This document shows positions 1-64,000 of a stretch of 64,000 bases of DNA, in pieces. Position 1 is the stretch's first letter, and each line of letters opens with the position of its first letter. Under the pieces are notes generated by a model. It made no database searches, was not told where the DNA came from, and saw only the letters and a program-made list of their open reading frames with translations. The stretch comes from an uncultured Haloferula sp. (GTDB taxonomy: Bacteria > Verrucomicrobiota > Verrucomicrobiia > Verrucomicrobiales > Akkermansiaceae): positions 384,001 through 448,000 of the forward strand of contig CBFGTS010000001.1 in the NCBI GenBank assembly GCA_965652295.1. The letters are read 5' to 3'. A program made the translations under genes and the position numbers.

Positions 1-2
1 TC

Positions 3-452
3 GGTCCGCGGGTGCTGATTTCCAAGCCGGAGCACGCATGGGAGTTGCGTGGCGGAAGCCCGGAGATCAACGAAGGGCCGACGGTGTTGCAGCATGAGGG
101 CGAGACCTTCGTGATCTATTCCGCCAGCGGTTCGTGGTCCGACCACTACTGCCTGGGAATCCTCAAGCTGGTGGGTGACGATCCGATGGAGCCCGGGTCC
201 TGGGTGAAGGCGACGCACGTGTGGTTCGAGGGCACGCGGAAGGTGATCTCGCCGGGTCATGCGTCGTTCACCGTTTCGCCGGATGGCAGCGAGCACTGGA
301 TCGTGTATCACGTGGCGCGGCATCCCGGCGCGGGCTGGGACCGGCAGGTCCACATCCAGCCGTTTGAGTTCGACGCCGGCCGGGAATGGCCTGAAATCGG
401 CAACCCGGTCCGGGCGGGCCAGAAAATCGAGAGGCCTTCGGGCGATTTTTGA
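3..452 (+). CDS. Glycoside hydrolase family 43 protein, C-terminal part (runs off the left edge)
   Basis: Motifs INEGP, VIYSAS.SW..YCLG and SPGHASF..SPDG.E.WIVYH are typical of GH43 five-bladed propellers; the frame is open to the window start. Confidence 0.85.
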   Translation, partial: GPRVLISKPEHAWELRGGSPEINEGPTVLQHEGETFVIYSASGSWSDHYCLGILKLVGDDPMEPGSWVKATHVWFEGTRKVISPGHASFTVSPDGSEHWIVYHVARHPGAGWDRQVHIQPFEFDAGREWPEIGNPVRAGQKIERPSGDF

Positions 453-454
453 AA

Positions 455-598
455 ATGGACGAGACCGACAGCGGGGAAACCGAAGGAACCTGCGAGACGT
501 GCGGGGCGACGACGGAGCTGCGCTTCGGCGAGCGTTGGATTTGCGAAGCCTGCTACGTGGCGGCCGGTGCGTGCTGCGCGGGCGATGACGAGGACTGA
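455..598 (+). CDS. Small Cys-rich (zinc-ribbon-like) protein, 47 aa, absent from the ORF track
   Basis: Manual translation MDETDSGETEGTCETCGATTELRFGERWICEACYVAAGACCAGDDED*; CxxC-x13-CxxC-x6-CC; ATG 2 nt after the GH43 stop; GC3-rich codons. Confidence 0.65.
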   Translation: MDETDSGETEGTCETCGATTELRFGERWICEACYVAAGACCAGDDED

Positions 599-607
599 AG
601 CGACCGT

Positions 608-2779
608 TCAGGGCAGCTTGCCAATGCGCGCTTCCAGGTCGACGTTCGGCGGTGCGCCCAGTTCGAGGGCCTTGCCGTAGGCTGCTGCGGCGTCCTTCTT
701 GCGGCCGAGGCGGGCGAGCAGGACGGCGTAGTTGTAGTGGGCTTCCGTGAGGTTCGGGTCACAGGAAATGGCCATGCCGTAAGCGTCTTCCGCGCCGGCG
801 AGGTCGCCGCTTTTGAAGAGCAGGTCGCCGAGCTGGAAATGGGACAAGGCAAGCGTGGGCGAAAGCTCGATCGCCTTGCGGGTTTCCGCGACGGCTCCAT
901 TCCCATCGCCGAGTTTTCCCAGCAGATAGCCCAGCATGCGGTGGGCGTAGGGGTTTTTCGGATCGAGTTCGGTGGCGCGGCGGAAGACGTCGGCCGCGGC
1001 GACGACCTCCTCCAGCTTCAACTGCACGACCCCCAGCTTGCACATCGCGGAAACATCGCCGGGATGGCGGTCGATCATGATCTCGAACGCTTCGCGGGCG
1101 GCGTGGAAGCGACCGTTGCGGAAGGCGCGGGTGCCGGCCGATTCGTAGGGCTTCAGCTCGCGGCTGAGGTCGGCGAGGTCGCGCTCGACCTCCGAGCGGG
1201 GGCGGGCGTAGGGCGAGATGATGGTGCCGTCGACCTCCTGGCCTTCGATGACTTGAAGTTCCTCCGGGGAGAGATTGAGCTCGGCACCTTGGAAAATGTC
1301 GAGGGCGCGCTGGATGTCGGCGTCCTGACGGGCGGTTTCGCCGAGCGAACTCATCAGGATCTCGCGGGCTTCGACGCGCTTTTCCTGGATCTTCAACTGC
1401 CGCTCAAGGATGCCGCGGAGCATCCCGGCTTCGTCGGAATTCACCGCGTGCTCGTCCACCGAGGCCACCTCGCCGCGGAGGCGGGTTTGCAGCTCGGCGA
1501 GGCGTTGCTGCTGCTCCTTGTTTTCCTGCCGGTATTCCTGGATGCGCAGCTTGGAAATGGCGAGGTCGCGCAGGGCTTCAAGGAGGTCCTCCTTGGTGGC
1601 GTCGTTGTCCTCTTGAACGGCCTCGTAGCGTTTCTTGGTTTCGCGGAGTTCGCGGTCGAGCGCGAGGTTCTGGTCGATGACTTCCTGGAGTTGGCCGGCC
1701 TTGTTGAGCTTGAGCAGGGCGGCCATCTGGTCGCGTTCGCGAAGCAGTTCATTGCGCTCCTCCTGAACTTCGTTGAACGAGTCGCGGAGTTCGGTCAGCT
1801 CGGTCTGCAGGTGGTCGATCGTCTTGTTCGCGGCGGCGAGTTGCTCGTCCTTTTTCTTGATCGTTTCGTGGAGCGACTGGATCTGCTTGAGCTGCCCGGC
1901 GACGACCTGATTGGAAGCCTTACGCTCTGTTTCAAGATCGCGTTTCGTGTCGGCGAGTTCCTGTTCGATCTGCTTGATCTGGCCGAGCAGGCGGGCGCGT
2001 TCGTTCTGCAGCGCATCGACCTGGCCGCGGGCTTCCTCGGTTTCCTTGCGGGAGGCATCGAGCGCGCGACCCATGACGGCTTTTTCCGCCTCAAGCTTGT
2101 CGATGCGGCGGGCGAGACCGTCGATTTCCCCCTGCATCGGGGCTTCGGCGGCTTGTCGGCGAAGCCGGTCAAGTTCGGTGCGGGCCCGTTGCAGCTCGGC
2201 CACGGCACGGTCGCGCTCGCGTTCCGACTGCTGACCGCTGGCGATTTGCTGTTTCAGCGATCCCACCTCGTTCTGCAGATCGCGGATGCGGCGGGAGGCG
2301 AGGGTCTCCACCGGCCGGGCGGATTCGATGGGTGCGACGGGGAGCGTTTCGAGAAGTCCTTCGTCGTCGGCGATCCCGCCCTGGCGGGCACCGCCTTCCA
2401 GCTCGGCGATCGCGGCTTGGTCCTTTTCCTGCTCGCGGCGGGCATCGGGAAACACCTCGGCGATGGCGTCGGAGACCTTGCGACGGCGGCTCTCGACCAT
2501 GTCCTTTTTCCACTCCGGAAAGGTGCGGGAAATGGTGTCGAAGAGTTCGCCGGCGCGTCGGAGCTTGCCGAGCGCCTCGGTGGCCTTGCCTTCCTTGGCG
2601 AGCTTCTCCGCGTCGTTGCACAGCAGCCAGCCTTGGAAATAGACGTCGGAGGGATCGAAGGCCGCGGGAGCCTCCGCGACCGGCGCGGGTGCCTGGCCGG
2701 GAGCGGGCATCGTGCCTCCGGCCAACGCGGCGAGGGCGAGCGCGGTGGCGGCGAGCGGACGGTGGATTCCCCGGACCAT
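608..2779 (-). CDS. Secreted coiled-coil protein with C-terminal TPR repeats
   Basis: Signal-peptide-like N-terminus, long heptad E/Q/R/L-rich central region, C-terminal TPR motifs (ELDPKNPYAHRMLG, CDPNLTEAHYNYA). Confidence 0.85.
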   Translation of the reverse strand: MVRGIHRPLAATALALAALAGGTMPAPGQAPAPVAEAPAAFDPSDVYFQGWLLCNDAEKLAKEGKATEALGKLRRAGELFDTISRTFPEWKKDMVESRRRKVSDAIAEVFPDARREQEKDQAAIAELEGGARQGGIADDEGLLETLPVAPIESARPVETLASRRIRDLQNEVGSLKQQIASGQQSERERDRAVAELQRARTELDRLRRQAAEAPMQGEIDGLARRIDKLEAEKAVMGRALDASRKETEEARGQVDALQNERARLLGQIKQIEQELADTKRDLETERKASNQVVAGQLKQIQSLHETIKKKDEQLAAANKTIDHLQTELTELRDSFNEVQEERNELLRERDQMAALLKLNKAGQLQEVIDQNLALDRELRETKKRYEAVQEDNDATKEDLLEALRDLAISKLRIQEYRQENKEQQQRLAELQTRLRGEVASVDEHAVNSDEAGMLRGILERQLKIQEKRVEAREILMSSLGETARQDADIQRALDIFQGAELNLSPEELQVIEGQEVDGTIISPYARPRSEVERDLADLSRELKPYESAGTRAFRNGRFHAAREAFEIMIDRHPGDVSAMCKLGVVQLKLEEVVAAADVFRRATELDPKNPYAHRMLGYLLGKLGDGNGAVAETRKAIELSPTLALSHFQLGDLLFKSGDLAGAEDAYGMAISCDPNLTEAHYNYAVLLARLGRKKDAAAAYGKALELGAPPNVDLEARIGKLP

Positions 2780-2915
2780 AGCGGGCGGAGGCTAGGGAGC
2801 GCCGGGCGGAGCGGCAAGGGGAAACGCGGGTGGTTAGGAGCCGCAAAATGGCAGGACGCGAACCGCTGAACCGCGGCCTTTCAGGGCTTGTTCGCCTTGC
2901 AGCGTCCCTGACGGC

Positions 2916-3767
2916 TCAGCGTCGTCTTCGGGGGAAAGTCAGTGCGGCCAAGCCGGTGAGCAGTGCGACTCCGGGCTCCGGGACGAGAGTGAGGTTGTCA
3001 CGGAGGACGTCGTCATTGGTCGACCCGATGCGGGATGCGATGAGGATGTCCTGATAGCCACGGCCGTTTTCAGGGTTGCCGGAGTCGCTGACCAACACCC
3101 AGAGGTGGTAGTTCTGGGCCGTGTAGGTTTCGGTAACACCGGCGCTGGAAAGCTGGTCGAGCCAGTTCTGGGCGAGGGCGATGGCGTTGTTCCGGGTGGC
3201 ACTCGATTGGCTCCCGACATAGATGTCGCCGCTGGTGGAAGCGAGGCTCAGATCGGCATCATGCGTCACCTCCCACAGCGCGAGCTGGAAGGCCTGGGTG
3301 AGAGGATTGCTCCACGAGTAGCTCCAATCGGTGAGGGTCTCGGAAGGGGCGTAGTTGTCGAAAAGCCACTGCGCACGGGCGGCGCGGAGGTTTCCCAGTC
3401 CGCCTGCCGGTATCCCTGAGCTGGCGGTCCCTGCCTCGCCCGCGCGGCCCGCTGCGGCGTAGGGCATGGGTGCCACCTCGAAGGTGTAGGACGAGGCGCT
3501 GATGGGCTCCGCCAGCTCGGTGCAGAAGGCGACCAGTGGATCCATGGAGTGCGGCGTGCCATCGACCGCAGTGATCTGGGCCTGAAAGCCGATGGCGTAG
3601 ACGGAGTTCGTGCCGGCATCACCCTCATGAAAGCCCGAGTACGTGTTTCCGGGCTGACTGCTCTCATTCACCGAGACGGTGAACGATACCAGATTCTGAC
3701 CATGCGCTGCCGACAGGGTCAGCAGCAGGCACGGTAGGGATATCCGTACGCGTTGGGGAATGCTCAT
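2916..3767 (-). CDS. PEP-CTERM surface protein with a putative Cys-Gln thioester-like domain
   Basis: Signal peptide; C-terminus VPEPGVALLTGLAALTFPRRRR; internal FCTEL and TQAFQLALWE motifs. Confidence 0.85.
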   Translation of the reverse strand: MSIPQRVRISLPCLLLTLSAAHGQNLVSFTVSVNESSQPGNTYSGFHEGDAGTNSVYAIGFQAQITAVDGTPHSMDPLVAFCTELAEPISASSYTFEVAPMPYAAAGRAGEAGTASSGIPAGGLGNLRAARAQWLFDNYAPSETLTDWSYSWSNPLTQAFQLALWEVTHDADLSLASTSGDIYVGSQSSATRNNAIALAQNWLDQLSSAGVTETYTAQNYHLWVLVSDSGNPENGRGYQDILIASRIGSTNDDVLRDNLTLVPEPGVALLTGLAALTFPRRRR

Positions 3768-3945
3768 GCGGGGGTGTGCTTCCGGGGGAGGGAAGTCTTT
3801 GGGGGTGGATGATGTCGGACGAACCGGTGCTGGGGGGCACCCCCAAGGGGACTGCCATGGAAATTACGAAAGATCCATAAAAATTTAAGGACCCTTAATT
3901 AAAATTCCAAGAGGCCTCGAAGGTCAGCCCGCCCCGGGGGGACGA

Positions 3946-6609
3946 TCATTCTACCCGCAGCCGCACGAATCGCTGTCCCGTCCCTGCCGGGACGTGCGCA
4001 CGAAACGTGTGCGCTTCGGTGTCCTCGGCGGTGACCTCAAGGGTCACGCCCGCGTCGCTCCAGCTCAGGAGATCATCCGACCACTCGACGGTTGCCGTCG
4101 CTTCGCTCGAAGCCTTGAGATGGTTGAAAACGAGCATCCATTCCTCATCGACGAGCGTGATCGCGAGGCCATCGCCAGCTGTCGTCGGATCGCTGCCGAG
4201 ATAGTATTCGATGAGATTGGCGAGGCCATCGCCATCGGGATCGTCGTCGCGCTGGGTGAAGCCGGTGGCGAAGGTGGCGATCCAGTTTTCGTAGCTCACT
4301 GGAGCCTGGTTCCGAATGGAGATCGTTACGGCGTCCGAGATGCGGGAGGCCCCTTCGTCGTCGGTGGCACGGATTGTCAGAATGTGCTCGCCCTCCGCGG
4401 GGGAAAAGGCGAGGGCGAAGGGAGGGCTGGGATCGATGACGACCGGCACGCCGTCATCGAGCAGCTCGATGCTGGTGATGGTGCCGGTTTCCCCGTCCGC
4501 TGTGAGGTCGGTGGCGGTGAACGCGATATCGACCTCTGTGCCGGGGCTGAAGACCGCGCCGTCCGAGGGAGAGTCGATCGACACGACGGGCGGTGGGTTG
4601 AAATCAACCTCCGTCACGCCATGGAGAGTGAGCGTGGCGCCGGTCAATGAGCCGGCGTCCAGCTCCACCTCGTCGGTGACTTTCAAGGTCCAGATTCCAT
4701 CGGCGATCTCGCCCCAGTGCCGGACGCTGGAAAAGGTCCAGGCGCTGTAGTGATTGGCGGTGTCGTCATGGGCTTCGGCGAGCCGACTCTCCGTGCCCGA
4801 GGGCGAGATGAGCGTCACGGTAAGGTCGCCGCGCGAGGTGTGGTTGGCGGTGAAGGTGAGCGTGACGTGCTCGCAGCGCAGCTCGCTGCCGGAGAAGTCG
4901 AAGGTCCGGGTGATGCCGGCGGGGTTGTCGTCCGGGATGGCGATGGAAACGCCGCCCAGATCGCGGGTTTCGGTGCTGGCCGCGGGGAGCTTGATCCAGG
5001 TTTCTGCCAGGCTGACTGCGGCGGTGGCATCCACGAGTCCGGCGCCGAACTTGTGGTTGAAATGAAAGCCCGCGGCGTTGTCGACCCAGTCGCCGTCGGC
5101 CGGCTGGATTTTGGCGGCGCTGCGGATGAGGATCTCCTGCACGTCGCGCCAGCCGAGACCCGGGTTTTTCTCCAACATCAGGGCAACCACGCCGGAAACG
5201 ACCGGGGTGGCGGATGAAGTGCCGCCGAAGTCGCTGGCGTAATCGCCGAACTCATATCCACTCGACCCGGTGCGGTCGGTGGTGGTGATGCCGAGGGCGG
5301 AGCCTGATCCATCCGAGGGCGCGGCGATGAGGATGTTGGCGCCGGGCTCGGCGTAATAGGCCTGGCGGCCGAGACTGTCGATCGCGGTGACGGCGATGGT
5401 GTGGATGTCGTTCGCATAACCATCGTAGTTCGAGTTGTCGTCGCTGCCGAGGCCGTTGCCTGCCGCCCAGGTGAAGATGGTGCCGAGGCCACCGCGCCCG
5501 TTGGCGGCTGCCGAGGCAAAAGCCGCGCGGGTCAGCGAGCCGGGGGCTTCCAAAGTATAGCCGTTGTCCTCCGGGCCCCAGGAGTTCGATTTGATATCGA
5601 TCAGATCCGGCAGGTAAGCCATGGCATCGGCTTCCATGGTGTCGGTGGTAACCGCGCCGATGAGCCGCATGCCGACCAGTGTCGCCTCCGGGGCCACGCC
5701 GGACACGCCGATGCCGTTGTTTCCGCGGGCGGCGGCGACCCCGGCGCAGGCCGTGCCGTGGTCGTCGTCGAAGTTCGCCGGGTTCGGGTTGTCATCTTCG
5801 CCGTTCCAGTCCCAGCCGTTGATGGTGTCGATGTTTCCGACCAAGTCCGGATGAGCCGTCTGCACACCATCGTCCACCACCCCGATGACCACGCCGTTGC
5901 CACGGATGCCAACTGTACCGCCGTAGTTCCATGTCGACTCGATGTTGATGTCGGTGCCTGCGGAGGAGCCGGATTGCTTGAGATGCCACTGGTCGGAGAT
6001 CAGCGGGTCGTTCGGCAGGGTGCGGTGGTGCTGTTGTTTCGCGAGTTGCACTTCGGCCGAGGCCACGCCCTGCGAATCCCTCAACCCCTCCACGGCCGCG
6101 AGTGCTGCAAAAGGATCGGCGGCAGTGAGGACGACGTGGTCCGGCGCGTAGGCCGGGCGCTCTTTTACCTTCAGCCCTGGGGGCAAGGGGAGATCCTGAT
6201 GGTACGGTGAGAGGCGGACGGTGATGTCCCGGGTGATCACATAAGTCCTGCCGGGATGTTCTTCCGGATGGCAGACGGGATGGACTTCGCCCCCGGCCTG
6301 CATTTCCGCCAATCGGCGGGGAAGGTCGGACGGAGTGGTTGCCGGAGGGTCGAGCGTGACCAAGCGGTCCGTGCCGCCGGGCAGCCGGACGACCGCCCGG
6401 TCCAGAGCGAGCTGGAAGACGGTGGGTGCGCCATCACTGCCGGTGGCGGTGAACTCCTTCTCAGGGATTGCCCGGGGTCGCTCAGGATTCGGGTGGTCCG
6501 TGATGCCTCGATGTTCCCCCTCCGCCGTCTCCTCGCGGTCCGGCTGCGTGCAGCTCACGAAGCCGATGGCGGTCAGGCAAACGGTGAACGTGAGAAATCG
6601 GGCTTTCAC
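3946..6609 (-). CDS. S8 kexin/furin-like serine protease with P-domain, Ig-like domain and DGDG-type C-terminal domain; probable lipoprotein
   Basis: Catalytic VVDDG, HGTACAG, AAGN, GTSSATP; LGWRDVQEIL and FGAGLVDA kexin motifs; P-domain (RGDLTVTLISPSGT, HWGE..DGIWTL); lipobox-like IGFVSC. Confidence 0.92.
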   Translation of the reverse strand: MKARFLTFTVCLTAIGFVSCTQPDREETAEGEHRGITDHPNPERPRAIPEKEFTATGSDGAPTVFQLALDRAVVRLPGGTDRLVTLDPPATTPSDLPRRLAEMQAGGEVHPVCHPEEHPGRTYVITRDITVRLSPYHQDLPLPPGLKVKERPAYAPDHVVLTAADPFAALAAVEGLRDSQGVASAEVQLAKQQHHRTLPNDPLISDQWHLKQSGSSAGTDINIESTWNYGGTVGIRGNGVVIGVVDDGVQTAHPDLVGNIDTINGWDWNGEDDNPNPANFDDDHGTACAGVAAARGNNGIGVSGVAPEATLVGMRLIGAVTTDTMEADAMAYLPDLIDIKSNSWGPEDNGYTLEAPGSLTRAAFASAAANGRGGLGTIFTWAAGNGLGSDDNSNYDGYANDIHTIAVTAIDSLGRQAYYAEPGANILIAAPSDGSGSALGITTTDRTGSSGYEFGDYASDFGGTSSATPVVSGVVALMLEKNPGLGWRDVQEILIRSAAKIQPADGDWVDNAAGFHFNHKFGAGLVDATAAVSLAETWIKLPAASTETRDLGGVSIAIPDDNPAGITRTFDFSGSELRCEHVTLTFTANHTSRGDLTVTLISPSGTESRLAEAHDDTANHYSAWTFSSVRHWGEIADGIWTLKVTDEVELDAGSLTGATLTLHGVTEVDFNPPPVVSIDSPSDGAVFSPGTEVDIAFTATDLTADGETGTITSIELLDDGVPVVIDPSPPFALAFSPAEGEHILTIRATDDEGASRISDAVTISIRNQAPVSYENWIATFATGFTQRDDDPDGDGLANLIEYYLGSDPTTAGDGLAITLVDEEWMLVFNHLKASSEATATVEWSDDLLSWSDAGVTLEVTAEDTEAHTFRAHVPAGTGQRFVRLRVE

Positions 6610-6780
6610 TATAGGAACGGCCTCCGCCGGGAGAAGATCGTAGAGGACCAGCGGGTGACCTGCAAAGCACTCAAGTCCACCGCCTGGCCCGAGCCGGATT
6701 TCGCCGTGATCGGAATCTTTGACCCGCAGTCAACGCGCTGTTGTCGTCAGGCGGTTGCAGTGCTTCGATGAGCCGTAAAA

Positions 6781-7311
6781 ATGAATCTTGTTCGAAGCCT
6801 CGTCCCATTTGGGCTCTTTTTCGTCTCCCTCATCTCCCTTTCACCTCCGCTTTCCGGGCAAGCTGGGGAGACCCCAAAGCTTCCGGATCACTCCTTGCCT
6901 GTGTTGCAGAATTGGCTGCATCAGAATAGCGAAGTCGTGGAAGTTTGTGTGTTCCGCGAAGAGTGGAAGGCTCCGACAGAGCGGTTGCCGAAGGGCATCT
7001 TGACGCGTTTTGGGACGATTACCCGTGTTCACAAAGGAGAAGTGAAAGTGGGTGAACGTGTGGCCTTTGCAAGCCTCGTCGAGTTTCCGCCTTCGGATTG
7101 GAAACGCGAAGCGAGGCTCAGACCGAGCCGCATGTCGCTGGTGGATGGAGAGATGATGATCGTGATATTCTCCCGGGCGGAGTGCGAGAATCAGGATGGC
7201 TATTGGAATGTGGGATCCGATATTTCGAGATTCTCATTTGACGATCCCTTCTATCAGGCTTTTCAGCTGGAAAAGAAGAGGGACCCGAAGCTTCGCGGGA
7301 TTCCAAATTGA
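6781..7311 (+). CDS. Hypothetical secreted protein
   Basis: ATG-start ORF with signal-peptide-like N-terminus; fills the gap between genes. Confidence 0.6.
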   Translation: MNLVRSLVPFGLFFVSLISLSPPLSGQAGETPKLPDHSLPVLQNWLHQNSEVVEVCVFREEWKAPTERLPKGILTRFGTITRVHKGEVKVGERVAFASLVEFPPSDWKREARLRPSRMSLVDGEMMIVIFSRAECENQDGYWNVGSDISRFSFDDPFYQAFQLEKKRDPKLRGIPN

Positions 7312-7367
7312 ACGATCGAGCTTCGAGCGGAGCCGGAGGACGGGGATGTCTCACCTCCTATCCCCGG

Positions 7368-7826
7368 CTATTCCCGCTTTTTTGAATACTCCTTTGCAGC
7401 TTTCTTCATCTTCCGAAGAGAGTCGCGATTGTCGGCGGAATATTCCTTTTGGTGGGTGAATTCCAAGACTTCGCCGGTCTCCGGGTTCACCAAGGCAAGG
7501 AATGGGTAGGTCCCCACGGAGGCGAATTTCTTCGCGACCGCGTCGGGTAAGCCGGCGTAACCTTCTTTCGGTTTCACGTGGACCCAGACGGCTTTGTTCC
7601 GAAGGGATTTGACCATGGCATTCGAGGTGGACTCGCAGATCGGGCAGGTGGTGTTGATTTCGGTCAGAAAGACCGCGACCGGTAAGCCTTCGGCGACGGC
7701 TTGTTCCTGGGCTTTCGCATAGGATGCCTTCGGCAGGTAGTCACGAGGCATGTCCACTTCGCCAGCGATGGCGAGCATGGGGCCGGCAAGCATCCCGACG
7801 AGGCAGGCAGTGAGGTTTCGGATCAT
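7368..7826 (-). CDS. Thioredoxin-fold secreted protein
   Basis: Start re-assigned to MIRNLTAC; signal peptide; YAKAQEQA..EGLPVAVF, CPIC motif, cis-Pro-like YPFLALVNP. Confidence 0.7.
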   Translation of the reverse strand: MIRNLTACLVGMLAGPMLAIAGEVDMPRDYLPKASYAKAQEQAVAEGLPVAVFLTEINTTCPICESTSNAMVKSLRNKAVWVHVKPKEGYAGLPDAVAKKFASVGTYPFLALVNPETGEVLEFTHQKEYSADNRDSLRKMKKAAKEYSKKRE

Positions 7827-7881
7827 GTCTGGAATGAAAGAGGGGCGAAATGCGAAGATCAAGGATGCAGAGCCGACGCTC

Positions 7882-8157
7882 TCACGGCCCCTCACGCCGC
7901 TGCATCGCGTCGAGTTCGGCAGGTCGTTGTCGCGGTGAGGCTCCGGGGTGGTCGATGTCGTCAAGGTTCTGCTCCGGGTCCGGCGAGGAAAGCGCGCGGT
8001 CTTCTTCCTCGCTCTCCACGGTTTCACGCAGGTCGTTTTCGGCCGCGTTGAGGCCGCCATCGACCAGGTCTTGCACGAGGCGGTCTTCACCGGGCTCGGG
8101 GAGCTTAGCGCTGGTGTCTTCGGACGGAACGGAAGGTTGGGGATCGAGTGGTGTCAT
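7882..8157 (-). CDS. Small acidic hypothetical protein
   Basis: MTPLDPQP... 91-aa D/E-rich ORF directly downstream of the SDR on the same strand. Confidence 0.5.
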   Translation of the reverse strand: MTPLDPQPSVPSEDTSAKLPEPGEDRLVQDLVDGGLNAAENDLRETVESEEEDRALSSPDPEQNLDDIDHPGASPRQRPAELDAMQRREGP

Positions 8158-8222
8158 GGATTGGTTCGTTCGGGTTGTCTCCTCACCTCTTCGCACATGC
8201 CGTTCCAACGAGTGCGCGCAGC

Positions 8223-9107
8223 TCAGCCGTTGATGATCTCCCCGCCGTTGGGGTGGATCACCTGACCGGTGACGTAGTTGGCCGACGAACTCGCGAGAAA
8301 CACGTAGCACTCCGCGCATTCCCAGGGTTGTCCCGCGCGGCCGAGCGGGGTGGACGTGCCGAAGGTCTCCACCTTCTCCGGCGGGAAAGTGGAGGGAATC
8401 AAGGGTGTCCACACCGGCCCCGGCGCCACCGCGTTGACCCGGATGCCCTTGCTCGCGAGCTGGGCGGAAAGCGAGCGGGTGAAGCTCACGATCGCCCCCT
8501 TGGTCGCGGAGTAGTCGACGAGCCCCGCGCTGCCGCGGTAGGCCGTCACGGAAGTGGTGCTGATAACGCTGCCCGTAAGGGATTTCTCCAGGTGGGGCAG
8601 AGCGGCGCCGGTGAGATAGAACAGGGGAAAGACATTGGTGCGGAAGGTGTTCTCCAACTGCTCCTCGGAGATATCCAGGATCGACTCCTGCGGATGCTGT
8701 TCCGCGGCGTTGTTCACCACGATGTCGAGTCCGCCGAACTCTTCCACGGCCTTGTTGACGGCTTCGACGCAGGCCTCCTTGGAGCGCACGTCGCAGCGGT
8801 GGATCAGGCACTTGCACCCCTTCTGCTCGACCAGGCGGGCGGTATCGCGGGCGTCTTCGGCTTCATCCAGATAGACGATCATCACGTCGGCACCCTCGCG
8901 GGCGAAGGCGAGGGCGACGGCCCTGCCGATCCCGGAGTCGCCGCCCGTGATGAGGGCTTTCAAACCGGCGAGCCGGCCGGCCCCCCGGATGGTTTCGTTC
9001 TCGGAAACCGGCTTCGGATGCATCGGTTTCCGGCGGCCCGGCTGGCGGGACTGGGACTGGCGCGGGAGTTCGGCGGTGGCGCTGGTGGAGCGGGATTGAT
9101 TCGGCAT
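8223..9107 (-). CDS. SDR oxidoreductase (YhdF/YghA general-stress type)
   Basis: ALITGGDSGIGRAVA, VNNAAEQHPQ, YSATK, VAPGPVWTPLIP, HPNGG. Confidence 0.92.
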   Translation of the reverse strand: MPNQSRSTSATAELPRQSQSRQPGRRKPMHPKPVSENETIRGAGRLAGLKALITGGDSGIGRAVALAFAREGADVMIVYLDEAEDARDTARLVEQKGCKCLIHRCDVRSKEACVEAVNKAVEEFGGLDIVVNNAAEQHPQESILDISEEQLENTFRTNVFPLFYLTGAALPHLEKSLTGSVISTTSVTAYRGSAGLVDYSATKGAIVSFTRSLSAQLASKGIRVNAVAPGPVWTPLIPSTFPPEKVETFGTSTPLGRAGQPWECAECYVFLASSSANYVTGQVIHPNGGEIING

Positions 9108-9419
9108 GGCGCGCGGCTTCCGCAGACACCGCGCCAGAGCGGGAGTGATTGAAATTCAAAGTGGTTTCCCATCGAGGGCTTGGGCGGCAGATGCGATCTG
9201 CACCAAACCGGCGCAGAATGCGCGGCGAGGACGGAGGTAGGGGCCTCACAAGGCAAAGGCTGCGTCCGATCCAGATGAAGGCAAAACGCACGAACTGCCT
9301 GGGGAGCATTGCATAATCACCGGGTCGGACAGAAGTGGCAGGCCGGAGGAGGTTGATCCCCAAGGGGAAGGACGATGGTGCATCCCCTGCTGCATTTCCT
9401 GAGAGTCCTCTACCGATTC

Positions 9420-11678
9420 ATGATGCTACGATTTCTCCCATGGCGGATGCTGCTCAAGTATGCCGCCCGCCGATACGGGGTGCTGGACCCAGTCACCCTG
9501 CTCGCCCGCCTGCGCGGCTTTGCCCAGCCGTCCGAGGTGGCCGAGCCGATTGAGCTCCTGCGCGCCGGGATGGTCTTTCACGCACGCGGGCTGGTGAACG
9601 CGAAGGCGATCCAGCACAACCTCGACTGGGTGTGGCCTTACTGGGTCGAGCGTCAGTTCAACCCGGCCGATCCGTCTTTCGTGCCACGCGCGTTTTCGTT
9701 CAGTCACATCAATCTGACGCACCGCAACTGGACCGCGGTGGGCTCGCCGAATCTGCCGGTCTATCCGTTGGTCGACCCCCGCGGGCTGGTGACGCCGCTT
9801 TATGACGGGTGGTCGCTCGACTTCTGGATTCTCACCGAACGCGGACCGCGGCTGCTGCCCAGCAAGCTGGAGGATGCGCAGGTGAGCCAGAAGCTGGACC
9901 TTGATCCCACACTGTCCGTGACCACGCGGAGCACCCGCGATCGGATGAGTCTGGAGGTGACGACGAGCCTGGAGGATCGGGCTGAGGGAAATCCTGGGCT
10001 CCTCAGCGTGGCCCGGGCCGACGCTGGTGAGCGCGGCTGGCTCGCGGTGGCGATCCGTCCCTACAACCCGGAGGGCGTCCAGTTCGTGAACCGCATCACG
10101 GTCGATCCCGAACGCCGGCGTATCGAAGTGAATGACGAGGCGGTGATCCACCTCAGCCGCAGCGCCGGCGCGGTGAAGATGGCCCGCTACGAGGAAGGCG
10201 ACGTCTCGCTTCATCTGAAACGTGAGTCGTCCGCTTCAGAGGTCGATTGCGAGGTCGGGCTCGCGACGCTGGCGGCGCTGTTTCCGCTCGACGATTCCGG
10301 AGTGGCGGAAATCGAGGTCCGCACCGATCTCCAGCGCGACCTGCCTTCCAAATGCCCGAGGAGCCGGGTGGCGCTGGCGGATCAGTGGAAAGAGGCGATC
10401 GCCGGCACCGCGCGGCTTTCGATTCCGGACCCGCGCATGCGCTTTCTTTACGATGCCGCGGTGCGCACGCTGCTGATGCTTTCCGCGGGCGACTACTACC
10501 CGGGCCCATACACCTACCGGCGGTTCTGGTTTCGCGACGCGTGCCTGATGCTTCATCCTCTGCTGGCGATTGGCTGTGCCGACCGGACGGAGCGGATCCT
10601 GGCGGAGTTCCCGGTGCGGCAGACGCTCTCGGGATATTTCTCCTCGCAGGAGGGCGAGTGGGATTCGAACGGGCAGGTGCTGTGGATCGCCGCAAAATTC
10701 CTCCGGCTGAGTGGTCGGCGGCTGCCTGCGGAGTTGGACAAGGCCTTGCTCAAGGCTGTGAGGTGGCTGCGCCAGAAGCGCCTTCCGGAAACGGCGACAA
10801 ACGGCACGGCGGGCCTGCTTCCCGCCGGGTTCAGCGCCGAGCATCTGGGGCCGAACGATTACTACTACTGGGATAGTTTTTGGGCGCTCGGAGGGTTGCG
10901 GTGCATGGCCGAGGAATGGCGGCGTCAGGGAAATGAGGACGCGGCCGGCGAGGCGGCGGATCTGGCGGAGAAATACGAAGCGGCGCTGGAAAGCAGCATC
11001 TCGGGCGTCCCGATCGAGAAATCACGCGGTGGGATTCCGGCTGCTCCCGGTCGGAGGATGGATGCCGGGGCGGTGGGTTCGATGGTCGCCGACTATCCAC
11101 TCCAGCTTTATCCCCCGGCGGAGGCACGGCTGATGAAGACGCTCGATTTCCTGGTGGAGCATTCGTTTCACCGCGGCGGGTTTTTCCAAGACATGATCCA
11201 CTCCGGGATCAATGCCTACCTCACGTTGGATCTCGCGCAAACGCTGCTGCGGGCCGGCGATCCGCGGTTCGCGGCGCTGATGCGATCCGTCGCGGAGCTG
11301 GCCACGCCCACCGGTCAATGGCCGGAGGCCATCCATCCAAACACCCTCGGCGGCTGCATGGGCGATGGCCAGCACGGCTGGGCCGCGGCGGAGTGGGTGA
11401 TGATGATCCGCAACTGTTTCGTCCGCGAGGAGGCCGACCATCTGGTAATCGGCTCGGGACTGCTGCCGGAGTGGCTTGAACCGGGCGAGCCGCTGGCATT
11501 CGGCCCGACGCTTACCGCGTGGGGAGCGGTGGCGATTCGCCTCACGGGGAACCGGGTGGAGATCGACGCGCAGTGGCGGGACGAAATCCCGATGTTCCAC
11601 CTCCGCGTGCCGGGTTTCAAACCGCGGGAAGCCGCAGGCGGCGAACGGGTGATCGAACTCGAACGTGAAACCCCATGA
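9420..11678 (+). CDS. (alpha/alpha)6 six-hairpin glycosidase-like protein
   Basis: YRRFWFRDA, EWDSNGQ, AEHLGPNDYYYWD, WPEAIHP..MGDGQHGW motifs; no signal peptide; the start could be 9375. Confidence 0.75.
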   Translation: MMLRFLPWRMLLKYAARRYGVLDPVTLLARLRGFAQPSEVAEPIELLRAGMVFHARGLVNAKAIQHNLDWVWPYWVERQFNPADPSFVPRAFSFSHINLTHRNWTAVGSPNLPVYPLVDPRGLVTPLYDGWSLDFWILTERGPRLLPSKLEDAQVSQKLDLDPTLSVTTRSTRDRMSLEVTTSLEDRAEGNPGLLSVARADAGERGWLAVAIRPYNPEGVQFVNRITVDPERRRIEVNDEAVIHLSRSAGAVKMARYEEGDVSLHLKRESSASEVDCEVGLATLAALFPLDDSGVAEIEVRTDLQRDLPSKCPRSRVALADQWKEAIAGTARLSIPDPRMRFLYDAAVRTLLMLSAGDYYPGPYTYRRFWFRDACLMLHPLLAIGCADRTERILAEFPVRQTLSGYFSSQEGEWDSNGQVLWIAAKFLRLSGRRLPAELDKALLKAVRWLRQKRLPETATNGTAGLLPAGFSAEHLGPNDYYYWDSFWALGGLRCMAEEWRRQGNEDAAGEAADLAEKYEAALESSISGVPIEKSRGGIPAAPGRRMDAGAVGSMVADYPLQLYPPAEARLMKTLDFLVEHSFHRGGFFQDMIHSGINAYLTLDLAQTLLRAGDPRFAALMRSVAELATPTGQWPEAIHPNTLGGCMGDGQHGWAAAEWVMMIRNCFVREEADHLVIGSGLLPEWLEPGEPLAFGPTLTAWGAVAIRLTGNRVEIDAQWRDEIPMFHLRVPGFKPREAAGGERVIELERETP

Positions 11679-12955
11679 ACCTCGCGCTTTTCACCAACAC
11701 CTACATTCCGTTTGTCGGGGGGGTGGCCCGCTCGGTCCGCACCCTGGAGCTGGAGTGTCGTCGCCGCGGCCACGAGGTCGCCATCGTCGCGCCGGAACTC
11801 GATGGTGCCGAGCCCGCCGAGCGGGTCCTGCGCGTCCCGGCGATCCAGGATTTCCATGGCAGCGGATTCTGTGTGCGCATTCCACTCCCGAATCTGGTGC
11901 GGGACTTCATGGATGAATTCTGTCCGGACTTGATCCACAGCCATCACCCGTTTCTCCTCGGCGATGCGGCGCTGCGCGAGGCGTGGAAAATGCGCGTCCC
12001 GCTGGTGTTCACGCATCACACGCTCTACGAGCAATACACCCACTACATGCCGCTCGATTCGGTGGCTTTGCAGCGTGCGGCGATCCAGCTCGATACCGAA
12101 TATTGCAACCTCTGCGACCGCGTGATCGCTCCGAGCGAAAGCATTCGCGAGTTGCTGATCGAGCGCGGAGTCGAAACCCCGGTCGAGGTCATTCCCACGG
12201 GCATCCAGGTCGAGGATTTCGCTGCCGGCGATGGTGGTCGTGCGCGGGAAAAGCACGGCATCCCGCAGGACGGGAAAGTCGTTGGCCACGTCGGACGTCT
12301 TGCCGGGGAAAAGAACCTGCCCTTCCTGGTAAACGCGGTGATCGAGGCCATCCGCGATCGCGACGACGTCGCCTTCCTGCTGGTTGGCGACGGCGAAGAA
12401 CGCGCCGCCTTGCAGGAAACGCTGGAGCGCGAGCTGGGCGCGCGCGCGTACGTGACCGGCAGTCTTTCCGGTCAGGAGCTCTTCGATGCCTACGCCGCGA
12501 TGGACGTGTTCGTGTTCGCCTCGCAGTCGGAAACGCAGGGCATGGTGCTGGCCGAGGCGATGGCCGCCGGACAGCCCGTCGTCGCGCTCGATGGGCCGGG
12601 TGTCCGCGACATCGTGATCGATGGGAAAAACGGCCGCCTGCTGGATGGCGGGGCGAGCGAGGTGGAATTCGCGGGTGCGCTCTCCGCGATGCTCGATGAT
12701 CCGGGCCTTCGCGGCGGCTGGCGCGAAGCGGCGCTCGAACGGGCTCACGAGTTCGGCACGCGGGCGTGCGTCGAGGAAATGCTGGCCTGCTATGGCCGGG
12801 CGATCGCCGACTATGAACATCGTAGATCCGAGGACCTGGGCGTGCTCCAGCGGCTCGTCGATGGTGCCGAGGCGGAGTGGGACCTGATGAGCGCCAAGCT
12901 CTCCGCCGCCATGGCAGGTGCCACCGAGTCCCTCGCGCCGGAGGAGCAGTCATGA
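11675..12955 (+). CDS. GT4 glycosyltransferase (diacylglycerol glucosyltransferase-like)
   Basis: FTNTY.P.VGGVARS, HSHHPFLLG, THHTLYEQY, VGRLAGEKN, SETQGMVLAEAMAAG; ATGA overlap with the upstream gene. Confidence 0.9.
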   Translation: MNLALFTNTYIPFVGGVARSVRTLELECRRRGHEVAIVAPELDGAEPAERVLRVPAIQDFHGSGFCVRIPLPNLVRDFMDEFCPDLIHSHHPFLLGDAALREAWKMRVPLVFTHHTLYEQYTHYMPLDSVALQRAAIQLDTEYCNLCDRVIAPSESIRELLIERGVETPVEVIPTGIQVEDFAAGDGGRAREKHGIPQDGKVVGHVGRLAGEKNLPFLVNAVIEAIRDRDDVAFLLVGDGEERAALQETLERELGARAYVTGSLSGQELFDAYAAMDVFVFASQSETQGMVLAEAMAAGQPVVALDGPGVRDIVIDGKNGRLLDGGASEVEFAGALSAMLDDPGLRGGWREAALERAHEFGTRACVEEMLACYGRAIADYEHRRSEDLGVLQRLVDGAEAEWDLMSAKLSAAMAGATESLAPEEQS

Positions 12956-15405
12956 TCAGCCGCGTCCATGTCCGCTTGCGCTGGCTGCGCCGGAAGCTCA
13001 GCCGCACCCACCTGGCCGCGCGGTTCCTGGGATACGAGCTCCCCGCCGGCGACAGCCATCTTGGCGGCCTGATCATGATCCAGCTCGACGGGCTTTCCCG
13101 CGAGCAGTTTGATCGCGCGCTCAAAAGTCGCAGGCTGCCGTTCCTCAGCCGCATGATCCGGCGCGGAGATCTGGCGGAGGAAGACTTCTACTCCGGCATT
13201 CCTTCGACAACGCCTGCCGTACAAGCGGAGATCTTCTTCGGCAAAAAAGCGGCCGTGCCTGCCTTTCAGTTTCTCGACCGGGAAACACGTTACGTCCTGC
13301 GGATGTACGAGGCGGAATCGTCCGCCATCATCGAGAAAAGGCTCCGCCGGAAATGTCCGGAGCCTCTGCTGCAGGGTGGGCATTCGTATTCGAATATCTA
13401 CCTCGCGGGAGCCGCCGAGTCGCGTTACTGCGCGCAGGATCTTTCGGTCGATACCCTGCTCCAACGCCTGCACCCGCTGAAAACGGTGATCCTCTGCATG
13501 AGCCATATCGTGCGGATCCTGCGGATGCTCGGGCTGGCGGTGATCGAGGCGGTGCTGGCCGTGGTGGACCTGGTCCGGGGGCTCTACGAGAAGCACGATT
13601 TCTGGAAGGAATTCGCCTTCGTCCCGGCGCGGATGACGATCTGTATCCTGGTCCGCGAGGCGATCCGGTTTCGCGCCCTGCTGGATATCGAGCGGGGTGT
13701 GCGGGTGATTCACGCGAACTTCCTGGGTTACGACGAACAGGCGCATCGTCGCGGGCCGTCGTCGCCCTTCGCCCACTGGACGCTCAAGGGCATCGATCGC
13801 GCGATCCGTGATATCCACCGCGCCGCGGTCCGGTCCCCTTATCACGAGTATGAACTCATCGTTTACTCGGATCACGGTCAGGAGGAAACCGAGCCCTTCG
13901 AGCGTCGCCATGGTCGGCGGCTCGATGAAGCCGTGGCGGAGGTCTTTTCCCGTGGCCCGGTGGCCGGGCACCAGCTCTGGACGCCGCAGTCGGCCTCGCC
14001 GCTGGGCGGCACGCTCGGCCGCTGGATGAGCCTGTTGAAGCTCGAGTCACCTCCAACGCAGCAGGTCGATGACGACCATGTGGTGCTGACGGCGATGGGG
14101 CCGCTCGGTCACGTGTATCTACCCTTGCCCGTCGATGAGGAGGGGACCCGGCGATATGCGCGCGACCTCATCGAGGCGGGCGTGCCCTTGGTCATGCTGC
14201 CTGCCCGTGGCGGTGAAGTCCGCGCCTTCAACCCCCGTGGTGAATGGCTGCTGCCCCGCGATGCGGCGGAGGTCATCGGCCGTGATCACCGGTTTTTCCG
14301 GCAGGTCACGCAGGACCTCATCGAGCTGGCGGCGCATCCGAACGCCGGGGATTTCATCCTCAGCGGCTGGGACCCGCTCGGGAATCCCGTGAGCTTTCCA
14401 CTGGAAAACGGCTCTCATGGCGGACCCGGATTTCACGAGACCCACGGCTTCGTCCTCCTGCCGGAAAGAATCGATCGCTGGCATCACGAGCGTGGGCCGG
14501 ACAAGGACCAACCGATCCGGGGTGGGACGCTGCACCGGATCGCGAAGCACTTCCTGCACGAGGAGCCGATGTTCGGTGCGCGGGCGTCGGCGGAGGTTGG
14601 AACCCCGGTGCTCCGCGTAGCCACCTACAACGTCCACAGCTGCATGGGGCTGGACGGACGTGTGCGGCCCGACCGAATCGCGCGGGTGATCAATTCGCTG
14701 GCTCCGGACGTGATCGCGCTGCAGGAGGTCGACGTCCACCGGCCGCGCAGCGGCGGGCTCGATCAGCCGCACGAGATCAGCCGCCGACTCGAAATGGAAC
14801 ACGTTTTCCACTCGATGCTGGAGGAACACGACGAGAGATATGGCATCGCCATCCTTTCGCGTCATCCGATCGAGCTGGTGAAAAAAGGGCTGCTCACCAC
14901 GGCATCGAAGCGCCCGTGGCGCGAAGCGCGCGGGGCGATCTGGGTCAAGATCGAGGTGCCGGGATTCGATCGCCCGCTCCATTTCATCGGCACCCATTTC
15001 GGGCTCGGTCGCGAGGAGCGGAAGCAGCAGGCGGAGATTCTGATGGGCGATGAGTGGCTCGGCGCTCTGCCGGACGACGAGCCGGTGATCGTTTGCGGCG
15101 ACTTCAACTCCGGCAGACGCTCGGTGGTTTGGCAAAGGATGACGTCGCGCTTGGCGGATGCGCAGATGCAGCTTGCCGAGCACCGGCATCGGCCGACCTT
15201 TCCCTCGTCCAAACCGCTGGTCGGGCTCGATCACATTTTCATCAGCCCGCATTTCAAAGTGTCAGGGATCGAGCTGCCCGACAGTCCGATGACCGTCCGT
15301 GCCTCGGACCACCTGCCGCTCGCCGCCGACCTCGTTCCGGAAACCGAATCCGTCCTATGCTCGACTTCCTCAAACGCCACCCTGGCAAGCTCGTCCTCGG
15401 TCTGA
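12952..15405 (+). CDS. Fusion of an alkaline-phosphatase-superfamily (type I phosphodiesterase-like) domain and an endonuclease/exonuclease/phosphatase (EEP) domain
   Basis: N-terminal IQLDGLS, PSTTPA, YDEQAH, SDHGQ; C-terminal ATYNVH, ALQEVD, GDFNS, LDHIF, ASDHLP; ATGA overlap. Confidence 0.85.
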   Translation: MISRVHVRLRWLRRKLSRTHLAARFLGYELPAGDSHLGGLIMIQLDGLSREQFDRALKSRRLPFLSRMIRRGDLAEEDFYSGIPSTTPAVQAEIFFGKKAAVPAFQFLDRETRYVLRMYEAESSAIIEKRLRRKCPEPLLQGGHSYSNIYLAGAAESRYCAQDLSVDTLLQRLHPLKTVILCMSHIVRILRMLGLAVIEAVLAVVDLVRGLYEKHDFWKEFAFVPARMTICILVREAIRFRALLDIERGVRVIHANFLGYDEQAHRRGPSSPFAHWTLKGIDRAIRDIHRAAVRSPYHEYELIVYSDHGQEETEPFERRHGRRLDEAVAEVFSRGPVAGHQLWTPQSASPLGGTLGRWMSLLKLESPPTQQVDDDHVVLTAMGPLGHVYLPLPVDEEGTRRYARDLIEAGVPLVMLPARGGEVRAFNPRGEWLLPRDAAEVIGRDHRFFRQVTQDLIELAAHPNAGDFILSGWDPLGNPVSFPLENGSHGGPGFHETHGFVLLPERIDRWHHERGPDKDQPIRGGTLHRIAKHFLHEEPMFGARASAEVGTPVLRVATYNVHSCMGLDGRVRPDRIARVINSLAPDVIALQEVDVHRPRSGGLDQPHEISRRLEMEHVFHSMLEEHDERYGIAILSRHPIELVKKGLLTTASKRPWREARGAIWVKIEVPGFDRPLHFIGTHFGLGREERKQQAEILMGDEWLGALPDDEPVIVCGDFNSGRRSVVWQRMTSRLADAQMQLAEHRHRPTFPSSKPLVGLDHIFISPHFKVSGIELPDSPMTVRASDHLPLAADLVPETESVLCSTSSNATLASSSSV

Positions 15406-16019
15406 TCGCTCTGGCCGTCGCCGGCGTGCTTGCGTGGATCTTCCGTGATCGCTTCGATGCGGACCGGTGGATCGAGTATGGCAACCACCTGCCGATCCCG
15501 GTCTTGATCGCGGCATTCCTGCTGCTGCCGCTGGCCGGCGTGCCGCTTACGGTCTTTCTCGTACTTGCCGGGATGCGCTTTGGCGTCGTGAACGGGATGT
15601 TGGTGACCACCGCGTGTATTTTTTTCCACAACGCCGCCGCCTACAAGCTGACGCACAGCACCTTCCGTCGCCGGCTCCGCGCATGGCTGGAAAGCCGGGG
15701 ACGGGCGATTCCTCCGATCCGCGAAGACCGGCGCATTCTTTACACCGGGCTGTTCGCGGCGGTCTCCGGTCCGCCCTACGCGCTCAAGCTCTACCTCTCG
15801 GCCCTCGCGGACATTCCGTTCAAGATCTACCTGTGGGTGGGGGCGCCTGTGTATGCGATTTTCAGTCTGATCCCGGTGGCGGCCGGTGCGGCGGCCACCG
15901 AGATCAAGCCGGTGTGGATCATCGTCGTGGTGGCTGCGGCTCTCGTGCTGACCGTCGTCGTGCGGCGGTTGATGCGACGCTTCGAGAGCCGGGTGCTGGG
16001 CGAGGGCGAAGAACCTTAG
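15357..16019 (+). CDS. DedA/VTT (TVP38/TMEM64, SNARE-associated) membrane protein
   Basis: Several TM helices, PLAGVP..VF.VLAGMRFG and GPPYALKLY.SAL..IPF motifs; start re-assigned to MLDFLKRH. Confidence 0.75.
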   Translation: MLDFLKRHPGKLVLGLIALAVAGVLAWIFRDRFDADRWIEYGNHLPIPVLIAAFLLLPLAGVPLTVFLVLAGMRFGVVNGMLVTTACIFFHNAAAYKLTHSTFRRRLRAWLESRGRAIPPIREDRRILYTGLFAAVSGPPYALKLYLSALADIPFKIYLWVGAPVYAIFSLIPVAAGAAATEIKPVWIIVVVAAALVLTVVVRRLMRRFESRVLGEGEEP

Positions 16020-16229
16020 TGTGGTGATCGCGAAATAACTGGGCGAAATGCGCGAGGGATTTTTCCCAAGATCAAGGCGCGACGAGGGAGCGGATGAATA
16101 TCCGTGACCGAGGAGAAACGCAGAGATTGGGAAAAAGCACCGCGCGCCTGAATGCGGCCGAGCGAAGCGTGCTGTCTTAAAAATTTCCATTCACTCATTT
16201 CGTCTAGGGATTTCGCGATCACCACACTA
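16017..16229. mobile_element. MITE-like non-autonomous element, 213 bp including terminal TA
   Basis: Perfect 20-bp inverted repeats TAGTGTGGTGATCGCGAAAT (16017-16036) / ATTTCGCGATCACCACACTA (16210-16229); internal stem TTTTTCCCAA/TTGGGAAAAA; no credible ORF. Confidence 0.8.
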
Positions 16230-16994
16230 GAGCCGGGGAATCGTCAGGCCGCCATCGACCATCACGACCTGGCCGGTGGAGTAGGGGAAATCGAGTCGTG
16301 CCAATGCGGCGACCGCCTTGCCCACGTCCTCGGGCAGGCCCCAGCGGGGCGTGACGCAGAGGCCGTCGGCGATGAGACGGTCATACTTTTCGGTCACGCC
16401 CGCGGTCATGTCGGTCTTGGTGACGCCCGGGCGGACCTCGTAGACCGGGAGGTCGAACTCTCCGAGCCGCGTGGCGAAGAGTTGCGTGACCATGGCGAGG
16501 CCGGCCTTGCTGACGCAGTATTCGCCACGGTTGGTGGAGACGACCGTCGCGCTGATCGAGTTGATGTTGATGATGCCGCCGCGGAAAGAGGGGTCGGCCT
16601 GCTTTTGCTCGATGAGCTGGTTTGCTACGGCCTGCGTGAGGAAATACGGTCCTTCGAGGTTGATCGACATCAGGCGCTGGAAGCTTTCGATCGAGGTTTC
16701 GAGCACATCCTTTCGCTCCGCCGGAGCGACGCCGGCGTTGTTGACGAGGAAATTGAGCCCGCCGAACTGCGTGCGAATTTTTTCCAGAATGGTACGGCGG
16801 TCATCGGAGTTCCCGACATCGCCCTGGCAGTAGATGACTTCCGGGGAACCGGCGGCCCGGAGCTGTTCGAGGACCTCGGCGACCTGGACCTCCGGCCGCA
16901 TGCCGTTGATCGCGAGGCGGTGGCGTTCCTTTGCGAGGGTGAGGGCGATGCCGAGCCCGATGCCGCGGCTGCCGCCGGTGATGAGTGTGATCAT
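16227..16994 (-). CDS. SDR oxidoreductase (3-ketoacyl-ACP-reductase-like annotation family)
   Basis: ITGGSRGIG, VNNAG, YCVSK, VDGG. Confidence 0.9.
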   Translation of the reverse strand: MITLITGGSRGIGLGIALTLAKERHRLAINGMRPEVQVAEVLEQLRAAGSPEVIYCQGDVGNSDDRRTILEKIRTQFGGLNFLVNNAGVAPAERKDVLETSIESFQRLMSINLEGPYFLTQAVANQLIEQKQADPSFRGGIININSISATVVSTNRGEYCVSKAGLAMVTQLFATRLGEFDLPVYEVRPGVTKTDMTAGVTEKYDRLIADGLCVTPRWGLPEDVGKAVAALARLDFPYSTGQVVMVDGGLTIPRL

Positions 16995-17004
16995 GGTGGA
17001 AAAT

Positions 17005-17070
17005 GGGGAGAGTGGCTTTTCAAGCCGCTTCGTTAGGGCTGGAGAAGAGCGGGCTACAAACCGCTCTCCT
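17005..17070. repeat. REP-like inverted pair, copy 1
   Basis: GGGGAGAGTGGCTTTTCAAGCCGC ... GCGGGCTACAAACCGCTCTCCT; similar to 19075-19135. Confidence 0.7.
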
Positions 17071-17073
17071 GAT

Positions 17074-18225
17074 TCAAGGGTTGAGATCGGGGATGTCGAT
17101 CCAGCGGCGTTCGGCGCTGGATTGGAGGCCGAGTTCGGCGAGTTGCACGCCTTTGGCTCCCTCCAGGAGACCGAAGTGCCACGGCTCGTCGAGCACGACG
17201 TGGCGGAGGAACATCTCCCACTGGACCTTGAAGGCGTTGTCGTAGGACTCCTGATCGGGTACCTTGCTCCAGCCTTCGAAAAAGTCGATCGGCTGGGGGA
17301 TGTCGGGATTCCACACGGGGCGCGGGGTGTTGCCGTAGTGCTGGATCCAGCAATCGCGCAGGCCGATCACGGCGCTGCCCTTGGTGCCATCGACCTGCAT
17401 GGTCAGCAAATCGTCGCGGCGCACGCGGACGTTCCAGGACGAGTTGAAGTGGCAGATGATGCCGTTCTGCGTTTCGAAAGTACTATAAGCGGAGTCGTCG
17501 GCGGTGCAGCGGTAGGGCTTTCCGCTTTCGTCGATCCGCTCGGGGATGTGGGTGGCGGCGAGGGTGGAGACGCTTTTCACCGGGCCGAAAAGGTGATCGA
17601 TGACATATCGCCAGTGGCAGAGCATGTCGACGATCATGCCGCCGCCGTCCTCGGCGCGGTAGTTCCATGAAGGGCGCTGGGGGGCGACGGTGTGTCCCTC
17701 GAACACCCAGTATCCGAACTCGCCGCGGACCGAGAGGATGTCGCCGAAGAAGCCGTTTTCCCGGAGTCGTTTGAATTTCACCAGGCCCGGAAGCCACAGC
17801 TTGTCCTGCACCACGCCGTGCTTCACGCCGGCATCGCGGCAGATGGTGTAGAGTTCGTACGCGTCCTCGGTTTTGATTGCGGTGGGCTTTTCACAATAGA
17901 CGTGCTTGCCGGCGGCGGCGGCTTGTTTGACGGCATCGAAGCGGCGCAGGGTGCTTTGGGCGTCGAAGTAGATTTCGTAGGCCGGGTCGTTCATCACCGG
18001 GTCGAGATCGGTGGCGTATTTCTCGACGCTGGTTTGCTCGATCAGCGACTTGAGCTTGCTTTCGTTGCGGCCGACGAGGATCGGGTCGGGCATGATGGTC
18101 TCGGTGGGGGATACCTTCACGCCGCCTTGTTTGATGATGGCGTCGATCGAACGGAGCAGGTGCTGGTTGGTGCCCATGCGTCCGGTGACGCCGTTCATGA
18201 TGATGCCGATGCGGTGAACCTTCAC
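17074..18225 (-). CDS. Gfo/Idh/MocA family oxidoreductase
   Basis: MNGVTGRMG, HVYCEKP, DMLCHW. Confidence 0.9.
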   Translation of the reverse strand: MKVHRIGIIMNGVTGRMGTNQHLLRSIDAIIKQGGVKVSPTETIMPDPILVGRNESKLKSLIEQTSVEKYATDLDPVMNDPAYEIYFDAQSTLRRFDAVKQAAAAGKHVYCEKPTAIKTEDAYELYTICRDAGVKHGVVQDKLWLPGLVKFKRLRENGFFGDILSVRGEFGYWVFEGHTVAPQRPSWNYRAEDGGGMIVDMLCHWRYVIDHLFGPVKSVSTLAATHIPERIDESGKPYRCTADDSAYSTFETQNGIICHFNSSWNVRVRRDDLLTMQVDGTKGSAVIGLRDCWIQHYGNTPRPVWNPDIPQPIDFFEGWSKVPDQESYDNAFKVQWEMFLRHVVLDEPWHFGLLEGAKGVQLAELGLQSSAERRWIDIPDLNP

Positions 18226-18259
18226 GAGTTTGCTGGTTTTCAGTGTTTAGTTTTCAGGC
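18226..18259. repeat. 34-bp heptamer-periodic intergenic repeat, copy 1
   Basis: GAGTTTGCTGGTTTTCAGTGTTTAGTTTTCAGGC; 32/34 identical to 20516-20549. Confidence 0.75.
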
Positions 18260-18263
18260 CTGA

Positions 18264-19070
18264 TCAGACGTGCTGTTGATAGGCTTGGATGATTTTTTGG
18301 AGATAGTCGTCGGGGTCGTGGGACCACCAACGGTCGGAGAAGATTTCGACTTCGATCCAGTCCTGGAACCCGGCCGATTCGACCTGCTGGCGGATGCCTT
18401 TGATGTCGATGCAGCCTTCGCCCATGAGACCGCGGTCGTTGAGCAGGTCGGTGGTGGGCGTGAGCCAATCGCAGACATGGAAGCCGCAGATGCGGCTTCC
18501 GGCGCGGGCGATTTCGGCTCCGAGATCGGGGTCCCACCAGAGGTGGTAGACATCGGCGGCGATGCCGATTTCCGGAGGCGAGCCGAGACGATCGATGAGG
18601 TCGTTGGTCTGGCCGAGGGTATTGATGGCGCTACGGCAATCGGCGTACATGGGATGCAGCGGCTCGATGGCGAGCTTCACGCCGGTGGTGCGGGCGTGGT
18701 CGAGGCAGGCGGCGAGGCCTTCCTCGATGTGCTTGCGGGATTCGGCGAGAGGGAGGTCCGGCTTCGCGCCGCATACCAGCACGACCTGCGGCGCGCCGAG
18801 AGCGGCGGCCTCGTCGAGGGCGCGGAGATTGTCATCGAGGGCGGCCTGTTTTTCCCCGGCGGTCAGGTAGGGAAAGAACCCTCCGCGGACGAGCGAGACG
18901 GCGGTGAGGCCGTGGTCGTCGAGGATGCGGCGGGATTCGGTGAGGGGACGGCCTTCGAGCCACTGTCGCCACACGCCCATGCCCCGGACGCCGGCGGCGC
19001 TGTATTTTGCGGCGGCGGTGGGGAGGTTCCACGCTTTGGTGGTGATGGTGTGGATGGCGAGACGGTTCAT
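18264..19070 (-). CDS. Sugar phosphate isomerase/epimerase (xylose-isomerase-like TIM barrel)
   Basis: Start MNRLAIHT; LAIEPLHP, DVYHLWWD, FHVCDW, MGEGCID, EVEIFS. Confidence 0.88.
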   Translation of the reverse strand: MNRLAIHTITTKAWNLPTAAAKYSAAGVRGMGVWRQWLEGRPLTESRRILDDHGLTAVSLVRGGFFPYLTAGEKQAALDDNLRALDEAAALGAPQVVLVCGAKPDLPLAESRKHIEEGLAACLDHARTTGVKLAIEPLHPMYADCRSAINTLGQTNDLIDRLGSPPEIGIAADVYHLWWDPDLGAEIARAGSRICGFHVCDWLTPTTDLLNDRGLMGEGCIDIKGIRQQVESAGFQDWIEVEIFSDRWWSHDPDDYLQKIIQAYQQHV

Positions 19071-19074
19071 GGAT

Positions 19075-19135
19075 GGGGAGAGCGGCTTTGCAAGCCGCCG
19101 GGTGTGCGTGAAGCGGGTTGGAAACCCGCTCTCCT
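19075..19135. repeat. REP-like inverted pair, copy 2
   Basis: GGGGAGAGCGGCTTTGCAAGCCGC ... GCGGGTTGGAAACCCGCTCTCCT. Confidence 0.7.
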
Positions 19136-20511
19136 TAGTGGAAAAAGGTGAGGTAGGGGCCGTTGTTGATGAGGCGCTGGAGATAGACGGCGAGTTCCAT
19201 GGCGTGGTAATCTCCCCACATACTGGATTCACCGTAGGGAGCCTTGTTGGCCTCGGGCCGGTGGTCCCAGCCGTTGGGGTGGTGGTAGATGGTGTGGAGG
19301 AGCAGGCCCTGGTGGGCGGGATCCTCGCTGGCGTAGGTGTCGGAGAGGAGGCTCCGGGCGGTGACGAGAGCGGCGGCCTGGTAGCGGTCGGCATTGGCGG
19401 TGTCGCCGCGGTCGCGAAGGACCCTGGAAAGCCGGAGAAGCCCCTGGGCGGTGATGGCGCTGGCGGAGGAGTCGACCGGCTCGTGCTCGTTGAAAGGGTC
19501 GGCCGGTTCGAGGAGGTGGTTTGGAGGCATTTTCCACATGTTCGGGCCGCCCTGGTCCCAGTAGGAAATGCCGTCGGCCGGGGTGTGATCGATGAAGTTC
19601 TCCGCGATGGCGATGGCCCCGCGCAACATGAGCAACTCCCATTTTTCCCGGCCTCCGAAGGGCTCCAGCTCGGCATCGGAGAGGGTGGTGAGGAACTCGA
19701 GCTCTTCGGCGAATCCGAGCATCGCCCACGATTGCCCGCGGGTCCAGGTGGTGAAGCCGGAGTAGCCCTGCTGCGAGTTCGGGCAGCGGTAGGCACCGTC
19801 CTTGGTGTTGAAGATGGCCTCGTGGGTGGTGCGGCCGGCGAGGTCCCAGATGTCGCGGCCTTCGCCGTAGAAAACGGAGTATTTCGCGGTGGATTCGATG
19901 TGCTGGAGAGCGCGATCGAGCAGGGAAATAGGCTTGTCGCCTTCGCCCATGAGGACGTGGCCGAGACGGTGCGCCTGCATGAGGATGCGACAGGAGCGGA
20001 TGGTATCGACGAAGAGCGAATGCGGGCCGTTGAAGGAATGGATGAAGCCGCCACCCTGACGCTCGGTCCAGCGCGCGGCTTGGACGGCACCGCTCGTTTT
20101 GATGGCGAGTTCGTAGAAATGGCGCTCCCATTCGTTTGCCGGCAGGCGGCCTTCGAGCATCAGCCTACGAAGGTTGCCGTAGGTGGAGAGGTTGTTGAAG
20201 CCATGGTCGTGGACGCCGATGTGGCTGACGTGGCTGGCCATTTTTTCCACGGTGCGGGTGCGGCCGGAGTCGAGGGAGGTTTCGTCACCGGTGGCATCGA
20301 AATGGAGGATGGCGATGCCGTAGCGGAAGCCTTCGGTCCACTCGGTCCAGCCGCGGGTGGTGTATTTCCCCTGAACGGTGAAGACCGGCGAGCCCTTGGC
20401 GTCGTCGTATTCGCGGTCGATGGAGGCGATCTTGGTTTTCGCGAGTGAAAAGAAGCGGTCGAGGGCCGGGGAGAGGCTTTCGAGGGTGGGGGCGGAGTCG
20501 AGGGAGATCAT
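19135..20511 (-). CDS. GH88-like unsaturated glucuronyl hydrolase
   Basis: WTEGF, HDHGF, FVDT, QQGYS..TTWTRGQSWA..GF, VDSSASAI, WGDYH..E; no signal peptide. Confidence 0.8.
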   Translation of the reverse strand: MISLDSAPTLESLSPALDRFFSLAKTKIASIDREYDDAKGSPVFTVQGKYTTRGWTEWTEGFRYGIAILHFDATGDETSLDSGRTRTVEKMASHVSHIGVHDHGFNNLSTYGNLRRLMLEGRLPANEWERHFYELAIKTSGAVQAARWTERQGGGFIHSFNGPHSLFVDTIRSCRILMQAHRLGHVLMGEGDKPISLLDRALQHIESTAKYSVFYGEGRDIWDLAGRTTHEAIFNTKDGAYRCPNSQQGYSGFTTWTRGQSWAMLGFAEELEFLTTLSDAELEPFGGREKWELLMLRGAIAIAENFIDHTPADGISYWDQGGPNMWKMPPNHLLEPADPFNEHEPVDSSASAITAQGLLRLSRVLRDRGDTANADRYQAAALVTARSLLSDTYASEDPAHQGLLLHTIYHHPNGWDHRPEANKAPYGESSMWGDYHAMELAVYLQRLINNGPYLTFFH

Positions 20512-20515
20512 GGGA

Positions 20516-20549
20516 GAGTTTGCTAGTTTTCAGTGTTCAGTTTTCAGGC
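20516..20549. repeat. 34-bp heptamer-periodic intergenic repeat, copy 2
   Basis: GAGTTTGCTAGTTTTCAGTGTTCAGTTTTCAGGC. Confidence 0.75.
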
Positions 20550-20578
20550 TGAAGGGCGGGACGCCTGGGCTCCTTTTT

Positions 20579-21124
20579 TCAGAAGCGGTGGGTTTTGGTG
20601 AGGTGGGCGATGGTGAGTTCGGCGTCCTCGAAGATTTGGTAGGTGTGGGGAAGGACGGCGTCGAATTTGAGCGCATCGCCAGCGGCGAGGGTGTGCTGCT
20701 CGTGGCGGAAGGCGACGTGGACCTTGCCGCGGCGGACCCAGCAGATTTCGTGATCGTCGCCGTGGGCCTCGGGGTGCTGGAGCGAGTCGCCGGCTCGGGC
20801 GGTGGCGTGGAACAGCTCGACGCCTTGGAAGGCGATCTTTTCGAACTGGAACGGTCCGGAGGTATAGCGGGTGGCTTTTTTCCGGTGGGCGGTGGGCGAC
20901 TCGGCGAGGGAAAGCAGGTCCGAGGCGGAGAGTCCGAAGACGCGGGCGAGGCGGTGGAGCGTGGGCAGTTCGACGAGGTTCTGATTGCGCTCAAGCTTCG
21001 AGAGCGAGGCGATCGAGAGGCCGGATTGATCCGAGACCTGCTGCAAGGTCAGTCCGGACTGCTTGCGCAGGTCGCGGATGACGGTGAAGTCGAGAGAGAG
21101 GCTTTCGGAGTCCTGAATGGGCAC
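20579..21124 (-). CDS. XRE-family HTH + cupin transcriptional regulator
   Basis: IRDLRKQSGLTLQQVSDQSGLSIASLSKLERN; cupin H...E..WV..G..., GDALKFDAVLPHTY. Confidence 0.9.
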   Translation of the reverse strand: MPIQDSESLSLDFTVIRDLRKQSGLTLQQVSDQSGLSIASLSKLERNQNLVELPTLHRLARVFGLSASDLLSLAESPTAHRKKATRYTSGPFQFEKIAFQGVELFHATARAGDSLQHPEAHGDDHEICWVRRGKVHVAFRHEQHTLAAGDALKFDAVLPHTYQIFEDAELTIAHLTKTHRF

Positions 21125-21281
21125 GAGGGATAAAAAACACGAAGAAATTTATACGGGAAGAAAAATTTAGGAGTGCGGCAGGATTTATCTGCGCTTAGGA
21201 GGAGAACTTCAGTCCTGATGGAAAGGGCACGGCGATGAATCGCCTCGGGAAAGCGAGATGAATCTCCGCAGTCTGGAGGCG

Positions 21282-24200
21282 CTATTCGAGGATGAGTGTG
21301 CGGGAGCCGTGGTTGGGGTGGGTGATGAGGATGGCGAGGCGGCCGGTGGCGGGCGGGGTGTCGTCGGTCAGGGTGCGGTAGTCGAACTTGCCGCGGAGAT
21401 CGGTGTAGCCGTCCTTGAGGAATTCGGGTTCGCCGTCGCGCTCACAGTAGACTTTCACATAGGCGGCGGAAACGGGGGCACCGGTGGACGTGCGGACCCG
21501 GAGGACGGGATCAACGGGACGGCAGGCGATCTGGAGGGCGCGGCTGTCGAGGATGCGCAGGGCTTTGGTGCCGCTGGCATCGGCGGAGACGAGCACGTTG
21601 CCGCGGCGGAATTCCTCGGGCAGCTCAACGCGGGTGGTGTCGCCCGTCAGGTCGAGTTTCTGAACGAAATTCGGCCGGGTGCCGGGCAGCTCGCCGGCGT
21701 CCTGGAGGAAGGGGTTGCGGGAGAAGAGCATTTCGAGATCGATCTGATAGAGGGAGAGCTCGACCTGCTGGAGGTGGCGGTGGGTGAGCTGGAGTTGGCC
21801 ATCGGCGGTGGCGGAAATCTCAAGGGCGGGAGCGGCGTCGGCGGTGGCGTTCTCTTCGCCATCCAGGCTTGGATTTTCCGCGAGGGCGGTGATTTCCCCG
21901 GCTTGGGAAATGACGGCGGCGAAGCGCGCGGCCCACGGCCCGGGAGGGAGGTCGGGATGGGTGCGGGCGATCTGGGCGGCCTCGGTGGACTTCGCCTGAT
22001 GGAAGAGGACGAGGCAGTGGAGGTAGTCGTAGGCGAGTGGTGTGGCGACCTGGCTGCGATCGATTTCCGCGAAGCGGGCAATGCCCTCGCCGATGCGATC
22101 CTGGAGAAACAGGAACCAGGTGAGGTGGAGTTGGTCGTCGGCGGAAAGGACGGGCTTCCAGGCGAGCTGGTTCAGGAAACCGCGGTAGTGCTTGTGGGCG
22201 AGTTCCTGATGGAAGGGCGGACGGTCGCCGAGGCGGTGCGCGCGCGGGTTGACGAGAGGATCGAACTCAAGCGACTGCCATCCGCAGTGGATGGTGGGGC
22301 GGATATCGAGGAGCGGGGAGGTGAGGTATTCCCCGAGGTTGAGGGCGAGGTCGGAGTTTTCCAGCCAGGTGCTCATGGTCCCGGTGTCGCCATGAAGGAA
22401 GGCGTAGCGGGCGAGCGATTGGGGCAGGGTGAGGCGCTCGCGCAGGGTGGCGATGGCCTTGTCGTAGAACCCGCGGTCGCGGAGGCGCCAGGCGATGAGG
22501 CCGAGGTCGATGGCGTGAAGGTTTTCGCTGGCGAGGCGGGCGAGGACATCGTCGTCGGAGCCGTCGCGGGCGATGACTTTCCATGAGGCGTGGTCTTCGG
22601 CGGGGTCGCCATCGGTTACGCGCAGGGTGCGTGGCGGAGCGGTGGCGAGGATGGTGTCGGCCTCGGCGACATGGAGCGGGTAGGTGGCGAAATCACCGGG
22701 CTCCGGGAAATAGAAAGCGAGGTCGAAGGTGAGCACGCCGTAGGGTTCGAGTTCGCGCGTTTCGGAAAGGGTGGTTTCCTTTCCTCCGAGGGCGATGGCT
22801 CCGGCGGGGATCTGGGCGAGCACGTCGATGCGGCGGCCGGCTCCGGTGGGGTTGGTGATGACAAGGGACGCGCCGTAGGCGGTGCCGGTGCGGAAATCGC
22901 CGGTGATGGTGTTCTCGATGCGGCGGCCGGCTTCGTTGCGGAAGCGGTCGTCGAGGCGGTGGAAGGTGTGACGGACGAGGACGGGGGAATCGGCGGCGAC
23001 TTTGTCGGTCTCGCGGGTGTCCTTGTAGAAAAGAAGCATCGGCTCGCGGGCTTTGACGCGGAGCGTGGGGCCATCGGTGCGGACTTCGGGTCGCCCGGCT
23101 TTGAAGGGAAGGTCGAGCAGGGCGAGGCACATCAGCGCGTCGTTGTGGGAGGCGGTGCAGGCGTTGAAATGCGGGGAGATGAAGGGGCCGTTGCCGTCCC
23201 ATCGCGCGAGGTCGAGCCAGAAGGCGTTGAGCGGGATCAGCGACTCGCCGGTGTCGGTGCTACGATGGTGATCGTAGTTCGACTCGGACCAGATGCGGGT
23301 CTGGGGCCGGTCGGCGGACCAGGATTGGCGGGCCTGGTAGCGGGTGGTTTCGTCGGAGTCATCCATGGTGAAGCCGGGCACCGCTCCTCGGGGGGCGATG
23401 TCCATGCCGGCACCCTTGTCCGCGACAGCCGAACTGATGATTGCATCGACCAAGTCGAGATTCATCGGGGTGTTTCGAACCAGCAATGTTCCGGATTGAG
23501 CGAAATAGCTCGCTGTAGCGTCAGGGGGGAATTTGACGCCATTGGCCCGTAGGGCGTCGGTGAGAGTCATCTGATCCGGACGCGAATCGGGGTCTTGAAA
23601 CGGATCTTCCGGGGGAGCGTCTCCTTTTTCGTATCCACCGATGCGCGAAAGGAAATCCGGCGGGACTCTGAAAGTGCGGGTGAAAAGGTCCTCGCCGACT
23701 TCGGTGGCGGGTTTGACGGTCACCGCGAAGTCGTCGACGGACCAACTGCAACGGGTGGCCTCGCAAATATAGTTGAGAGCTTCGCTGAGCGGAGCATTGC
23801 GAAGCTTGAGTTCGGCGATGCGCTGATTGCCTGCGGGACCGCGGACGAAGAAGTTCACTCCCTTTTTCGCGGGATCCAACTCGAAGGTGTCGAGCTCGAT
23901 GGATTGAACGCGGAGGAAGTCGATGGCTTCTGCGACGGAGATGTCTTTGAAGTCGATTTCTGGAATGACGATATTGCTGATCTTCTGGAGGATGTAGCTG
24001 GATCCTGCGGATTTCATCACCCGCGAATCACCTTCCTCCTCTTCGATCTCGTTGCGGGCGAGGCCGAGGGAGTCGGTGATGGCGAGGTCGGTACCGCGGA
24101 GGGTCTGGGTGAAGAGCTGGGTTTCCTGCTCGGGAGCGGGGGCTTCGAGCTGCCAGCGGTGCTCGAGTTCGGAAAGAATGCGCGGGCGGGCCTCGGGCAG

Positions 24201-27200
24201 GGAGCGGGCGAGGAGGGCCTTTTCGGCGGCGTTCAGGCGTTCCCAAGCGAAGGGGCGGAGATAGGCGGTAAGGTCGCGGCCGAGCAGGTAGTCATCGATG
24301 AAGGTCGGCTCGAACTTCTGCTCCAGGGTGGGCTTGATGTACTTTTCAAAGAACTCCGGATCTCGGCGGGAGAGGAAGAGGTGGAGTTCGTGGCAGGCGT
24401 GATCGGTCCAGAAGGCGAGCTTGGCTTTCTGGTCGAAATCGGGCCAGTCGAGCAGGCCGGCCATTTCGCGGAGGCGATCGCTGCCGGTGGTGCCGAAAAG
24501 GAAGGCGTGGGCTTCCTCAAGGGTGGTGAAGGCGCGCCAGTCGGCATCGAGCATGTTGTCGATGACGGCCTCGGCGTCCTTCATGAGGGCGGTGGCGCGG
24601 CGGGTGCCGACGTGGTGTTTTCCGGGGTCGAGCGGCCGGGCGAGGCGGCGGTCGCGGAGCTGGATGGGGCTTTCCGGAAGCGGAATGATACGGCGCTCGT
24701 AGTAGTTTTCATCGGTGACGACGACACGGACGGTCTGGTAGCCATCGAAGGTGGCGAGGGGCAGGGAGACGGTGCCGTCCTCGGCGGGGGTGAGGTCGTA
24801 GTGGAGTTCGGAGGATCGCGCGAGGTAGTCGAGGAAATCGGGGAGGGTGCTGGCTCCTCCACCTCCGCCCGCGGCGAAGGGGTCATCGTCTCCATAGGAA
24901 TGGCGCGCGCTTCTTTTCTGCGACTCGGTTTCTCCATCCATCCCGGGAAGCGGCGGGAGGACGTCGCCGGAGCTGTCTTTCTCGCTCCAGCGGTGGGCGA
25001 GGAGGCCGGGGCGGGGCAGCATGGTGCCGGGGTAGGGGGTGAGGTTCCGACGTTCGAGGATATAGCGGGTTTCCTCATCGAGGGTCTGGTCGGTGAGGAA
25101 ACCGCAGGCTTCGAAGCCGGGACGCAGGACCGGGCGTGCTACGGGGCTGAAGGGCAGAAGTGGACGGTCATTCCAAGGGCTGTCGAGGAAACGGGTGCCG
25201 ATGAGGTGGACGCGGGTCGACTCGCTTGGACGGTCGAGGCGGACGGTGAGGGTATCGCCGTCGACGGCGGCAGCGAGGGTGTTCGGGACCGAGCCGGGGA
25301 GGTGGGGGGCGATGAGCTGCGGGGAGAGGAGCAGGCCGTCTTCCTCGGTGGCGGCGAGGACCTCGATGGCGATGCGGGAATCCGGCGTGGTGAGGCGGTA
25401 ACTGCCGGGAGCGAGGCCGGTGATCTCAAGCTGGCCGTCGCGGTGGGCAAGTTGCTCGAAGAGGTCGGTTTTGGGGCGGTCGGTGAGGTCGAGTGCGAAA
25501 AACGAATAGTCGATCCGATTCAACGGGCCTTGGAGAGGAAGGGTGATCGCCTCGTCCGGGGTGATGCGGAGGGTGGTGGGGAGTTCGATTTTCGGACGCA
25601 GGTCGTTTTCGGTGCAATGGAGGAGCGGTCGACGGTCGAGGTCGACGTCGAGACTCTGAATGTCCGCGAGGGAGCCAAGGCGGATGCGGCCGTTGTCGTC
25701 GGTGCGCAGGCGGAGTTCGATGGCTCCGACGTAGGTGTCGCGCCGGAAGGTGAGCTGGAGGGCGCGGTCGGGGAGGGGTTCGCCATTGCGGCCGCGGAGT
25801 TCGAGGAAATGGCCGTCGGTCGTGGCGATCAGATGGGCGTGGGCGAAGCCGCCGTTCAGGAGATGATTGAACTGGAAGCTGTTGGAGGTGGTGAGTTCGA
25901 CGGGGTCGGCGTTTTCCCGGGGAACGACGGTGGCATCGAGCTTGAGGGTGAGGGAAACGGTGTCGGCCGGGATTTGGAAGGGGACGGTGAAAACGGGCGC
26001 GAACTGGAGGTCGTCGGAGACGACGTGCTCGGTGGTGACGCCGGAGGAAAGCTTGGCGCTGAGGGTGAGGCGGGCGTTCTCGATGCGGTCGAGAGGCAGT
26101 TCGTGGCCGTGGTTGGTGAGGCGGAGCTGGATGCGGGCCCGGGCTTCGGCGTCGGCCCGGAGCTGTTCGCGGTCGAGGTGGACGCGTGAGATGAGCTTGA
26201 GCTGATCGGTGCGCTCTCTGATGCGGACGAGCGTGGCAAGCGGTCCGCGGGAAAGGACGCCGTAGCGGGCGGGGCCATGCTCGGCGTTGGGAATGGCGAT
26301 GGTGCCGGAGGCGTCGGCGGTGAAGGTCTCGAAGCCGAAGTCGAGGGTGGCGTCGGTGACGGGGTGCCCGTTTTCGTCGAAGACACGGAGGGTCTGTCCG
26401 GTGGCGCGGCGATCGAGGTAGGGAATAAGGCTGCCTTTGCGGATGAGGGCGCGGGAGGAGTGGCCGTTTCCAACCAGCTCGACGATCCATGCGCCAGGGC
26501 CGGTGAGTTCGGGGAGGTCGATGGTTTCCCGATGCAGGACGAGGGGCGGCTGGTCGAAGGTGAGGGTGCGGGTGTGGTGCGGGACGAGGCCGGCGAGGTC
26601 GAGGTTGACGTCCGGCTCCCGGCCATCGCGTGCGAGGATGCCGGGGAGGTCGAGTTCGTGGATGCGGATGAGCAGTTCGGGGGTGTTTTTCAGATCGACG
26701 CCGAGGGTGACGGCGGCATCGGAACTGAGGAGGACCGGTCGGCCGGGGGCGAACTCGAGGCGGGTCTGTTGGCGAAGGGTGGCGAACTCGGAGGGATCTA
26801 GTAGTTTTCCCCAGCGTTCCGGATCGGCCCCGGCAAGGAGGCGGGCGCGGGCGTGGATGGGGGTGAGGATGTGGTGGGGAATGAAGGGGGTGAAGCGGTC
26901 GGCGGAGTCCCGTTTGGCGAGGAAATGCTGGAGCAGCTCGCGGATGAGCGGCGCGTCGTTGGAAACGGAGGGGCAGCCGGTGATTTTCGCGAAATCGGTC
27001 GAGAGATCGATGGGCGGGGCGTTACGATGGGCGTCGGTCTTGAGCAGCTCGTGCGTCGGCCGGGGGATCGCGAGGTAGACGAGGAAGTCGTCGAGTTTGG
27101 GTTCGGAGTTTTCGAGCTGGAGTCGGAGGAGGTGGTGAAGGATGTGGGCCTTGAGTGAGACGAGCGCGGGCGGGAGGTCGGCGGTGGCCTCGCGCAGGCG

Positions 27201-28010
27201 TTCCATATGGGCGGTGTGGAGCCGGGGCTGGCGGGCGAAATCCTCGCCGGTGTGGCGGCGGAGTTTCTCCAGCCAAGTGGTGACGAAAGAGAGATTGGCC
27301 TGGAGGTCGGGGTGGAGCTGTTGGAGTTCCTCGAGCTGGGCGAGGGTGAGTTGCCGGTGAACGGGGCTTTCGCCGAAAGCGACGGGCGGCTTGAGCGCGA
27401 GGCCGCGGGAGATGAGCCGGACGACGCCGGGATGGTCGGCGCGGTAGAGCGAGGAAAGCGAGTGGCGGAGCCGGGCCTCGCTGAAGGAATCGACCTGATC
27501 GAGGGCGGCGAGGAGCTTCGGTGATTTGAGTCCGCGCCATGGTTCGTCCGGGTGCCGGGCGAGGGCTCCCTTTTCGAACGCCTCGTCGGAGATCAGGGCG
27601 GGATCGACGGTGTCAGGGAGCTTCTCAATGGCGTGGGCGTCCGGGCGGGAGTCATCGAATTGCAAGTCGAGGCGCTTGATGAGGGCGGCGAGGTTTTTCT
27701 CCGGATCAGCCTCATAGCGCAGCAGCAGCTCGCGGGTGGCGAGGGAGTCGAAGCCTTGAGCCGGGACCGGTTGTTGCTTGCGTTCGGAGGCGGCGCGCCA
27801 GTCGGCGAGGGTCCTTTCGAAGGCCGCGGTGTCACCAGTGAGCTGCTGGTGGAGGGCGGTGTGGAAAAACCAATCGCGGGTGCCGGGGACCAGCTCGGTG
27901 AGGGCTTCGACGCGCGTGGCAGGGTCGGCGAATTTTTCGGCGAAGTCGAACTCGGCGGCGAAGGTGAGCAGCGGGAGGGTGGCCAGCAGGGTGATGAGGC
28001 TGGGTTTCAT
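21282..28010 (-). CDS. Very large secreted hypothetical protein (2242 aa) with macroglobulin-like beta domains and an inserted secretin N-terminal (STN/N3-like) module
   Basis: Long ORF with GC3-rich codons; signal peptide MKPSLITLLATLPLLTFA; C-terminal AYVKVY...KDGYTDLRGKFDY; insert at about 23430-23996. Confidence 0.85.
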   Translation of the reverse strand: MKPSLITLLATLPLLTFAAEFDFAEKFADPATRVEALTELVPGTRDWFFHTALHQQLTGDTAAFERTLADWRAASERKQQPVPAQGFDSLATRELLLRYEADPEKNLAALIKRLDLQFDDSRPDAHAIEKLPDTVDPALISDEAFEKGALARHPDEPWRGLKSPKLLAALDQVDSFSEARLRHSLSSLYRADHPGVVRLISRGLALKPPVAFGESPVHRQLTLAQLEELQQLHPDLQANLSFVTTWLEKLRRHTGEDFARQPRLHTAHMERLREATADLPPALVSLKAHILHHLLRLQLENSEPKLDDFLVYLAIPRPTHELLKTDAHRNAPPIDLSTDFAKITGCPSVSNDAPLIRELLQHFLAKRDSADRFTPFIPHHILTPIHARARLLAGADPERWGKLLDPSEFATLRQQTRLEFAPGRPVLLSSDAAVTLGVDLKNTPELLIRIHELDLPGILARDGREPDVNLDLAGLVPHHTRTLTFDQPPLVLHRETIDLPELTGPGAWIVELVGNGHSSRALIRKGSLIPYLDRRATGQTLRVFDENGHPVTDATLDFGFETFTADASGTIAIPNAEHGPARYGVLSRGPLATLVRIRERTDQLKLISRVHLDREQLRADAEARARIQLRLTNHGHELPLDRIENARLTLSAKLSSGVTTEHVVSDDLQFAPVFTVPFQIPADTVSLTLKLDATVVPRENADPVELTTSNSFQFNHLLNGGFAHAHLIATTDGHFLELRGRNGEPLPDRALQLTFRRDTYVGAIELRLRTDDNGRIRLGSLADIQSLDVDLDRRPLLHCTENDLRPKIELPTTLRITPDEAITLPLQGPLNRIDYSFFALDLTDRPKTDLFEQLAHRDGQLEITGLAPGSYRLTTPDSRIAIEVLAATEEDGLLLSPQLIAPHLPGSVPNTLAAAVDGDTLTVRLDRPSESTRVHLIGTRFLDSPWNDRPLLPFSPVARPVLRPGFEACGFLTDQTLDEETRYILERRNLTPYPGTMLPRPGLLAHRWSEKDSSGDVLPPLPGMDGETESQKRSARHSYGDDDPFAAGGGGGASTLPDFLDYLARSSELHYDLTPAEDGTVSLPLATFDGYQTVRVVVTDENYYERRIIPLPESPIQLRDRRLARPLDPGKHHVGTRRATALMKDAEAVIDNMLDADWRAFTTLEEAHAFLFGTTGSDRLREMAGLLDWPDFDQKAKLAFWTDHACHELHLFLSRRDPEFFEKYIKPTLEQKFEPTFIDDYLLGRDLTAYLRPFAWERLNAAEKALLARSLPEARPRILSELEHRWQLEAPAPEQETQLFTQTLRGTDLAITDSLGLARNEIEEEEGDSRVMKSAGSSYILQKISNIVIPEIDFKDISVAEAIDFLRVQSIELDTFELDPAKKGVNFFVRGPAGNQRIAELKLRNAPLSEALNYICEATRCSWSVDDFAVTVKPATEVGEDLFTRTFRVPPDFLSRIGGYEKGDAPPEDPFQDPDSRPDQMTLTDALRANGVKFPPDATASYFAQSGTLLVRNTPMNLDLVDAIISSAVADKGAGMDIAPRGAVPGFTMDDSDETTRYQARQSWSADRPQTRIWSESNYDHHRSTDTGESLIPLNAFWLDLARWDGNGPFISPHFNACTASHNDALMCLALLDLPFKAGRPEVRTDGPTLRVKAREPMLLFYKDTRETDKVAADSPVLVRHTFHRLDDRFRNEAGRRIENTITGDFRTGTAYGASLVITNPTGAGRRIDVLAQIPAGAIALGGKETTLSETRELEPYGVLTFDLAFYFPEPGDFATYPLHVAEADTILATAPPRTLRVTDGDPAEDHASWKVIARDGSDDDVLARLASENLHAIDLGLIAWRLRDRGFYDKAIATLRERLTLPQSLARYAFLHGDTGTMSTWLENSDLALNLGEYLTSPLLDIRPTIHCGWQSLEFDPLVNPRAHRLGDRPPFHQELAHKHYRGFLNQLAWKPVLSADDQLHLTWFLFLQDRIGEGIARFAEIDRSQVATPLAYDYLHCLVLFHQAKSTEAAQIARTHPDLPPGPWAARFAAVISQAGEITALAENPSLDGEENATADAAPALEISATADGQLQLTHRHLQQVELSLYQIDLEMLFSRNPFLQDAGELPGTRPNFVQKLDLTGDTTRVELPEEFRRGNVLVSADASGTKALRILDSRALQIACRPVDPVLRVRTSTGAPVSAAYVKVYCERDGEPEFLKDGYTDLRGKFDYRTLTDDTPPATGRLAILITHPNHGSRTLILE

Positions 28011-28059
28011 GCTGCCTTTTCTAGCCGGGCCCATGAAACCTGGAAAGAAGATAGGCCGG

Positions 28060-29364
28060 TCATGACGAGCTCGGATCGTCAGTCGCCGAGCCATGCGTAC
28101 GGGATGCGAGTGATTCGATGGATTCACATGTCTTCGTCATCCAGACGTCCGGTTGGAATCCCTGCGAAACCCGACGCGCGTTCTTGGTAAAGCTGACATG
28201 CTCTTCCAAGCGCTCCAGCGCCGCGGCAATGGGATGGCGGGTGAACTGGTTCGGGTGAAGTCCGATCCCCACTCCAAGATCCCTCACCCGCGAGAGGGTA
28301 TCGAGTTGGTCATGGGCCATCGGTTGAATCAACTGCGGCACCCCGGCCTGCAGGGCTTGGGCGCAGGTGCCGACGCCTCCATGATGAATGATGGCGGCGG
28401 AACGATGCAACAAGGCGCTGAACGGCACATAAGGGAAATGAGCGCAGCCCTCGGGCAGCGTGGCAGGCAGCTGGCTCGCGTCCCGGGTGAGGAAGACGGC
28501 CCGGCGACCGAGCTGCGACACCGCCGCCGCCGCTTCGCGGAAAAACGAGTGTCCCTGGACCATGGCGCTGCCCGCGGTGATCGAAATCGGCGGGGGACCC
28601 GCGGACAGGAAGGCTTCGACTTCGCTTGAGGCGGATCCCTCGTTGGTTTCATCGAACAGAGGAAAGCCGGTCTGCACCGTCTGCGAAGGCCAGTCGGGCT
28701 GGGGAGGCGCGAACCATTCAGGAAACAAGGCGATCACCCGATCCGGAGAATGCCACCATTGCCTGAGCAATCCCTTGGCGGGAGGAAGGCGCAACTCCGA
28801 ACGGAAGCGGTTCAGGGCGGGCAGCGCGTGGTGATCGACGATTGCCGCGGCGATGGACCACTGGAGCGACTTGAGGAACCTCGGTGCTCTGTTGCCAAAG
28901 GGCATGCCATGGATTTCCGGCTGGCGGTGGACGCTGGGAAACAAGGACGGTGCGAGGTGGACGGTGGCCAGGGGGATGCCGAGTACCTCGCAGGCCGTCC
29001 GGGCCGCGAAGGCGAGCGAGCTCGCGACGACCACGGTTTTTCCCGGTACGTGAAGTTCGCGCGTGATCTCGAAGATGGTGGGGTGGCTCGGATTGACCGC
29101 ATGTCGGACGACGGCGGGAAAGGCGCGCCGCGGGTGCCAGAGATCGGGATCGTTCTTCACCCGATCGAAATCCTCCCGCGAGCCAAGCGGTCGAAAGCCC
29201 ATGCCGCGGGTGAGGAGGTCCGTTTCAAAAACCGGGCTCGTCGCCAGGATGACTTCGTGACCCCGTTTCACCAGAGCGGTCCCGATCCCGATGAACGGAT
29301 GGACGTCGCCAGCGCTGCCGAGAGTGAAAATGATGATCCTCAGCGGCCTCACGGAGGAGGTCAT
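28060..29364 (-). CDS. GT1 glycosyltransferase (RhlB rhamnosyltransferase/sterol glucosyltransferase-like)
   Basis: GSAGDVHPF, LFPEWFAPPQPDWP, GFPLFD, IHHGGVGT, PMAHDQ. Confidence 0.88.
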   Translation of the reverse strand: MTSSVRPLRIIIFTLGSAGDVHPFIGIGTALVKRGHEVILATSPVFETDLLTRGMGFRPLGSREDFDRVKNDPDLWHPRRAFPAVVRHAVNPSHPTIFEITRELHVPGKTVVVASSLAFAARTACEVLGIPLATVHLAPSLFPSVHRQPEIHGMPFGNRAPRFLKSLQWSIAAAIVDHHALPALNRFRSELRLPPAKGLLRQWWHSPDRVIALFPEWFAPPQPDWPSQTVQTGFPLFDETNEGSASSEVEAFLSAGPPPISITAGSAMVQGHSFFREAAAAVSQLGRRAVFLTRDASQLPATLPEGCAHFPYVPFSALLHRSAAIIHHGGVGTCAQALQAGVPQLIQPMAHDQLDTLSRVRDLGVGIGLHPNQFTRHPIAAALERLEEHVSFTKNARRVSQGFQPDVWMTKTCESIESLASRTHGSATDDPSSS

Positions 29365-30455
29365 GGTGCGATCTCCATGCCGGGGGCTCCATTCAAGGGA
29401 TTCGACCGGACCATCCTGCCGTCCTCGAATTGGACCCGCTGATCCGCAGGAAGCTCGGGCTCGAAATGATCCGTGCTGATCCACTGGGCACCGCTGTCGA
29501 AGGCTTGCTGCCGCATGGCGGGATCAGGATGGAGGGTGTCGGCGCGGGTTCTCACCATGAAGCCGCCTTCAACGAGCTTCTTGATCTGGTCGAACTGACC
29601 GACCGGGTCATTGCACTTGAACCAAGCGGCGGCGGGGTGGCGGTCGTTCGGCGCGCTGGCAAACATCAGGCGGTTCTCCAGCGCGGCGTTTCCTTCCAGA
29701 TAGTGATCCCGGATCGGGCCGCCTGAGTTATCCAGGGTGAAGATGAACTTTCCACGGGTGGCATCCAACGAGGGCCAGCCGTGGTCCTTGAGCGCTTCCG
29801 GCAGGGATTTTCCGCCTCGTCGCACGTCGTCGGGAAAGAGGATCTTCTTCCTGGGAATGCAGCTGAGGATTTCCTTTTCCAGCTCCATGAGCGTATCGCG
29901 CGTGAACTCTCCGACTCCGGGCGGCGACCCCGGGGTTTTCGCTTCCTTGCATTCGATGAGAATCATCAAGGGCAGGTGATCAGCGTGTTTCTCCGACCAT
30001 GCCGCCATTTCGCGAAGCGCGGAAACCAAGGTGGGGTAGTTGCTCCAGCAATCGACGCCGGGAACGTGCAGCACCTTGAAACCGCGCTTCTGCCATTCTC
30101 CGGTCGGATCGAAAGGCGGCAGCGATTTGCCGGCAGCCTTCGCCAAACCGATCGCGAGAGGCTTGGCGAACATCCCACCTTTCGGGTCGGGGTAGATGTC
30201 CAACTCGAACTGGCGGATCCCGGCGTTGTCGAGCTGGCTTGTCAGGGAGGGCATGGTCTTGCTCCAGGCTTCCACGGCACCCTCGTGGAACCGTCCGATG
30301 AGGCCGAGCACCTCCCGAGGCGGTGCCTTGTGGTAGGAGTTGTGGCTGCCGATGATCTGGATCTGGTTCAATCGCGGAGGCTCATCCTTGGCTCCGGACG
30401 GCGATAGCAAAGCCGCGATGAGAAGGGCTGGAGAAAGGAGTCGGACGAGGCTCAT
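29361..30455 (-). CDS. Secreted Ca-dependent phosphoinositide-specific phospholipase C-like protein (PI-PLC X domain)
   Basis: Signal peptide; LNQIQIIGSHNSYH, GIRQFELD, VLHVPGVD, GFMVRTRAD, SGAQWISTD. Confidence 0.85.
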   Translation of the reverse strand: MSLVRLLSPALLIAALLSPSGAKDEPPRLNQIQIIGSHNSYHKAPPREVLGLIGRFHEGAVEAWSKTMPSLTSQLDNAGIRQFELDIYPDPKGGMFAKPLAIGLAKAAGKSLPPFDPTGEWQKRGFKVLHVPGVDCWSNYPTLVSALREMAAWSEKHADHLPLMILIECKEAKTPGSPPGVGEFTRDTLMELEKEILSCIPRKKILFPDDVRRGGKSLPEALKDHGWPSLDATRGKFIFTLDNSGGPIRDHYLEGNAALENRLMFASAPNDRHPAAAWFKCNDPVGQFDQIKKLVEGGFMVRTRADTLHPDPAMRQQAFDSGAQWISTDHFEPELPADQRVQFEDGRMVRSNPLNGAPGMEIAP

Positions 30456-30516
30456 GGGGTGAGTGTGCCTCCTGCGGTCGCGATGCTTCAATCCGGATTC
30501 GCGGCGAGCCCGGCCA

Positions 30517-31287
30517 TCAGGCCCGCTGCCAGTCGGGTTTGTTGTCGAAAACCCAGCGGTAATAGTCGGCGCGCGCCAATTGCGTCGCGGCGGGATCATC
30601 GAGACAGACTCGAACGGAAGGGTGCATCTGCAGTGCAGAGGCGGGGTTGCTGGCGCTGATCGGACCCTCGACGGCTCCGGCGATCGCCTCGGCCTTCTTT
30701 TCGCTGAAGGCGAGGAGGAGGATCTCACGGGCTTCCATGATCGTGCCGATGCCCATGGTGATGACATGCCGTGGCACGGTCTCGCCGGGCGCGAAAAACC
30801 GGGAGTTGTCCTCACAGGTTCGCCGGGTGAGCGTCTTGATCCGGGTGCGTGAGGCAAGCGAGGAAGAGGGTTCGTTGAAACCGATGTGACCGTCGGTTCC
30901 GATCCCCAGAACCTGGAGGTCGATCCCCCCCGCGGCCGCGATCTGTTCTTCGTATCGTTGGCAGAACGACGGAATGTCGTCGGCCTGGCCGTCGGGGATG
31001 TGGACATTTTCTTTCCGGATGTTGATACGGCCAAAAAGATGAGCCTCCATGAAGGAGTGATAACTCTGCGGGTGATCGACGGATAAGCCGATGTACTCGT
31101 CGAGGTTGAACGTCGTGACGTGCTGCCAGTCGAGATTCATGGCGACCAGCTCACGATAGAGGGCTATTGGGGTGCTGCCGGTGGCCAGGCCCAGCACGGC
31201 GTCCGGCTTTCGCCGGATGAGGTCGGCGATGAGGCGCGCTCCGATGACGGCGGCTTCCGCAGCGGTCGGTTGGATGATGATTTCCAT
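30517..31287 (-). CDS. nagB: Glucosamine-6-phosphate deaminase
   Basis: VLGLATGSTP, TFNLDEY, LGIGTDGHIGFNEP, ITMGIGTI, PASALQMH. Confidence 0.95.
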   Translation of the reverse strand: MEIIIQPTAAEAAVIGARLIADLIRRKPDAVLGLATGSTPIALYRELVAMNLDWQHVTTFNLDEYIGLSVDHPQSYHSFMEAHLFGRINIRKENVHIPDGQADDIPSFCQRYEEQIAAAGGIDLQVLGIGTDGHIGFNEPSSSLASRTRIKTLTRRTCEDNSRFFAPGETVPRHVITMGIGTIMEAREILLLAFSEKKAEAIAGAVEGPISASNPASALQMHPSVRVCLDDPAATQLARADYYRWVFDNKPDWQRA

Positions 31288-32141
31288 CAGGATCCGAGGC
31301 GCTGGGTGAGGCGGGATTTCACATCCTGCTGGAAGGCCGCGATGTGATCGCAAACGAAGCCGACGATATCCGTGGTGTCGTCGACGATGAGGGGCGTGAG
31401 GTCCATGCCGAAGATGAGCTGCGTGGAGGTGTCCGAGGCATGGGATTCGAAGAAGGTGGCATTCGCAGCCCGGCGGCCGAGGGTGGCGAGATCATAGCGC
31501 TTTCCCCCGGCGATCTGGGAGTCGAAGACGCCGTTGAGTGCGGCGGCGAGGTTGTCACGACCGCTGACATCCATGAGGACCTTGGCTTCATCAGGGAGCC
31601 AATCGAGATTACGCCAGACTTCGCAACCGATCACCTGGGAGGGCCGCTTTTCCGGTGCGAGGGAACGGACGGCCTGGAGGGTGGCGACGGTGACGCCAAT
31701 GTGGGTGTCGTGCTTGTCGGCGGGATTGTGGGTGTAGACGACCTTGGGCGTGGCAGCTTCGAGGATGGAAACGAGATCTTCCTTCAGGGAAGCATCGGCG
31801 GCGTCCTTGATGGTCTTGCTGGAGTGGTCGAGTTGAATCATGACGCCGTAGGCTCCGATGGTGGCGGCGGTCTTTTGCTCGCAGCGTCGGACCTGCATCA
31901 TGTCGGCATCGCTATAAGTCGCGTAGGGACCGGTGCGGGAGCTGCCGGCACCGTTGCTGCAGGTCACTCCGCCGAACCATTGGTCGTCGCGCGAGATGCA
32001 GGCCAGTATCCCGTGGAAGGCCATGAATTCCAGATCGTCCTGATGCGCGCCGATGCCGAGATGAGTGATGCGGGCGAGGGCGTCGGGCAACGGTGTGGCA
32101 TCGGGAACGAAGACGTCCGCAGTTGGTTGATGGAATTTCAT
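31287..32141 (-). CDS. PIG-L/LmbE family deacetylase
   Basis: GAHQDDLE, R..EQ..AA, THNPADKHDTH, FDSQI. Confidence 0.88.
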   Translation of the reverse strand: MKFHQPTADVFVPDATPLPDALARITHLGIGAHQDDLEFMAFHGILACISRDDQWFGGVTCSNGAGSSRTGPYATYSDADMMQVRRCEQKTAATIGAYGVMIQLDHSSKTIKDAADASLKEDLVSILEAATPKVVYTHNPADKHDTHIGVTVATLQAVRSLAPEKRPSQVIGCEVWRNLDWLPDEAKVLMDVSGRDNLAAALNGVFDSQIAGGKRYDLATLGRRAANATFFESHASDTSTQLIFGMDLTPLIVDDTTDIVGFVCDHIAAFQQDVKSRLTQRLGS

Positions 32142-32147
32142 GGCAGG

Positions 32148-33527
32148 TCAGGAAGTCGACTCGGGCAGGCTCGCAGCGGCGACAGCCTGACCGACGCGGC
32201 GGGATTTTTCATCGGGAACATGCAGGGTGATTCGGTCGGCAAGTTCCGGGAACTCCATTGCGAGTACCTCGCGGGCTTTGTCGATGACGATCCCGCCGCC
32301 GTCCCCGGTCGTCACCCGCCCGAGAACGAGCAGATGATCGAAATCATAGAAGTGGGCATAGTGAGGCAGGGTATAGCCGAGATAGACGCCGATGGTTTCA
32401 TAGATGCGGGCCGCCCGTTCGTCACCTTCGGCCATGAGTTTCTGAACCTCCACGAGGCGCTCGGGCAGTCCCATTTTGGAAGGTAGAGTGATCTTTGCGG
32501 CGGGAAGCAGCTTGTTGACGGCTTGCTGCGAGAAGTAGAGGGCACCGGTGCCGATGTCGCCCGACCATTCGTCGCGCGCGGCGTCGGGGTTGTAGTCGAC
32601 CGCAGCAAAGGCAAGTTCGTTCAGCCAGCCGAGGATGCGTCCCTTCTTGTCCATGAAACCCGCGGCCTCACTGGAGCCCATGGCGATCCCGAGCATGCCG
32701 ATTTTTTGAAGGGAAAGAGCACCGGCGAGCGCGGTGACATCGCCGTCGTTCATCACGACGAGCGGCACCTTCCATTCGTCCTGGATGCGTTTGAAAAGGT
32801 TGGAAGCGACGGAGAAGGAGTCGCTCGGAATGGACCGGAGCAGTGAGGCGACGCGGATCTCGTTGTCGACGATCACCCCGGCAGAGCTGCCGCCGATGGC
32901 ATCGACTCTGGGCATGGCGGCGGCGGCGCGATGCAGCGCGGCGGAGAGGTGATGATAGTGGTATTCCGGGTCGGCCTGAGCGGTCGGATCCCACGGGGTT
33001 TCCCAGGTGAAGACCGGCTCGCCATCGACCACGGCGGAGACCTTGTAGTCGCTGGCACCGAGATCGAAGCCGATCCGGCATCCTTTCAGGTGGCCGCCGA
33101 CTCCAGCCTGCATTTCCCGCTCGGACGGGGCGTGATCCGCGGTGGTGAGCTCGACTTCGAATGGCCGTCCATACGAGCGCTCCATCATGTCGCAGTCGAA
33201 GCGGCGGGCTCCATGGGACGAGTAGGTTTCCTTCAAATGCCGGCCGATCCGCTCGGGGCCGCCGACGATGAGCTTCCATCCGCCGCGCGACCAGAGGAGG
33301 AATTTCGCGAGTCGCTCCACGAAGTGCAGGGTCTCCGCATCGGGCGTAGATCGGACCATGGTCTCGTAGCGGGAAACGAGGCCGTTCTCGCGTTCCAGCG
33401 CGAGCACGAGCGGGACGGCATCGCCGGCGGATCGTGTGGCCGTGAGGTAGTTTCGATGAAAAAGCGCCGCGGGCAGGAAGCCTGGATCGAGCGGTGCGGG
33501 GATGGCGAGTGAGGTGGAATGGGTCAT
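32148..33527 (-). CDS. ROK family sugar kinase with long N-terminal extension
   Basis: IGFDLGAS, MNDGDVTALA, GIAMGSSEAAG; ATGA overlap with the MFS gene. Confidence 0.85.
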   Translation of the reverse strand: MTHSTSLAIPAPLDPGFLPAALFHRNYLTATRSAGDAVPLVLALERENGLVSRYETMVRSTPDAETLHFVERLAKFLLWSRGGWKLIVGGPERIGRHLKETYSSHGARRFDCDMMERSYGRPFEVELTTADHAPSEREMQAGVGGHLKGCRIGFDLGASDYKVSAVVDGEPVFTWETPWDPTAQADPEYHYHHLSAALHRAAAAMPRVDAIGGSSAGVIVDNEIRVASLLRSIPSDSFSVASNLFKRIQDEWKVPLVVMNDGDVTALAGALSLQKIGMLGIAMGSSEAAGFMDKKGRILGWLNELAFAAVDYNPDAARDEWSGDIGTGALYFSQQAVNKLLPAAKITLPSKMGLPERLVEVQKLMAEGDERAARIYETIGVYLGYTLPHYAHFYDFDHLLVLGRVTTGDGGGIVIDKAREVLAMEFPELADRITLHVPDEKSRRVGQAVAAASLPESTS

Positions 33528-35341
33528 GACGAATGGCGTTTGCGGCTCTTTCCGGTGAAGTGCTCTTCGATCTCTTCGAGGGTCTTGCCTTTGGTCTCCG
33601 GGAGGAAGAACGCGGCGGTCACGAAATAGACCACCGTGCAGGCGGCCCAGCCGAAGAACATCGTGGAGTATCCGAATTTTCCAACGGTTGGGAGGAAGGT
33701 TCCGGCGATGGCTGTGGAAACGGCCTGGTTCACGAGGAGGGCGACGGACATGCCGTTGGATCGGATGCGGGTGGGCATGAGCTCGGAAAGTGCCAGCCAC
33801 ACGCAGACACCCGGTCCGGAGGCGAAGGCGGCGATGAACAGGATGAAACAGCCGGCAACGAGCCAGCCGGTGGAGGGATTCGGCAAAGCTCCGTATTTCA
33901 CGCTGATGATTTCCAGAGGTTGGCTCTCCGCCGGTCGAAGATCCGTGAAAGGATTGAGGTGGAGCTTCCGGAAGAATGCGCCGATCGGCCCGTCCTTGAG
34001 ATCGGCCGCGGAGGGCGGTGTGATGTCGATCGTCGCCGGAGCGTGCGAGCCGACGAGGTCGCGCACATATTTCATCTGCGTGTACGGACCGTAGCGATAG
34101 GACACCAGCATCTGCGTTCCGTAAGGAGCGGAGTCGTGCGAAACCGCGGCGTGGAGAACCGGCTGAAGATCCGGATTGTCGAGATCGATATGAAAACTTC
34201 GAGCGGCAGCATCGATCGATTGCGATAACGCCGAAGATAGGTCGATCCGCTCCGACTCGATATGGCGGAAGGTCATCGCGGCTCCGACCAAGGCGACGAG
34301 GATGCCGGCGGTGCCCATTTTCAGAAGGAAGGTGCGGCCTTTCCGATCGACGAGGGCGACGGCCACCACGGTCATGAGGCAGTTGACGAGGGTGAGCAGA
34401 ACGTTGCCCTGATTGGCGACCGATCCTGTCAGGCCTGCCTGTTGGAAAATGTTGACGGCGTAGGCGAAGACCGAGTTGACCCCGGTGGCCTGGGTGCAGG
34501 CGAGGACCACGACGGCGAGGATGAAGGGGACGACGTATTTGCGTTGCCAAAGGCTGTCGCGGATGGCCTGGGTGGTGCGGGTGGACACGGCCTCGTTGCG
34601 CTCCATTTCATCGAGGACGACGCGGGCCTGATCGATGCCGGTGGATCGGGCCAAGGCAGCCAGCGCGGCGTCCTTGCGGCCCTTTCGAAAGAGCCAGCGA
34701 GGCGATTCTGAGACGGCCGCGGAGCCCGCGAAAAACAGGAGACCGGGAAAGAGCGACACCCAGAAGATCTGGCGCCACGCCTGGTCCTTTGCGGTGAGAA
34801 CAACGTCGGAGGTGGTGCCGGGTGTCGCCTCGAGTCGTCCAACCTTGTTGGCGAAGTAGAGCCCAATCAAGGCGGAGGCCACCAGGCCCACAGTGAGTAA
34901 AAGCTGGAACATGCCCGTCCCCTTGCCGCGCGACTTCGCGCCGAGGCACTCCGCCAGATAAAGAGGCACGACGACGCCGATAAGACCGCCGCTGATTCCC
35001 TGGAGGAGCCGCCCCGCGATGAGCACGTGGATCCCCTGGGAAAGGGTGATGATAGGAATGCTCAACACGAACAAGAGCGCACTGAGCATCATGATCTTCC
35101 GCCGCCCGAAAATGTCGGCCAGCAGTCCGGCCACGAGCGAAGAGAAGACACTCCCTAACAGCACGGCCGCGACTACGGTCGATAGCTGCGAGGGAGTGTA
35201 GCCGGAGGTCGCTTCAAGATAGGGAAGGGCGCCGGCGATGATGCCGACATCGATGCCGTAGAGCAGCCCGCCAAGGCCGGCCACGAGGAGGAGGAATCGG
35301 CCGTAAGTGGACGACGACCGAGGGACGGAAATCTCCGACAT
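33524..35341 (-). CDS. Sugar-porter family MFS transporter with a large loop between TM9 and TM10
   Basis: GGLLYGIDVG, D.FGRR, YLAE, SESPRWL, QATGVN, DRKGR, SELMP..IRS, PETKGKTLEEIE. Confidence 0.92.
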   Translation of the reverse strand: MSEISVPRSSSTYGRFLLLVAGLGGLLYGIDVGIIAGALPYLEATSGYTPSQLSTVVAAVLLGSVFSSLVAGLLADIFGRRKIMMLSALLFVLSIPIITLSQGIHVLIAGRLLQGISGGLIGVVVPLYLAECLGAKSRGKGTGMFQLLLTVGLVASALIGLYFANKVGRLEATPGTTSDVVLTAKDQAWRQIFWVSLFPGLLFFAGSAAVSESPRWLFRKGRKDAALAALARSTGIDQARVVLDEMERNEAVSTRTTQAIRDSLWQRKYVVPFILAVVVLACTQATGVNSVFAYAVNIFQQAGLTGSVANQGNVLLTLVNCLMTVVAVALVDRKGRTFLLKMGTAGILVALVGAAMTFRHIESERIDLSSALSQSIDAAARSFHIDLDNPDLQPVLHAAVSHDSAPYGTQMLVSYRYGPYTQMKYVRDLVGSHAPATIDITPPSAADLKDGPIGAFFRKLHLNPFTDLRPAESQPLEIISVKYGALPNPSTGWLVAGCFILFIAAFASGPGVCVWLALSELMPTRIRSNGMSVALLVNQAVSTAIAGTFLPTVGKFGYSTMFFGWAACTVVYFVTAAFFLPETKGKTLEEIEEHFTGKSRKRHSS

Positions 35342-35380
35342 GATGTAGGGCGAAAAGCAGGGGGGAAGCCGTGCGTGTCG

Positions 35381-37879
35381 TCAGGGTTGGACCGGTTCCG
35401 TGACGGAGAGGCGGGCGAAGCGCCGCGATCTGGTCGCGGGGATCGTCACGGTGACCTGCTCGGTCTCGGCATCGACCACTTCCACAGCAACTGTGACTCC
35501 GTCCACGTCGTTCACCGCAGTGGTCCAGCTTCCCTCCCTGAGATCGTCGGAGAACTCGACGCGATCGACGAAGCCCTCGGCCGAGGCCTCAAGTTCACGC
35601 TGATAAACCAGCACCAGTGTTTCATCGACTCGATCGACGGTTGGAAGATTGGAGCCGGCTCCGGAGACTGGGCTGGAACCCAGGACGAACTCGATCGAAT
35701 TGGCCAGACCGTCGCCATCCGGATCCGCCGTCGGACTGCCATTGCTTTCCGAGTCGAGACCGAAGCCCGCGGCCCATTCATCATAACCGGTGAGCTCGGG
35801 GGCAGCCTCGAAGAGATCGACGATGTTTCCGGTCGTCAGCTCGCGGCTGTAGATCCGGAGGTCATCGAGAAATCCCTCGAAACCCTCGAAGGCGGTCGAG
35901 CGGCCCAGCGCTCCAATGGCGAAACCGACGGTGCTCGCTTCATTGATCCCCGAGGTGTTGGTGTTCTGGGAGTGAACGAGGACGCCATCGACATAGAAGT
36001 CGACTCGGTTCACCGGGCTGTTCCGGAAGATATAAGAATAGTGACGCCATGATCCAGGCAGGGGTGTGGTGTCAGCCGGGCTCAGATAATCGTAGACTCC
36101 ATAGCTGGTTCCCACCATCTGACGGGTCGCGGAGCGTTGTCCCACTCCCCAACCTTCGGTGAGCGTGGCAGCGCCATTGGCATAGGCGGAAAAGAACCTC
36201 GTTCTCGCAGCTGTGGCGGTGGTTGGCACGCGCGCCCAGCAGGCGACGGTAAAGCCATCGCTGTCGGAGAGAAGACTCGTGGTGTAATCCACACCTGATG
36301 TAACTCCGAGGTCGACCAGGTCTCCCGTTCCATCGAGGAGCAAGGCTCCTGCGCCGACTCGTGCCATGGCGCTCCATTGGGCATCGCCCATCGGCGTGCC
36401 GTCGTTCGCAAAGGATCCGGTGTCCTCCCCAAGTTCGGCGGCATCATCGAAGGTAAAGAGGGACACGAGGCTTGCGTCCGGGTTGGCTACTTTAACCTCG
36501 GCCGTGACGGGAATCGAAAAGAGGAACTCGCCGTCGCTGTTGGTATCGATCACCAACGTGCCGGTGAAGGTGCCCTCGCTCCCGGGAGGAGGGCTGAATG
36601 TGACCTCCACGTCGACGCTTTGACCCGGAAGTACGGTGGAGGATGCGGGGTCGTTGGCTGTGAAGGCTGGGTCGCCGGTGAACTCGACGTCATAAAGGAT
36701 GAGATCATTTTCGGTGCCATTGTTGGTGATGGTGACGGTCTGCGTCTGAGAGGTCGGGCTTTCATCGAAGCTGCCGAAGTCGATCGAAAGAGGATCGACT
36801 GCGGCGACCGGATCCATGGCCTCGACGTTCACCATGACCTCGATCTCCTTAACCGGCTCCAGCGAGTCATTGGTGGCCACGGAAAGCGTGACGGTGTAGA
36901 GCCCGGAGATGTCCGGATCGAAGTTGAGCGTGATGACTCCGGAAGCGCCGGGAGCGAGATCGTCGTCATAGGATACCACCTCGAAGAAGCTGGCATCGAA
37001 GCCGCTGATGGTGATGGGATCGGGATCGGTGAGGCTGAGGGTTTGCGTGGCACCGAGGTTGGAGAATGGGACCTGGAGGGTCTGCGGGTCTCCGCCGGTA
37101 TCGAACGTGATGGCAGGCTCGAGCTGGAGGGACGGATCTCCCACAGGCAGGTCGGCGAGGATGGCGATTTCGCCGGAGAGGAGAACGGTGTCGTAGATGC
37201 GGAGCTCATCAATCGAGCCCTCGAAAGCGTCCGTGGGAGCACTGCGTCCGAGGCGACCGACTTCGAAATTGTTGAAAATTGAGGGCAAGGTCACCGCTGG
37301 GGTGCCTTCCGTTCGTGAGATGAGAGTTCCGTCGATGTAGAGCTGCGCGACGTCGTTTGCGGCGTCGAGAGTGTAAGCCACGTGGTGCCACTCTCCGTCA
37401 TTCAATGGCGAGGGCGGGAGAGGATTCAGATCGGAGAAGCCGGTGTTCACTCCATCGCGGATCCGACCGTAAATGCCGCCGGTACCGGAAGCGGTTCCGA
37501 CATCCAGGTAGCGGTTGCTGGCCGTGTCGTCCCCGAGGAAAATCGCGGAGTCTCGGGTGCCTCCGGCGGCCCACTTGAGCCACGCGGAAATGGTAAGCGT
37601 CTGGTTCGTGGAGATCGCACTGAAGAGCGGGCTGGCGTTCCCCATGTCGACGACGCCGTTCTGGCTCGCATCATTTTGAAAGGTGAAGGCGGTCCCGAAC
37701 TTGCCTGCCGTGCCGAGGATGACATTTGAACCGATCGTGCCATCGAGGCCTGCGGGTCCGCTATCGACGGCAGTGGTGCCGCTGGTTTCGTCAAAAGTAT
37801 AATGAGAGACCAAGTCGGCGTGGGCGTAAAGAAGCCCGAGACTTGATGCTGCGAAAATAGAAGTGAGTGAATGATTCAT
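35381..37879 (-). CDS. Secreted protein: LamG domain, two ASH/Ig-like domains, second LamG domain, DGDG-type C-terminal domain
   Basis: WHHVAY..LYIDG..DELRIY twice; IDFGS..TQTVTITNNG..DL..V.PGQS..V.V.FSP; C-terminal Y..W..DPDGDGLAN..E..RFARLSV. Confidence 0.88.
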   Translation of the reverse strand: MNHSLTSIFAASSLGLLYAHADLVSHYTFDETSGTTAVDSGPAGLDGTIGSNVILGTAGKFGTAFTFQNDASQNGVVDMGNASPLFSAISTNQTLTISAWLKWAAGGTRDSAIFLGDDTASNRYLDVGTASGTGGIYGRIRDGVNTGFSDLNPLPPSPLNDGEWHHVAYTLDAANDVAQLYIDGTLISRTEGTPAVTLPSIFNNFEVGRLGRSAPTDAFEGSIDELRIYDTVLLSGEIAILADLPVGDPSLQLEPAITFDTGGDPQTLQVPFSNLGATQTLSLTDPDPITISGFDASFFEVVSYDDDLAPGASGVITLNFDPDISGLYTVTLSVATNDSLEPVKEIEVMVNVEAMDPVAAVDPLSIDFGSFDESPTSQTQTVTITNNGTENDLILYDVEFTGDPAFTANDPASSTVLPGQSVDVEVTFSPPPGSEGTFTGTLVIDTNSDGEFLFSIPVTAEVKVANPDASLVSLFTFDDAAELGEDTGSFANDGTPMGDAQWSAMARVGAGALLLDGTGDLVDLGVTSGVDYTTSLLSDSDGFTVACWARVPTTATAARTRFFSAYANGAATLTEGWGVGQRSATRQMVGTSYGVYDYLSPADTTPLPGSWRHYSYIFRNSPVNRVDFYVDGVLVHSQNTNTSGINEASTVGFAIGALGRSTAFEGFEGFLDDLRIYSRELTTGNIVDLFEAAPELTGYDEWAAGFGLDSESNGSPTADPDGDGLANSIEFVLGSSPVSGAGSNLPTVDRVDETLVLVYQRELEASAEGFVDRVEFSDDLREGSWTTAVNDVDGVTVAVEVVDAETEQVTVTIPATRSRRFARLSVTEPVQP

Positions 37880-37973
37880 CTGGAGATAGCTATGATGTTG
37901 CCACGTGTTTCGAGCGCAGCCCCCTTTCAAGGAAGGGGCGTGGATTGACTGAGGATGCCGTTCAGCAGCGGGT

Positions 37974-38780
37974 TCAGCGGCGTCGCCGAAGGACGAGGCC
38001 GAGGGCTCCGAGAAGTCCGAGAGCCAGCGGGGTGGCGGGCTCGGGCACGGCCAAGGCCGCGATCTCGCTTTCTGTCAGGATGGTATCGTAGATGCGGAGT
38101 TCGTCCACAGAGCCTGTGAACGCATCCGTGGGAGCGCTCCGGCCGAGACGGCCGACTTCGAAGTTATTGAAGACGGATGGGAAGGTGACGGCGGGAATTG
38201 CCGTGCTTTCCGACACGAGTTGGCCATCGACGTAGAGGCGAGTCACTTCGTTGACAGCGTCCGCGGTGTAGGCGATGTGATGCCATCCGCCGTCATTCAG
38301 TGCCAGAGTCGGAGTCGGAGTGAGGTCGGGAAATCCGGAGTTCACTCCATCGCGAATCCGGCCGTAAACGCCGGTGGTGCCGGCCATGGTCCCGATGTCG
38401 AGATATCGGTTCGATGCAGTGTTGTCTCCAAGAAAGATGGCCGAATCCCGTACGCCTGGAGTGGTCCAACTCATCCAGACGGAAACCGTGATTGCCTGGC
38501 TGGTGGTGATCGCACTGAAGAGGTCGGTGGCATTTCCCATGTCGACGATGCCGTCCTGGCTGGCATCGTTGTTGAAGGTGAAGGCCGTGCCGAACACTCC
38601 GGGCGTGGCCAGGGTCACGTTTGAACCAATGACTCCATCGGCTCCTGCGGGGCCGCTGTCAACGGCGGTGCCGCCGGTCGACTCGTCAAAGGTGTAACGG
38701 GAAACCAAGGCCGCGCGGGCCGGAAGGAAGAGGGCGAGGACCAGCAAACTGTGCGCCGCGAGAAATGAGGGAGTCTTCAT
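37974..38780 (-). CDS. LamG-domain PEP-CTERM protein
   Basis: Signal peptide, LamG motifs, C-terminal VPEPATPLALGLLGALGLVLRRRR. Confidence 0.92.
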   Translation of the reverse strand: MKTPSFLAAHSLLVLALFLPARAALVSRYTFDESTGGTAVDSGPAGADGVIGSNVTLATPGVFGTAFTFNNDASQDGIVDMGNATDLFSAITTSQAITVSVWMSWTTPGVRDSAIFLGDNTASNRYLDIGTMAGTTGVYGRIRDGVNSGFPDLTPTPTLALNDGGWHHIAYTADAVNEVTRLYVDGQLVSESTAIPAVTFPSVFNNFEVGRLGRSAPTDAFTGSVDELRIYDTILTESEIAALAVPEPATPLALGLLGALGLVLRRRR

Positions 38781-38878
38781 GATGGAACGGTTTGGGATAA
38801 GTCAGACGAGTGAAGAAGAAGGCCTGCTTCTTCATCGATCTCTGCCCGGCGGAGTTCGTTCCACTGGCTGACTTTCCT

Positions 38879-38906
38879 TCTATTCCCCGTTCCCAAAGAT
38901 GCTGAC
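38879..38906 (-). promoter_or_regulatory. Putative ECF-sigma promoter (GTCAG-N16-GAATAGA)
   Basis: Same bipartite motif and spacing as 43261-43288; about 100 bp upstream of the LamG PEP-CTERM gene. Confidence 0.6.
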
Positions 38907-38914
38907 GGATTTTT

Positions 38915-40405
38915 TTACTCCACGGGTTCTTTGGTCGCGTTGTCGTACTGGTTGCTGGTGAAGATGAGCGTTTCCGGATCGCGCAGCACGTGGCGCTCGA
39001 TGAGATCCTTTTTGGGAAGCGTGACGTTCAGCACGCCGTTCTCCACCCACCACTGGCTTCGGGTCCAGGAGCTGTCGACGACTTCGCCGTTTTTCGTCAG
39101 GGACACCGTTCCATCGGGCCGGAATTCGCGGACGAAGAGATCGCCGAGATGGCGGTAAGCCCAGCGGCCGATGAACTGATCGGGGCGGGCGTTGGTGACG
39201 AGACCTTCTTCGAACTGGAGAATTCCACGGCTGTCGAGTGGCAGGTCCGAATCAGCAAGGGAGCCGCCCTCGCGGCTCAGGGTCTCAAGGGTGGCCACGA
39301 CCGTCCAGCGACCGCGGCTGTAGGAACCGGGTTCGACGTCCAGAGCGTAAATGTTGTCGGAAACATAGCGCAGCATGCCGGTGCTTCCCTTGTGGGCGTC
39401 CACCGCGACCGGCTCCCCGTCGTGAAGAAGCCGCACGTCGCGGATCACGACGGCATCGGGCCCGCTGATCCATTTGAAGATGGCCCGATACTTCGCGGGT
39501 TTCCAGACGAGGTGGGTGACATCGAAGGTGACTTCCCGCGATCCTGATGAGTCGACCTCCCAGCGGAAGTCCCTTGCCGGCAGCCGCGTCACGTATTTCT
39601 TGCGATCGAGCGGGATGGGCTGCAGCGGCTCACCGCCCACCGGGGACTGGACGAGCGATTGGTTTTCGTAAAGCAGGATGGAGTCCCGTCCGGCCGAGTG
39701 CAGTTTGATCATGCCGGAAAATACGCCGACTTCCGTACTTCCGTCGGGAAGCGCGTCCATCGCGAACTCGGTTCCGAGATCCTCGACGATGCCTCCCGAG
39801 TAGTGGATTTTGAATCCTTCGGCCCCTTTTGGCACGGTCGTGTAGAGCTTTCCCTGCTGCAGCCGTCCGGTCTCATGCCCGGCGACTTCGTAAACGGCGG
39901 GGCCTTCCAAGGTGACACACACGCCGCTGGCGTAGGTGACTTCGACGAGACCCGACTCGATGGATATTTCGCTGGAAGATGGATCCAACTCGATCCGGTG
40001 CGGGCTTTTTTCATCGGTCCACTCGACGCCCACCATGCCGGTGATGCGGGCGGGTGGCGAACTGGGGGGAGCGGCGGCGATGGAATCGGTGGACGGTGGT
40101 TCAAGGTTTCTGCCGAGCTGGAGTCCGAGGCCGAAAATCACGCAGGCAGCAACGAGAGAAGCGCCGATCGTGAGCGCGCGCGGAAATGAAACGACACGCG
40201 GTGGCTCCGCGGAGAAATCGTCCTCCTGCGGAACGACCGAGGCCATCAAGGCTTCCTGCTGGCTGGCCTCAAGGTAGTAGGCGAGGGCCGCATTGTCTTC
40301 CAACAGGTCCTCCAGCTCGGCCACTTCCGGCTTTGATAGTGGTGGCCCGTCGTGCAGGCGGTCGACCAGCCTTCGGAGTCTGGGATGAGGTGGACGGTTA
40401 TTCAT
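38915..40405 (-). CDS. FecR-like anti-sigma factor with C-terminal beta-sandwich domain
   Basis: N-terminal helical anti-sigma region, one TM helix, SGLVEV...V.LEGPA, VP.GAEGF, VEDLGTEF, V..G; overlaps the sigma gene. Confidence 0.88.
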   Translation of the reverse strand: MNNRPPHPRLRRLVDRLHDGPPLSKPEVAELEDLLEDNAALAYYLEASQQEALMASVVPQEDDFSAEPPRVVSFPRALTIGASLVAACVIFGLGLQLGRNLEPPSTDSIAAAPPSSPPARITGMVGVEWTDEKSPHRIELDPSSSEISIESGLVEVTYASGVCVTLEGPAVYEVAGHETGRLQQGKLYTTVPKGAEGFKIHYSGGIVEDLGTEFAMDALPDGSTEVGVFSGMIKLHSAGRDSILLYENQSLVQSPVGGEPLQPIPLDRKKYVTRLPARDFRWEVDSSGSREVTFDVTHLVWKPAKYRAIFKWISGPDAVVIRDVRLLHDGEPVAVDAHKGSTGMLRYVSDNIYALDVEPGSYSRGRWTVVATLETLSREGGSLADSDLPLDSRGILQFEEGLVTNARPDQFIGRWAYRHLGDLFVREFRPDGTVSLTKNGEVVDSSWTRSQWWVENGVLNVTLPKKDLIERHVLRDPETLIFTSNQYDNATKEPVE

Positions 40406-40952
40406 GGGTGGATGAAAGTCGGGACTCGATACAATGGCGGAGGGCGATCCGGATCCGCGACAGGCTCTTCTGGATTTGATTCGGCTTCACGCCAAGCTTC
40501 CGCGCGTGGGCTGCGAGCGAAAGGCGGTCATGATATTTCAACTGCAGCAGCTTTCGGCTATCCGCCGGGAGCTGGGACACGCAGTGCTGGAGCGCGGCGA
40601 GCCGGTGGTCCGCCTCGTCGGCCATGGCTTCAGCCGCCCGGGAGATGCGCTCAAGGACATCCTCGGAAAAACATACCAGCTTGCGACGCTGCATGTCGCG
40701 TCGGTGGGTCAGCACCTTGAACCACGCGGCTTTGAAGGCCCATGCCTTGAAGTTGGTGCCGGATTGGAACTCGGCCCGCCGGTCCCAGAGAAACAAACAA
40801 GTCTCCTGCACCACGTCATCGCAGGCATTGCGATCGGGCAGGAGGGAGAGGATGTATCCCCGCAGTGCAGGTCGCAGGTCTTCGATTTGCGAAGCGACAA
40901 GGCCGTCCCGATCGGAGGGATCGGGCTCGAATTGCGGCTCGGGACTCATCAT
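40398..40952 (-). CDS. ECF sigma-70 factor (Rhodopirellula/Verrucomicrobium type)
   Basis: LRGYILSL, DDVVQET, F..GTNFKAWA, L..CV.QL, LSRIRIALRHC. Confidence 0.92.
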   Translation of the reverse strand: MMSPEPQFEPDPSDRDGLVASQIEDLRPALRGYILSLLPDRNACDDVVQETCLFLWDRRAEFQSGTNFKAWAFKAAWFKVLTHRRDMQRRKLVCFSEDVLERISRAAEAMADEADHRLAALQHCVSQLPADSRKLLQLKYHDRLSLAAHARKLGVKPNQIQKSLSRIRIALRHCIESRLSSTHE

Positions 40953-40974
40953 CGGGTGGAACGTTGGAGGACGG

Positions 40975-43209
40975 CTATTCAAGGTCGTGAATTTCAAGCG
41001 GCTTGGTCGGGCCATCGACCTTCGCGGCGCTCGCAGCATATTTATCCCAGATCATCCGGGCCGCAGTGACGGGATCGCCTTCCGCCCCCTCGGCATAGGA
41101 TTTCCAGGAGTGAATCCATTTCTCGGTGAAGTCCCGGATCTCGTCATTCATCGAGAGCTTTTCTCCGCGGCGAATCGACTGATGGGCGGCATCGAGGAAA
41201 AGCTTCCACACCTCCAGATTGTAGTCGGCCATCAATCCGCCGTACTGCCGCTGGGCGTAGCCAAAGAGGGGGCTCTTTCGATCGCCCCAGAGCGTGATGA
41301 TGCGTCGGGCATTGCGCTCCCATCGGGCTTTGCCTTCGGTGGTCCGGCTGGCTCCCAGAGGATACTTCAAATAGTTCCCGAACTGGAAGATTGCATGAGT
41401 GCGCAGGAGCGTGTCGCAGTCGACGATGGCCTCGCAGTAGGCATCCGCCGCTCGTTTGAACCGGCGGGCGTCCTTGCTTTTGTAGGCTTCCCGCAGTTCG
41501 GTGTGAAGCTGCTGTTGGGCGATGTCCGACATCACCTGTCTGCCGACATCGACGAGATCGAAGTGATAGGTGTCGCGCCCGGCGAGCTCGGTGGAGGCTT
41601 CCAGCAGCAAACGGAATGCCTCGCGGACTTTGGAACTGTCATAGAAGATCGATCCGCGGACGAAGCCTTCGCCGTCCTTGGCGAGCGTGGGCGGCATGGC
41701 GAGGAAGTTGCCTTGCGGGCCGTGACGCTTGTCGTCGCACTCATAAACCGTTTCTGCCAGGATCTTCCATGCCGAGATGGCGGATTCGTTCCGGATGCCA
41801 TATCGTCCCCAGACGAATTCCTCAACCCATTCATCGAGATCCACGGGTTGATCCCGCCATGCCATTTCATAGATCTGCTCATAAACGATGGGATTGTTTT
41901 CTCCTCCTTCGTTCAGTGTGCCGATCCCTGACAAACGGCCTGCCTCGGGTTTGCCGAGCAGCTGCGGCATCTTCACGCCGACTTCGGTCAAGCGTCCATA
42001 CATGCCCTGCTTGCCGCCCCAGTTGTTGATGATGCACCAGAGCCAGGGTTTCCCGGCGAAAGCGCCGGTGTGGTCCCACTGGGGTTTACCGTCGGCGAAC
42101 AAATCGAGGAGGACCATCTGATCGTCGCCCACGCCGGAGAGCAGCGCTTCGATCCGCGGCTGGGTCCAGAAGCGGCTGTGGACAAACAACCAGCCTTGCA
42201 TGAACCAGATCGCTTCCGGGTCGGCCTCGGCCATGGATTGATAGACGGCCCGAGTCATGCCCCGGAGATAATCGGGATCATCGGTCGGAGGATCGACTTC
42301 ATTGAAGGTATCGGCCGAATAGAGATGGGCGGTGCCGTAGAGCTTGGTCGACTCGGTGACGAAGCGGGATCCGATCTTCCGGAACAGCGGATCGGAAGGA
42401 TCGAGCACGTGGATGCCGGGGAAGTTGCTCCAGTTCTTCAGCTTGGCGATCTTGGCCCCGGGGAACTTGTCCTTGAGGCCGGGCGGCACGTGGCCTCCGA
42501 AGGCCGGAAGTACCGGCTTCATGCCGAGCTCCATGGCGCGGGTCATGATGCTCTTTTGCAGCGATTCCTGGCGGTCATACCACTCGTCGGGATTCGGGCC
42601 ACCCCAGCCGTCGATGTTTCCCATGAGAAACCAGGGCAGGAAGGGTGGGGCGGCGATGAAGTCGTCGATGTCCTTCTGCGGCAGGCCGAGGTCACGATAG
42701 ACGTTGCGATAGACGACCTCGGCCCCCGTGGCCATGAGCGGCGTGTTGATGCCGTGCAGGGCCATCAGGTCGATTTCCCGTTCCCAGCGTGGTCCGTCCC
42801 AGAAGGCCATGGTGTAGCCGTAGGTGCAGTAGTTGAAGGCGTAGCGGTAGGGGTACGGGGACACCTTGCGGATCTTTTCCGACAGCTTCGGAAGGGGATC
42901 GGGAAGGGAGATCTGATCACCGCACCAGGAGATGTCACAGCGGCAGTGGTATTTTAGATACCAGTTCAGCGCCGAGGCCATCGAGACGGCGTTGTTGCCG
43001 CGGAGCACGATTTTCCCTCCGCGCGACTCGATCTCGAACACGTCGTTTCCGCCCTCCGCTGGGATCGTTTCGCAAACAAATCCGGCCGACTTGCCTGGGA
43101 GCACCCGCTGGATGAGGGCGGTGGCGGCTTCTTCGGGCGTGGGCGCGGCGATGGCGGGAAAAAAGCTGAAGGCGAGAAGGGCGATGAGAAGAGGTTTCAG
43201 GGATTTCAT
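40975..43209 (-). CDS. Alpha-N-acetylglucosaminidase, GH89
   Basis: YAFNYCTYGYTMAFWD..RWEREID.MALHGIN, MGNIDGWGGP, PVLPAFGGHVP, DTFNE, W.MQGWLF, NARRIITLWG. Confidence 0.93.
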   Translation of the reverse strand: MKSLKPLLIALLAFSFFPAIAAPTPEEAATALIQRVLPGKSAGFVCETIPAEGGNDVFEIESRGGKIVLRGNNAVSMASALNWYLKYHCRCDISWCGDQISLPDPLPKLSEKIRKVSPYPYRYAFNYCTYGYTMAFWDGPRWEREIDLMALHGINTPLMATGAEVVYRNVYRDLGLPQKDIDDFIAAPPFLPWFLMGNIDGWGGPNPDEWYDRQESLQKSIMTRAMELGMKPVLPAFGGHVPPGLKDKFPGAKIAKLKNWSNFPGIHVLDPSDPLFRKIGSRFVTESTKLYGTAHLYSADTFNEVDPPTDDPDYLRGMTRAVYQSMAEADPEAIWFMQGWLFVHSRFWTQPRIEALLSGVGDDQMVLLDLFADGKPQWDHTGAFAGKPWLWCIINNWGGKQGMYGRLTEVGVKMPQLLGKPEAGRLSGIGTLNEGGENNPIVYEQIYEMAWRDQPVDLDEWVEEFVWGRYGIRNESAISAWKILAETVYECDDKRHGPQGNFLAMPPTLAKDGEGFVRGSIFYDSSKVREAFRLLLEASTELAGRDTYHFDLVDVGRQVMSDIAQQQLHTELREAYKSKDARRFKRAADAYCEAIVDCDTLLRTHAIFQFGNYLKYPLGASRTTEGKARWERNARRIITLWGDRKSPLFGYAQRQYGGLMADYNLEVWKLFLDAAHQSIRRGEKLSMNDEIRDFTEKWIHSWKSYAEGAEGDPVTAARMIWDKYAASAAKVDGPTKPLEIHDLE

Positions 43210-43260
43210 GGGCAAAGGAGGCGGGGCGCGTCAGTCGCGTCCGAAAGTTCGCGAGATCGC

Positions 43261-43288
43261 TCTATTCCAATCCGGATCGGAACCGGAC
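43261..43288 (-). promoter_or_regulatory. Putative ECF-sigma promoter (GTCCG-N16-GAATAGA)
   Basis: Matches 38879-38906; about 50 bp upstream of the GH89 start. Confidence 0.6.
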
Positions 43289-43372
43289 AGGGATTACGTG
43301 GTATCACGAAAATAAGTTGAAGACAGCCCGTGGGCTTTCATTTCCGCAAGAGTCGGGGGTAGATCCGGTGGC

Positions 43373-44329
43373 ATGACGGACGGGGTGGAAATCGTGGGAG
43401 CCGGTTTGGCGGGGTGTTGCCTGGCGTGGCAGCTGCGGGCGCGCGGGGTGGAGGTGCGGCTGGTGGATGATGGCCGGCCGGGGGCGGCGTCGCGGGTGGC
43501 GGCGGGGTTGGTGAATCCGGTGACGGGAAAGAACTACGAGCCGAGCTGGCGGATCGCGGAGTTCCTGCCGGAGTCGGTGGCGTTTTTCGAAAAGATCGGG
43601 CGCGATCTGGGTCGGCCGCTTTGGTTTCCGCAGCCGGTGGTGAGGCTGGTCTCGGAAAAAGAATGGCCGAAGGCGGCAAGAAAACTGGAGCTGCCGGAGG
43701 TGGCGCGCTGGGTGGAGCGGGTGGAGGAGCACGTGGATGGCTGGCGGGCGAGGGTGACGTTGAAGGGCGGCGGGAGGGTGGACACGCGGGCTTTTTGTGA
43801 AGCGACGGAAGAGGAATTCGGAGTGCGGAGCGCGGAGTGCGGAATGGGAAGAAGGGTGAGATGCGGGGGTGCGTTTGATTTGATGACCGGGAGGCTGGGG
43901 GAGCATCGGTGCGCGAAGGGGGAGATCCTCACGGTGAGGCTTCCAGAATGGGACGGCTCGAAGATCCTGATCGGTGGTGGTGGCTGGTTGGTGCCGGTGG
44001 GAGACGGGCTTTTCAAATCGGGCGCGACCTATGAGTGGGACCAGCTCGATGGCACGCCGACGGCGGCGGGCCGGACGCGGGTGGAGGAGATTCTGCGGAA
44101 TCTGGGAGTCGGGGATTTCGAGGTGGTGAACCACGAGGCGGGCGTCCGCCCGATCGTGCGGCGTAGCATGCCCTTGATCGGGAAAACCGCGGAGGGTTGG
44201 GCGTTCAACGGGCTGGGATCAAAGGGCTCGCTCTACGCGCCGGGGGTGGCACGGAGGCTGGCGGAGGCGATGGTGGACGGGGTGGAGATCGAGGAGGAGC
44301 TGGACTTGGAGAAGTGGCTGGGAAGGTAG
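43373..44329 (+). CDS. FAD-dependent oxidoreductase (DAO family)
   Basis: IVGAGLAG, ASRVAAGLVNP, AKGEIL, AGVRP, NGLGSKG. Confidence 0.88.
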   Translation: MTDGVEIVGAGLAGCCLAWQLRARGVEVRLVDDGRPGAASRVAAGLVNPVTGKNYEPSWRIAEFLPESVAFFEKIGRDLGRPLWFPQPVVRLVSEKEWPKAARKLELPEVARWVERVEEHVDGWRARVTLKGGGRVDTRAFCEATEEEFGVRSAECGMGRRVRCGGAFDLMTGRLGEHRCAKGEILTVRLPEWDGSKILIGGGGWLVPVGDGLFKSGATYEWDQLDGTPTAAGRTRVEEILRNLGVGDFEVVNHEAGVRPIVRRSMPLIGKTAEGWAFNGLGSKGSLYAPGVARRLAEAMVDGVEIEEELDLEKWLGR

Positions 44330-44467
44330 CAAGTTCGCGGCGGGTCGCCGCGGCCACGGCCTGCCCCCGGGCCCTGGGCAGCCACGGTCCGGCGCGCCTC
44401 GGGGCTTGCCATGGAGCGGGAATGCGTCCATAGGGCCGCGGCAACTCCGCCGAAAGCCGCCGCAGCC

Positions 44468-46291
44468 ATGTCTTTGAAGATCCGAAATCTCGCCATTATC
44501 GCCCACGTCGACCACGGGAAGACCACCCTGGTCGACCAACTCCTGCAAGCTGGCGGCACCTACCGCGACAACCAGGAAAAGCAGGAGCGGGCGATGGACT
44601 CGATGGACCTCGAACGCGAGAAGGGCATCACCATCAAGGCGAAGAACACGTCCATTCACTGGGAAGGCTACACGATCAACATCGTCGATACGCCGGGCCA
44701 CGCCGATTTCGGCGCGGAGGTGGAGCGGGTGATGAAAATGGTCGATGGCGTGCTGCTGGTGGTCGATGCCACCGGCGGACCCCAGGCGCAGACGCGTTTC
44801 GTTTTGCGCAAGGCGCTGCAGGAGGGCCTGAAGCCGATCGTGGTGGTCAACAAGATCGACCGCGAGCTGGCGACGCCGGAAAAGGTCCACGACATGGTGC
44901 TGGAGCTTTTCCTCGATCTCGACGCGACCGAGGACCAGTTCGAGGCCCCCTTCCTGTATGGCTCGGCGCGCGACGGCTACTTCATGGACTCGCCGAATGA
45001 CGAGCGGGTCGACTGCATCCCGCTGCTGAAAAAGATCGTCGAATACGTGCCGGAACCGGCCGCCAAGGAAGACGCTCCGTTTTCCATGCTCGTTTCGAAC
45101 ATCAACTGGGACGACTACGTCGGCCGGGTGGCGATCGGCAAGGTGCTCGGCGGTTCGGTGAAAAAGGGCGACAACGTCTGGCTGCTGCGCAAGGACGGAA
45201 CCAAGCAGCGTTCAAAGGTGCTGAAGACCTTTTCCTACTCGGGTCTTGCGACGCACGACTCCGAAGGCGGCACCGCCGGCGGCATCGTGGGAATCGCGGC
45301 AGGCATCGAGGACATCGATATCGGCGACACGCTCGCGGCCAGCGAAGACGCCGAGTTGCTGCCTTTCGTGGCGATCGATCCGCCGACGGTGCAGATGGAG
45401 TTCTCGATCAATGACGGTCCGCTTGCCGGCAAGGACGGCAAGCATGTGACCTCCCGCGCGATCTGGGACCGCCTCCAGCGCGAGGTGAAGACGAACATCT
45501 CGATCATGGTCGAGGAAACCGGTCAGGCCGGTGTGTTCAAGGTTTCCGCGCGCGGTGCGATGCAGATCGCTGTGCTGGTGGAAACGATGCGTCGCGAGGG
45601 CTACGAGGTGCTCGTTTCGCGCCCAACGGTGATCTACCGGCGCGACGAAGGCGGGCAACTGCTGGAACCCTTTGAAACCCTCTACGTCGAGGCTCCAGAC
45701 GAATACTCGCAGGGCATTCTCAAGGCCCTCAACAACCGCAAGGGCATGCTGGAGAACATGGAAGTGGAGGCCAGCGGCCGCACACTGATCCAGGCCCACA
45801 TCCCGACCCGCGGCCTGATCGGCTTCGAGACCGAGCTGGTGAACCTGACCTCCGGCCACGGCATCATGAGCCACCTGTTCAAGGAATACGCGCCGCACGC
45901 CGGCGAGATCACCACGCGCATTACGGGAACCCTCGTATCGATGGAGAAGGGCGTGACCACCGCCTACTCGCTGCAAGCGCTGGAAGAGCGTGGCATCCTG
46001 TTTGTCGGTCCGGGCGCGGAGGTCTACACCGGCATGCTGGTGGGCGAAAACCCGCGCGCCGAGGACCTCATCGTGAACCCGGTGAAGGAGAAGCACCTCG
46101 ACAACATGCGTTCCTCCGGCAAGGACAAGGGCGGCAAGCTGAGCCCGCCGAAGAACTTCTCGCTCGAGCGCGCGATCGAATACATCGAGGCCGACGAACT
46201 GGTCGAGGCGACCCCGAACTTCCTCCGGCTGCGCAAGCGGATCCTCGATCCCAACGAACGCAAGCGGATGGCCAAGGCTTCGAAGGCTTGA
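44468..46291 (+). CDS. typA: Ribosome-associated GTPase TypA/BipA
   Basis: IRNLAIIAHVDHGKTTLVD, DTPGHADF, NKID, ETMRREGYE, PTRGLIG, IEADELVE. Confidence 0.97.
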   Translation: MSLKIRNLAIIAHVDHGKTTLVDQLLQAGGTYRDNQEKQERAMDSMDLEREKGITIKAKNTSIHWEGYTINIVDTPGHADFGAEVERVMKMVDGVLLVVDATGGPQAQTRFVLRKALQEGLKPIVVVNKIDRELATPEKVHDMVLELFLDLDATEDQFEAPFLYGSARDGYFMDSPNDERVDCIPLLKKIVEYVPEPAAKEDAPFSMLVSNINWDDYVGRVAIGKVLGGSVKKGDNVWLLRKDGTKQRSKVLKTFSYSGLATHDSEGGTAGGIVGIAAGIEDIDIGDTLAASEDAELLPFVAIDPPTVQMEFSINDGPLAGKDGKHVTSRAIWDRLQREVKTNISIMVEETGQAGVFKVSARGAMQIAVLVETMRREGYEVLVSRPTVIYRRDEGGQLLEPFETLYVEAPDEYSQGILKALNNRKGMLENMEVEASGRTLIQAHIPTRGLIGFETELVNLTSGHGIMSHLFKEYAPHAGEITTRITGTLVSMEKGVTTAYSLQALEERGILFVGPGAEVYTGMLVGENPRAEDLIVNPVKEKHLDNMRSSGKDKGGKLSPPKNFSLERAIEYIEADELVEATPNFLRLRKRILDPNERKRMAKASKA

Positions 46292-46311
46292 GGCCGCGAA
46301 GCGTTTTTCTG

Positions 46312-46345
46312 AAGGGGTGCAGGTGCTGGCCTGTGCCCCTTTTTT
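46312..46345 (+). terminator. Rho-independent terminator after typA
   Basis: AAGGGGTGCAGG-loop-CCTGTGCCCC followed by a T-tract. Confidence 0.75.
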
Positions 46346-46378
46346 ACGGCGCAGGCGAGCCGTCGACTTCCATCCCTG

Positions 46379-47050
46379 TCAGTGCTGTGTCGACCACTCC
46401 TCGCCGCGCTTGATGGCATCCGCGGCGATCTCGCGGTCGTCCTCGGGAAGCCGAGCTACCCACAGCGCCGCGCCCTTGGGATCGGCTTCGTGCCAGCGCA
46501 GTGCCACGTTCTGGAGGGCTTGGTTGCGCGGCCGGCCGGAAGGATACATTTCCAGCGCGGCGGCCGTGGCACCAGGATCGCGGAATGCGCGATTGGACAT
46601 GTCGTAGGTCCAGCGGCCGATGTCCTTGTCCGACATCACGCCGAGCTGCAGCGCTCTGGAAAAGACCACGTCCGCAACCTCCGGCGGCGGCCAGCCGGTG
46701 CGAATCAGCCGTGCGGAGACATTGCGAATCTGCTCGTCGGGGAGATCGCGGGCCCAGGCCACGGCTTCCTGCCGCCCGGCCCGCGTGCCCGAACGCACTT
46801 CATTCGGAAACGAAAGACCATAGGAGTCCGGATCGGCCGCAGCGCGATTGAGCAGCTCGGCGATGGTCGGCGGTCGCAACCTGAAACTCCCCGTCCGAAC
46901 GCCCGGCCGAGGGGCCGTGGATTGCCGGGTGAAGGGAGGACGGCGAGAGTTTCGAGAGTGGCTTTGGGATCGGGAAAGCCGCTTCCGTGGGAACGGTGGC
47001 GGAGTTTGTCTGACCTCGAAGCGGCTGGGTCGGGAGAACGGCTGCAAGCG
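46379..47050 (-). pseudogene. Degenerate helical-repeat (W...DP..A..W...LP) hypothetical protein
   Basis: Intact C-terminal repeats (RWHEADPKGAALWVARLP); a similar unit (DPKATLETLAVLP) sits in another frame upstream; no clean start; 5' boundary approximate. Confidence 0.45.
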
Positions 47051-47123
47051 CTCTGTCCGGCGGTCGATGCCCGCCGCTCCTGCGGGGCTTGCAGGAAAAG
47101 ACGTGAGTTGCTCGAATGCGGCC

Positions 47124-47831
47124 ATGGATTCCAGCACGCCTCCTCCTTCTCCGCCTCCGGTTCCCGTGGCACCCCAACGTTCGGGCTTGGCCTTGGCGAG
47201 CCTGCTTTGCGGGATCGGAGGACTCTTGACCTGCGGAATCAGTTCGCTGGTCGGGGTGATCTTGGGTCACCTGGCACTTTCGGATATCAAGAAGACGGGG
47301 AAAGAAGGCAAGGGTCTTGCCGTGGGCGGACTGGTGACGAGCTATGTGCTGATGATGCTGGTGGGCGTCGCGGCGTTGGCGGGGCTTTCCGCTCCAATGG
47401 TGCTGAGGCAAAGGCATGCGGCGGACAGGACGCAGATGATTTCCAACATGAAGCAGATCTCGCTCTATCTGCTCGAATTCGATCAGGAATTCGGAGCGTA
47501 CCCAAATCGGCAGACCAAGCAGGCAGTGCAGGAGGCGACTGAAATCGAGTTGTCCCTCGCGGGGATCGAGCCGTTCGAGCAACTCGAAGCCTTTGGAGCG
47601 GTCGGCTTGCAGGAGATGCTCAAGGTGCCGAAGTCGGCTACGGGCGATTGGATTTACTATACCTATGAAGGATCGGCACCGCCGCCTGACCAACCGGTGC
47701 TGGTTTCTCCTGCGGTAGGCCGGAAACGGCTCATTCTCCGGGGAGATGCCTCGGTCGAGGTGGTTCCCAGCGATGTGGGTCTGCCGGCGTCCGAGGGCGA
47801 TATGGAAGCGATTCCAGCGCCCAGGGGGTAG
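47124..47831 (+). CDS. DUF4190-domain membrane protein
   Basis: PPP..SGLALASLLCGI..GVILGHLALSDIKK..GKGLAVGGL, followed by pilin-like ISNMKQI. Confidence 0.8.
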   Translation: MDSSTPPPSPPPVPVAPQRSGLALASLLCGIGGLLTCGISSLVGVILGHLALSDIKKTGKEGKGLAVGGLVTSYVLMMLVGVAALAGLSAPMVLRQRHAADRTQMISNMKQISLYLLEFDQEFGAYPNRQTKQAVQEATEIELSLAGIEPFEQLEAFGAVGLQEMLKVPKSATGDWIYYTYEGSAPPPDQPVLVSPAVGRKRLILRGDASVEVVPSDVGLPASEGDMEAIPAPRG

Positions 47832-47858
47832 GCGGCGCCGGATGGAAACCCACTCTCC

Positions 47859-48842
47859 TCAACCCATCCATTTCCAAGGCTCCGCGTGCCAGCGGTAGCC
47901 GGGTTCGGCGTGGACGATGTGGCCGAGGCCGGGCCAGGGGAGGTGGAATCCGTAGCAGCGGGTGCGTTTTCCAGCAGCCTCTGACCAGAAACGCTTGCGG
48001 GTGGCGATGGCGGTTTGCGGGTCGTGGTCGAAGGCGATGGTCCATTCGGGATCGGCGAACATCAGCAGGTGATGGTGGGCGAGGTCCATCAGGTGGAGGA
48101 GTTCGTCGTTTCCGGAACGGATGCGGAAACAGGCGTGGCCATCGGTGTGGCCGGGAGCGGCATGGACGGTGACAAGGCCGTCGAAAAGAGTCTCACCGTC
48201 TTTCACCGTCCGGGTGTTCGGGGCGAGGATGTTGAAGTTCCCTCGCGCCTCTTCGATCATCCCGGGGATCGGGCGTTTGTCGCGCTTGGACTTGGAAAAA
48301 TCCGGCTGCTTGCCGCGCCAGAAGGCGAGTTCCTCGGGCAGCAGATGGAAGGTGGCGTTGGGAAAGGCCGGTTGGCCGTTGTCGACGAAGCCGTTCAGGT
48401 GGTCGGCGTGAGCGTGGCTGAGGAAACCGGCCGTGACGTGGTCGGGGGTGATGCCGATCTGCCGGAGGCCCGCTTGCAGCCAGCCGAGGCGCGGATTGTC
48501 GCTGCGTCCGAACCCGGCGTCGAAGAGGACGATGTCCTTTCCGCGGCGGAGGACGAGGACGTTGACGTAGAGTGGCAGGGCACCGGTGGGCTCACCGTGG
48601 GTTTCCATCACTTGCTTCATCCGCGGATGCGCTTCGCGCGGCCACATGAGGTCGAGACCTTCGCCCAGTTCGAGGTTGGCGTCGGAAATCGACCACGCTT
48701 CCACCTCACCGATGCGGAAAGGGTAGACGAACGGCCGGGCGGGAGCGCTGGCGGGGACTTCCGCAGCGGATACCCGTGCGCCGAAGGCGGCGGCGAGGGT
48801 GACGGCGGAGGTTCCGAGGAAGGTGCGGCGGGAGGCGTGCAT
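47859..48842 (-). CDS. Tat-exported MBL-fold metallo-hydrolase
   Basis: SRRTFLG Tat motif; SHAHADH, APGHTDGH, DLAH, GFHLPWPGLG. Confidence 0.9.
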   Translation of the reverse strand: MHASRRTFLGTSAVTLAAAFGARVSAAEVPASAPARPFVYPFRIGEVEAWSISDANLELGEGLDLMWPREAHPRMKQVMETHGEPTGALPLYVNVLVLRRGKDIVLFDAGFGRSDNPRLGWLQAGLRQIGITPDHVTAGFLSHAHADHLNGFVDNGQPAFPNATFHLLPEELAFWRGKQPDFSKSKRDKRPIPGMIEEARGNFNILAPNTRTVKDGETLFDGLVTVHAAPGHTDGHACFRIRSGNDELLHLMDLAHHHLLMFADPEWTIAFDHDPQTAIATRKRFWSEAAGKRTRCYGFHLPWPGLGHIVHAEPGYRWHAEPWKWMG

Positions 48843-48872
48843 GATGGATGAACGCGGCTGGAAGCCGCGGGT

Positions 48873-49229
48873 TTACTTCGCGATGTAGTCGAAGACGAAG
48901 ACGTCGTCGATGAGGCCGGCGAGCTTCGAGCCGAACTCCTTGTGCGCCGGGTGCGGGAGGTAGGCGTCGAGTCCGGCCTGGTCCTTGAAGGTGAGCTGGA
49001 AGCCGTGGGTGAAGCCCTTGTCCTTCTGTTCCTTGCTGATGTTCGTGCCCCACTCGAAGGCGGTGATGGTGTCGATCTTGTCGGGTAGCTCGGCGAAGGC
49101 TTTCTCGACCATGGCGATCTTTTCCGGCGTGGCCTGGTCGGAAAACTTGAAGAAAACGAGGTGGCGGAGTTCGCCTCCGGCGAGGGTGCTGAGGGTGGTC
49201 ATGAGGAGGGCAAGGAAGACGGTTTTCAT
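48873..49229 (-). CDS. Dabb (stress-responsive alpha/beta barrel) protein
   Basis: LRHLVFFKF, FEWGTN, KGFTH, YLPHPAH, VFDY. Confidence 0.9.
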   Translation of the reverse strand: MKTVFLALLMTTLSTLAGGELRHLVFFKFSDQATPEKIAMVEKAFAELPDKIDTITAFEWGTNISKEQKDKGFTHGFQLTFKDQAGLDAYLPHPAHKEFGSKLAGLIDDVFVFDYIAK

Positions 49230-49329
49230 GGAGCTGGCCATTACGGTTCGTGCCGCGTTTTCATTTCAGGTTCCAAACGGCCTTTGGATTTCCCATGGCA
49301 GGACCGCGCCGGATCGCGATGATGCCTTC

Positions 49330-49719
49330 ATGCAAAAGACGCACAGCAAGACAATCGGCTACCTGCTCTGGATCTTCGGATTCTTCGGTGCGCACCGGTT
49401 CTACTATGGGCGTAAGATTTCAGGAACGATCTGGTTCTTCACCTTCGGCCTGTTCCTCGTCGGCTGGATCGTGGACCTGTTCCTGATTCCTTCGATGGAT
49501 CGCAAGGCGGCGGTGAGGTATCAGGCCGGCCGCTGCGACTACTCGATCGCCTGGATTCTCCAGACCTTCCTGGGCATATTCGGCATCCACCGGTTCTACA
49601 TGGGCAAGGTGATCACCGGGATCATCTGGCTGCTGACCGGCGGGCTTTTCCTGATCGGATATGTCTACGACTACCTGACGCTGAACGAGCAGGTGGATGA
49701 GGTGAACCGGCGGGGATAG
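49330..49719 (+). CDS. TM2/NINE domain protein (two TM2 units)
   Basis: GFFGAHRFYYG and GIFGIHRFYMGK repeats. Confidence 0.88.
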   Translation: MQKTHSKTIGYLLWIFGFFGAHRFYYGRKISGTIWFFTFGLFLVGWIVDLFLIPSMDRKAAVRYQAGRCDYSIAWILQTFLGIFGIHRFYMGKVITGIIWLLTGGLFLIGYVYDYLTLNEQVDEVNRRG

Positions 49720-49791
49720 AATTGGAGCGCTCGTTGTGAAACCGGTATCTTCCGAACCGCCGCTGAGGCCGATTTCATTATCGGTAATCCG

Positions 49792-49827
49792 AAAAAAAGG
49801 CGGCCCCGGAATCGGAGCCGCCTTTTT
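49792..49827. terminator. Bidirectional rho-independent terminator
   Basis: A7-GGCGGC-CCCGGAATCGGA-GCCGCC-T5 between convergent genes. Confidence 0.8.
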
Positions 49828-49846
49828 CGAAATTGAAGCGTCAGCC

Positions 49847-51280
49847 TCAGCCGATGAGCTCGGGCCAGTCTTCGGTGTGGAAGAACTCGCCTTCGGGCTT
49901 GTCGAGGCGCTCGTAGGTGTGGGCGCCGAAGAAGTCGCGCTGGGCTTGCAGCAGGTTCGCGGGCAGGCGCTCGGCACGGTAGCTGTCGTAGTAGGCCAAT
50001 GAGCCGGAGAACGACGGCACCGGGATGCCGTTGACACAGGCGAGGGCGACGACCTTGCGCCAGTTTTGCTGCGACTGGTTGAGGACGTCGGTGAAGAATG
50101 GCGCGAGCATCAGGTTGCTCGGCTTTTCAGCCCCTTCGTAGGCCTCGGTGATGCGGTTGAGGAACTTCGCGCGGATGATGCAGCCGCCGCGCCAGATGCG
50201 GGCGATGGCTCCGAGGTCGAGATCCCAGCCCTTGTCCTCGCCGACCTTGGAAATGAGGTCGAGCCCTTGGGCGTAGGAGACGATCTTGGAGGCGTAGAGG
50301 GCGTCGCGGACCATGCTGACGAGCTCTTCCTTGCTGAGTTCGCCCAGGTCGAAGCCGGTGTTCGAGGGGCCTTGCAGGACCTTCGAGGCGGCGAGGCGCT
50401 GGGTGCGCATGGAGGAAAGGATGCGGGCCTCGACGGAGGAGGCGACGGTCGAAAGCGGCACGGCCTGCTCGACGGCACCCATGACGGTCCAGCGGCCGGT
50501 GCCCTTCTGGCCGGCCTTGTCGACGATGAGATCGACGATGTCCTTGCCGGTCTCCGGGTCCTTCTGCTTGAAGATATTGGCGGTGATTTCGATGAGGAAG
50601 GACTCAAGGTCGCCCGAGTTCCAGTCGGCGAAGATCCCGGCGAGTTCCTCGTTGGAGAAACCCGCGGCCTTGAAGATGTTGTAGGCTTCGCAGATGAGCT
50701 GCATGTCGCCGTACTCGATGCCGTTGTGGACCATCTTGACGAAGTGGCCGGCACCGCCGGGGCCGATGTGGGTCACGCAGGGCACACCGTCCACCTTGGC
50801 GGCGATGCTTTCGAAGATCGGCTTCATGACCTCCCAGGTGCTGGCGGGGCCGCCGGGCATGATGGAGGGGCCTTTGCGGGCACCTTCCTCACCGCCGGAA
50901 ACGCCCGCGCCGATGAAGCGGAGGTCGTGCTCCTTGCACCAGGCGTCGCGGCGCTCGGTGTCGGTGTAGAGCGAGTTGCCGCCGTCGATGATGATGTCGT
51001 CCTTGTCGAGGAGCGGGATGAGGCTCTCGATCACCGCATCGACCGGTCCACCGGCCTTGACCATGATCATGACCTTGCGCGGGGTGGCGAGGGATTGAAC
51101 GAATTCCTCAAGGGACTTCGTGCCGACGATTTTCTTGTCGGGGTGCTCCGCGACGAATGCCTCGGTGACCGAGGTGGTGCGGTTGTAAACGGAGACCTGG
51201 AAACCGCGGGATTCCACGTTCAGGACGAGATTCTGGCCCATGACGGCCAGGCCGATCAGGCCGAAGTCACTGTTGCTCAT
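49847..51280 (-). CDS. gndA: 6-phosphogluconate dehydrogenase (decarboxylating)
   Basis: GLIGLAVMGQN, IIDGGNS, VSGGEEGAR, KMVHNGIEYGDMQ, WRGGCIIR, QAQRDFFGAH. Confidence 0.97.
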   Translation of the reverse strand: MSNSDFGLIGLAVMGQNLVLNVESRGFQVSVYNRTTSVTEAFVAEHPDKKIVGTKSLEEFVQSLATPRKVMIMVKAGGPVDAVIESLIPLLDKDDIIIDGGNSLYTDTERRDAWCKEHDLRFIGAGVSGGEEGARKGPSIMPGGPASTWEVMKPIFESIAAKVDGVPCVTHIGPGGAGHFVKMVHNGIEYGDMQLICEAYNIFKAAGFSNEELAGIFADWNSGDLESFLIEITANIFKQKDPETGKDIVDLIVDKAGQKGTGRWTVMGAVEQAVPLSTVASSVEARILSSMRTQRLAASKVLQGPSNTGFDLGELSKEELVSMVRDALYASKIVSYAQGLDLISKVGEDKGWDLDLGAIARIWRGGCIIRAKFLNRITEAYEGAEKPSNLMLAPFFTDVLNQSQQNWRKVVALACVNGIPVPSFSGSLAYYDSYRAERLPANLLQAQRDFFGAHTYERLDKPEGEFFHTEDWPELIG

Positions 51281-51381
51281 GATAAAAGAGGCTCGGTCGA
51301 GAGCGAGGCTCCTGTAAGGAAGGCGAAAGCTTCACGCAACCCCTAGTTGCCAGCCCGCCATCGATTCCACACACTCCTCAC

Positions 51382-51966
51382 GTGAATCTGCCTAATGCGA
51401 TCACCCTGTCCCGCCTCGTCCTGGCCGCGATCTTCGTCGCAGCCATGAGCTTTCCCGGCTTTGCGGGCTATGGGATCGCGCTGGTGTCGTTCTCGGTCGC
51501 CGCGGCGACGGACTGGCTCGATGGCTATCTGGCGCGGAAAATGGGGTTGGTGACCCCGCTCGGAAAGCTGCTCGACCCGCTGGCGGACAAGATCCTCGTC
51601 TGCGCGGCCTTCGTTTTCATGTCGAAGCTGGGCTTTGCCCCGGTGTGGGTGACCTGCGTGATCATCGGGCGTGAGTTCCTCGTCACCGGCCTGCGTCAGA
51701 TCGCAATTGAGGCGGGGCAGGTGCTGGCGGCGGACCGTTTGGGAAAATGGAAGACGACCTTCCAGCTGACCTTCGTGATCACAGCGCTGGTGTGGCTTTC
51801 GTTTTCGGAAATCGAGGACCGCGGGGTGCTGGCGGACCTGCTTTGGAAACTCGCGGACCCGGCCGGCTGGCTGATGCCCGTCGCGATGTGGGGCGCGCTG
51901 GCACTGACGGCGATCTCCGGTTGGAACTACATGTGGAGCAGCCGGAACCTGTTGAAGGCGGATTAG
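51382..51966 (+). CDS. pgsA: CDP-diacylglycerol--glycerol-3-phosphate 3-phosphatidyltransferase
   Basis: NLPNAIT, TDWLDGYLAR....T.LGKLLDPLADK, REFLVTGLR, GKWKT. Confidence 0.92.
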   Translation: MNLPNAITLSRLVLAAIFVAAMSFPGFAGYGIALVSFSVAAATDWLDGYLARKMGLVTPLGKLLDPLADKILVCAAFVFMSKLGFAPVWVTCVIIGREFLVTGLRQIAIEAGQVLAADRLGKWKTTFQLTFVITALVWLSFSEIEDRGVLADLLWKLADPAGWLMPVAMWGALALTAISGWNYMWSSRNLLKAD

Positions 51967-52016
51967 TTCACCCGTGGTCGCGGGGCCCCTGGCAGGCGGG
52001 GGGATCATGAGTCACG

Positions 52017-53147
52017 ATGAAAGTCCGGATCGAGAACGCGCATCTGATTTCGCCCGGATGGGAGATCCCGGACGGCGAACTGTGGATCGAGGACGGCCGG
52101 ATCGTCGCTGCTTCAACGGATCGGGCGGATGAAATCATCGACGCCGGAGGGCGGATCGTGGTGCCGGGGTTCATCGACATCCACAGCCACGGCGCGGATG
52201 GCCGCGACGTAGGCGATGACGACCTGGAAGCCATCCGCCACATCGCGCGGCGCAAGCTTCAGGAGGGCGTGACGACCTGGCTGCCGACGACGCTGACCCA
52301 GTCGCGCGAAAAGCTGCGGAGCATCGCGGCAAAAGTGGCAGCCTACGCGGCGAGTCCGGATTTCACCCGTTGCCCGGGCCTCCACGTCGAGGGTCCGTTC
52401 ATTTCCCGTGAAATGGCCGGGGCGCAGAATCCGGAGTTCGTGCGCCTTCCAGATGTGGAGGAGCTGCGCGAGCTGCTGGAAACCTGCCCGGTAAGCGTGC
52501 TCTCGTTGGCTCCGGAGCTGCCGGGAGCGCTGGAAATGATCCGCTGGGCGAGCGAGCGGGGAATCGTCTGTTCGGCCGCGCATACCCGGGCCGGCTTCGC
52601 CGACATCGAGGCGGCGCGGCAGGCGGGGTTGCGGCATTTGACCCATTTCGCGAATGCGATGACGCCGCTGCACCACCGCGAGATCGGGGTGGTCGGGGCC
52701 GGCTTGCTCAACGAGGGGCTGATGCTCGAATTCATTCCCGACGGTGTCCACCTGAGCCCGGAGATGCTGCGGTTGCTCGTCAAGGTGGTGCCGATCGAGC
52801 GGCTGATGATGATCACCGATTCGATGGCGGGTTCGTGGATCGGCGAGGGCGAGGTGAAGCTCGGCGGTCTCGACGTGGTGGTGAAAGACGGCACCGCGCG
52901 CCTCAAGGAAGGCGGGGCGCTGGCCGGGTCCGTGCTGCGTTTCAACGAGGGCCTGCGGATCCTGGCGACGACGACTGGATTGCCGCTTTCTCGGCTGGTC
53001 GCGGCGACGTCCTGGAATCAGGCGCGATCGCTCGGCTTGGCTGACTTTGGGAAACTGGAGTCCGGTTTCCATGCCGACCTGGTAATTCTGAACGACGACT
53101 TGTCCGTGTGGAGGACCTTGGTGGGAGGAAAGGTGGCGGTGGAATGA
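52017..53147 (+). CDS. nagA: N-acetylglucosamine-6-phosphate deacetylase
   Basis: PGFIDIHSHG, HVEGPF, LAPE, THFANAM, DGVH, ITDSM, LAGS. Confidence 0.93.
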   Translation: MKVRIENAHLISPGWEIPDGELWIEDGRIVAASTDRADEIIDAGGRIVVPGFIDIHSHGADGRDVGDDDLEAIRHIARRKLQEGVTTWLPTTLTQSREKLRSIAAKVAAYAASPDFTRCPGLHVEGPFISREMAGAQNPEFVRLPDVEELRELLETCPVSVLSLAPELPGALEMIRWASERGIVCSAAHTRAGFADIEAARQAGLRHLTHFANAMTPLHHREIGVVGAGLLNEGLMLEFIPDGVHLSPEMLRLLVKVVPIERLMMITDSMAGSWIGEGEVKLGGLDVVVKDGTARLKEGGALAGSVLRFNEGLRILATTTGLPLSRLVAATSWNQARSLGLADFGKLESGFHADLVILNDDLSVWRTLVGGKVAVE

Positions 53148-53222
53148 CGGCGGCCTGGCGGATGGAATCCGCCGCCACGGAGACTTGCACGCGGGCGCTT
53201 CGCCGCCACACTCCGCCGCGAA

Positions 53223-54722
53223 GTGAATCCCATCCCGATCGAACCGTCGTTCGAGGAGTTCGCGGAGTTGGCCAGGCAGGGCAATGTCGTTCCTGTCTAC
53301 ACCCAGCTCGCCGCGGATTTCGAAACGCCGCTGTCCGCGTACCTCAAGGTGCGCGATGGACGGCATTCGTTCCTCCTGGAGAGTGCCGAGAGCACCGACA
53401 AGAGCGGACGATGGTCGATCCTTGGCAGCGGCCCGCGCCGGGTGATCGAGGCGCGTGGCAAGGAAATCACCATCCGCGAAGGCGAGCACACGACCACCGA
53501 GACCGTGGCCGATGACGTGCTCGCCGCACTGGAACGCCACATGGCACCTTACCAGCCGGTGCTTCACGGCAGCCTGCCGCCCTTTTGCGGAGGGCTCGTC
53601 GGTTACCTCGCCTACGATGCCGTGCGTCAGTTCGAGCCGACCGTTTGCCATCCGCCGCCCGACGCTCTGGGCATCCCGGATGCGGTTTTCGTGCTGGCGG
53701 ACACGCTGATCGTCTTCGACCAGAAGCTCCACCGCGTGCTGGTCATCGCCAACGCGCTGCTCGATGAGCACGACGATCCCGAGGCCGCCTATGTGGCCGC
53801 GCGGGAAAAGATCGCCGCGATGGTGGAAATGCTCGCCCGCCCGCTCCACGTGCCGGCGCTGAACGGTCTCGCCGAGGCCCCGCCGATCGAGGCGGAAAGC
53901 AACACGACGCAGGCTGAATACGAGGACATGGTCCGCCGCGGAAAAGAATACGTGGCCGCCGGGGACGTGTTCCAGTTCGTGCCCAGCCAGCGTTTCAAGA
54001 CACCCTTCGGCCGCTCGCCGGTGGATCTCTACCGCGCGCTGCGCCACGTGAACCCCTCGCCCTACATGTTCGTGCTGGAGCTGGAAGGCTTCGCGCTCGT
54101 CGGCAGCTCGCCTGAGGTCCACGTGCGCTCCGTGGCGGGTCGCATCGATATCCGCCCGATCGCCGGCACCCGCTGGAGGGGCAAGACGCAGGAGGAGGAC
54201 GACGCGCTCGCCGCCGAGCTGTTGGCCGATCCCAAGGAACGCGCCGAGCACCTGATGCTCGTCGATCTCGCCCGCAATGACGTTGGCCGCATCGCCAAAC
54301 ACGGTAGCGTGAAGGTCGATGATTTCATGATCATCGAGCGCTACAGTCACGTCATGCACATCGTCTCGAACGTCACCGGCACGCTCTCTCCCGAGCACAG
54401 CGCGTATGACGTGCTGCGTGCGACCTTTCCCGCCGGCACCGTTTCCGGCGCGCCGAAAATCCGGGCCATGCAGATCCTCGACGAGCTGGAGAAAAACAAG
54501 CGCTGCGCTTACGCCGGCGCGGTCGGCTGGTTCGGCTTCGATGGCTCGCACGATTCCTGCATCACCCTGCGCACCTGCCTTCTCAAGGACGGCCAGGCCT
54601 ACGTGCAGGCGGGTGCCGGGGTCGTCGCGGACTCGGACCCCACCTACGAATACAACGAAACCGTCAACAAGGCGAAGGGCATGCTCCGCGCCATCGCCCT
54701 GGCCCGAACCCTCCAACCCTGA
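53223..54722 (+). CDS. trpE: Anthranilate synthase component I
   Basis: ETPLSAY, FLLES, NPSPYM, PIAGTR, KERAEHLMLVDLARND, FPAGTVSGAPK. Confidence 0.95.
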   Translation: MNPIPIEPSFEEFAELARQGNVVPVYTQLAADFETPLSAYLKVRDGRHSFLLESAESTDKSGRWSILGSGPRRVIEARGKEITIREGEHTTTETVADDVLAALERHMAPYQPVLHGSLPPFCGGLVGYLAYDAVRQFEPTVCHPPPDALGIPDAVFVLADTLIVFDQKLHRVLVIANALLDEHDDPEAAYVAAREKIAAMVEMLARPLHVPALNGLAEAPPIEAESNTTQAEYEDMVRRGKEYVAAGDVFQFVPSQRFKTPFGRSPVDLYRALRHVNPSPYMFVLELEGFALVGSSPEVHVRSVAGRIDIRPIAGTRWRGKTQEEDDALAAELLADPKERAEHLMLVDLARNDVGRIAKHGSVKVDDFMIIERYSHVMHIVSNVTGTLSPEHSAYDVLRATFPAGTVSGAPKIRAMQILDELEKNKRCAYAGAVGWFGFDGSHDSCITLRTCLLKDGQAYVQAGAGVVADSDPTYEYNETVNKAKGMLRAIALARTLQP

Positions 54723-54728
54723 CGGACC

Positions 54729-55292
54729 ATGCTGCTCGTCATCGATAACTACGACTCCTTCACCTACAACCTCGTCCAGTATTTCGGCGAGCTGGGGGTG
54801 GAGATGAAAATCATCCGCAACGACGATGCCACCGTGGAGGAAATCCGCGCGATGAAGCCCACGCGGATCTGCGTTTCCCCCGGCCCCTGCACGCCGAACG
54901 AAGCGGGGGTTTCACTCGATGTCATCCGCGAGTTCGGCAAGGAAATGCCGGTGCTTGGCGTGTGTCTCGGGCATCAATCGATCGGCCAGGTCTACGGTGG
55001 CGAGGTCGTCCGCGCCGACCGCCTGATGCATGGAAAAACCTCACCGATCCTGCACGCCGGCCATAGCGTCTTCGCCGGGCTGCCGAATCCGTTCGAGGCG
55101 ACGCGTTACCACTCGCTCATCGTGAAACGCGACACGCTCCCGGATTGCCTGGAGATCACCGCGTGGACCGCCGAGGGCGAAATCATGGGCCTGCAGCACA
55201 AGGAGTTGCCCGTCCACGGCGTGCAGTTCCACCCCGAATCGATCCTCACCGAGCACGGCAAGACGATGCTGAAGACCTTCCTTGAATTCTGA
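54729..55292 (+). CDS. trpG: Anthranilate/aminodeoxychorismate synthase glutamine amidotransferase component II
   Basis: [32 protein letters not shown]; follows trpE. Confidence 0.92.
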
Positions 55293-55324
55293 GGCAGGAC
55301 GGGCGTTCCGTCCAACCCCCTCCC

Positions 55325-55828
55325 TCACTCCACGACCGTTACGGCGAGGTCTTCGCCGAGGTTTTCGATCGATTCCGTCAATGCTCCCGGGGCCACGCCG
55401 GCGGGGAGCGAGACGGTGACCATGGCGTGGAAAAGCGGGTGACCTGCCATCGGCGCGCTTTCCAACTGGGTTTGCAGGTCTTCGAGATTCGCACCGACCT
55501 CCGCGACCGCCGCGGAAAGCTGCCTCACGATGCCGGGCCGGTCATTGCCGACCACATCCAGATGCACCAAGTCACGATGGGTGTCCTCGGGAGCGGTTTC
55601 GCGGCTGGTATGGATCGACAACCCTTCCAGGGCCTCAAGAGCGGCGACGAGGTCATCGACTTTTTCGGGAGCGCATTCAACCCGCAGGATACCGGCGAAC
55701 TGCCCCGCCAGCCGGGCCATCCGGCTTTCCAGCCAGTTCCCTCCGTAGTCCGCCACGGTTTCGGAAATCGATTTCACGATGCCGGTGCGGTCGGCCGCGA
55801 GGACCGTCATGACGACGCAGGTTTTCAT
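55325..55828 (-). CDS. ACT-domain glycine cleavage system regulator (GcvR-like)
   Basis: DRTGIV...GGNWLESRM..LAGQFAG and a second ACT unit GNDRPGIV. Confidence 0.85.
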   Translation of the reverse strand: MKTCVVMTVLAADRTGIVKSISETVADYGGNWLESRMARLAGQFAGILRVECAPEKVDDLVAALEALEGLSIHTSRETAPEDTHRDLVHLDVVGNDRPGIVRQLSAAVAEVGANLEDLQTQLESAPMAGHPLFHAMVTVSLPAGVAPGALTESIENLGEDLAVTVVE

Positions 55829-55966
55829 GCCCTCTTATCAACCACACGAGTGTCGGGGATGCGACCCGATTTTGCGCCTGAGCTAGGTTTACATTTAAGA
55901 GAAATTGATAATTGACCTCCTCGGGGTAATGAGTGGATACTGCCGCCAATCGTTTTGAATTTGACC

Positions 55967-56509
55967 ATGATTCTGCCTGATACGCTTGCCCCTCTCCCGG
56001 TGGCGGAGGACGCCGTGAAAGCCGGAGAGACCGAGGACTTCGTTTCGGAATCGGCGATCCGGCAGTTGCTGGTGGGCCCGATGGCCGTTGTCGCGTCGGG
56101 GATGAGAGGAGACGTGGTGGACTTCGCCGGTCGGCCCGATCTCGGAGAGGAGATGCTTTTTTCCATCCCCCGCGAGGCACGCGCGGAGGCCAAGCCCATG
56201 GCTCGCCGCCCGCATCCTGCCTTCGTTCCGGGCGAGCGCCGGGCCGCGCCTCCCGTGCCGCGCAGCCGCGCCGGCAGTGACGCCCGGCCAACGTCGATGA
56301 AGGGGATCGCCGTCGTGATCGGCACCGGCCTTGCGGCATCCATTCTGATGACCTGGGGATGGTTCCTCGCTTTTCCCGAACGGGAGCATGGGGCATTCAC
56401 GATTCCTGCGGTGCGAACGGAGAAGGCGGCGGAGCCCGGGCTCCTCCCCGGCGAAGAGGCGGCAGGCCCCTTGTTGGTCAGACGCCAGTGGGACATTGGC
56501 GCGCCCTGA
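55967..56509 (+). CDS. Hypothetical protein with one TM helix
   Basis: ORF fills the gap upstream of purU; hydrophobic IAVVIGTGLAASILMTWGWFLAF. Confidence 0.55.
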   Translation: MILPDTLAPLPVAEDAVKAGETEDFVSESAIRQLLVGPMAVVASGMRGDVVDFAGRPDLGEEMLFSIPREARAEAKPMARRPHPAFVPGERRAAPPVPRSRAGSDARPTSMKGIAVVIGTGLAASILMTWGWFLAFPEREHGAFTIPAVRTEKAAEPGLLPGEEAAGPLLVRRQWDIGAP

Positions 56510-56549
56510 GCTTGTCTTCGGTGGCGCGGAACGCTTCCGTCCGGGCAGC

Positions 56550-57410
56550 ATGACGCGTCCTGGCCTGATTCTCAAACTCCGCTGCCCCGACCAGCCCGGT
56601 ATCGTGGCCAAGATCTCGGGCTACGTCGCGGGCTATTCGGCGAACCTGATCGAGTTCGCGCAGTTCACCGACAAGCAGAGCGGAAAGTTCTTCTCCCGCC
56701 TGGAGATCGAAACGAGCGGCCTGGAGGTGGAGGTCGATGATTTCATCGAAGGCTTCGGCACCCTCGGCCGCGCCCTGAGGGCGGAGTGGCACTTCCGGCG
56801 GCTGCCCTACAAGATGCGCACCGCGGTGCTGGTCACCCGGACCGACCATTGCCTGAACGAGGTTCTCTGGCGCACGCGTCTCGGCGAGCTGCCAGTCGAG
56901 ATCACCTCGGTCATCGGCAACCGCGACGACTGCCGGCAAATCGCCGAGCAGGCCGGGCTGCCGTTTCATCTGGTGGAGATGGAGGGCGGGGAAAAAGCCT
57001 CCGGCTTCGCCCGGATCCGCTCGATTCTGGAGGAGGAGTCCGTCGAGCTGGTCGTACTCGCCCGTTTCATGCAGATCCTGCCGGACGACTTCTGCCGGGC
57101 GTACGAGGGGCGGATCATCAACATCCATCACAGTTTCCTACCCGCGTTCATCGGAGCGAATCCCTATCGCCAGGCCTACGAGAGGGGGGTGAAATTGATC
57201 GGTGCCACCTGTCACTACGTCACCGCCGATCTCGATGCCGGACCGATCATCGAGCAGCAGGTCGAGCGGGTTCAGCACTTCCACACCCCTCAGGATCTGG
57301 CGCGGCTCGGACGCGATTGCGAGCGGGCGGCCTTGGCGCGAGGCATCCGCTACCACGTCCACGACCGGACGATCATCGACGGTCACCGGGCGATCGTTTT
57401 TCCCGATTGA
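56550..57410 (+). CDS. purU: Formyltetrahydrofolate deformylase
   Basis: CPDQPGIVA, VLARFMQIL, INIHHSFLPAF.GANPY, GVKLIGAT.HYVT..LDAGPII. Confidence 0.95.
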   Translation: MTRPGLILKLRCPDQPGIVAKISGYVAGYSANLIEFAQFTDKQSGKFFSRLEIETSGLEVEVDDFIEGFGTLGRALRAEWHFRRLPYKMRTAVLVTRTDHCLNEVLWRTRLGELPVEITSVIGNRDDCRQIAEQAGLPFHLVEMEGGEKASGFARIRSILEEESVELVVLARFMQILPDDFCRAYEGRIINIHHSFLPAFIGANPYRQAYERGVKLIGATCHYVTADLDAGPIIEQQVERVQHFHTPQDLARLGRDCERAALARGIRYHVHDRTIIDGHRAIVFPD

Positions 57411-57481
57411 GGACGGATCGAATCGAGGGCTTTACAAGACGGCGGGTGCTGCTAAAAACCGCGCCCCGTCAAACGGGTCAC

Positions 57482-57573
57482 GGAGAGATGGCTGAGCTTG
57501 GTTTAAGGCACACGACTCGAAATCGTGCGTAGGGTTAAACCTACCGTGGGTTCGAATCCCACTCTCTCCGCCA
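57482..57573 (+). tRNA. tRNA-Ser (anticodon CGA)
   Basis: Acceptor GGAGAGA/TCTCTCC-G-CCA; anticodon arm CACGA-CT-CGA-AA-TCGTG; long variable arm; T-loop GGTTCGAATCC. Confidence 0.97.
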
Positions 57574-57615
57574 CCGCCCCTGCCCGGCTTGCCCGGGCAG
57601 GGGCGGTGGCGTTTT
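57571..57615 (+). terminator. GC-rich hairpin/terminator after the tRNA
   Basis: CCACCGCCCCTGCCCGG-CTTGC-CCGGGCAGGGGCGGTGG then GTTTT. Confidence 0.65.
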
Positions 57616-57687
57616 GAGGTGGGTGGAGAACGCTGCCGAGCGCAGCGAACGAAACAGGTTTGGGGTGAGGAGCGCAGCGACGAGGAC

Positions 57688-57704
57688 AATCCCACTCCCT
57701 CCGC
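57688..57704 (+). repeat. Imperfect duplicate of the tRNA-Ser 3' end
   Basis: AATCCCACTCCCTCCGC vs AATCCCACTCTCTCCGC (57555-57571), 16/17 identical. Confidence 0.7.
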
Positions 57705-57773
57705 GACGGCCGCTTACTTCCTCATCCGGTTTGGCAGAGCGATTCCGTTCCCGTAGGCTTTGACGGCAGAGTG

Positions 57774-59156
57774 ATGAATTTTCGCAGATCGCATCGGCCG
57801 GGGTGGATGGTCTTCGTGGCGTTGGTGGGCTTGCTGTTGCAAGCACCGGCCGATCCGGAGGTCGAGCCCGGGGTATTCCGAGAGCCCGAAGTGGGCGGGT
57901 GGATTTGGACGGATGAGACCGCGGACCGCCAGGAATGCCGGCTGGTGAGGGCCTTCGAGATCCCCGATGGGGCGAAGGTGGACTCCGCTTTGATGCGGGT
58001 GACGGCGGACAACTATTACGAGATCTTCCTTGATGGTCAGCTGATCGGCCGGGGCGGAGACTGGAGGGTGCTGACGGAGTACAACGTCAAGAGCCTGCTG
58101 GATCCAGGCAGGCACGGGCTGGCGGTGCGGGTCCTGAACGACTTCGACTATGCGGGGCTCGTTTTCGGCTTCCGCATTGTGCTGGGCGACGGCCGGGTGA
58201 TCGAGATCGTCTCCGACGAGTCCTGGAAGATCGCCCCGAGCGAGGGCGACGCGTGGAAGAAGCCGAGCCGGGAGTGGGAAAAGTGGCCGGAGGCGACGAT
58301 CGTGCGGCCCTTCCGTCCGGTCCACCCGCCGCTGGTGTATCAGGCCATGCCGTCGGAACCGGTGGTGCTGTCGATCTGGGAAAGACGCTGGTTCCAGGTG
58401 ACGGTGCTGGTGATCGTCGGGGCGAGCCTGGCGGCAGGGGTGGTTCTCGGGAGCAGGCTCTTCCTGCAGTCGCAGATGGAGACGCTCGTGAGGCGGGAAC
58501 GGTCGCGCATCGCGATCGACCTGCATGACGACCTCGGCGGCGGGCTCACCCAGCTGGTGCTGCTCGGCGAGTCGTCGCGGCGGGATCTGCCGGAGGATTC
58601 ATCGACGGGTCAGGCGCTGGCTCGCTTGTGCGACCAGTCACGCGGATTGGTGCGGCGCATGAACGAGACGGTTTGGTTGATCAATTCGGAGCGGGACAAC
58701 CTCCGCGACTTTGCGTCGTACGTGGTGAAGTACGCCGAGAGTTTCTTTCAAACGTCGCCGGTGCGGAGTCGTTTCGACATCGAGGGAGATCTGCCGCCCC
58801 TGCCGTTCGACCTGGGGATTCGCCGCAATCTGTTCCTCGCCGTCAAGGAAGCCTGCAACAACATCGTCCGCCACTCCGGAGCGTCCAGGGCCACGATTTC
58901 CGTCCACCGCCAACGCCAGGAGCTGGTGATCTCCGTCCGCGACAATGGCCGCGGATTCGATCCCCAAGCGAAAGTGACGGGGAACGGTTTACGGAACATG
59001 CGTCAGCGGGTGACGGAGGTCGGCGGACGGTTCAAGCTGAGCCAGCGGCCGGAGGGAGGCACGCTGGTGGAGTTCCGGATTCCGCTCCAAGCTCAGGCGC
59101 GGTTGAGGCTCGCCCGGATTTTGCCTTGGAGAAAACGGGGCACCTCCGCTGAATGA
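57774..59156 (+). CDS. Sensor histidine kinase (HisKA_3) with extracytoplasmic carbohydrate-binding-like domain
   Basis: ERSRIAIDLHDDLG, EACNNIVRH, DNGRGF, GNGLRNM; N-terminal TADNYYEIFLDG...VSDESWK. Confidence 0.9.
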   Translation: MNFRRSHRPGWMVFVALVGLLLQAPADPEVEPGVFREPEVGGWIWTDETADRQECRLVRAFEIPDGAKVDSALMRVTADNYYEIFLDGQLIGRGGDWRVLTEYNVKSLLDPGRHGLAVRVLNDFDYAGLVFGFRIVLGDGRVIEIVSDESWKIAPSEGDAWKKPSREWEKWPEATIVRPFRPVHPPLVYQAMPSEPVVLSIWERRWFQVTVLVIVGASLAAGVVLGSRLFLQSQMETLVRRERSRIAIDLHDDLGGGLTQLVLLGESSRRDLPEDSSTGQALARLCDQSRGLVRRMNETVWLINSERDNLRDFASYVVKYAESFFQTSPVRSRFDIEGDLPPLPFDLGIRRNLFLAVKEACNNIVRHSGASRATISVHRQRQELVISVRDNGRGFDPQAKVTGNGLRNMRQRVTEVGGRFKLSQRPEGGTLVEFRIPLQAQARLRLARILPWRKRGTSAE

Positions 59157-59833
59157 GTGCACCGATGTCCAAGCCAGCCACCGCCGCCATTCATCGTGTG
59201 GCTCTCGTCGAGGACCGGCGGGACGTCCGTGAGCAGTGGGCGGAACTGATCGATTCCTTCCCCGGCTTCTGTTGTATCCGGGCCTGTGCTTCGGGTGAGG
59301 CGGCGTTGGAAAGTCTTCCGGCCCTCCAGCCGGAGATCATCCTGATGGATATCTTCCTGCCCGGGATGTCGGGCATCGAGTGCACCGTACGCCTGAAGGA
59401 GGCGTGGCCTCAAGGCCGGGTGCTGATTCTGACGGCTTCGGACGACGAAGAAATGGTGTTTCCCGCTCTGGAGGCGGGAGCCGATGGTTACCTCCTCAAG
59501 CATTCCACGCCCGACGAGCTGCATGGAGCCTTGCTCGACGTTCTTCAGGGCGGGGTGCCGATGACCAGCGGCATTGCGCGGCGCGTGGCGGAGTATTTCC
59601 GGAAGCGGGGAGATGCCCGGGGGAGGGTCGAGCGACTCAGTCCGCGGGAAACGGAGGTGCTTGAGCTGCTGGCCAAGGGCTACATCAACAAGGAGATCGC
59701 GGACAAACTCGCACTGAGCGTCGAAACGATCCGCAGCTACCTGAAGAACATCTACGAGAAGATGCACGTCCACTCCCGATCCGAGGCGGTGGCGAAGTAC
59801 ATCACGGGCTCGGGCCGATCTACCCTCACTTGA
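59153..59833 (+). CDS. NarL/LuxR family response regulator
   Basis: VED, LMDI.LPGMSG, GADGYLLK, LSPRETEVL..LAKG..NKEIA. Confidence 0.95.
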   Translation: MSAPMSKPATAAIHRVALVEDRRDVREQWAELIDSFPGFCCIRACASGEAALESLPALQPEIILMDIFLPGMSGIECTVRLKEAWPQGRVLILTASDDEEMVFPALEAGADGYLLKHSTPDELHGALLDVLQGGVPMTSGIARRVAEYFRKRGDARGRVERLSPRETEVLELLAKGYINKEIADKLALSVETIRSYLKNIYEKMHVHSRSEAVAKYITGSGRSTLT

Positions 59834-59838
59834 GGGTA
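59821..59838. promoter_or_regulatory. Perfect 8-2-8 palindrome, candidate response-regulator operator
   Basis: TACCCTCA-CT-TGAGGGTA, upstream of GH51. Confidence 0.5.
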
Positions 59839-59954
59839 TTGGGTGCGGAAACGGGCGGATGCTAGCTTTTCGGTCCGTGTCAGCCATGATGCGGTCCGCG
59901 ATGCCGCCTCTTGGCGCGGTCGCTTATAGCCCTGCCCCAAACCCTGCCGCTTCC

Positions 59955-62342
59955 GTGAACGTCCATTCTCCATTCTTTCCACCTCATTTCATGATCGCCG
60001 CAGCGTTGGCGGCGTCGCCGGTCTCGGCGGATGAGGCCGTCGTTTCGATCGATGTCGATCAACCCGGCCACGAGGTTTCTCCGCTGCTCTGGGGCATCTT
60101 TTTCGAGGACATCAACCTTTCCGCCGACGGCGGACTCTATCCCGAGCTCGTCCGCAACCGCTCGTTCGAAGGCAGCGACGAGTTGCGCTTCTGGGAAATG
60201 GAATCCACCGGGGGATCGTGGGTCGTCGGCGAGCATCGTCCGCTGAACGCCTTCAACCGTCGGTCGCTCCGCGTGACTCCCGCTGGCGACTGTGTGCTGG
60301 AGAATGAAGGCTACTGGGGAATGAATTTCGTCGCCGGTGAGGACTACCGTTTCCAGCTTACCGCCCACGGTAGCGACGACTTCGACGGAAACCTCACCGT
60401 CCAGCTTTGCGACGAGGCCGGCACGATCCTCGATTCCGGCCGGATTTCGGGCGTCGGGGCCGACTGGGAAAACCACGAACTGACCCTCAAGCCGTCGAAG
60501 TCCGATCCGAAGGGAAAGCTCCGGATCGCCATTGCCGGGAGCGGCTCCGTGTTTCTCGACATGATTTCGCTCATGCCCGCCAAGACGTGGAAGAACCACG
60601 GTCTGCGGATCGATTTGGCAGAGTCCATGGACGCTCTCAAGCCGGCGTTCTTCCGTTTTCCCGGCGGCTGCTGGGTGGAAGGCGACGACATGGCGCACGC
60701 CTACCGCTGGAAGGAGACGATCGGCGGGGTCGAGGAGCGGACGCCGCTTTACAACGTCTGGAATTACAATGCCACGCACGGCATCGGCTATCACGAGTAT
60801 CTCCAGCTTGCGGAGGACCTCGGTGCGGAGCCGCTTTTCTGCATCAACGTCGGCATGTCGCACACCGACTCCGTTCCCATGGGCCGGATGGGGGAGTGGG
60901 TGGAGGACGCGCTGGATGCCATCGAGTATGCGAACGGACCGGTCGATTCCGTCTGGGGTGCCCTGCGTGCGAAGAACGGCCATCCGGAGCCTTTCAACCT
61001 CCGCTACATCGAGATCGGCAATGAAAACGGTGGGCCCAAGTACGCCGAGCGCTGGCCGCTTTTCGTGAAGGCGATCAAGGCGAAGTATCCGGAGATCACG
61101 CTCATTGCGAACTACTGGGAGGGCGACTACCCGAATGAACCCATGCCGGAAATCGTGGACGAGCATTACTACGAACCCCCCGAGGCATTCATGCGCAAGG
61201 CCACGCTTTACGACGACCGCAACCGCGAGGGCCCCAGGATTTTCGTCGGCGAGTATGCGGCGACCAAGCGCGCCGGCCGGGGTAACCTGCGCGCCGCGAT
61301 CGGTGAAGCCGCCTTCATGACGGGCCTCGAGCGGAACTCCGACGTGGTGGCGATGGCCGCTTACGCCCCCTTGTTCACCAACGTGAACCACCGGGCGTGG
61401 AATCCCGACCTGATCAATTTCGACAGCGCCGGCTGGTATGGCATCCCGAGTTACTACGTGCAGCAGATGTTCAGTCTGAATGCCGGAGATGTCACCTTGC
61501 CGGTCGCGGTGGAAAGCGCGGAAATCCCCCAGCCGGAGCCGCACGGCATGATCGGCGTCGGCACTTGGAATACCCAGGCCGAGTTCAAGGACATCAAGGT
61601 CACCGCGCCGGACGGCGAAGTTCTCTTCAAATCGGATTTCAGCAAGAGTCCCGACAGTTGGGCTTTCGTGGGGCCCGGTGAGTGGAGTGTCGAAAAGGGA
61701 GCATTGCGTCAATCGGCCGAGTTGCCCCGCGTGCGCGCCTTGATCGGCGACAAGTTCTGGAAGGACTACACGATCGAACTGAAGGCGCGGAAAATCAGCG
61801 GTCGCGAGGGTTTCATCGTGATGTTCCACATCCAGGACGAGGAGGACCGTACCTCCTGGAACCTTGGCGGATGGGACAATAAATATTCCGGACTCGGCCT
61901 CGGCGACACCGAGGAACGCAAGGATCTGAGCATGGAAACCGGGCGGTGGTATGATGTCCGCGTGCAACTGGATGGCGACCACGTGCGCTGCTGGCTCGAT
62001 GGCGAGCTGATGCACGACTACCAACGTCCCAAGCTGACGATCCAGACGATCTATGCCAGTGCCACGCGGGAGAAGGAGAGCGGGGACGTGATCGTCAAGG
62101 TCGTCAACACCGCTGCCGGAGCGACCGAAACCACGATCGACCTCAAAGGCATCAACGGAGTTTCCGGAGACGCGGAGGCGATCGTCCTGACATCCGCCGA
62201 TCCCACGGATGAGAACACGCTCGAAGAGCCGACGAAAGTTTCCCCGACGACGGAGACCTTCAGCGTCACCGACGCCAGATTCACCCGCTCGTTTCCAGGG
62301 AACTCGTTCACCGTTCTCAGAATTCCGGCTACCAAAGAATGA
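59955..62342 (+). CDS. Alpha-L-arabinofuranosidase, GH51, with an inserted beta-sandwich domain
   Basis: GIFFEDIN.SADGGLY, RFPGGC.VEG, IEIGNEN, DEHYY, FVGEYA, LERNSD, YAPL; start approximate. Confidence 0.92.
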   Translation: MNVHSPFFPPHFMIAAALAASPVSADEAVVSIDVDQPGHEVSPLLWGIFFEDINLSADGGLYPELVRNRSFEGSDELRFWEMESTGGSWVVGEHRPLNAFNRRSLRVTPAGDCVLENEGYWGMNFVAGEDYRFQLTAHGSDDFDGNLTVQLCDEAGTILDSGRISGVGADWENHELTLKPSKSDPKGKLRIAIAGSGSVFLDMISLMPAKTWKNHGLRIDLAESMDALKPAFFRFPGGCWVEGDDMAHAYRWKETIGGVEERTPLYNVWNYNATHGIGYHEYLQLAEDLGAEPLFCINVGMSHTDSVPMGRMGEWVEDALDAIEYANGPVDSVWGALRAKNGHPEPFNLRYIEIGNENGGPKYAERWPLFVKAIKAKYPEITLIANYWEGDYPNEPMPEIVDEHYYEPPEAFMRKATLYDDRNREGPRIFVGEYAATKRAGRGNLRAAIGEAAFMTGLERNSDVVAMAAYAPLFTNVNHRAWNPDLINFDSAGWYGIPSYYVQQMFSLNAGDVTLPVAVESAEIPQPEPHGMIGVGTWNTQAEFKDIKVTAPDGEVLFKSDFSKSPDSWAFVGPGEWSVEKGALRQSAELPRVRALIGDKFWKDYTIELKARKISGREGFIVMFHIQDEEDRTSWNLGGWDNKYSGLGLGDTEERKDLSMETGRWYDVRVQLDGDHVRCWLDGELMHDYQRPKLTIQTIYASATREKESGDVIVKVVNTAAGATETTIDLKGINGVSGDAEAIVLTSADPTDENTLEEPTKVSPTTETFSVTDARFTRSFPGNSFTVLRIPATKE

Positions 62343-62396
62343 GGATCTCGACCCTCTGTTCGCTCGACTCTTTCCCTTGTTCCTCGCTCTGACGTC

Positions 62397-64000
62397 ATGA
62401 CCCGCGCAAGAATTTCACGCTGCTTTCTTCTCGCTCTGTTCGTCGGCCTGATGTCGTCGGCTTCTGCCCGCGAGTTCGTCCATCCCGGTGGCCTCCATAC
62501 CCAGGAGGACCTCGATCGAATGAAGGAAAAGGTTGCCGCGAAGGCTCACCCATGGATCGACGGCTGGGAGGCACTCATCGAAGATCCGAAGGCCCAAAGT
62601 GATTATCGGCCGAAGCCGCAGCGTCACATGATAAGCCGGCAGCAGGCCCAGAACGACGCCACCGCTGCGTATCTGAATGCTCTGCGGTGGTACATCTCCG
62701 GGGAGGAATCCCACGCGAAGTGCGCGATGCGCATTCTTAACGCTTGGGCGGACACCGTGAACGAGGTGCCGCGCGGACCGGATCAGCCCGGTCTCAGTGG
62801 CATTCCCATTGGCAGCTTCGCCCTCGCCGCGGAAGTGCTTCGCACCTGTCCGGGCTGGTCGGACGAGGACCAGGCGAAGTTCAAGGAAATGCTCATCAAG
62901 TATTTCTATCCCGTGTGCCATGATTTCCTCGCGAACCACAATGGCGCGGCCGACGACAAATGGTGGGCGAACTGGGATACCTGCAACATGCTCGCGCTCA
63001 TCGCCATCGGCGTCTATTGCGACCACGAGGAGATCTTCGACGAGGCGATCGAGTATTTCAAAAACGGCAAGGGCCGCGGCAGCATCATGAACGCCGTGCC
63101 CTTTGTTTACGAGGGCGGCCTCGGTCAATGGCAGGAAAGCGGCCGGGATCAGGCGCACGTGATGGGCGGCATGGGCCTGCTCGCGGAAATGTGCCAGGTG
63201 GCTTGGAACCAAGGCGTCGACCTCTTCGGATACGCTGACAACCGGCTGCTCGCCGGTGCTGAATACACGGCGCAATACACCCTCTGGAAAGGTGTTCCCT
63301 ATACGTATTACACGAACTCGGACCGGGCGAACCAATACTATATCTCGGAGAACTACCACGGCCGCCTCGATGCCTCGCATTTCGAGATGCTCTACAATCA
63401 CTACGTGGTGCGTCAGGGTCTCGAGGCTCCCAGCGTCCAGCAGCTCGCGGAGCTTCGCCGGCCCGAGCCCGGGGAGATCGATGTCTTCGGTTATGGCACG
63501 CTGACCTTCACGCTCGATGCGGAGAAGTCGCCTTATCCCGCGATGTCGGCTCCGCCCACGCCGCTCGACCTCCGTGCGATGGCCGGTGTGGATCGTGTGG
63601 ACCTGAAGTGGTCGCCGTCCGGTGCCTACACCACGCACGGTCACGAGATCTTCCGCGCCACCTCGGCCCGCGGTCCCTACAAGAGCATCCACTCGACCCG
63701 GAGGTGGACGACACCCTCGTTCACCGATACCGATGTCAAAGCGGGTAAAACCTACTTCTACAAGGTCGCCGCCCTCAACAACTCGGGTGAGAGCGAGCCT
63801 TCCGCGCCGGTGAGCGCGAAACCGCTTGCTGGAGGTGCTCTGCCAAAGGGTTGGACGGCCGGGAAGGCGGGCGCGTGGTTCTCGGAGGCGGCCGGCAAAA
63901 CCTTCGTCGTTCATGCCGCACCGGGCGACGAGAGTTATACCTACTGCGAAATCAGCGGGGATTTCACGCTCACCGCCCGGCTGATCGACCGGCGTGGAAA
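62397..64000 (+). CDS. Alginate-lyase-family (alpha/alpha toroid) secreted protein with Fn3 domain; runs off the right edge, absent from the ORF track
   Basis: Manual translation MTRARISRCFLLALFVGL..FVHPGGLHT.EDLDRM, ILNAWA, ANWD, QWQESGRDQAH, followed by Fn3 (TDTDV..G.TYFYKVAA.N..GES). Confidence 0.85.
   Translation, partial: MTRARISRCFLLALFVGLMSSASAREFVHPGGLHTQEDLDRMKEKVAAKAHPWIDGWEALIEDPKAQSDYRPKPQRHMISRQQAQNDATAAYLNALRWYISGEESHAKCAMRILNAWADTVNEVPRGPDQPGLSGIPIGSFALAAEVLRTCPGWSDEDQAKFKEMLIKYFYPVCHDFLANHNGAADDKWWANWDTCNMLALIAIGVYCDHEEIFDEAIEYFKNGKGRGSIMNAVPFVYEGGLGQWQESGRDQAHVMGGMGLLAEMCQVAWNQGVDLFGYADNRLLAGAEYTAQYTLWKGVPYTYYTNSDRANQYYISENYHGRLDASHFEMLYNHYVVRQGLEAPSVQQLAELRRPEPGEIDVFGYGTLTFTLDAEKSPYPAMSAPPTPLDLRAMAGVDRVDLKWSPSGAYTTHGHEIFRATSARGPYKSIHSTRRWTTPSFTDTDVKAGKTYFYKVAALNNSGESEPSAPVSAKPLAGGALPKGWTAGKAGAWFSEAAGKTFVVHAAPGDESYTYCEISGDFTLTARLIDRRG

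Follow-up and report, generated by a model that had tools for sequence, protein, structure and literature searches.

A probable two-module alpha-GlcNAc foraging and catabolism locus in an uncultured Haloferula, with a PIG-L family protein as a probable substitute for NagA

Introduction

In bacterial nag clusters, genes encoding a ROK-type kinase (nagK), NagA and NagB are grouped with a transporter gene. In Bacteroidota PULs, ECF sigma/anti-sigma pairs are associated with SusC/D. PI-PLCs, a further enzyme group relevant here, act via a cyclic-phosphate mechanism. The catabolic pathway of GlcNAc is outlined in the accessible part of PMC5583593, and nagB-PIGL is counted among amino-sugar degrading genes in that of PMC13198582.

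We analysed a window of 64,000 nucleotides from an uncultured Haloferula sp. (contig CBFGTS010000001.1, positions 384,001 to 448,000), whose genome is 98% complete. Judged by gene content and conservation, the locus in this window is a mosaic of a GH89-ECF-anti-sigma-LamG module and an MFS-ROK-PIG-L-nagB cassette.

Results

Gene content and layout of the locus

All eleven ORFs that a sequence-only reading had placed at 28060..43288 were found on the minus strand, full length and intact (Table 1). Their identities agreed with the labels given, except that the label ROK is carried by motifs and weak profile matches to ROK proteins, with no Pfam or NCBIfam match. As that reading had stated, the locus proteins included no Pfam match to a sulfatase, lyase or SusC/D, and stops and starts overlapped, at 4 of the 10 junctions (-8, -4, -1 and -4 bp); the remaining gaps were 22, 134, 94, 39, 6 and 61 bp. 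With a rough gene caller, overlaps were counted in 13% of 2157 co-oriented gene pairs genome-wide, and the genome contained 10 same-strand runs of at least 11 genes. Because both are so frequent, the co-orientation of the eleven genes is not exceptional for this genome. The minus-strand run goes on past the GT1 gene, with a gene for a 2242-aa protein after 49 bp and then further minus-strand genes. A scan called 15 terminator-like sites (13.0 expected) and no sigma-70 promoter-like sites, and is thus uninformative. A further downstream operon (window positions 16227-21124) may, by its Pfam matches, be related to inositol catabolism.

Table 1. Features of the locus and its surroundings (positions in the window)
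Feature	Position	Strand	Evidence
GH89 alpha-N-acetylglucosaminidase, 744 aa, signal-peptide-like N-terminus	40975..43209	-	Pfam NAGLU_N/NAGLU/NAGLU_C
ECF sigma factor, Rhodopirellula/Verrucomicrobium family	40398..40952	-	TIGR02989 above cut-off; 73% to G119, same order
FecR-type anti-sigma factor	38915..40405	-	Pfam FecR, E 5.8e-5; 70% to G119
Candidate ECF promoter, directly after the anti-sigma stop	38881..38905	-	Bipartite motif common to G119
LamG (concanavalin-like) PEP-CTERM surface protein, 268 aa	37974..38780	-	Pfam Laminin_G_3 + PEP-CTERM
Secreted two-LamG protein with choice-of-anchor D Ig domains, 832 aa	35381..37879	-	Pfam; NF012200; 59% to G119
Sugar porter family MFS transporter	33524..35341	-	TIGR00879 above cut-off; near PIG-L in 26/80 best GTDB loci
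Divergent ROK-like sugar kinase, putative GlcNAc or GlcN kinase	32148..33527	-	Motifs, weak ROK profile matches
Stand-alone cytoplasmic PIG-L/LmbE (CE14-type) deacetylase, putative NagA substitute	31287..32141	-	PF02585; AHQDD + DKH motifs
nagB, glucosamine-6-phosphate deaminase	30517..31287	-	TIGR00502, 295.7 bits (cut-off 236.9)
Secreted Ca-dependent-type PI-PLC-C1 (PF16670), 364 aa	29361..30455	-	Pfam E 8e-94; top fold match 5fyr
GT1-like glycosyltransferase, 434 aa	28060..29364	-	PDB GtfD/GtfB, sterol glucosyltransferase
Canonical nagA, outside the cluster	52017..53147	+	TIGR00221 above cut-off

The GH89-ECF-anti-sigma-LamG module

The features that characterize family GH89 (NAGLU_N, TIM barrel, NAGLU_C and two glutamates) were all found in the GH89 protein, which matched PDB entries 4xwh (E 7e-147) and 2vc9 (E 3e-100). 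E304 and E434 lie in the motifs DTFNE and LNEGG, which align with the NAGLU motifs; we take these residues to be catalytic. No GH20 or heparinase II/III match was found in the genome, so that the substrate of GH89 is left open. A GH67 alpha-glucuronidase is encoded elsewhere in the genome.

Another genome, G119, keeps the order GH89-ECF-anti-sigma-LamG at 59-76% identity between unrelated flanks and without the rest of the locus. Comparison of two intergenic regions, one from each of these loci, yielded the motif of the candidate ECF promoter, which occurs once in the Haloferula genome and, among the fetched loci, otherwise in G119 only. Homologues of the ECF, anti-sigma and LamG proteins have several further copies in the Haloferula genome; because they recur in this way, the lack of SusC/D does not set this locus apart.

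The MFS-ROK-PIG-L-nagB cassette

The ROK-like protein gave three weak PDB profile matches (E 0.23-0.48), all of ROK type, and phmmer searches of PDB with PIG-L and with ROK returned nothing useful. In most cases nagB follows immediately on the PIG-L gene, which in turn often follows immediately on the ROK gene; the ROK gene lies nearby in 34 of 39 loci. Among the best 80 GTDB PIG-L loci (at least 3 kb downstream available in 60), nagB was found in 68, ROK in 60, MFS in 26, GH89 in 5 (one of them a 56-aa fragment only), and PI-PLC and GT1 in none. Genome G166 shows MFS-ROK-PIG-L-nagB in identical order at 47-75% identity, flanked by LacI and GH109 genes, with no PI-PLC or GT1 match. On this gene content, the cassette is widespread in Verrucomicrobiota. 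Companions found at 16 selected loci, which were partly scanned (60 ORFs), were GH20, GH109, an APH-type kinase, an epimerase and GH29; that GH20, GH109, GH89 and APH-type kinases recur beside the cassette suggests a role in HexNAc salvage generally. GH89 also stands beside the cassette in G127 and G030. Together with the five GTDB loci, these cases support the part of the sequence-only reading that proposed stripping and catabolism of alpha-GlcNAc, though not its coupling to inositol glycolipids.

ROK-like genes are also present without PIG-L (29 of 34 genus genomes). In a quick tree (SH-aLRT 100), the ROK of this locus groups with cassette ROKs of several families, separate from a ROK clade of 11 genus members.

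PIG-L and nagA nearly exclude each other

A canonical nagA, which the sequence-only reading had missed, lies 9 kb from the cluster on the opposite strand; within the cluster, PIG-L fills the deacetylase slot. In holding both genes the genome is unusual, being one of 11 such genomes (the other 10 in the phylum sample). Canonical nagA was detected in 0 of 39 PIG-L genomes of the family versus 80 of 111 others, and in 10 of 99 PIG-L genomes of the phylum versus 158 of 231 others; related genomes are not independent, and p-values for such co-occurrence are overstated. Of 15 genomes sampled from the genus, 4 are missing nagA, and these are the same 4 that carry PIG-L; a check of five genomes added 2 further PIG-L genomes without nagA. 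The exclusion was also seen within single genera (g1, g5 and g15) and families (in f15, PIG-L in 1 and nagA in 4 of 5 genomes). When five PIG-L genomes were searched broadly for amidohydrolases, other enzymes of this class turned up, and the result was non-discriminating.

The PIG-L protein lacks a signal peptide and tracks nagB. The motifs AHQDD and DKH are conserved, giving the HxDD plus distal His metal motif, and the fold is of Rossmann type. A predicted model (pLDDT 69) matched BC1534/BshB, chitobiose deacetylases (Dac) and MshB at similar scores (TM about 0.5, 13-20% identity). Since the stand-alone PIG-L is so rarely found together with canonical nagA, it probably replaces NagA as a non-orthologous GlcNAc(-6-P) deacetylase. 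Both the distribution complementary to nagA and the linkage to nagB agree with such a displacement, with the proviso that 13 of the 39 PIG-L genomes hold a nagA-like gene below the cut-off (E 1e-41 to 1e-48). A NagA substitute is a better reading of PIG-L than the GlcNAc-inositol deacetylase proposed earlier. No description of PIG-L in this role was found in the full-text literature searched, the coverage of which leaves out most subscription journals.

PI-PLC and GT1 have other usual neighbours

The PI-PLC belongs to its family by barrel and motifs (Foldseek to 5fyr, E 1.2e-14), and H38, N39, R81, E84, D86, H130 and E168 are invariant among 19 homologues. PI-PLC and GT1 are single-copy genes, each present in 20 of 34 genus genomes beside other usual neighbours. 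A divergent gene for a protein of 839-874 aa adjoins PI-PLC in 14 of 18 loci examined (with a cytochrome c domain in 3 of 3 scanned), and in 4 of the 9 close loci GT1 precedes the same gene, that for chorismate synthase.

The sequence-only reading had coupled PI-PLC and GT1 to the nag genes, and the synteny check that it had itself proposed speaks against it: none of 48 PI-PLC loci contained GH89, MFS, ROK, PIG-L, nagB or GT1; PI-PLC was absent from all 155 PIG-L, ROK or GH89 loci; and the two genes were adjacent in 0 of the 16 genus genomes holding both. Among 150 genomes, PI-PLC co-occurred with PIG-L in 8 (6.8 expected) and with GH89 in 4 (4.9 expected). PI-PLC and GT1 themselves co-occur above chance (16/20 in the genus, Fisher p 0.005; 9/11 in the family), unlinked and among close kin. 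Weak matches to ECF, anti-sigma or LamG paralogs in 4 of the 48 PI-PLC loci were set aside, as these are large paralogous families. In G037 and G076, GT1 is found 6 kb and 14 kb from the resident ROK; a link between the two was rejected because GT1 is on the other strand and separated from ROK by unrelated genes, and because the distance is 190-650 kb in G143, G119, G151, G161 and G057.

At the Haloferula locus, PI-PLC starts 61 bp after nagB and overlaps GT1 by 4 bp. Co-transcription of nagB, PI-PLC and GT1 is plausible because of this short gap, the overlap and the lack of a terminator-like site called between nagB and GT1. By its conservation, PI-PLC is a neighbour and not a conserved cluster member; PI-PLC and GT1 look like unrelated neighbours of the amino-sugar cluster.

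Discussion

We consider the locus to be an alpha-GlcNAc foraging and catabolism cluster of two modules, with PI-PLC and GT1 as rearranged-in neighbours (probability about 0.78). From the observed gene identities, module conservation, missing synteny and PIG-L/nagA exclusion, we infer activities, regulation and substrate use as follows. Exported GH89 would take terminal alpha-GlcNAc off a glycan, which the ECF sigma/anti-sigma pair probably senses, turning on the genes for the LamG surface proteins and those that follow. GlcNAc would enter via the sugar porter and be converted by the ROK-like kinase, the PIG-L deacetylase and NagB to fructose-6-phosphate, acetate and ammonia, PIG-L taking the role of NagA either on GlcNAc-6-P or, ahead of phosphorylation, on free GlcNAc. 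PI-PLC and GT1 would be genus-resident genes that a rearrangement in this lineage moved beside nagB; they may be transcribed by read-through, outside any conserved pathway.

That all eleven genes form one dedicated system, in which PI-PLC cleaves plant GIPC or GPI, GH89 strips alpha-GlcNAc and GT1 reglycosylates the lipid, is not supported by these comparisons, and we regard it as very improbable; if true, it would give bacteria a route dedicated to the headgroups of plant sphingolipids. It fits the tight, co-oriented packing, the GH67 gene and the substrate of GH89 left open by the genome search. The accessible parts of the sources also describe GIPCs with HexNAc on GlcA O-4 (PMC12498067, PMC11496612) and a Bacteroides GH89 that cleaves GlcNAc-alpha1,4-GlcA (PMC8225759). 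However, PI-PLC showed neither synteny nor excess co-occurrence with PIG-L or GH89, and PIG-L is a protein without signal peptide that tracks nagB. In plant GIPC, GlcA occupies inositol O-2, a position that canonical PI-PLC requires free, and GPI with a 2-O substituent resists the B. cereus PI-PLC (PMC10761859). One fungal GIPC-PLC carries a sphingomyelinase annotation, and iolD and iolE, of canonical myo-inositol catabolism, were not above cut-off in the 98% complete genome (controls were above it in 3 and 2 genomes). A ceramidase search gave no match in the genome or in the controls and is therefore uninformative. A match at C8:86274-86951 fits KduI or IolB.

The short gaps and 4-bp overlap, the lack of a terminator-like match from nagB to GT1 and the candidate ECF promoter ahead of the LamG genes would suit a young operon confined to this lineage. 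In that case PI-PLC and GT1 would have come by rearrangement and been kept under that promoter, since alpha-GlcNAc glycans and inositol lipids are met together in eukaryotic membrane debris; they would be co-regulated on different substrates. We think this quite unlikely: the arrangement is known from one genome only, the run carries on into unrelated genes, and overlaps and long same-strand runs are frequent in the genome. As for PIG-L, its substrate in the cytoplasm might be a different one (chitobiose, GalNAc-phosphate, or the GlcNAc-malate or GlcNAc-inositol arising from thiol turnover), the exclusion of nagA reflecting lineage history and not replacement. The fold matches do not discriminate here, GH109 (an alpha-GalNAcase family) is a frequent neighbour, and the 11 genomes with both genes are consistent with that view. 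But the exclusion persists inside single genera and families, and PIG-L keeps its place beside nagB and often ROK, so we hold another substrate to be unlikely. We lean towards the PIG-L subfamily and its divergent ROK-like partner providing the GlcNAc(-6-phosphate) deacetylase in much of Verrucomicrobiota (99 of 330 sampled genomes) in place of NagA, possibly by deacetylation followed by phosphorylation.

Many Verrucomicrobiota genomes without nagA would be scored as GlcNAc non-catabolisers, yet they hold this PIG-L next to ROK and nagB. If PIG-L does replace NagA, this would close an annotation gap in a phylum abundant in soil and freshwater and add a new activity to family CE14.

Like nag clusters, the locus combines a transporter, NagB and a putative ROK-type kinase in a single run of genes, to which hexosaminidases are linked; unlike them, its predicted deacetylase is a PIG-L/LmbE Rossmann-fold enzyme and not the amidohydrolase NagA, and the putative kinase has diverged too far to be matched by the Pfam ROK model. 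The tie between PIG-L and NagB in amino-sugar catabolism recalls the NagB-PIG-L fusions (NCBIfam PRK02122), but here PIG-L is a separate gene and of a different subfamily, because no PRK02122 match was obtained at E 1e-4. GH89 shares the three-domain core and both catalytic glutamates with human NAGLU, CpGH89 and Bt3590 as described in the accessible part of PMC8225759; unlike these it has no appended CBMs, and its sequence is silent on preference for GlcNAc-a1,4-Gal or -GlcA. The PI-PLC resembles the Ca-dependent enzymes of Pseudomonas sp. (5fyo/5fyr) and Streptomyces antibioticus (3h4w) in PF16670, a barrel with these among the top Foldseek matches, and the HNSY and RQFELD motifs, but is only 15-17% identical to them in structural alignment, and its activity is predicted. 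While the TonB-dependent receptor pair (SusC/D) of Bacteroidota PULs is missing, the locus resembles them in grouping a hydrolase with ECF regulation, catabolic genes and surface proteins of glycan-binding type.

Gene content around the eleven-gene locus

All eleven genes named in the sequence-only reading are present, intact and co-oriented. Four of the ten junctions are overlaps, and the remaining gaps measure 6-134 bp. With a rough gene caller, we found that 13% of the 2157 co-oriented pairs in this genome overlap, that 52% lie ≤61 bp apart and that there are 10 same-strand runs of at least 11 genes; a tight eleven-gene run is unexceptional for this genome. Because GC3 is uniform across the locus genes (0.71-0.78), no boundary can be drawn from composition. 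The minus-strand run extends beyond GT1 into the gene for a 2242-aa protein and then into more minus-strand genes. The 2242-aa protein showed no Pfam match; an internal stretch of ~280 aa resembles, below the cut-off, the Amuc_1098-family type IV pilus outer-membrane protein, and two paralogous stretches occur elsewhere in the genome. The gene group at 16227-21124 is a separate operon, putatively for sugar oxidation. GH89, ROK, PIG-L, nagB, PI-PLC and GT1 each gave one tblastn match in the genome, and titled homologues were mostly from Verrucomicrobiota (Luteolibacter, Akkermansiaceae, others), which points to this phylum for the window.

Features of the locus and its surroundings (window coordinates)
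Feature	Position	Strand	Remark
Eleven-gene locus, GH89 to GT1	43209-28060	-	
ROK-like gene	32148-33527	-	~140-aa N-terminal extension
Bipartite motif	38881-38905	-	directly after anti-sigma stop
2242-aa secreted-looking protein	21282-28010	-	49 bp after GT1
HTH-cupin regulator, GH88-like (weak), xylose-isomerase-like barrel, Gfo/Idh/MocA oxidoreductase, SDR	16227-21124	-	
CDP-alcohol phosphatidyltransferase gene and the nagA after it	51382-53147	+	span of both genes
Canonical nagA	52017-53147	+	outside locus

The catabolic cassette in relatives

PIG-L homologues were present in 39 of the 150 family genomes; their loci contained ROK (34), nagB (16) and GH89 (1), and neither PI-PLC nor GT1. Among the best 80 of 484 confirmed GTDB PIG-L loci, a few of which are the same contigs as in the family sample, we found nagB in 68, ROK in 60, MFS in 26, GH89 in 5, and PI-PLC or GT1 in none. 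The gene order is LacI-MFS-ROK-PIG-L-nagB-GH109 in one relative (G166), with no match to PI-PLC or GT1, and nagB-ROK-PIG-L-symporter-APH kinase-GH109 in another (G127), with GH89 and GH20 nearby; a third (G030) has GH20, GH20, nagB, ROK, a symporter and GH89. In a selection of 60 ORFs out of 16 GTDB loci, the recurring families were GH20, GH109, APH kinases, epimerases and GH29. As these contexts (GTDB loci, G127, G030) indicate, GH89 associates repeatedly with the cassette in a general HexNAc-salvage setting, which supports the proposed catabolism of alpha-GlcNAc.

A quick phylogeny built from 60 ROK sequences grouped the ROK of the locus with cassette ROKs of several families, apart from a clade that comprises 11 members of the genus; this would fit a cassette that is mobile or retained patchily. 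ROK-like proteins of this family are widely distributed (29/34 genus genomes), yet Pfam and NCBIfam miss them: the protein of the locus matched neither.

PI-PLC, GT1 and the substrate of GH89

PF16670 was found in 26/150 family genomes, in 20/34 genus genomes (the two samples overlap) and in 2/390 phylum genomes, both belonging to this genus. The surroundings of PI-PLC were taken from all 37 distinct genome matches and 11 metagenome loci, 41 of these 48 having at least 1 kb of sequence on each side. At E 1e-3, GH89, MFS, ROK, PIG-L, nagB, nagA and GT1 were found near PI-PLC in none of the 48; only ECF, anti-sigma or LamG paralogs matched, weakly, in 4. Reciprocally, the PI-PLC profile matched none of 155 PIG-L, ROK and GH89 loci, and the positive control was detected. 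Synteny of PI-PLC and GT1 with the nag genes is not supported. Of 18 close loci inspected, 14 (e.g. L022:10615-13206) have PI-PLC divergent from a gene for 839-874 aa, with a C-terminal cytochrome c domain in 3/3 scanned; this ~860-aa protein is the real conserved neighbour of PI-PLC across the genus.

GT1 was found in 20/34 genus genomes. It accompanied PI-PLC in 16, on different contigs in 14, and the two lie 381 kb and >1.5 Mb apart on two closed chromosomes; chorismate synthase follows GT1 in 4/9 close loci. Co-occurrence of PI-PLC and GT1 in the genus, among genomes that are close kin, was above chance (p 0.005) and slightly favours a link between them. Of the 150 genomes, 8 hold PI-PLC together with PIG-L, against 6.8 expected, and 4 hold it together with GH89, against 4.9 expected.

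PI-PLC genuinely belongs to PF16670 and keeps the conserved motifs; its model (pLDDT 86.6) best matched Ca-dependent PI-PLCs of Pseudomonas and Streptomyces. Canonical PI-PLCs attack via the inositol 2-OH, and the GlcN of mature GPI is internal and non-acetylated and offers no end for GH89. Plant GIPC has a GlcA-alpha1,2-inositol linkage (PMC12498067), GPI with an inositol O-2 substituent is insensitive to B. cereus PI-PLC (PMC10761859), and a Botrytis GIPC-PLC carries a sphingomyelinase annotation (PMC11496612). Conceivably, GH89 would remove GlcNAc and GH67 GlcA before PI-PLC acted on GIPC: GH67 is encoded on contig C13 of the same genome, and Bt3590 cleaves GlcNAc-alpha1,4-GlcA (PMC8225759), but iolD and iolE gave nothing over the cut-off in this genome. 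We consider it highly improbable that the locus couples PI-PLC to alpha-GlcNAc catabolism for GIPC/GPI scavenging. Mucin and heparosan are weakened as full substrates, since GH20 and heparinase II/III had no match in the genome. Another candidate substrate class is that of bacterial exopolysaccharides containing GlcNAc-alpha1,4-Gal, which a Luteolibacter isolate degrades (PMC13750104).

The GH89-ECF-LamG half

In another relative (G119), GH89-ECF-anti-sigma-LamG is kept at 59-76% identity between unrelated flanks; this upstream half is conserved separately from the cassette. A short bipartite motif, common to G119 (L091:5582) and occurring once in the own genome, is a candidate promoter for the TIGR02989-family ECF sigma. 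In G076, G090, G145 and G166 (L097, L098, L099, L143), GH89 genes that are more distant also have similar ECF/anti-sigma pairs close by, which suggests a recurring GH89-linked regulator. About 80-110 aa of the periplasmic part of the anti-sigma match either nearby ORFs or the extension that longer GH89 proteins carry at the C-terminus (L223:12860-15400, L206:1420-3933, L215:5625-5906), possibly a shared sugar-binding domain.

PIG-L as a probable substitute for NagA

PIG-L has no signal peptide, conserves the AHQDD and DKH motifs and, in its predicted structure, resembles CE14 deacetylases, MshB not being favoured. In the family sample, nagA over the TIGR00221 cut-off was found in 0/39 PIG-L genomes vs 80/111 others, and in the phylum sample (E 1e-60) in 10/99 vs 158/231, statistics inflated by the relatedness of the genomes. 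This complementarity is also seen within genera: in one (g1), the 4 of 15 genomes without nagA are the same 4 with PIG-L; a check of five genomes gave two with PIG-L only, two with nagA only and one with neither. Some observations point the other way: 13/39 PIG-L genomes carry a partial, sub-cut-off nagA-like gene, which genomes with nagA may also have as an additional copy, and the own genome holds both nagA and PIG-L. Based on the complementary distribution of nagA and the position of PIG-L before nagB, the simplest reading is that PIG-L has probably displaced NagA as a non-orthologous enzyme.

A full-text literature search listed no paper on such displacement by a stand-alone PIG-L. NagB-PIG-L fusions foreshadow a role of PIG-L in amino-sugar catabolism (PMC13198582). 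NCBIfam PRK02122 represents this fusion, whereas PIG-L in the locus stands alone. Overall, the cluster is of a known kind, and its deacetylase is the variant part.
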